Shown here piece after piece: positions 1-34,846 of a DNA stretch of 34,846 bases. Numbering within the stretch: the stretch's first letter is position 1; each line of letters starts with the position of its first letter. Below the pieces are notes generated by a model. The model saw only the letters and a program-made list of their open reading frames with translations, did not search any database and was not told the origin of the DNA. Origin of the DNA: Octopus bimaculoides (taxonomy: Eukaryota); the NCBI RefSeq assembly GCF_001194135.2, contig NC_069003.1:5906545-5941390 (forward strand). Direction: 5' to 3'. The position numbers and the translations under genes were made by a program.

Positions 1-3000
1 CTACGAACGAAATAACGAACGAAAGAACGAACGAATGAACGTACGTACGTAAGAACGAAAGAAAGAACGAACGACCGGAACCAAGGACGAACGTACGTAC
101 GTACCTCCGAACGAACGAACGAAGAACAAAAGAACGAGCGAAGAACTTACGAACGAACGAACGAAAGAATGAACGAAATAACGAACGAAAGAACGAAAGT
201 TCTTACGTAAGAACGATCGAACGAACGAACGAACGAACAAGCGAAACGAACGAACGTCCGTACCTACGTAAGAACGTACGAACGTAAGTACGAACGAAAG
301 AACGAACGAACGAGCTCACAAAAGAACGTACGAACGAACGAATGTAAGTACGTACGAACGAACGAACGTACGATCGAATGAACGAACGTACGTACTTACG
401 TAATTACGTACGTACGAACGATCGAACGAAGGAACGTACCTTGTGTCCGTACGTACAAACGAACGAACGAACGAACGAACCTGCGTACGTACGTAGAAAC
501 GTACGAACGTACATAAGTATGAACTTACGAATAAAAGAACGATCGAAAGAACGAGCTCAGATACGTACGTACGTACGGAAGAACGAACGGACGACCGAAC
601 GTAAGAACGTACGAACGAACGAAAGTAAGTACGAACGAAATAACGAACGAACGAAAGAACGAAAGTTCGTAAGTAAGAACGATCGAGCCAACAAACCAAC
701 GAACGTACGTACGTTTAGACGGACGAAAGAACGAACGAACGTACGTACGTACGTGCGAATGAACGGAAGAAAGAATGAACGAACGTACGTAAGTACGAAC
801 GAATGAACGATCGAACGAACGAACTCAAATACGTACGTACGTACGAACGAACAAACGAACGAAANNNNNNNNNNNNNNNNNNNNNNNNNNNNNNNNNNNN
901 NNNNNNNNNNNNNNNNNNNNNNNNNNNNNNNNNNNNNNNNNNNNNNNNNNNNNNNNNNNNNNNNNNNNNNNNNNNNNNNNNNNNNNNNNNNNNNNNNNNN
1001 NNNNNNNNNNNNNNNNNNNNNNNNNNNNNNNNNNNNNNNNNNNNNNNNNNNNNNNNNNNNNNNNNNNNNNNNNNNNNNNNNNNNNNNNNNNNNNNNNNNN
1101 NNNNNNNNNNNNNNNNNNNNNNNNNNNNNNNNNNNNNNNNNNNNNNNNNNNNNNNNNNNNNNNNNNNNNNNNNNNNNNNNNNNNNNNNNNNNNNNNNNNN
1201 NNNNNNNNNNNNNNNNNNNNNNNNNNNNNNNNNNNNNNNNNNNNNNNNNNNNNNNNNNNNNNNNNNNNNNNNNNNNNNNNNNNNNNNNNNNNNNNNNNNN
1301 NNNNNNNNNNNNNNNNNNNNNNNNNNNNNNNNNNNNNNNNNNNNNNNNNNNNNNNNNNNNNNNNNNNNNNNNNNNNNNNNNNNNNNNNNNNNNNNNNNNN
1401 NNNNNNNAAGTACGAACTTACGAACGAAAGCATGAACAAAAGAACGTACGTATGTACGAACGACCGAACGAACCTGCGTGCGTACGTACAAACGAACGAA
1501 CGAACGTACGTACGTACGTGCGAATGAACGGAAGAAAGAATGAACGAACGTACGTAAGTACGAACGAATGAACGATCGAACGAACGAACTCAAATACGTA
1601 CGTACGTACGAACGAACAAACGAACGAAAGAACGGACGACCGAACGTCAAAATGTACGAACGAACGAATGAACGAGTGTACAAAAGAACGAACGCACGAG
1701 CGTACAAACGAACGAATGAACGAACGTACGTACGTACGCACGAATGAACAAACGAACGAATGAACGTACGTACGTAAGAATGAAAGAAAGAACGAACGAA
1801 CGACCGAAACCAAGGACGAACGTACGTACGTACGAACGAACGAACGAACGTACATACGTATGTACGAACGACCGAACGAACCTGCGTACGTACGTACAGA
1901 CGAACGAACGAATGTACGTATGTACGAACGAACGGACGAACGAATGAACGATCGTACGTAAGTACGAACTTATGAACGATCGAACGAACGAACTCAAATA
2001 CGTACGAACGAACAAGCGAACGAACGAACGGACGGCCGAACGTAAGAATGTACGAACGAACGAACGAACTAACGAACAAAAGAACGAACGCACGAGCGTA
2101 CAAACTAACGAACGAACAAACGAACGTAAGTGCGTAAGAACGAACGTACGTACGTAAACACGAATGAACGAACGAACGAACACATGAACGTACGTACGTC
2201 AGAACGAAAGAAAGAACGAACGAACGATCGAAACCAAGGACGAACATACGTACGTACGTACGAACGAACGATCGAACGTACGTACGTACGTATGTACGAA
2301 CGACCGAACGAGCCTGCGTACGTACGTATAAACGAACGAACAAATATACGTACGTACGTACGAACGAATGTACGTACGAACGAACGAATGAACGAACGTA
2401 CGTAAGTACGAACTTATGAACGATTGAACGAACGAACTCAAATATGTANNNNNNNNNNNNNNNNNNNNNNNNNNNNNNNNNNNNNNNNNNNNNNNNNNNN
2501 NNNNNNNNNNNNNNNNNNNNNNNNNNNNNNNNNNNNNNNNNNNNNNNNNNNNNNNNNNNNNNNNNNNNNNNNNNNNNNNNNNNNNNNNNNNNNNNNNNNN
2601 NNNNNNNNNNNNNNNNNNNNNNNNNNNNNNNNNNNNNNNNNNNNNNNNNNNNNNNNNNNNNNNNNNNNNNNNNNNNNNNNNNNNNNNNNNNNNNNNNNNN
2701 NNNNNNNNNNNNNNNNNNNNNNNNNNNNNNNNNNNNNNNNNNNNNNNNNNNNNNNNNNNNNNNNNNNNNNNNNNNNNNNNNNNNNNNNNNNNNNNNNNNN
2801 NNNNNNNNNNNNNNNNNNNNNNNNNNNNNNNNNNNNNNNNNNNNNNNNNNNNNNNNNNNNNNNNNNNNNNNNNNNNNNNNNNNNNNNNNNNNNNNNNNNN
2901 NNNNNNNNNNNNNNNNNNNNNNNNNNNNNNNNNNNNNNNNNNNNNNNNNNNNNNNNNAATTACGTACGTACGAACGATCGAACGAAGGAACGTACCTTGT

Positions 3001-6000
3001 GTCCGTACGTACAAACGAACGAACCTGCGTACGTACGTACAAACGAACGTACGTACGTACGAACGAACGTACATAAGTACGAACTTACGAATAAATGAAT
3101 GATCGAATGAACGAACTCAGATACGTAAGTACGTACGAAAGAACGAACGGACGACCGAACGTAAGAACGTACGAACGAACGAAAGTAAGTACGAACGAAA
3201 TAACGAACGAAAGAACGAACGAACGAAAGTTCGTAAGTAAGAACGATCGAGCGAACAAACCAACGAACGTACGTACGTTTGGACGGACGAAAGAACGAAC
3301 GAACGTACGTCTATTTGTCCATACGTACGAATGAACTTAGGAACAAACGAACGAACGTACGTACATACAAACGAACGAACGAACTTACGTACGTACGTAC
3401 AAAGGGGCGAACGAACGAAATGAACAAATGAATGAACGACCTAACGAACGAAAGACCAAACACACGAATGTACGAAAGAACGAATGAATGAAGGAACGTA
3501 CGCACGAACGACCGAACGTACGTATTTATGGAAGTACGAACGATCGAACGTACCTTATGTCCGTGCGTAAGAACGAACGAACGTAAGTGCGTACGAACGA
3601 CCGAACGAAAGTGCGTACGTACGTACAAACGAACGAATGAATGTACGTACGTACGTACGAACAAACGAACGAATGAACGTACATACGTACGTGCAAACGA
3701 ACGGATGAACGAATGAACGATCAAACGAACGAACTCAGATACGTACCTACGTACGAACGTAAGAACGTACGAACGAATTAACGAACATAAGTACGAAGGA
3801 ACGAACGAGCGAGCGCATAAAAGAGCGTACGAACGCAAAAAAACTTACGTACGAACGATCGAACGAAGAAACGTATCTTGTGTTCGTACGTACAAACGAA
3901 CGAACGAACGAACGAAAAAACGAACGAATGGACGAACAAACAAACGAACGTAGTACGTACGTACGAACGAACCTGCGTACGTACGTACAAACGAACGAAC
4001 CTGCGTACGTACGTACAAACGAACGGACGAACGACTGAACGAATGTACGTAAGTACGAACTTACGAACGAAAGCACGAACAAAAGAACGTACGTACGTAT
4101 GTACGAACGACCGAACGAACCTGCGTGCGTACGTACAAACGAACGAACGTACGTACGTACGTGCGAATGAACGGAAGAAAGAATGAACGAACGTACGTAA
4201 GTACGAACGAGTGAACGATCGAACGAACGAACTCAAATACGTACGCACGAGCGTACAAACGAACGAACGAACGTACGTACACACGAATGAACGAACGAAC
4301 GAATGAACGTACGTACGTAAGAACGAAAGAACGAACGAGTGTACAAAAGAAAGAACGCACGAGCGTACAAACGAACGAACGAACGTAAGTACGTACGAAC
4401 GAACGTACGTACGTTAACACGAATGAACGAACGAACGAACGAATGAACGTACGTACGTCAGAACGAAAGAAAGAACGAACGAACGAACGAAAGAAACCAA
4501 GGACGGACATACGTACGTACGTACGAACGAACGATGGAACATACGTACGTACGTATGTACGAACGACCGAACGAGCCTGCGTACGTACGTACAAACGAAC
4601 GAACTAATATACGTACGTACGAACGAATGTACGTACGAACGAACGGACGAACGAATGAACGTACGTACGTAAGTACGAACTTATGAACGATTGAACGAAC
4701 GAACTCAAATACGTTCTTACGTACGAACGAAGAAACGAACGGACGACCGAACGTAAGAATGTACGAACGAACGAACGAACGAATGAACGTACGTACGTAA
4801 GAACGAAAGAAAGAACGAACGAACGAACGATCGAAACCAAGGACGAACGTACGTACGTACGTCCGAACGAACGAACGAAGAACAAAAGAACGAACGAAGA
4901 ACTTACGAACGAACGAACGAAAGAATGAACGAAATAACGAACGAAAGAACGAAAGTTCTTACGTAAGAACGATCGAATCGAACGAACGTCCGTACCTACG
5001 TAAGAACGTACGAACGAATTAACGAATGTAAGTACGAACGAAATAACGAACGAACGAGCTCACAAAAGAACGTACGAACGAACGAATGATCGAACGAATG
5101 TAAGTACGTACGAACGAACGAACGAACGATCGAATGAACGAACGTACGTACTTACGTAATTACGTACGTACGAACGATCGAACGAAGGAACGTACCTTGT
5201 GTCCGTACCTACAAACGAACGAACGAACGAACCTGCGTACCTACGTACAAACGAACGTACGTACGTACGAACGAACGTACATAAGTACGAACTTACGAAT
5301 AAATGAACGATCGAATGAACGAACTCAGAGACGTACGTACGTACGAAAGAACGAACGGACGACCGAACGTAAGAACGTACGTACGAATGAACGTACGTAC
5401 ATACAAACGAACGAACGAATGTACGTACGTATGTACGAACGAATGAACGAATGTACGTACAAACCAACGTACGAACGAACGAACGAACAAATGAACGAAA
5501 GCACGAACAAAAGAACGTACGAACGATCGAACGAACCTGCGTGCGTCCGTACAAACGAACGAACGAATGTACGTACGTACGTGCGAATGAACGATCGAAC
5601 GAACGAACTCAAATACGTACGTATGTATAAACGAACGAACGTATGAATGTACGAACGAACGAACGTAAGTACGAACGAACTAACGAACGAATGAACGAGT
5701 GTACAAAAGAACGAACGAACGAATGAACGTAAGTACGTACGAACGTACATACGCACGAATGAACGAACAAACGAACGAATGAACGTACGTACGTACGAAC
5801 GAACGAACGTACGTATGTACGAACGACCGAACGAACCTGCGTGCGTACGTACAAACGAACGAACGAATGTACGTACGTACGAACGAACGGACGAACGAAT
5901 GAACGATCGAACGAATGAACTAACGAACGAATGAACGACTGTACAAAAGAACGAAAGCACGAGCGTACAAACGAACGAACAAACGAAAGTACGTACGAAC

Positions 6001-6126
6001 GAACGAACGTACGTACGTACGCACGAATGAACGAACGAATGAACGTACGTACGTCCGAACGAAGAACAAACAAACGAACGAAGAACGAACGAATGAACAA
6101 ACTTACGAACGAACGAAAGAACGTAC
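1..6126 (+). repeat. Satellite block 1 (AACG-rich strand on +)
   Basis: A-rich tetramers, with landmarks read in the forward orientation up to ...GAAAGAACGTAC at 6126. Confidence 0.95.
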
Positions 6127-9100
6127 TTACTTTCGTTCGTTCGTACGTTCTTACGTTCGGTCGTCCGTTCGTTCTTCCGTACGTACGTACGTATCTGAGT
6201 TCGTTCTTTCGATCGTTCATTTATTCGTAAGTTCGTACTTATGTACGTTCGTTCGTACGTACGTTCGTTTGTACGTACGTACGCAGGTTCGTTCGTTCGT
6301 TTGTACGTACGGAAACAAGGTACGTTCCTTCGTTCGATCGTTCGTACGTACGTAATTACATAAGTACGTACGTTCGTTCGTTCATTCGATCGTTCGTTCG
6401 ATCGTTCGTACGTACCTACATTCGTTCGTTCGTACTTTCTTTTGTGAGCTCGTTCGTTCGTTCTTTCGTTCGTACTTCCGTTCGTTAATTCGTTCGTACG
6501 TTCTTACGTAGGTACGGACGTCCGTTCGTCCTTTGTTCGTTCGTTCGTTCGTTCGATCGTTCTTACATAAGAACTTTCGTTCTTTCGTTCGTTATTTCGT
6601 TCATTCTTTCGTTCGTTCGTTCGTAAGTTCTTCGTTCGTTCGTTCGGTCGTTCGGACGTACGTACGTACGTTCGTCCTTGGTTTCGGTCGTTCGTTCGTT
6701 CTTTCTTTCGTTCTTACGTACGTACGTTCGTTCGTTCGTTCGTTCGTTCATTCGTGCGTACGTACGTTCCTTCGTTCGTACGTACTTACGTTCGTTCATT
6801 CGTTCGTACATTCTTACGTTCGGTCGTTCGTTCGTTCGTACCTAATTACGTATTTGAGTTCATTCGTTCGATCGTTCATAAGTTCGTACTTACGTACGTT
6901 CGTTCATTCGTTNNNNNNNNNNNNNNNNNNNNNNNNNNNNNNNNNNNNNNNNNNNNNNNNNNNNNNNNNNNNNNNNNNNNNNNNNNNNNNNNNNNNNNNN
7001 NNNNNNNNNNNNGTACGTACGTTCCTTCGTTCGTACGTACTTACGTTCGTTCATTCGTTCGTGCATTCTTACGTTCGGTCGTTCGATCTTTCATAAGTTC
7101 GTACTTACGTACGTTCGTTCATTCGTTTGTCCGTTCGTTCGTACGTACATTCGTTCGTACGTACGCATATTCGTTCGTTCGTTTGTACGTACGTACGCAG
7201 GCTCGTTCGGTCGTTCGTACATACGTACGAACGTACGTTCGATCGTTCGTTCGTACGTATGTTCGTCCTTGGTTTCGATCGTTCGTTCGTTCTTTCGTTA
7301 TTTCGTTCATTCTTTCGTTCGTTCGTAAGTTTGTTCATTCGTTCGTTTTTTGTTCGTTCGTTCGTTCTTCGTTCGTTTGTTTGTTCTTCGTTCGGACGTA
7401 CGTACGTTCATTCGTGCGTACGTTCGTTCGTACTTTCGTTCGTTTGTACGCTCGTGCGTTCGTTCATTTGTACAGTCGTTCATTCGTTCGTTCGTATATT
7501 CTTACGTTCGGCCGTCCGTTCGTACGTACTATTTGAGTTCATTCGTTCGATCGTTCATTCGTTCGTAAATTCGTACTTACGTACGTTCGTTGATTCGTTC
7601 GTCCGTACGTACGTACATTTTTTCGTTCGTTTGTACGTACGCACGCACGCAGGTTCGTTCGGTTGTTCGTACATACGTACGTACGTTCGTCTTTGGTTTC
7701 GGTCGTTCGTTCGATCTTTCTTTCGTTCTTACGTACGTACGTTCATTCGTTCGTTCATTCGTGCGTACGTCTTTACGTTCATTCGTTCGTTCGTTCTATT
7801 GTACACTCGTTCATTCGTACATTCTTACGTTCGTTCGTTTGTTTCTTCGTTCGTACGTACGTATTTGAGTTCGTACGTACGTATTTGAGTTCGTTCGTTC
7901 GATCGTTCATTCGCACGTACGTACGTACATTCGTTCGTTCGTTTGTACGGACGCACGCAGGTTCGTTCGGTCGTTCGTACGTTCTTTTGTANNNNNNNNN
8001 NNNNNNNNNNNNNNNNNNNNNNNNNNNNNNNNNNNNNNNNNNNNNNNNNNNNNNNNNNNNNNACGTACGTACGTTCGTCTTTGGTTTCGGTCGTTCGTTC
8101 GATCTTTCTTTCGTTCTTACGTACGTACGTTCATTCGTTCGTTCATTCGTGCGTACGTCTTTACGTTCATTCGTTCGTTCGTTCTATTGTACACTCGTTC
8201 ATTCGTTCGTTCGTACATTCTTACGTTCGTTCGTTTGTTTCTTCGTTCGTACGTACGTATTTGAGTTCGTACGTACGTATTTGAGTTCGTTCGTTCGATC
8301 GTTCATTCGCACGTACGTACGTACATTCGTTCGTTCGTTTGTACGGACGCACGCAGGTTCGTTCGGTCGTTCGTACGTTCTTTTGTACGTACGTTCGTTC
8401 ATTCGTTCGTACGTACGTACATTCGTTCGTTTGTATGTACGTACGCAGGTTCGTTCGTACGTTCGTTCGTCCGTTCGTTCGTACGTACGTAGGTACGTAT
8501 TTGAGTTCGTTCGTTCGATCGTTCATAAGTTCGTACTTACGTCCGTTCGTTCATTTGTTCGTTTGCACTGTCGTACGCAGGTTCGATCGTTCGTAATACG
8601 GACGTACGTTCGTTCGTACGCTCTTTCGCTCGTTCGTTGTTTGTACGTACGGACATAAGGCACGTTCCTTCGTTCGTACGTACGTACTTACGTAAGTACT
8701 TACGTACGTTCGCTACTTCGTACGTCCGTCCGTACGTTCGTTTGTACATACGTACGTACGTTCATTCGTTCGTACGTACATTCATTCGTTCGTTTGTACG
8801 TACGTACGCACTTTCGTTCGGTCGTTCGTACGCACTTACGTTCGTTCGTTCTTACGCACGGACATATGGTACGTTCGATCGTTCGTACTTACATAAATAC
8901 GTACGTTCGGTCGTTCGTGCGTACGTTCGTTCATTCATTCGTTCTTTCGTACATTCGTTTGTTTGGTCTTTCGTTCGTTCGGTCGTTCATTCATTTGTTC
9001 ATTTCGTTCGTTCGCCCCTTTGTACGTNNNNNNNNNNNNNNNNNNNNNNNNNNNNNNNNNNNNNNNNNNNNNNNNNNNNNNNNNNNNNNNNNNNNNNNNN

Positions 9101-12100
9101 NNNNNNNNNNNNNNNNNNNNNNNNNNNNNNNNNNNNNNNNNNNNNNNNNNNNNNNNNNNNNNNNNNNNNNNNNNNNNNNNNNNNNNNNNNNNNNNNNNNN
9201 NNNNNNNNNNNNNNNNNNNNNNNNNNNNNNNNNNNNNNNNNNNNNNNNNNNNNNNNNNNNNNNNNNNNNNNNNNNNNNNNNNNNNNNNNNNNNNNNNNNN
9301 NNNNNNNCGTACTTAATTACGTAAGTACGTACGTTCGTTCGTTCATTCGATCGTTCGTTCGTACGTACTTACATTCGTTCGATCATTCGTTCGTTCGTAC
9401 TTTCTTTTGTGAGCTCGTTCGTTCGTACTTACGTTCGTTAATTCGTTCGTACGTTCTTACGTAGGTACGGACGTTCGTTCGTTTCGCTCGTTCGATCGTT
9501 CTTACGTAAAAACTTTCGTTCTTTCGTTCGTTATTTCGTTCATTTGTTCTTCGTTTGTTCGTTCGGACGTACGTACGTAGTTCGTCCTTGGTTTCGGTGG
9601 TTCGTTCGTTCTTTCTTTCGTTCTTACGTACGTACGTTCGTTCGTTCGTACGTACTTACGTTTGTTCGTTCATTTGTACGCTCGTGCGTTCGTTCTTTTG
9701 TACAGTCGTTCATTCGTTCGTTCTTTCGTTCGTTAGTTCGTTCGTACTTACGGTCGTTCGTTCGTTCGTACATTCTTACGTTCGGTCGTCCGTTCGTTTG
9801 TTCGTTCGTACGTACGTATTTGAGTTCGTTCGTTCAATCGTTCATAAGTTCGTACTTACGTACGTTCGTTCATTCGTACGTACGTATGTTCGTTCGTTCG
9901 TTTGCACGTACGTACGCAGGCTCGTTCGGTCGTTCGTACATACGTACGTACGTTCGATCGTTCGTTCGTACGTACGTATGTTCGTCCTTGGTTTCGATCG
10001 TTCGTTCGTTCTTTCTTTCGTTCTGACGTACGTACGTTCATTCGTGTTTACGTACGTACGTTCGTACGTACTTACGTTCGTTCGTTTGTACGCTCGTGTG
10101 TTCGTTCTTTTGTACACTCGTTCGTTCTTTCGTTCGTTAGTTCGTTCGTACATTCTTACGTTCGACCGTCCGTTCATTCGTTCGTACGTATTTGAGTTCG
10201 TTCGTTCGATCGTTCGTAAGTTCGTACTTACGTACGTTCGTTCATTCGTTCGTTCGTACGTACATTCGTTCGTTCGTCTGTACGTACGTACGCAGGTTCG
10301 TTCGGTCGTTCGTACATACGTACGTTCGTTCTTTCGTTCTTACGTACGTACATTCATTCGTTCGTTCGTGCGTACGTTCGTTTGTACGCTCGTGCGTTCG
10401 TTGTTTTGTACACTCGTTCGTTCTTTCGTACATTTTTACGTTCGGTCGTCCGTTCGTTCGTACGTATTTGAGTTCGTTCGTTCGTACTTACGTACGTTCG
10501 TTCATTCTTTCTTCCGTTCATTCGCACGTACGTACGTACGTTCGTTCGTTTGTACGTACGCACGCAGGTTCGTTCGGTCGTTCGTACATACGTACGTACG
10601 TTCTTTTGTTCGTGCTTCCGTTCGTAAGTTCGTACTTACGTACGTTCGTTCATTCGTCCGTCCGTTCGTTTGTTCGTCCATTCGTTCGTTCGTTCGTTCG
10701 TTCGTTTGTACGTTCGGACACAAGATACGTTTCTTCGTTCGATCGTTCGTACGTACTTACGTAAGTACGTTTGTTCGGTCGTTCGTTCGTTTGTACGTAA
10801 GTTTTTTTGCGATCGTACGCTCTTTTATGCGCTCGTTCGTTCGTTCCTTCGTACTTACGTTCGTTAATTCGTTCGTACGTTCGTACGTATCTGAGTTCGT
10901 TCGTTTGATCGTTCATTCGTTCGTCCGTTCGTTTGGACGTACGTTCATTCGTTCGTTCGTACGTACGTTCATTCGTTCGTACGTACGTACGCACTTTCGT
11001 TCGGTCGTTCGTACGCACTTACGTTCGTTCGTTCTTACGCACGGACATAAGGTACGTTCGATCGTTCGTACTTACATAAATACGTACGTTAGATCGTTCG
11101 TTCATTCATTCTTTCTTTCGTACATTCGTTTGTTTGGTCTTTCGTTCGTTCGGTCGTTCATTCATTTGTTCATTTCGTTCGTTCGCCCCTTTGTACGTAC
11201 GTACGTAAGTTAGTTCATTCGTTTGTATGTACGTACGTTCGTTCGTTCCTAAGTTCATTCGTACGTATGGACAAATGTACGTACGTTCGTTCGTTCTTTC
11301 GTCCGTCCAAACGTACGTACGTTCGTTGGTTTGTTCGTTCGATCGTTCTTACTTACGAACTTTCGTTCGTTCGTTATTTCGTTCGTACTTACTTTCGTTC
11401 GTTCGTACGTTCTTACGTTCGGTCGTCCGTTCGTTCTTTCGTACGTACGTACGTATCTGAGTTCGTTCATTCGATCGTTCATTTATTCGTAACTTCGTAC
11501 TTATGTACGTTCGTTCGTACGTACGTACGTTCGTTTGTACGTACGTACGCAGGTTCGTTCGTTCGTTTGTACGTACGGACACAAGGTACGTTCCTTCNNN
11601 NNNNNNNNNNNNNNNNNNNNNNNNNNNNNNNNNNNNNNNNNNNNNNNNNNNNNNNNNNNNNNNNNNNNNNNNNNNNNNNNNNNNNNNNNNNNNNNNNNNN
11701 NNNNNNNNNNNNNNNNNNNNNNNNNNNNNNNNNNNNNNNNNNNNNNNNNNNNNNNNNNNNNNNNNTCGCTCGTTCGTTCGTAAGTTCTTCGTTCGCTCTT
11801 TTGTTCTTCGTTCGTTCGTTCGGTCGTTCGTACGTACGTTCGTCCTTGGTTTCGGTCGTTCGTTCTTTCTTTCGTTCTTACGTACGTACGTTCATTCGTT
11901 CGTTCATTCGTGAGTACGTACGTTCCTTCGTTCGTACGTACTTACGTTCGTTCATTCGTTCGTACATTCTTACGTTCGGTCGTTCGTTCGTTTGTTCGTT
12001 CGTACGTAATTGAGTTCATTCGTTCGATCGTTCATAAGTTCGTACTTACGTACATTCATTCGTTCGTCCGTTCGTTCGTACGTACATTCGTTCGTACGGA

Positions 12101-12769
12101 CGTATATACGTTCGTTCGTTTGTACGTACGTACGCAGGCTCGTTCGGTCGTTCGTACATACGTACGAACGTACGTTCGATCGTTCGTTCGTACGTACGTA
12201 TGTTCGTCCTTGGTTTCGATCGTTCGTTCGTTCTTTCGTTCATTCTTTCGTTCGTTCGTAAGTTTGTTCATTGGTTCGTTCGTTCGTTCTTCGTTCGTTT
12301 GTTTGTTCTTCTTTCGGACGTACGTACGTTCATTCGTGCGTACGTACGTACGTTCGTACTTTCGTTCGTTCGTTCGTTTGTACGCTCGTGCGTTCGTTCT
12401 TTTGTACAGTCGTTCATTCGTTCGTTCGTATATTCTTAGGTTCGGCCGTCCGTTCGTTCGTTCGTTTGTTCGTTCGTACGTACGCACGCAGGTTCGTTCG
12501 GTCGTTCGTACATTCGATCGTTCGTACGTACGTTCGTCTTTGGTTTCGGTCGTTCGTTCGATCTTTCTTTCGTTCTTACGTAGTACCTTCATTCGTTCGT
12601 TTGTTCGTTCATTCGTGCGTACGTACGTTCGTACGTACTTACGTTCATTCGTTCGTTTGTACGCTCGTGCGTTCGTTCTTTTGTACACTCGTTCATTCGT
12701 TCGTTCTTTCGTTCGTACTTACGTTCGTTCGTACTTACGTTCGTTCGTACATTCTTACGTTCGTTCGTT
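6127..12769 (-). repeat. Satellite block 2, inverted (CGTT-rich on +)
   Basis: Abrupt switch to T-rich tetramers. Landmarks appear as reverse complements (TTTTGTGAGCTC near 6446 and 9411, CGCCCCTTTG near 9013 and 11184, ACAAGGTACGTTCC near 6316 and 11581). Both junctions lie inside contiguous, N-free sequence. Confidence 0.95.
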
Positions 12770-15700
12770 CGTACGAAATAACGAACGAAAGAACGAAAGT
12801 TCTTACGTAAGAACGATCGAACGTACAAACGAACGAACGAACCTGCGTACGTACGTACAAACGAACGTACGTACGTACGAACGAACGTACATAAGTACGA
12901 ACTTACGAATAAATGAACGAACGAACGAACGAAAGAACGAACGAACGTACGTACATTTGTCCATACGTACGAATGAACTTAGCAACAAACGAACGAACGT
13001 ACATACAAACGAACGAACGAACGTAAGTGCGTACGAACGACCGAACGAAAGTGCGTACGTACGTACAAACGAACGAATGAACGTACGTACGTATGTACAA
13101 ACGAACGAACGATCGAACGAAAGAACGAATTAACGAACGTAAGTACGAAGGAAGGAACGAACGAACGATTGAACGAACGAGGGCATAAAAGAGCGTACGA
13201 CCGCAAAAAACGTCCGTACAAACGAACGAATGAACGTAAGTACCTACGAACGTACGTGCAAACGTACGAAGGAACGAACGACAGAACAAACGTATCTTGT
13301 GTCCGTACGTACAAACGAACGAACGAACGAATGGACGAACAAACGAACGAACGAACGAACCTGCGTACGTACATACAAACTAACGAATGTACGTACGTAC
13401 GAACGAATGAACGAACGTACGTACGTATGTACAAACGAACGAACGATCGAACGAAAGAACGAACGTACGTACGTACGGACGGACGAAGTAGCGAACGTAC
13501 GTAAGTACTTACGTAAGTACGTACGTACGAACGATCGAACGAAGGAACGAAGGAACGTACCTCATGTCCGTACGTACAAACAACGAACGAACGAGCAAAC
13601 GAACGAGGGCATAAAAGAGCGAAAGACCGCAAAAGACGTTCGTACAAACGAACGAATGAACTTAAGTACCTACGAACGTACGTGCAAACGTACGAAGGAA
13701 CGAACGACCGAACAAACGTACGTACGTACTTATGCAAGTACGTACGAACGAACGATCGTACGAAGGAACGTTTCTTGTGTCCGTACGTACAAACGAACGA
13801 ACGAACGAATGGACGAACAAACGAACGTAGTACATATGTACATATGTACGAACGAACCTGCGTACGTACATACAAACGAACGAACTAATGTACGTACGTA
13901 CGTACGAACGAACGTACGTACAAACGAACGTACGAACGAACGAACAAATGAACGAAAGCACGAACAAAAGAACGTACGAACGACCGAACGAACCTGCGTG
14001 CGTCCGTGCAAACGAACGAACGAACGTACGTATGTACGTGCGAATGAACGATCGAACGAACGAACTCAAATACGTACGTACGTACGAACGAACAAACGAA
14101 CGAACAAACGAACGAAGGAACGTAAGAATGTACGAAAGAACGAACGTAAGTACGTACGAACTAACGAACGAAAGAACGAACGAATGAATGAGTGTACAAA
14201 AGAACGAACGCACCAGCGTACAAACGAACGAACAAACGAACGAACGGACGGCCGAACATAAGAATATATGAACGAACGAACAAACGAACTATCGAACGAA
14301 TGAACGACTGTACAAAAGAACGAACGCACGAGCGTACAAACGAACGATCGAAAGTTCGTACGAACGAACGAACGTACGTACGTACGCACGAATGAACGTA
14401 CGTACGCACGAATGAACGTACGTACGTCCGAACGAAGAACAAAAGAACGAACGAAGAACTTACGAACGAACTAACGAAAGAATGAACGAAATAACGAACG
14501 AACGAAAGAACGAAAGTTCTTACGTAAGAACGATCGAACGAACGAACGAACGAACGAGCGAAACGAACGAACGAACAAAGGACGAACGAACGAACGTCCG
14601 TACCTACGTAAGAACGTACGAACGAATTAACGAACGTAAGTACGAACGAAAGAACGAGCTCACAAAAGAACGTACGAACGAACGAATGAACGAACGAATG
14701 TAAGTACGTACGAAAGATCGAATGAACGAACGAACGTACGTACTTACGTACGTACGAACGATCGAACGAAGGAACGTACCTTGTGTCCGTACGTACAAAC
14801 GAACGAAAGAACGAAAGTTCGTAAGTAAGAACGATCGAACGAACAAACCAACGAACGTACGTACGTTTGGACGGAAGAAATAACGAACGAACGTACGTAC
14901 ATACAAACGAACGAACGAACGAACTTACGTACGTACAAAGGGGCGAACGAACGAAATGAACAAATGAATGAACGACCGAACGAACGAAAGACCAAACGAA
15001 CGAATGTACGAAAGAACGAACGAAAGAACGAATGAATGAACGAACGTACGCACGAACGACCTAACGTACGTATTTATGTAAGTACGAACGATCGAACGTA
15101 CCTTATGTCCGTGCGTAAGAACGANNNNNNNNNNTAAGTACGAACGATCGAACGTACCTTATGTCCGTGCGTAAGAACGAACGAACGTAAGTGCGTACGA
15201 ACGACCGAACGAAAGTGCGTACGTACGTACAAACGAACGGATGAATGTACGTACGTACGAACGAATGAACGTTCGTACGTGCAAACGAGCGGACGTACGA
15301 ATGAACGATCAAACGAACGAACTCAGATACGTACCTACGTACGAACGTACGAACGAATTAACGAACGTAAGTACGAAGGAACGAACGAACGAGCGCATAA
15401 AAGAGCGTACGAACGCAAAAAACTTACGTACAAACGAACGAACGACCGAACAAACGTACTTACGTAAGTACGTACGAACGATCGAACGAAGAAACGTATC
15501 TTGTGTCCGTACGNNNNNNNNNNNNNNNNNNNNNNNNNNNNNNNNNNNNNNNNNNNNNNNNNNNNNNNNNNNNNNNNNNNNNNNNNNNNNNNNNNNNNNN
15601 NNNNNNNNNNNNNNNNNNNNNNNNNNNNNNNNNNNNNNNNNNNNNNNNNNNNNNNNNNNNNNNNNNNNNNNNNNNNNNNNNNNNNNNNNNNNNNNNNNNN

Positions 15701-18700
15701 NNNNNNNNNNNNNCAAACGAACGTAGTACGTATGTACGAACGACCAAACGAACGAACGACCAAACGAACGAACCTGCGTACGTACGTACAAACGAACGGA
15801 CGAACGAACGTACGTAAGTACGAACTTACGAACGAAAGCACGAACAAAAGAACGTACGTACGTATGTACGAACGACCGAACGAACCTGCGTGCGTACGTA
15901 CAAACGAACGAACGAACGTACGTACGTGCGAATGAACGGAAGAAAGAATGAACGAACGTACGTAAGTACGAACGAATGAACGATCGAACGAACGAACTCA
16001 AATACGTACGTACGAACGAACAAACGAACGAACGAACGAACGGACGACCGAACGTAAAAATGTACGAAAGTAGGAACGAATGAACGAGTGTACAAAAGAA
16101 CGAACGCACGAGCGTACAAACGAACGGACGAACGAACGTACGTACGCACGAATGAACGAACGAATGAACGTACGTACGTAAGAAGGAAAGAAAGAACGAA
16201 CGAACGACCGAAACCAAGGACGAACGTACGTACGTACGAACGAACGTACGTACGTGTGTACGAACGACCGAACGAACCTCGGTACGTACGTACAGACGAA
16301 CGAACGAATGTACGTACGTACGAACGAACGGCCGAACGTAAAAATGTACGAACGAACGAACGAACTAACGAACGAACGAGTGTACAAAAGAACGAACGCA
16401 CGAGCGTACAAACGAACGTAAGAACGAACGTACGTACGTAAACACGAATGAACGAACGAACGAACGAATGAACGTACGTACGTCAGAACGAAAGAAAGAA
16501 CGAACGATCGAAATCAAGGACGAACATACGTACGTACGTACGAACGAACGATCGAACGTACGTACGTACGTATGTACGAACGACCGAACGAGCCTCCGTA
16601 CGTACGTACAAACGAACGAACGAATATACGTACGTATGTACGAACGAATGTACGTACGAACGAACGGACGAACGAATGAACGAACGTACGTAAGTACGAA
16701 CTTATGAACGATTGAACGAACGAACTCGAATACGTACTTACGTACGAACGAACAAACGAACGGACGACCGAACGTAAGAATGTACGAACGAACGAACGAC
16801 CGTAAGTACGAACGAACTAACGAACGAAAGAACGAACGAATGAACGACTGTACAAAAGAACGAACGCACGAGCGTACAAAAGAACGAACGAACGAATGAA
16901 CGAACGAACGTAAGTACGTACGAACGAACGTACGCACGAATGAACGTACGTACGTAAGAACGAAAGAAAGAACGAACGAACGAAACCAAGGACGAACGTT
17001 CGTACGTACGAAGAACAAAAGAACGAACGAAAGAACGAACGAACGAATTAACGAACGTAAGTACGAACGAACGAGCTCACAAAAGAACGTACGAACGAAT
17101 GAATGAACGAACGAATGTAAGTACGTACGAACGAACGAACGAACGATCGAATGAACGAACGAACGTACGTACGTAATTACGTACGTACGAACGATCGAAC
17201 GAAGGAACGTACCTTGTGTCCGTACGTACAATCGAACGAACGAACCTGCGTACGTACGTACAAACGAACGTACGTACGAACGAACGTACATAAATGAACG
17301 ATCGAATGAACGAACGGACGACCGAACGTAAGAACGTACGAACGAACGAAAGTAAGTACGAACGAAATAACGAACGAAAGAACGAACGTACGTACGTTTG
17401 GACGGACGAAAGAACGAACGAACGTACGTACATTTGTCCATACGTACGAATGAACTTAGGAACAAACGAACGAATGAACGATCGAACGAACGAACTCAAA
17501 TACGTACCTACGTACGTACGAACGAACGTAAGAAAGTACGAACGAATTAACGAACGTAAGTACGAAGGAACGAACGAACGAACGAGGGCATAAAAGAGCG
17601 TACGAACGCAAAAAACGTCCGTACAAACGAACGAATGAACGTAAGTACCTACGAACGTACGTGCAAACGTACGAAGGAACGAACGACCGAAGAAACGTAC
17701 GTACGTACTTATGCAAGCACGTACGTACTTATGCAAGTACGTACGTACGAACGATCGAACGAAGGAACGTATCTTGTGTCCGTACGTACGAACGATCGAA
17801 CGAATGGACGAACAAACGAACGTAGTACATATGTACGAACGACCAAACGAACGAACGAACGAACCTGCTTACGTACATACAAACGAACGAACGAATGTAC
17901 GTACGTACGAACGAATGAACGAACGTACGTACAAACGAACGTACGAACGAACGAAAAAATGAACGAAAGCACGAACAAAAGAACGTACGAACGACCGAAC
18001 GAACCTGCGTGCGTCCGTACAAACGAACGAACGAATGTACGTACGTGCGAACGAACTTACGAACGAATGAACGATCGAACGAACGAACTCAAATACGTAC
18101 GTACGTATGAACGAACGAACGAACGAATGAACGAGTGTACAGAAGAACGAACGCACGAGCGTACAAACGAACGAACGAATGAACGTAAGTACGTACGAAT
18201 GTACGTACGCACGAATGAACGAACAAACGAACGAATGAACGTACGTACGTAAGAAAGATCGAACGGACGACCGCAACCAAAGACGAACGTACGTACGAAC
18301 GATCGAACGAACGTACGTACGTATGTACGAACGACCGAACGAACCCGCGTGCGTACGTACAAAAGAACGAATGTACGTACGTACCAACGAACGAATCAAC
18401 GAACGTACGTAAGTACGAATTTACGAACGAATGAACGATCGAACGAATGAACTCAAATAGTACGTACGTACAAACGAACGAACGAACGGACGGCCGAACA
18501 TAAGAATATACGAACGAACGAACAAACGAACGAATGAACGACTGTACAAAAGAACGAACGCACGAGCGTACAAACGAACGAACGTAAGTACGTACGAACG
18601 AACGAACGTACGTACGTATGCACGAATTAACGAACGAATGAACGTACGTACGTCCGAACGAAGAACGAACGAATGAACAAACGAACGAACGAACGAAAGA

Positions 18701-20042
18701 ATGAACGAAAGAACGAACCAAAGAACGAAAGTTCGTACGTAAGAACGATAGAACGAACGAGCGAAACGAACGAATGAAGGTACGAAAGAACGTACGTACG
18801 TACGTAAGTACAAACGAACGAAGATACGTACCTACGTACGTACGAACCATCGAACGAGCGATCGAACGAACGAAAGAACGAACGAACGAACGAACGAACG
18901 TGGGTACGAACGAACGAAAGTACGAACGAACGTAAGTACGAACGAACGAACGAGCGTACAAAAGAACGAACGAAGGAATAAAACGTACGTACAAACGAAC
19001 GAATGAACGAACGAACGTAAGTACGTACGAACGAACGAACAAACGAACGAACGAACGAACGTACGTTCGTACTTACGTAAGTACGTACGTACGAACGATC
19101 GAACGTACCTTATGTCCGTACGTACAAACGAACGAAAGAACGAACAAACGAACGAACGAACGAACAAACGAACGAAAGAGCGAACAAACTATCGAACGAA
19201 CGTAATTTCGTATGTACGAACGATCGAACCTTCGTACGTACGTACAAACGAACGAACGAACGAACGAAGGAACCTAAGTACGTACGAACGAACGAACGAG
19301 TGTACAAAAGAACGAACGCACGAGCGTACAAACGAACGAACGTAAGTACGTACGTATGTACGTAGACACGAAATATCGAACGAACGTACGTACGTCCGAA
19401 CGACCGAACGAACGAAGAACAAACGAAGAACGAACGAACTTACGAACGAATGAACAAACGAACGAACGAAAGAATGAACGAAATAACGAACGAAAGTTCG
19501 TACGTAAGAACGATCGAACGAACGAACGAGCGAAACGAACGTCCGTACCTACGTTCGTAAGAACGAACGAACGAACGTACGTACGTTCGGACGGACGGAC
19601 GATAGAACGAACGAACGAACGTACGTACATAAGTCCATAAGTGCGAACAAACGAACGAACGAACGAACGTACGTACATACAAACGAACTTACGTACGTAT
19701 GTACAAACGAGCGAACGAACGAAATGAACGAATGAATGAAACAACGAACGAACGAAAGGACGAACGTACGTCTGGACGCAGGAACGAACGTACGTACGTA
19801 CGAACGAAATAACGAACGTTCGAAGGTAAGAACGATCGAACGAACGAACGTTCGTACGTAACAACGATCGAACGAACGAGCGAAATTCCCTACGTACATA
19901 CGAACGAACGTACGTCCATACGTACGAACGAACGAACGTACGTAGATGCGTACGGATGGATGAAAAACGAACGAACGTACGTCTATACGTACGAACGAAC
20001 GAACGTACGTACGTACATGCGTACGGATGGATGAAAGAACGA
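12770..20042 (+). repeat. Satellite block 3 (AACG-rich strand on +), degenerating toward its right end
   Basis: Orientation flips back at the palindrome TTCGTACGAA (12768-12777). Landmarks become sparse and diverged after about 18700. The block ends at a 100-N gap (20043-20142). Confidence 0.95.
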
Positions 20043-20469
20043 NNNNNNNNNNNNNNNNNNNNNNNNNNNNNNNNNNNNNNNNNNNNNNNNNNNNNNNNNN
20101 NNNNNNNNNNNNNNNNNNNNNNNNNNNNNNNNNNNNNNNNNNGCGCTTCTTTTTGTTTTGTTTTTTTGTCCTAAATATGGTACAAATCTTGTTCAGTTGT
20201 CTGGGCATCCCTAGTCCAACTGCCAGAAGTGGCCCAGGCAGCTGACATTATGGAAAATAGAAGAGCCATAGACTGACCAGCGAAGCTGGAATCCCTGAGC
20301 TGAGAGACTGCAGTGGAGGTTGTGGTGAGGAGTGTGGGAGGGACAAGAGATGGAGAGATGAGATGTACTTCAGAATGTGTCCCTGGCCTTGGTTACAAGG
20401 AAGTTTAGATTAGTACTAAAGGGGATTTTGAATCGCTTGGTGCATTGTGGACATGGGTCAACGTAACTT

Positions 20470-20625
20470 TTTTACTCTTTTATTTGTTTCAATCATTTGA
20501 CTGCAGCCATGCTGGAGCACACCTTTAGTCAAACAAATCAACCCCAGGACTTATTCTTTGTAAACCTAGTANNNNNNNNNNTGGTTGGTAAGCAAGCTAC
20601 TTACCACACAGCCACTCCTGCACCT
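20470..20625 (-). mobile_element. tRNA-derived SINE, type A (3' body plus 5' head, middle collapsed at a 10-N gap)
   Basis: The reverse complement of 20582-20625 is AGGTGCAGGAGTGGCTGTGTGGTAAGTAGCTTGCTTACCAACCA (A-box-like TGGCTGTGTGG). 20470-20571 matches the 3' body of the copy at 28476-28797. Confidence 0.85.
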
Positions 20626-20633
20626 AATTATAA

Positions 20634-20838
20634 TAGTTTCAAATCTTAGCAAAAGGCCATTCAGTGGAGAGTGGAGTAGTCAGTTACCTTGACCCCAGTA
20701 CTTGACTGGTAATTAACTTGACAGTAATCAATACTAAAGGGATGAACAACAAAGTCGACCTCAGTGGAATTTGAACCCTGGAAGAAATTCTAAGCATTCT
20801 GTCCAATGTGCTAATGCTCCTACCATCTCACCAACTTC
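20634..20838 (-). mobile_element. tRNA-derived SINE with Deu/Nin-like domain (type N), diverged
   Basis: Contains TTGACCCCAGTACTTGACTGGTA...AAAGTCGACCTCAGTGGAATTTGAAC, homologous in reverse to 21934-22127 and to the copies at 32671-33500. The Deu/Nin assignment is from recalled consensus. Confidence 0.75.
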
Positions 20839-20847
20839 AAGTAACAA

Positions 20848-20913
20848 ATAATAATAATTCTTTTTAATTTTGGCACAAGGACAGCAATTTTGAGAGGAGG
20901 GGCAAGTTGATTA
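20848..20913 (-). mobile_element. 3' end of a second type-N SINE directly abutting the previous copy
   Basis: AATAATAAT tail followed by TTTTGGCACAAGGACAGCAATTTTGAGAGGAGGGG, the reverse complement of the type-N 3' end. Cut by (CT)n and a gap. Confidence 0.65.
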
Positions 20914-20937
20914 CTCTCTCTCTCTCTCTCTCTCTCT
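20914..20937. repeat. (CT)12 microsatellite
   Basis: Direct reading. Confidence 0.95.
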
Positions 20938-21932
20938 AGCCAGATAACCATGTACCTCCTCTCTANNNNNNNNNNNNNNNNNNNNNNNNNNNNNNNNNNN
21001 NNNNNNNNNNNNNNNNNNNNNNNNNNNNNNNNNNNNNNNNNNNNNNNNNNNNNNNNNNNNNNNNNNNNNNNNNNNNNNNNNNNNNNNNNNNNNNNNNNNN
21101 NNNNNNNNNNNNNNNNNNNNNNNNNNNNNNNNNNNNNNNNNNNNNNNNNNNNNNNNNNNNNNNNNNNNNNNNNNNNNNNNNNNNNNNNNNNNNNNNNNNN
21201 NNNNNNNNNNNNNNNNNNNNNNNNNNNNNNNNNNNNNNNNNNNNNNNNNNNNNNNNNNNNNNNNNNNNNNNNNNNNNNNNNNNNNNNNNNNNNNNNNNNN
21301 NNNNNNNNNNNNNNNNNNNNNNNNNNNNNNNNNNNNNNNNNNNNNNNNNNNNNNNNNNNNNNNNNNNNNNNNNNNNNNNNNNNNNNNNNNNNNNNNNNNN
21401 NNNNNNNNNNNNNNNNNNNNNNNNNNNNNNNNNNNNNNNNNNNNNNNNNNNNNNNNNNNNNNNNNNNNNNNNNNNNNNNNNNNNNNNNNNNNNNNNNNNN
21501 NNNNNNNNNNNNNNNNNNNNNNNNNNNNNNNNNNNNNNNNNNNNNNNNNNNNNNNNNNNNNNNNNNNNNNNNNNNNNNNNNNNNNNNNNNNNNNNNNNNN
21601 NNNNNNNNNNNNNNNNNNNNNNNNNNNNNNNNNNNNNNNNNNNNNNNNNNNNNNNNNNNNNNNNNNNNNNNNNNNNNNNNNNNNNNNNNNNNNNNNNNNN
21701 NNNNNNNNNNNNNNNNNNNNNNNNNNNNNNNNNNNNNNNNNNNNNNNNNNNNNNNNNNNNNNNNNNNNNNNNNNNNNNNNNNNNNNNNNNNAGTAGTATC
21801 AGCTGTTCTTATAGAACACCCATGTTTAGGTGGCAATAAACATTACTTCTCAATATAAATACTGCTTACATCTCTAATCGAAATTTCCTTAACGAGCTAG
21901 CTTTCTACTTTTATTTTAATTATATTTCTAAT

Positions 21933-22127
21933 GAGTTGGTGAGCTGGCAGAATTGTTAACACACAGGAAAAATTGCTTAGTAGCATTTTGTCCTACTTCA
22001 TATTCTGAGTTTATCCTTTGGGGGGAGGGGAGTCAATAAAATAAGTACCAGTTGTACACTGGGGTCAATGTAATTGAATTACCCTCTCCCAAAATTGCCG
22101 GCCTTGCACCAAACTTGAAACCAATAT
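21933..22127 (+). mobile_element. Type-N (Deu/Nin-like) SINE with an internal deletion through the B-box region
   Basis: Head GGTGAGCTGGCAGAATTGTTAAC (A-box-like TGGCAGAATTG, 21945-21955). CTGAGTT is joined directly to TATCCTTTGGGG...AATAAAATAAGTACCAGTT...CTGGGGTCAATGTAATTGA. The 3' end is GGCCTTGCACCAAACTTGAAACC. Confidence 0.8.
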
Positions 22128-22159
22128 AAAGGTTTTGGTGGAATTCAGTAAATTAGATA

Positions 22160-22468
22160 AAGGGATATTTAATCTCAGGTTAGCTCTTGATCCAGTAGAC
22201 CTTACAGCAAAGACAATCCAACCGTGACTATCTTGCGTATGTAGAAGTATCTAGAACTACATTTCGAGCCCTTTTAGTAAGAAAAGTGCCATTTGAGGGA
22301 AATTTGGCTGTTATCTCTAGCCAGTTTAACAATTACATACAAGCTTTCTCGTTAGTTTGTGTTCTTCGCAGTTGATATTAAGCCCCAAGTTAACCCTGAG
22401 TAAACCTGTGTATGATCAAAAATATTCCAGCCATGACCATTCCAGTTTATCTAGAATCACTTTGTCCA
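22160..22468. repeat. Unclassified interspersed repeat, two diverged related blocks in tandem
   Basis: About 22165-22265 (TCAGGTTAGCTCTTGA...CAATCCAACCGTGACTATC...TATCTAGAACTAC) resembles about 22380-22468 (CCAAGTTAACCCTGA...TATTCCAGCCATGACCATTCC...TATCTAGAATCAC). Confidence 0.45.
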
Positions 22469-22486
22469 ACACACACACACACACAA

Positions 22487-24134
22487 CATCGTTTAACGTC
22501 CGCTTTCCATGCTAGCATGGGTTGGACGATTTGACTGAGGACTGGCAAACCAGATGGCTGCACCAGGCTCCAATCTGATTTGGCAGAGTTTCGACAGCTG
22601 GATGCCCTTCCTTACGCCAACCACTCCGAGAGTGAAGTGGGTGCTTTTACGTGCCACCAGCACAAGGGCCAGTCACACGGTACTGGCAACGACCTCACTC
22701 GAATGTTTTTTCACATGGCACCAGCACAAGTGCTAGTAAGGCGACGCTGTAACGATCACGCTCAAATGGTGCTATTTATGTGCCACCGGCATGGAAGCCA
22801 GACAGCTGCTCTGACATTGATCACGCTTGGACGGTGCTGTTAGCGCTCCACTGGCACAGGTGNNNNNNNNNNCCTCACTCGAATGTTTTTTCACATGGCA
22901 CCAGCACAAGTGCTAGTAAGGCGACGCTGTAACGATCACGCTCAAATGGTGCTATTTATGTGCCACCGGCATGGAAGCCAGACAGCTGCTCTGACATTGA
23001 TCACGCTTGGACGGTGCTGTTAGCGCTCCACTGGCACAGGTGCCAGTCATCAAATTTGGTTCAATTTCAATTTCGATTTCACTTTCCCCAACAGGTCTTC
23101 GCAAGCAGAGTTTAGTGTCCAATGAAGGAAAGGATGGCATGGGTGCCAGTCGTCGAATTTGGTTCGATTTCGATGTCACTTGCCTCAACAGGTCTTCGCA
23201 AGCAGAGTTTAGTGTCCAATGAAGGAAAGGTATGCATAAGTGGGCCACGGATTATCGTCTCACTTGGCTTGCCGGGTCTTCTCACACACAGCATATTTCC
23301 AAAGGTTTTGGTCACTAGTCATTGCCTAATGTTCGAAGGTCGTGCTTCACCACCTCATCCCAGGTCTTCCTCTTCCATAGGTTCCCTCAACCGCAAGGGT
23401 GTGACACTTTTTCACACAGCTATCCTCATCCATTCTTGCCACATGACCATACCAGCGCAATCGTCTCTCTTGCACACCACAACTGATGCTTCTTAGGTCC
23501 AACTTTTCTCTCAAGGTACTTACACTCTGTGGAGTATGTACACTGACATTACACATCCAGCGGAGGACACTGGCTTCATTTCTTGCGAGCATACGCATGT
23601 CCTCAGCAGTTACGGCCTATGTTTCACTGCCATGTAGCATGGCTGTTCGTACACGTGTCATACAGTCTGCCTTTTGCTCTGAGCGAGAGGCCCTTTGTCA
23701 CCAGCAGAGGTAAGAGCTCTCTGAACTTTGCCCAGGCTATTCTTATTCTAGCAGCTACACACTCAGCGCTGACTCGGTCACCTAGGTAACCGAAGCTATC
23801 GACTACTAGTTTTCTCCCTGGAATGTGGCAGAAGTTGTTTTCTACACACTTTCAGTGTTTATTGCTTCTGAGCATCTGCCACATACAAAAACTATCTTTC
23901 TAGTAAGCCTTCCTTTGATATTGCTGCACCTCGTGTCCATAGCTTACACTGGGTACATCTTATAGAGTTTCTACCTATGCCTTTTCACAGATCGAGCAGG
24001 GCCATCTACATGAAAGGGTTTGTGGTTTGTCTACCTTCCTACTTATTAGGACTTTGGTTTTAGCTAGGTTGACTCTAAGGCCCTTCAATTCTAATCCTTG
24101 CTTCCACACCTGAAACTTCTCTTCTAGTTCTGAT
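22487..24134 (-). mobile_element. 5'-truncated RTE-clade LINE (copy 1): 3' part of the RT ORF plus a long 3' UTR
   Basis: The minus-strand translation gives ELEEKFQVWKQGLELKGLRVNLAKTKVL, DSFGYLGD, RIRIAWAKFRELLPLL, GRLYD and RRLRWYGHVARMDEDSCVKKC...GRGRP, typical RTE RT C-terminal motifs. The 3' end is CCAACCCATGCTAGCATGGAAAGCGGACGTTAAACGATG. Confidence 0.93.
23260..24134 (-). pseudogene. Disrupted RTE reverse-transcriptase ORF remnant
   Basis: Frameshifts near 23990, 23930, 23655 and 23385. In-frame stops include TAG at 23617-23619, where W is expected (GSET-W). The native end ...KTRQAK* is at 23260. Confidence 0.88.
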
Positions 24135-24150
24135 ACATATATATATATAA

Positions 24151-24556
24151 CATCATCAATATTTAATGCCACTTTTCCATGCTTGTAAGGAGTCAGGTGG
24201 AGTTTATTGATGCAGATTTTCTACAGATGAGTAGTGTTGTTGTTGTTGGCAACCCCTACCTGTTCCCAAGCAAGTGGTATTTCCCTTTGGTCAGACAGTT
24301 TTTCACAGAAAACTGGAATGAACAATCTTGCTTGTATGACAACAATGCTCATTTACAACCATCATGACGTCTAGACAAGGCTATACACAAACATACATAC
24401 ATACACACACGACAGGCTTCTTTCAGTTTTCATCTACCAAATCCACTTAGAAGGCTCCGGTTGACCTGGGGCTATAGTAGAAGACAGTTGCCCAAGGTGC
24501 TGTGAACCCAGGACTATATAGTTAGGAAGAAACCTTTGTAACTATAAAACCATCAT
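24151..24556 (-). mobile_element. tRNA-derived SINE, type B (type-A head, different body, RTE-like 3' tail)
   Basis: The head reverse complement is ...GGGTTCACAGCACCTTGGGCAACTGTCTTCTACTATAGCCCC...GTGGATTTGGTAGATGAAAAACTGAAAGAAGCCTGTCG. The body is shared with 27337-27678. The tail is AGCATGGAAAAGTGGCATTAAATATTGATGATG. Confidence 0.8.
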
Positions 24557-24661
24557 ATAAATTGGCATTTCATCAATATCGTCGCCATCTTTCTGTTTAC
24601 TCCCATCCAAACTTTATATAATGTGGGGGTAGGCATGTATCTTCTCTTTAGCAAGAACACC

Positions 24662-24972
24662 TGTGCTTCACTGAGTGGTTAAGGTATTCAGTTCACAGTC
24701 ATAAGGTCATGAGTTCAATTCTCGGTAGTGTGTTGTGTCTTTGAGCAAGACACTGTATTCCATGTTGTTCTACTCCACTCAGCAGGCAAAAGTGAGTTGT
24801 ACTTGTATTTCAAAAGGCCAACCTTGTCACACTCTGTTTCACAATGAATCTCTCCAAGACCTATGTTAAAATCAAACATGTCTGTGGAGTGCTCAGCCAC
24901 TTGCACATTAATTTCACGAGCAGGCAGTTCTGTTGATTGGATCAACTGGAATACTTGTCATAACCAACAGAC
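24662..24972 (+). mobile_element. tRNA-derived SINE, type C
   Basis: A-box-like TCACTGAGTGG (24668-24678) and B-box-like AGTTCAATTCT (24712-24722), then TTGAGCAAGACACT, a post-tRNA segment seen in CORE/V/Meta-type SINEs, and a unique body. Confidence 0.7.
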
Positions 24973-25270
24973 TTCCAACATCTGGCATAATGCCACCTGT
25001 TTCACTCAAAAATACCTCCCCATCACATTCAGTTTGTGGGTTTTTTCTCTCTCTTCATTTGTCCTTCAAAATACTTGGTGGTGACCTCACTAGTTCTAGT
25101 TCAACAATGTGGATGAGGTTGAAAACGGGGGGGGGGGGGAGTTTTTTTGCCTTTAAAACAGCCAAACGGTATAAGCATGCAATTGAGCTTCTGGCACAAA
25201 CATGGCAATAGACAAAAGAGTATATCTTGATGAATAATCATTTTGTAGGCAGTTTGTTTCAACTATTAAT

Positions 25271-25523
25271 GCCACTTAAAGAGCACCTGTGCAGGTGCTG
25301 CATAAATGGACCCATGTTGGCAGCACATAAAAAGCACCTAACACACTGTTAAGTGGTTGGCATTAGGAAGGGCATCCAGCTGTAGAGACCATGCCACAAC
25401 AGACAGTTTAGAAACAGATAAAGGTTGGCAACAGAAAAGGCATCAGATTGTAGAAAATCTGCCTCAACAAATTTCATCTGCCCCTTGCAGGCATGAAAAA
25501 GTGGGTGTCCAGTGTTGATGATA
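25271..25523 (+). mobile_element. RTE 3'-UTR fragment fused to a type-B SINE tail
   Basis: AAAGAGCACCTGTGCAGGTGCTGCATAAA...TAAAAAGCACC...GGTTGGCATTAGGAAGGGCATCCAGCTGTAG matches 26525-26620. It is followed by a second copy of the motif and GCATGAAAAAGTGG...TGATGAT. Confidence 0.75.
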
Positions 25524-25942
25524 TTTTTGTCATTGGAAAAAGAATATTGATAAAACATGGGATTGTTGTGCACACAGATTGTTACTAAAAGTTTTGAGGA
25601 AATATTATCTGTTTCTATTATCATGTTAACAACTAACTTAACTATATTTATGTCATTCTGTGTAACTTACCTTGGCCATAAGCTTGTTGGGTTGAAATCT
25701 CAGCTTTAGTTGTTATAAAGGAAAATAGTCACCAAATCATACAGATAAGTCACAATTAATACATCTCAACATAATCAGTATCTCTCTAGGGTAACCACGA
25801 GTGAGTAAAGATATATCTATTTCTCACTTTCTTCAAACACACACACACACACATCATACTTCATTTTCGTATTTGGTTTGCAAGATCTTGTGAATTCATG
25901 AGTTGAAACAAATCTTGGTAGGGTCATTGCACCATTAATAAT

Positions 25943-26729
25943 AAGACAGTTTCCATTACTAAAGTGGCCAAATTAGTAGTGGGGGGGGGGTAACTGCTCC
26001 AAAAGCACAGCTGCAAGAATAAGAATAGGCTGGGCCAAGATCAGACAGCTACTAACCTCTTTTAGTGACTACTAAGGGTATGCAAAGACTTGAAAGAAAT
26101 GAAGCCATTATGCTTCGCTGGATGGGTAATATCAGTGTGCATATTCAACAGAGTGTAAGTGGTTTGAGACAGAAACTGGGTATACATAGAATCAGATGTA
26201 GTGTGCAAGAGAGAGGAGTGTGCTGGAATGGCCATGTAATGCATATGAACAAAGACAGTTGCATCAAGAGATGCTGTTATCTAATTGTAGAGGGAACATG
26301 TGGAAGGGGTAGACCCAGAAAGCTGTGGGACGAAGTGGTGAGAAAGGATCTACAAACGTTGGAACTCACAGAGGGGATGACAAGGGATCAAGATTCCTGG
26401 CAGTTTATTGAGCTTGAAAAGCCATATCAAGCTAAGTAAAAGCATGGTTATCCTTGCATACAGGCTCGTCTCTTGCAACCCTCTCCAGCTGAGCATCCCT
26501 AATCGCACAGGCTTGTAGGTGTTGGTACCACATAAAAAGCACCTGTGCTGGTGCTGCATAAAGGCACTCAGTACCTTTTGTAAAGTGGTTGGTGTTAGGA
26601 GGGGCATCCAGCCATGGAAACCATTCCAAGACAGCTGGAGTCTGAACAGCCCCTTCAGCTAGTCAGCTCCTGTCAAACCATACAACCCATGCCAGCACAG
26701 AAAACATGTGAATTGATGATGATGATGAC
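25943..26729 (+). mobile_element. 5'-truncated RTE-clade LINE (copy 2, older and internally deleted)
   Basis: Translates to AARIRIGWAKIRQLL, then MQRLERNEAIMLRWM...WNGHVMHMNKDSCIKRC...GRGRPRKLWDEVVRKDL...QAK* (stop at 26439). The 3' UTR ends CAACCCATGCCAGC... with a (GAT)n tail at 26714-26728. Confidence 0.9.
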
Positions 26730-26779
26730 ACATATGGGTTCAGTATCAGTTTTTTACAGTTAGTCAATTTGGTTAAGTT

Positions 26780-26994
26780 TCTAACCAAGTTAAGTAACTG
26801 ATTGCTTGTTTGATGTGTTGGTTAAACAATCAAGTGGTTGTTTGTTAGTCAAAGTCCCTTCATTGCTATTAGCAACCTCATCAATGACAGGCCTTCTCTC
26901 TTCAATAGCAATGAAAGGACTTTGACCAAACAAACAACTGGTTGATTGTTTAACCATCACATTAAACAAATGATCAATTAGTAAATTGGTTAGA
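26780..26994. repeat. Long inverted repeat (91-bp arms, 33-bp spacer), MITE/fold-back-like
   Basis: 26780-26870 aligns to the reverse complement of 26904-26994 with about 13 mismatches and 2 single-base gaps by hand alignment. Confidence 0.9.
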
Positions 26995-27336
26995 TATTAT
27001 TGCTGTAATGACCCTCCCAAGACAGAAATTTCATTAAAACGTGTTAAAAAACAATAATTAAAAGGTGTTAGGGTTAAAAATTAAAAGAAGTTCAACAGGA
27101 TAAATCAGAAATAAATGTTATATAAGAAAAAATTTCCAACAAATTTCTGAGAGTACCTTTAAACAGGTAATAACGAGTAAAAATAAACTCCACTAACCTT
27201 GAGTAGAGGGAAAATACCCTGAACATTTGGTTTCTAAAGAATATAAAATATAATTGATGTAAATATCTGTTTCCAAAGAATGGATTCTTAGAGTAAAGCT
27301 GTAGAAGAATCTGGTTTGGCATAATTACATTAGCTA

Positions 27337-27678
27337 GATTGCAAGGAACAGATGAAATTTATTGAGGTGGATTTTCTACAGTTGGATGCCCTTCCTGTTG
27401 CCAACCCTAATTTGTTTCTGAGCAAGTTAATATTTTCCCATAGTCAGACAGGTTTTTTTCTTTTTTAAACAGAAGACTGGAAACAAATGACCTTGATGTC
27501 TGGACAAGGGTACACATGATGGCCTTTCAGTTTCTGTTGACCAAATCCACTCCCAAGACTCTGGTTGGCCCTAGGCTATACGAGAAGACACTTGCCCAAG
27601 GTGCCAAGCAGTAGGGCTGGACCCAAGATCACATGATTAAGAAGTAAGCTTCTAAATCACACGGCCATGCCTATGCCT
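27337..27678 (-). mobile_element. Type-B SINE, second copy
   Basis: The head reverse complement is AGGCATAGGCATGGCCGTGTG...GGCACCTTGGGCAAGTGTCTTCTCGTATAGCC. The body and the GGGTTGGCAACAGGAAGGGCATCCAACTGTAGAAAA motif are shared with 24151-24556 and 25423-25457. Confidence 0.82.
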
Positions 27679-27954
27679 ACATTCAGTTTTAATAAATATA
27701 AAATTTGGTTGAGGTAAATAATAGTTTGCAAAGAAAGGTAAGAGTAAGGTTGTGGAAGATTCTAGTTGACTGACATGACAGGGGTAAATCACTATGTTAG
27801 CCAGCTATATATCATAAATTGGGAAGGCTGGAGGGTTTAATGTGAACGCCATATCTTTCATTTAAAAAAAAAAAAAAAGGATAATAACCATGGAACAAAA
27901 TCGAACATATTTATAGGCCTGGCCCACCCAAATTTATACACGGGTTTCACAGAC

Positions 27955-28062
27955 TGGACTGTGGCTATACTGGGACATGCTCTGCAACAGTCCTGGTTGA
28001 TTAGATCATTCCCTTATTTGATCTGCTATTTTATTGGTCTCTATTTACTGAATAACTAAGTT
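27955..28062 (-). mobile_element. Degenerate type-A SINE body fragment
   Basis: GACTGTGGCTATACTGGGAC...TATTGGTCTCTATTTACTGAATAACTAAGTT resembles 20497-20570 and the reverse of 28665-28780. Confidence 0.5.
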
Positions 28063-28114
28063 TACTTCTTGGGTGCAAAGACCCATAATGCAACAAGGTT
28101 TGACATACTTCTCA

Positions 28115-28240
28115 ACCCAGTTGTTTTGGGGTTTACTCCCAGTGTTGCACCTTGGCCAAATGTCCTCTGTTATGGCCCCAGGCCAACCAATGTCTTGTGA
28201 GCTTTATAGAAAGAAACTGTAGGATGCCTGTCATATATAG
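28115..28240 (+). mobile_element. Degenerate type-A/B SINE head fragment
   Basis: GGGTTTACTCCCAGTGTTGCACCTTGGCCAAATGTCCTCTGTTATGGCCCCAGGCCAACC...CTTGTGAG...AGAAACTG is similar to 28526-28640. Confidence 0.6.
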
Positions 28241-28431
28241 ATACACATCCTCATGTTAATAAAAATATGTGGGTCTTATTTTCTCCTACATTTGCTCTGT
28301 ACATCATAACAAGTACTACTGTTTAGTAAAATAGTTACTTAAAACCTGGAATATGATGATCTACAGGCAGTTCTAAACACAACATTAACAGTTGCACATC
28401 TATTTGTACAAACAATATATTCCCTTCCTCT

Positions 28432-28434
<3 letters not shown>

Positions 28435-28473
<39 letters not shown>
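28435..28473. repeat. (TA)n microsatellite
   Basis: Direct reading. Confidence 0.95.
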
Positions 28474-28475
<2 letters not shown>

Positions 28476-28477
<2 letters not shown>

Positions 28478-28797
28478 GAGGCATGGCAGTGTGGTAAGAA
28501 GCTTGCTTCCTAACCACATGGTTCTGGGTTCAACTCCACTGTGTGGCACCTTGGTCAAGTGTCTTCTGCTATAGCCTCAGACCGATCAAAGCCTTGTGAG
28601 TGAATTTGGTAGACAGAAACTGAATGAAGCCCGTCATATATATGGTATGTTTACATCCCTGTAACATAGTGGTTCGACAAAAGAGACCAATAGAAGTACT
28701 AGGCTTGCAAAGAACAAGTCATGGGGTCAATTTGTTCAACTAAAAAACTCCTTTAAGGTGGTGCTCCAGCTTGGCCACAGTTAAACAAGTAAAAGAA
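28476..28797 (+). mobile_element. Near full-length tRNA-derived SINE, type A
   Basis: A-box TGGCAGTGTGG and B-box GGTTCAACTCC, then GGCACCTTGGTCAAGTG (similar to the CORE-domain ACCTTGGGCAAGT), a body, and the 3' end AACAAGTAAAAGA. Confidence 0.88.
28484..28537 (+). promoter_or_regulatory. Internal RNA Pol III type-2 promoter (A box 28484-28494, B box 28527-28537) of the SINE
   Basis: The B box matches GGTTCRANNCC exactly. The A box is close to TRGCNNARYGG. Spacing is tRNA-like. Confidence 0.7.
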
Positions 28798-28916
28798 TAT
28801 GCATACATACACACATTAATGTCAACATCCCATGGTGAATGAGGTATATATTCCTCGACATTATGACCGATTACTCTGTGCTTTCAAAAAAGTAGCCATT
28901 TACTTGAGAAAAAGAA

Positions 28917-29012
28917 GAGTTTGACAATGGGAAGAGCATTCAGCTGTAAAGTCTTGCCTCAGATATCTCTGTTCAATGTATGCTAGTAAGGGAGAAGAAA
29001 AATAAAATGCAT
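28917..29012 (+). mobile_element. Degenerate type-B SINE 3' tail
   Basis: GAGTTTGACAATGGGAAGAGCATTCAGCTGTAAAGTCTTGCCTCA resembles the shared GTTGGC..AGGAAGGGCATCCAGCTGTAGAAAA motif. Confidence 0.5.
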
Positions 29013-29309
29013 GTTGAAACAGATGGAACGTCTGTGTGTCTGTGTGATGGCCTTTCTTCTGCACAGCTTCTTCCAAGCAAATTTAAAAACTGAGTAACTC
29101 AAGAAAATAGGCATTTCCCAATGGCGTGGCCAAAAAAAAAAAAAGGAAGGCTAACAGCAGCGACGATGACTGTGTTATGTGGTTGGTATGAGAAACGGTA
29201 TCTGACTGTAAAAACCAAAGTCAACAACATAACACGAATGAGATGCAGTCCTCCAATCCATCCAAGTAAAGCAGTATCACAGAATAAAAACTGACTTACA
29301 TCACAACAA

Positions 29310-29352
29310 CCAGTCCAACCATGCCAGTATAGAAAGCAGATATCAAACAATC
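29310..29352 (+). mobile_element. Isolated, decayed RTE 3' terminus
   Basis: GTCCAACCATGCCAGTATAGAAAGCAGATATCAAACAAT, compared with the copy-1 end GTCCAACCCATGCTAGCATGGAAAGCGGACGTTAAACGAT. Confidence 0.6.
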
Positions 29353-29665
29353 ACACACACACTGTTTAATGGTTCATATTTAATACACCAGCCATGTATA
29401 GTAGGCACCTTGATTATCAGACCTGATGAGTGTTGAAAACCTATACTGCTATGTCTAAACAATTGTGTTCATTATAATTGCTTCTTGAGATGATAAGCTA
29501 CTACAATCAATTAGGTCTTCAATATTTCAGTCAATGCAATATAATTTAAAAAATATGAAGCCTTATTACGATGTTATATTTTTCTTAGGTAAATGAAGAA
29601 AATCTTGTAGCATAACACCAGGATTTTGGTGAATATAAGTGCATATCATACATGGAGTTTTACAA

Positions 29666-29668
<3 letters not shown>

Positions 29669-29708
<40 letters not shown>
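29669..29708. repeat. (TA)n microsatellite
   Basis: Direct reading. Confidence 0.95.
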
Positions 29709-29713
<5 letters not shown>

Positions 29714-29856
29714 CACATTCACACAATTGAAAAGATAACAAACAGAGCCAAAGGATTCAGGACCTATAAAGTTTGTTCAGCTTTCAACCACTGGCATTAA
29801 AACTTGACCCATAAATTCTAATAATTAAATATTCCAAAGATTGCTGAAACACACAG

Positions 29857-29896
<40 letters not shown>
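29857..29896. repeat. (GA)n microsatellite; further GA tracts at about 30265-30315 and 34591-34620
   Basis: Direct reading. Confidence 0.95.
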
Positions 29897-29944
29897 TGTG
29901 TCTGCTGTAAAGGATTAGATGTGGTTTGTCAGATGTGAAGAACA

Positions 29945-30235
29945 AGGTATTAGGTATGAAGTGGAAGATTATATGTTGTAAGGTGTAAAACGTAAGGTAT
30001 ATGTAGTGTAAAGTGCAAGGCATGAGGTTGCAATGTAAGGTGTCAGGTATGAGGAGCAAGGTGTGCAGGGTAAGGCATGAGATGTGCAGCACGAGGGAGG
30101 AACTGTAGAGTGCAAAGCTTGAGGCACCAGGTGTAAAGCATAAGGCATGAAAGATGAAGGTGTGCAGTGTAAGGCATGAAATGTATGCATAAGACGTTAG
30201 GTGAAAAATGCAAGGCATAAAACATGAAGATAAAG
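29945..30235. repeat. Cryptic degenerate 7-bp-period minisatellite (AGGTGTA/AGGCATG-like)
   Basis: Recurrent TAAGGTG, TAAGGCA, TGAGGT, CAAGGCA and CAGTGTA at about 7-nt spacing, with strong purine strand bias. Confidence 0.7.
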
Positions 30236-30544
30236 GGTGGTGGCTGTTACTGAATAATGAATCAGAGAGAGTGAGAGAGAGAAATAGTATGAGAGAGAGA
30301 GAGAGAGAGAGAGAGCAAGAGAGGGAAAGAAAGAAAGATCAGATTTTATTTCAGTGAAATAATAATTTTTTTTCTTTTTGTGATTTATCAGTGAAAAGTC
30401 AGTAGTTTTGTTTATATTTCGTTTCCTTCATGATATGATGAGGTTTTTTTTTTATATCTTTTATTGTGGTTTATTGCAGACATCTTCTTACATGGCTTTT
30501 TTTTCTTTCTTTAAACAGATTACAACTGTACTGGTTTCTAAAAA

Positions 30545-30945
30545 AAAAAAAAACACAAAACACAGCGAATGTAGTAGAACGACAACACTGCTGTGGATGA
30601 CACTGTGCTTTATCCTATACGAACACAGCAAATGTCTAAGACGTAGCTGTGTGTATATAAACAATTATATTGGTGTGTAACAATACAGTGAGGTCGATCA
30701 CACGGCCGTGCGTATAAACACTGCAGTGTCAGGAACACATGTCTATGATATTGCTCTGTATGTGTGTGTGTGTGTGTGTGTGTGACTGTGAGACACTGTA
30801 GTCTGTAATTAACATGATGTGTTTGACACAACAGTGCATACACACAACACAGCAATGTGCAACGACAGTGGTGTCTACAACACACCTAAGTATAAAACAC
30901 ACTGCTGTGTTCAACGTAACAGTGTGAAACACAGTAGTGTGCACA
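30545..30945. repeat. Cryptic degenerate minisatellite of ACAC...GTGT mini-hairpin units with an embedded (TG)n
   Basis: Units such as AACACAGCAAATGT, ACACTGCAGTGT, AACACAGCAATGTG, ACACACTGCTGTGT and AACACAGTAGTGTG. Confidence 0.55.
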
Positions 30946-31124
30946 GAAGATAAAACAAGTAAAAAAAATAAAATAAAATAAAAATAAAAAGACTTATGGG
31001 AGGTTTTTATTGTTTTTTAAAAAAAGTTTCTTTTTTTCATTAAAAAATTTTTTTTTCTCAAATAGTAATTTGGTAATTCCAAGTCACAATAAACAGTGAC
31101 GATAAAAAAGACAACCAAAAAAGG

Positions 31125-31126
<2 letters not shown>

Positions 31127-31167
<41 letters not shown>

Positions 31168-31930
31168 NNNNNNNNNNNNNNNNNNNNNNNNNNNNNNNNN
31201 NNNNNNNNNNNNNNNNNNNNNNNNNNNNNNNNNNNNNNNNNNNNNNNNNNNNNNNNNNNNNNNNNNNNNNNNNNNNNNNNNNNNNNNNNNNNNNNNNNNN
31301 NNNNNNNNNNNNNNNNNNNNNNNNNNNNNNNNNNNNNNNNNNNNNNNNNNNNNNNNNNNNNNNNNNNNNNNNNNNNNNNNNNNNNNNNNNNNNNNNNNNN
31401 NNNNNNNNNNNNNNNNNNNNNNNNNNNNNNNNNNNNNNNNNNNNNNNNNNNNNNNNNNNNNNNNNNNNNNNNNNNNNNNNNNNNNNNNNNNNNNNNNNNN
31501 NNNNNNNNNNNNNNNNNNNNNNNNNNNNNNNNNNNNNNNNNNNNNNNNNNNNNNNNNNNNNNNNNNNNNNNNNNNNNNNNNNNNNNNNNNNNNNNNNNNN
31601 NNNNNNNNNNNNNNNNNNNNNNNNNNNNNNNNNNNNNNNNNNNNNNNNNNNNNNNNNNNNNNNNNNNNNNNNNNNNNNNNNNNNNNNNNNNNNNNNNNNN
31701 NNNNNNNNNNNNNNNNNNNNNNNNNNNNNNNNNNNNNNNNNNNNNNNNNNNNNNNNNNNNNNNNNNNNNNNNNNNNNNNNNNNNNNNNNNNNNNNNNNNN
31801 NNNNNNNNNNNNNNNNNNNNNNNNNNNNNNNNNNNNNNNNNNNNNNNNNNNNNNNNNNNNNNNNNNNNNNNNNNNNNNNNNNNNNNNNNNNNNNNNNNNN
31901 NNNNNNNNNNNNNNNNNNNNNNNNNNNNNN

Positions 31931-31968
<38 letters not shown>
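31127..31968. repeat. (TA)n microsatellite flanking both sides of a 763-N gap
   Basis: TA repeats at 31127-31167 and 31931-31968. The content of the gap is unknown. Confidence 0.85.
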
Positions 31969-31972
<4 letters not shown>

Positions 31973-31974
31973 CG

Positions 31975-32176
31975 ATATTTGTAGCCACTTTAACTTGGCT
32001 GTCCATTCCAGCAGACTCTGCTGCAATCTTTTAACCCCAAGGGGACATTTCCTCTAGCTGGTTCATGATGCGCAGCTGTGCATCATTAACCAGCTACAGG
32101 AGATGTCCTCCCAGAGTTAAAAAATCACAGTAGAGCCTGCTAAAATGGACAGCCATGTTAAAGTGGTTACGAATAT
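31975..32176. repeat. Spacer-less 202-bp imperfect palindrome centred on CAG|CTG (32075/32076)
   Basis: Ungapped alignment of 31975-32075 to the reverse complement of 32076-32176 gives 82/101 identical. Confidence 0.95.
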
Positions 32177-32184
32177 TACTTGTC

Positions 32185-32570
32185 AGTATATATATATGTA
32201 TGCATATATATACAGATATACATACACACACGCATACATATAAACTCATATACTAACATGTGTTTGTGTGTATGCACATATGTATACATGTACATGTATG
32301 TATACATATACACACAGACATATAGATATATACACAAATGCCACACACACACATATACATATGCCCAAGCAAATGTAACATACATACATAGACAGACAAG
32401 AATGTAACAAAACATACACAGACACACACACACACATTTACATACAGGTGTTTGTGTGAATGTGAACATGTATAAGCACATATGTGTACATACACATACA
32501 TAGACGTATAAATATACACACAAATATAACATCCACAGATATACAAACACAAGCACATACTGTGCATGTG
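32185..32570. repeat. Compound degenerate TA/CA/TACA simple-repeat tract; similar tracts at about 33540-33830 and 34085-34450
   Basis: Direct reading. Confidence 0.9.
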
Positions 32571-32670
32571 TTTGTTTTGTGCATCTTTGAATCTTCATAG
32601 ATTTGCCTGATGAACAATTACTTACTTTGTGAATTCTCCTGAACTTACTGGGATGGAACTGACTATAATA

Positions 32671-33500
32671 ATGACACTAATAATTCCTACTCTAGGCACA
32701 AGGCTAGGGAAGGGTTACCCGATTACATGAACTACAGTACTTAAGTGGTACTTGTTGACCCCAGACAGAATGTAAAGATCAAGACAAAATGTCGCTAAGA
32801 ATCTTTTCCAATGCACTAATTCTTTTTGCCAGCTTGCTGTCTTAATAATAATCCTTTCTATTGCAGGCACAAAGCCTTTATTTATTTATTTATTTATTTA
32901 TTTTTGGTGGGGAGAGTCTAGTCGATTATATCAACCCTACTGCTTAACTAGAAGCTATTTTATTGATCCTGAAAGGAAGAAAGGCAGAGTCAACCTTGGC
33001 GGAATTTGAACTCATTAAGCCGGAAGAAATGCTCTTGAACATTTTGCCTGTCAATGCTAATAATTCTGCTAGCTTGCCACCTTAATAAACAACAATCCTT
33101 TCTACTATAGGCAAAAAGCTAACAAATTTGGGAGGAAGAGAAGTGGTGGGGCTACTTAATTACAATGACTCCACTGTAGTAACTGGAACTTGTTTTATCA
33201 ATCTCGAAAGGATGAAAGGCAGAGTCAACCTTTGAAGCTTTTGAACTCAGAATGTAAAACTGGACAAAATGCTGGCAAGAATTTTACATGAATATAGGCA
33301 TAGCAATGCTTATGGTTGGAGAAGGACAAAGTTATCAACACCAGTACACAACTGGTATTCCTTATATATTTTTATCAATTCCAGAGTCATGAACAGCAAA
33401 GTCAAACAGCAGCTGAATTCCAACAAAGAACATAAAGAGTTGCCCCTTAAAAACACCACAAAGTCTTTAGTTAATTGTTCTATTTGCTAATAACTTCCAC
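32671..33500 (-). mobile_element. Four head-to-tail type-N (Deu/Nin-like) SINE copies
   Basis: Repeated blocks at about 32671-32845, 32850-33085, 33095-33310 and 33310-33500, each with variants of GATTACATCGACCCC...ACTGGTACTT...GAAAGGATGAAAGGCAGAGTCAACC...GAATTTGAACTCAG, separated in part by AATAATAAT tails. Confidence 0.78.
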
Positions 33501-33642
33501 CCTACTTGTAGTGCTGATCTTAAAAGCACAAAAGTGAAAATTTATCTATATGTGTATGTTTATGTGCATATATGAAAGTAAGCACACATGCAACTATTAT
33601 ATGCATATCTATACAATATGTGTATATATGCGTGTGTGTATA

Positions 33643-33686
<44 letters not shown>

Positions 33687-34272
33687 CATATAAGTATACA
33701 CACAGACATTTGTCTACAATTACATATATATCTATACATGTATTTAAATACATACACGCAAACTCTTAAACTCACGAAGACATACAGATACATACATAGT
33801 TAAAGGTGTACACACAAACACACATGTACACAAGGATGTGTGTCTGCATAAACATGTTCCATGTAAAAACAAAGCCAGCTCCACTAGTTTTAAAAATATA
33901 GGTAACATAACACAAAAGGAAAAAAATATTCAAAAAAACATATTTCAAAACAAAACATAAAAAACTACATAATGAAACCAAAAGTCAATTAGTAATAATT
34001 ATACTAATTTCTGCCAACGTTTTTTTTTTCTTCTTCACTAGAAAAAAGAATCATTTCTTGTGTTGCATGGAAAAAAAGATATATTTATACTTACACACAC
34101 ACATATATATATATGCATACACACACCATTAAGTGTATGTTTGTGTGTGTGAGTATATGTATATATATCTATATATGCACATACATACATATATATATAT
34201 GCGCATACATATATATATATGCGCATACATATATATACACACATACGTATATATACACATACATACATATAC

Positions 34273-34336
<64 letters not shown>

Positions 34337-34373
34337 GAACATGAAGTGCATATAAACATACATATACATACAT

Positions 34374-34407
<34 letters not shown>

Positions 34408-34589
34408 ATGAATGTGTATATATCTATGTATTTATGTACGCATGTACATGAATGTATTATGAAGACAGTTTATCGTCTTCACTAACTGCCTGGTTTTAAT
34501 TCTTGGGCTCCTTTGATTCCATCTTGTAGATTATAGTACAGTCTGTGAAGTCCACTGAAGCATGCAATGTGAGGTGAGTGTGTTGCAAA

Positions 34590-34620
<31 letters not shown>

Positions 34621-34779
34621 AATGTATATAGGTAGATACGTAGATAGAAACATAATTTTCTTTTTCTTCAGTTCTAAATGTCTGGATGGCGGTATTAATT
34701 CTGATGACGACGACAATGATGACGTAGTTTGGAAATGAGAATCACAAAGAAAGAAAGAAGAGTGTGATAGTGATTATTA

Positions 34780-34781
<2 letters not shown>

Positions 34782-34846
<65 letters not shown>
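34782..34846. repeat. (TA)n microsatellite running off the window end
   Basis: Direct reading. Confidence 0.95.

What the first reader, a model, noticed from the sequence alone, without database searches (positions are those of the whole stretch)
2958..5400. A 'simple' tetranucleotide array hides a three-tier higher-order repeat (4 bp, about 0.5-0.6 kb x4, about 2.2 kb)
Seen: in N-free sequence the landmark GGAACGTACCTTGTGTCCG recurs at 2987 and 5187, 2200 bp apart. The sub-landmark GAACTCA(A/G)A occurs at 3113, 3731, 4229, 4701 and 5321, spacings 618, 498, 472 and 620. Diverged relatives of the main landmark (ACCTTATGTCCG, TATCTTGTGTTCG, ATTTGTCCATAC) sit within one unit. The same cyclic landmark order is read backwards in 9307-11597 and forwards in 14430-17600, with periods of about 2.2-2.4 kb across gaps. 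Inference: a microsatellite has evolved into a complex satellite with a tetrameric HOR, an architecture associated with centromeric/pericentromeric or subtelomeric satellites in other animals. I know of no description of this family.
Basis: partly seen in the sequence, partly recalled or inferred. Interest (0 to 1): 0.72.

Follow-up and report, generated by a model that had tools for sequence, protein, structure and literature searches.

The report
Microsatellite-derived satellite with 2.2-kb unit
A 20-kb block of decayed four-base repeats (AACG/TACG) carries a real but irregular repeat unit of about 2 kb, which is an ordinary way for satellite DNA to evolve, and here it is seen only in a gappy draft assembly, probably of an octopus.

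Summary
Window 1-20042 is one degenerate (ACGA/ACGT)n array, about 70% pure. It lies in three orientation blocks and runs off the left edge.

A long unit is superimposed on the array. 78% of the rest of the array aligns to unit 2987-5186 at a mean 87.8% identity. The order of segments is cyclically conserved more often than chance (21 of 47 junctions; null 6.4). Three diagnostic variants of the main landmark (a, b, c) recur in the same order in at least four units. So the hierarchy is real.

It is not a regular tetrameric higher-order repeat (HOR):
- Sub-repeat spacing ranges from 220 to 660 bp.
- One 0.8-kb part of the unit is over-represented 2-4 fold.
- Unit length ranges from about 1.9 to 2.4 kb.
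- Copies are only 80-98% alike.
- Only one full period lies in N-free sequence.
- Several gaps are flanked by overlapping contig ends.

A centromeric or subtelomeric location cannot be tested here, and the window holds no telomere repeats. The closest analogues are human satellites 2 and 3, which are pentamer-derived with 1.8-3.6 kb units. I rate it a new member of a known kind, of modest interest.

The parts
1..20042 (.). Whole degenerate (ACGA/ACGT)n array. It runs off the left edge of the window and ends at a 100-N gap.
   Evidence: TRF finds period 4 at 68-72% matches. CpG o/e is 3.3. 95% of CpG-to-CpG spacings are 4, 8 or 12 bp and the longest CpG-free stretch is 24 bp.
1..6130 (+). Orientation block 1 (AACG on the + strand)
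   Evidence: Strand-specific tetramer counts; TRF consensus units.
6131..12775 (-). Orientation block 2 (CGTT on the + strand). Both switch points lie inside contigs, not at gaps.
   Evidence: Fold-back z-scores at the junctions are -7.1 and -5.7.
12776..20042 (+). Orientation block 3 (AACG on the + strand)
2987..5186 (+). Reference long unit (2200 bp). This is the only complete period in N-free sequence.
   Evidence: Landmark a at 2987 and at 5187. Used as the mapping target.
5187..5400 (+). Start of the next unit. It stays collinear for 214 bp at 92%, then the partner switches.
9308..11594 (-). Nearly complete unit read backwards (landmarks a 11594, b 11060, c 10733)
   Evidence: 10779-11594 maps to 3866-2987 at 89.4%, and so on down to 9308-9544 mapping to 5168-4924..
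14771..17203 (+). Unit of 2433 bp that includes 210 N (landmarks a 14771, b 15093/15149, c 15491)
17204..19099 (+). Shorter unit of about 1.9 kb in N-free sequence (a 17204, c 17764). A landmark-like core follows at 19100.
15..746 (+). End of one unit (15-430) followed by the start of the next (landmark a at 431)
   Evidence: 88% and 91% to 4763-5186 and 2987-3310; alignment A1.
2987..3005 (+). Main landmark, type a. Type b is at 3545-3563 and type c at about 3867-3886 in the same unit.
   Evidence: a common core of about 80 bp with type-specific flanks that are conserved between units.
3113..3121 (+). Sub-landmark GAACTCAGA. Further copies are at 3731 (G), 4229 (A), 4701 (A) and 5321 (G).
   Evidence: about 120 bp of shared context. 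The G,G,A,A variant order recurs in the reversed unit (11456, 10890, 10467, 10191).
4615..5400 (+). Left arm of a large inverted repeat. The right arm is 6123-6903.
   Evidence: 83.5% over 808 bp. Both arms end at reference coordinate about 3192.
6123..6903 (-). Right arm of the inverted repeat
1408..2448 (+). Local tandem amplification of the sub-repeat (period 408-444 bp, about 2.5 copies, 83%)
   Evidence: It maps to reference 4075-4877, the part that is over-represented.
7675..8387 (.). Probable assembly artefact: the 317 bp before the 71-N gap and the 325 bp after it are 97.5% identical.
   Evidence: This duplication produces the 380-388 bp peak in the k-mer offsets.
20143..34846 (.). Flank: AT-rich and CpG-depleted, with LINE fragments, SINE-like copies and dinucleotide microsatellites.

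Best explanation
This is non-coding satellite DNA that grew out of a tetranucleotide microsatellite by nested duplication.

Shown:
- The base layer is a mix of ACGA and ACGT units, about 70% pure.
- Every landmark is a small mutation of that lattice. There is no foreign insert anywhere in the array.
- Short mutated cores (about 80 bp around CCTTGTGTCCG, about 120 bp around GAACTCARA) occur several times per unit, as paralogues with their own diagnostic changes.
- A unit of about 1.9-2.4 kb that carries those paralogues in a fixed order recurs at least five times, in both orientations, at 80-98% identity.
- Indels between copies are multiples of 4 bp in 89% of cases.

Inferred mechanism:
1. Replication slippage made and keeps resizing the 4-bp lattice.
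2. Point mutations marked it.
3. Unequal exchange or segmental tandem duplication copied first blocks of 0.3-0.6 kb and later blocks of about 2 kb. Continuing gain and loss of sub-repeats makes the units unequal.
4. At least two inversions or inverted duplications then joined the blocks head to head.

I infer no sequence-specific cellular function. The most likely state is neutral, heterochromatin-type repeat DNA in an octopod genome.
For: - Periodicity and purity.
- Long-range homology far above block-shuffle nulls.
- Cyclic mapping to unit 2987-5186 covers 12.4 of 15.9 kb at a mean 87.8% identity. 21 of 47 junctions are collinear, against a null mean of 6.4 and a maximum of 16 in 2000 trials.
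- Multi-copy alignment with shared markers that are not tetranucleotide.
- The a-b-c landmark order recurs in units on different contigs.
- G/A sub-landmark pattern.
- 259 of 292 indels are multiples of 4, and A<->T is the commonest mismatch.
- No CpG-free stretch longer than 24 bp.
- No Rfam family.
- No real protein homologues of the open frames.
- The only named relatives of the flank's LINE fragments are Octopus proteins.
Against: - Only one complete period lies in N-free sequence. The next copy breaks off after 214 bp.
- Within the longest contig (15714-20042) the 2.1-2.5 kb self-match is only 74%, against a background of about 71%.
- Neighbouring units are no more alike than distant ones. 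This fits an old array without local homogenisation, but it also fits a mosaic assembled from a much larger family.
- Five of the nine gaps within or bounding the array (and seven of the window's 13) are flanked by overlapping or duplicated contig ends.
- Copy number, chromosomal position, methylation and transcription are all unknown.
Confidence: 0.7

Rival explanations
1. Assembly mosaic. The repeat family and its landmarks are real. The local arrangement in this window (unit length, order of pieces, the two strand switches, the inverted repeat) is largely produced by a short-read assembler and scaffolder stitching reads from many genomic copies.
For: - There are 13 N gaps.
- Contig ends overlap across gaps 7992-8062 (97.5% over about 320 bp), 15125-15134 (46 bp exact), 865-1407 (136 bp exact), 6913-7012 (73 bp, 98.6%) and 22863-22872 (170 bp exact).
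- More than half of adjacent segments are not collinear.
- Patches of 97-98% identity sit inside copies that are otherwise 85-90% alike.
- Identity does not depend on distance.
Against: - The same a-b-c order, with similar spacings (558/322, 534/327, 322/342), appears on separate contigs that differ by about 10%.
- The strand switches lie inside contigs, at palindromes of only 4-10 bp. That is too short to mislead a k-mer assembler.
- The inverted arms are 83-94% alike, not identical.
Confidence: 0.25
2. One reading: a regular three-tier HOR satellite (4 bp; four monomers of 0.5-0.6 kb; 2.2 kb) of the centromeric, pericentromeric or subtelomeric kind.
For: - There are four sub-landmarks per reference unit, spaced 618, 498, 472 and 620 bp.
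- The nested paralogue structure is real.
- k-mer offsets cluster at 2160-2220 and at 4400 bp.
- There is roughly one SacI site per unit.
Against: - Sub-landmark spacing over the whole array is 220-660 bp, plus two 20-bp doublets.
- The four pieces are weakly similar.
- Parts of the unit are unequally represented.
- Unit identity averages 87.8%, not the 95% or more of classic HORs.
- There are no telomere repeats.
- Nothing in the window bears on chromosomal location.
Confidence: 0.1
3. A plain decayed microsatellite. On this reading the long-range matches are low-complexity coincidence.
For: The background gapped identity between any two in-phase stretches is already about 70-72%.
Against: - Block shuffles that keep local motifs give no match of 300 bp or more, against 111 in the real array.
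- Landmarks with three or more departures from the lattice recur 18-30 times, against 0-0.7 expected.
Confidence: 0.01
4. A coding repeat. On this reading the long stop-free frames in the CGTT orientation (up to 567 codons, FVRS/YVRT repeats) encode a repetitive protein.
For: - The frame 9510-11210 is longer than in all 800 block shuffles.
- All 19 stop triplets in that span fall in the other two frames.
Against: - That strand is intrinsically poor in stop codons.
- The stop triplets are not independent, because they were copied along with the repeats.
- The test is post hoc, over 9 contigs and 2 strands.
- The array changes strand twice.
- Indels of 4 bp between copies would shift the frame.
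- The only database hits are translated (TTCR)n microsatellites inside unrelated proteins.
- There are no Pfam hits for window ORFs.
Confidence: 0.02
5. A tandem array carried inside, or generated by, a transposable element, as in Helitron- or other TE-borne satellites of molluscs.
For: The flank is rich in transposable elements.
Against: - No part of the 16.5 kb of sequenced array departs from the tetranucleotide lattice for more than 24 bp.
- No element termini or coding remnants are present.
- The array is at least 20 kb long.
Confidence: 0.03

Closest known systems
Human satellites 2 and 3 (HSat2/HSat3), including the 1.77-kb chr1 HSat2 unit and the 3.6-kb DYZ1 unit on the Y (PMC4022460)
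   Same: Both are arrays descended from a simple short motif (CATTC there, AACG/TACG here) that is still recognisable throughout. Both carry a superimposed repeat unit of 1.8-3.6 kb, defined by the order of diverged motif variants.
   Different: - The motif is unrelated and there is no sequence homology.
- The human arrays are megabase-sized, pericentromeric, and have subfamily-specific, well homogenised units. Here only about 20 kb of draft sequence is seen, the units are 80-98% alike, and their lengths are unequal.
- This array is saturated with CpG, about one every 5.5 bp.
Alpha-satellite-type higher-order repeats
   Same: Paralogous sub-repeats inside a unit are each closest to their positional counterparts in other units.
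   Different: There is no fixed monomer length, no near-identical units, and no long regular head-to-tail run. Centromere association is untested.
Crustacean satellites: the hermit-crab (TAGG)n satellite and the roughly 2.1-kb complex G+C-rich satellite of the land crab Gecarcinus lateralis (from my own knowledge, not checked here)
   Same: They include a tetranucleotide-based satellite, and a complex satellite unit of about 2 kb with internal simple-sequence domains, in marine invertebrates.
   Different: The motifs and the phylum differ. I could not retrieve these sequences or papers with the tools, so this is a lead only.
Unequal-crossover model for the growth of periodicities in repeated DNA (Smith 1976; Southern's derivation of satellites from short ancestral repeats; my own knowledge)
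   Same: The model predicts exactly this picture: short-period repeats that acquire longer superimposed periods, with slippage continuing at the short period.
   Different: It is a model, not a family. It predicts no particular motif or location.

Membership tests
Higher-order repeat (HOR) satellite in the strict, alpha-satellite sense | Head-to-tail monomers of nearly constant length | tested here: not met
   Sub-landmark spacings in N-free sequence are 220-660 bp, plus two 20-bp doublets. Main-landmark paralogues are spaced 558, 322 and 1320 bp within the reference unit.
Higher-order repeat (HOR) satellite in the strict, alpha-satellite sense | Monomers within a unit differ from one another, but each matches its positional counterpart in other units | tested here: met
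   Types a, b and c keep type-specific flanks and the same order in at least four units. The G,G,A,A sub-landmark order recurs. Counterparts are 85-98% alike, whereas paralogues are near background.
Higher-order repeat (HOR) satellite in the strict, alpha-satellite sense | Units repeated in tandem with very high identity between units (typically 95% or more) | tested here: not met
   Mean identity is 87.8% (range 80-98%). 21 of 47 junctions are collinear. Only one full period is N-free.
Simple-sequence-derived complex satellite (HSat2/3-like architecture) | The ancestral short motif still dominates the whole array | tested here: met
   TRF finds period 4 at 68-72% matches over 1-20013. 95% of CpG spacings are 4, 8 or 12 bp.
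Simple-sequence-derived complex satellite (HSat2/3-like architecture) | A kilobase-scale unit defined by the order of motif variants | tested here: met
Simple-sequence-derived complex satellite (HSat2/3-like architecture) | High copy number in long arrays (satellite abundance) | not testable with these tools
   The array is at least 20 kb and runs off the window. No reads or whole genome are available. The landmark 19- and 20-mers have no exact match in the metagenome, viral or prokaryote collections.
Centromeric or pericentromeric satellite | Location at the primary constriction, with CenH3 or H3K9me3 association | not testable with these tools
   No chromosomal or chromatin data are available.
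Subtelomeric satellite | Adjacent to telomere repeats | tested here: not met
   There are no (TTAGGG)n, (TTAGG)n or (TTAGGC)n runs in the window. The window covers only one side of the array.
Protein-coding tandem-repeat gene | An open frame with homologues or domain matches and a consistent strand | tested here: not met
   Long stop-free frames exist. However, the array changes strand twice, the hits are only translated microsatellites, and there is no Pfam match.

The most novel reading that the evidence does not exclude
This could be a sample of a major (peri)centromeric or otherwise chromosome-specific satellite of an octopod. It would be built entirely from a CpG-containing, partly palindromic tetranucleotide (about one CpG per 5.5 bp over at least 20 kb, in a genome region whose flank has CpG o/e 0.32). 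It would be kept free of transposon insertions and of CpG decay by rapid turnover or by escape from germline methylation. That would make it the first described cephalopod satellite with a nested higher-order unit.
Probability: 0.1. Interest if true: 0.6.

Novelty: new member of a known kind. Interest (0 to 1): 0.3.

Why it matters
If long reads confirm it, this is a clean example of a microsatellite caught at every stage of turning into a complex satellite: 4 bp, then sub-repeats of 0.3-0.6 kb, then a unit of about 2 kb, with slippage still acting. It comes from a group (cephalopods) for which I found no described satellite families.

Its extreme CpG density next to strongly CpG-depleted flanks makes it a convenient natural probe of germline methylation and of repeat turnover.

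As it stands it is one locus in a gappy draft assembly. Its main practical value is as a warning that this scaffold region is unreliable.

Tried and rejected
- Ungapped autocorrelation over 2958-6120 was uninformative, because frequent 4-bp indels destroy the register.
- Soft-scored self-BLAST is swamped by the 70-72% background, so stringent scoring was needed.
- The strongest k-mer offset peak (380-388 bp) turned out to be a duplicated contig end across the 71-N gap, not a biological period.
- Rfam found no family.
- Pfam on five flank ORFs found nothing.
- An exact-product look-up of a window ORF found nothing.
- The contigs encoding two anonymous ENA relatives gave no organism.
- Exact-pattern scans of metagenome (twice), viral and prokaryote contigs gave 0 hits.
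- Literature searches for an AACG/ACGT satellite, for the repeat strings, and for an octopus or cephalopod satellite found no description.
- The mutation spectrum does not give a clean CpG-decay signature. C>T and G>A make up 216 of 583 single-change tetramers, but C>A is as common as C>T, and the counts are inflated by duplication. I rejected it as evidence about methylation.
- The coding reading of the long open frame is rejected as unlikely.
Full report
**What the window is.** The window is a scaffolded draft assembly with 13 runs of N. Positions 1-20042 are a single degenerate tetranucleotide array. TRF reports period 4 with consensus ACGA/AACG/CGTT at 68-72% matches. The array reads AACG on the + strand in 1-6130, CGTT in 6131-12775, and AACG again in 12776-20042. 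It runs off the left edge and ends at a 100-N gap, so the true junction with the flank is not sequenced. The remaining 14.7 kb is AT-rich and CpG-depleted, and is full of dinucleotide microsatellites.

The 19-mer GGAACGTACCTTGTGTCCG is at 431, 2987, 5187, 14771 and 17204 (+) and at 11576-11594 (-). With up to two mismatches there are 18 sites, against 0 expected. GAACTCA(A/G)A is at 3113, 3731, 4229, 4701 and 5321 exactly as stated, and also at 5605. There are 29 copies in the array, against 0.68 expected for the whole window. The three 'diverged relatives' are at 3552, 3874 and 3313.

A dinucleotide shuffle is a weak null for a microsatellite, so I also shuffled the array in blocks of 4-64 bp. 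The real array has 111 self-matches of at least 300 bp (longest 887 bp, 89.4% identity, 1076 bits). The shuffles give 0-2. An alignment of seven copies of the roughly 450 bp around the main landmark shows shared markers that are not tetranucleotide: GAGCTCACAAAAG, GTAATTACG, CCTTGTGTCCG, CCTGCGT, ACTTACGAATAAATG and GAACTCAGA. The copies are separated by indels of 4, 8 or 12 bp and longer multiples.

**The long unit.** I took 2987-5186 as a reference unit and mapped the rest of the array onto it with stringent scoring. 12.4 of 15.9 kb aligns, at a length-weighted 87.8% identity. The mapping runs cyclically:
- 15-430 is the end of a unit and 431-746 is the start of the next.
- 11594 back to 9308 is a nearly full unit in reverse.
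- 14771-17203 is a full unit (2433 bp, including 210 N).
- 17204 to about 19100 is a shorter unit (about 1.9 kb, N-free).

Of 47 adjacent segment pairs in N-free sequence, 21 continue the cyclic order within 150 bp. The null mean is 6.4 and the maximum in 2000 trials is 16. k-mer offsets also cluster at 2160-2220 and at 4400 bp.

**The middle tier.** The four pieces cut at the sub-landmark are only weakly alike (z = 1.2-5.2 against 48-bp block shuffles). Their spacing over the whole array is 220-660 bp. Nevertheless a hierarchy exists. The main landmark comes in three diagnostic types:
- a: GGAACGTACCTTGTGTCCG
- b: CGAACGTACCTTATGTCCG
- c: GAAACGTATCTTGTGTCCG

The three types share a core of about 80 bp, and each has its own flanks. 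They recur in the order a-b-c in 2987/3545/3867, in 11594/11060/10733 (reverse) and in 14771/15093/15491. Partial series occur at 13552/13765 and at 17204/-/17764. The sub-landmark carries about 120 bp of shared context. Its G,G,A,A variant order also recurs.

So paralogues inside a unit are older than the duplication of the unit, which is the logic of a higher-order repeat. The structure is nonetheless irregular. Reference coordinates 4087-4886 are represented 7-11 times, against 2.6-6 times for the rest. That part is locally amplified with a period of 408-444 bp in 1408-2448.

**Process.** Between homologous copies, 259 of 292 indels are multiples of 4 bp. The commonest mismatch is A<->T, which is the ACGA/ACGT switch. 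Slippage on the 4-bp lattice therefore continued after the large duplications.

No stretch of the sequenced array goes more than 24 bp without a CpG, and 95% of CpG spacings are 4, 8 or 12 bp. Every landmark is thus a local mutation of the lattice, and there is no transposon insert.

The two strand switches lie inside contigs, at short palindromes (GTAC at about 6128; TTCGTACGAA at about 12772). As expected for head-to-head arrays, the junctions fold back strongly (z -7.1 and -5.7, against -1.9 inside the array). A large inverted repeat (4615-5400 against 6903-6123, 83.5%) has both arms ending at the same reference coordinate, about 3192. This suggests an inverted duplication.

**Reliability.** Several gaps are flanked by overlapping contig ends:
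- 7675-7991 against 8063-8387 (97.5%)
- 46 bp exact at 15125-15134
- 136 bp exact at 865-1407
- 73 bp at 6913-7012
- 170 bp exact at 22863-22872

The strongest raw k-mer offset, about 380 bp, comes from the first of these. Only one whole period (2987 to 5187) is N-free, and the next copy stays collinear for just 214 bp. Neighbouring units are no more alike than distant ones. The unit is supported by independent contigs that differ by about 10%. The exact arrangement, however, could be partly an assembly mosaic.

**Other readings.**
- Rfam finds nothing.
- In the CGTT orientation there are long stop-free frames, up to 567 codons at 9510-11210 and longer than in 800 block shuffles. However, the stop triplets are not independent, the array changes strand, 4-bp indels would shift the frame, and the only database matches are translated (TTCR)n microsatellites inside unrelated proteins. 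I treat the frame as a by-product of composition and duplication.
- There are no telomere repeats.

**Source and surroundings.** The flank holds two inverted LINE tail fragments, at about 23340-24400 (-) and at 26065-26439 (+). It also holds several SINE-like copies (24420-24500, 27524-27604, 28497-28624). A conceptual translation of the LINE fragment finds reverse-transcriptase and PHD-domain proteins. All hits that carry an organism name are from Octopus vulgaris or O. bimaculoides (51-81% identity over 20-55% of the query). From memory the SINE-like elements also look octopod. The source is therefore probably an octopus, but this is not proven.

**Comparison with what is known.** The closest known architecture is human satellites 2 and 3. 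They descend from the pentamer CATTC and have a 1.77-kb unit on chromosome 1 and the 3.6-kb DYZ1 unit on the Y (PMC4022460). The resemblance is in how the array works, not in homology.

The array fails two of three sequence criteria for a strict HOR (constant monomer length, near-identical units) and meets one (positional paralogues). It meets the two testable criteria for a simple-sequence-derived complex satellite. Its abundance and location could not be tested.

I found no description of this family and no exact landmark match in the metagenome, viral or prokaryote collections. No eukaryote genome collection was available for the comparison.

**Verdict.** The 'tetrameric HOR' label is too regular, and the centromere or subtelomere idea is untested. 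This is a new member of a known kind of repeat, of modest interest. It needs long reads before anything more can be claimed.

Noticed in passing
window 1-20042 versus 20143-34846: The array has CpG o/e 3.3 (about 3020 CpGs, one per 5.5 bp). The flank has CpG o/e 0.32. The array also has no transposon insert, although the flank is packed with them. This could mean rapid turnover or escape from germline methylation.
   Followed up: partly
window 9510-11210 (+); also 11784-13130 (+), 6503-5327 (-), 2448-1408 (-): There are very long stop-free frames in the array, up to 567 codons. The longest exceeds all 800 block shuffles, and all 19 stop triplets in its span fall in the other two frames. The translation is a low-complexity FVRS/YVRT repeat. 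It is probably a by-product of composition and duplication.
   Followed up: partly
window gaps 865-1407, 6913-7012, 7992-8062, 15125-15134, 22863-22872, 31168-31930: The sequence on the two sides of these N gaps overlaps or is duplicated (for example 170 bp exact at 22693-22862 = 22873-23042, and 317/325 bp at 97.5% around 7992-8062). The gaps are probably spurious and the duplications are assembly artefacts.
   Followed up: yes
window 23340-24400 (-) and 26065-26439 (+): Two degenerate LINE 3' fragments lie in inverted orientation (RT/PHD-type relatives). The only named database relatives are Octopus vulgaris and O. bimaculoides proteins, which points to an octopod source.
   Followed up: partly
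window 24420-24500, 27524-27604, 28497-28624 (inverted); also 20470-20571: There are several copies of a short dispersed SINE-like element containing ...GAAGACACTTGCCCAAGGTGCC.... From memory it resembles an abundant octopus repeat. This was not verified with the tools.
   Followed up: no
window 6122-6135 and 12766-12782: The array changes strand inside contigs, at short palindromes (GTAC; TTCGTACGAA). The self-complementary ACGT/CGTACG units of this repeat may themselves promote fold-back and inverted duplication.
   Followed up: partly
window 19900-20042 and 18373-18539: There are local tandem duplications of 67 bp (2.1 copies, 92%) at the very edge of the array, and of 87 bp (1.9 copies, 82%) inside it. 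The 67-bp unit contains a motif (ATGCGTACGGATGGATGAAAGA) that I did not notice elsewhere in the array.
   Followed up: no
window 32945-33014, 33180-33249, 20710-20779: A dispersed flank element ends in ...GGAATTTGAACTCA. The single GAACTCAGA outside the array (33243) lies in it. The resemblance to the array's sub-landmark is probably coincidental.
   Followed up: no
proteins P0004-P0007: Predicted proteins from other eukaryotes (for example a sea anemone, Actinostola sp.) contain SFVRSF/SFIHSF runs that are translated (TTCG/TTCA)n microsatellites. Related tetranucleotide arrays are therefore read through by gene predictors in other genomes.
   Followed up: no
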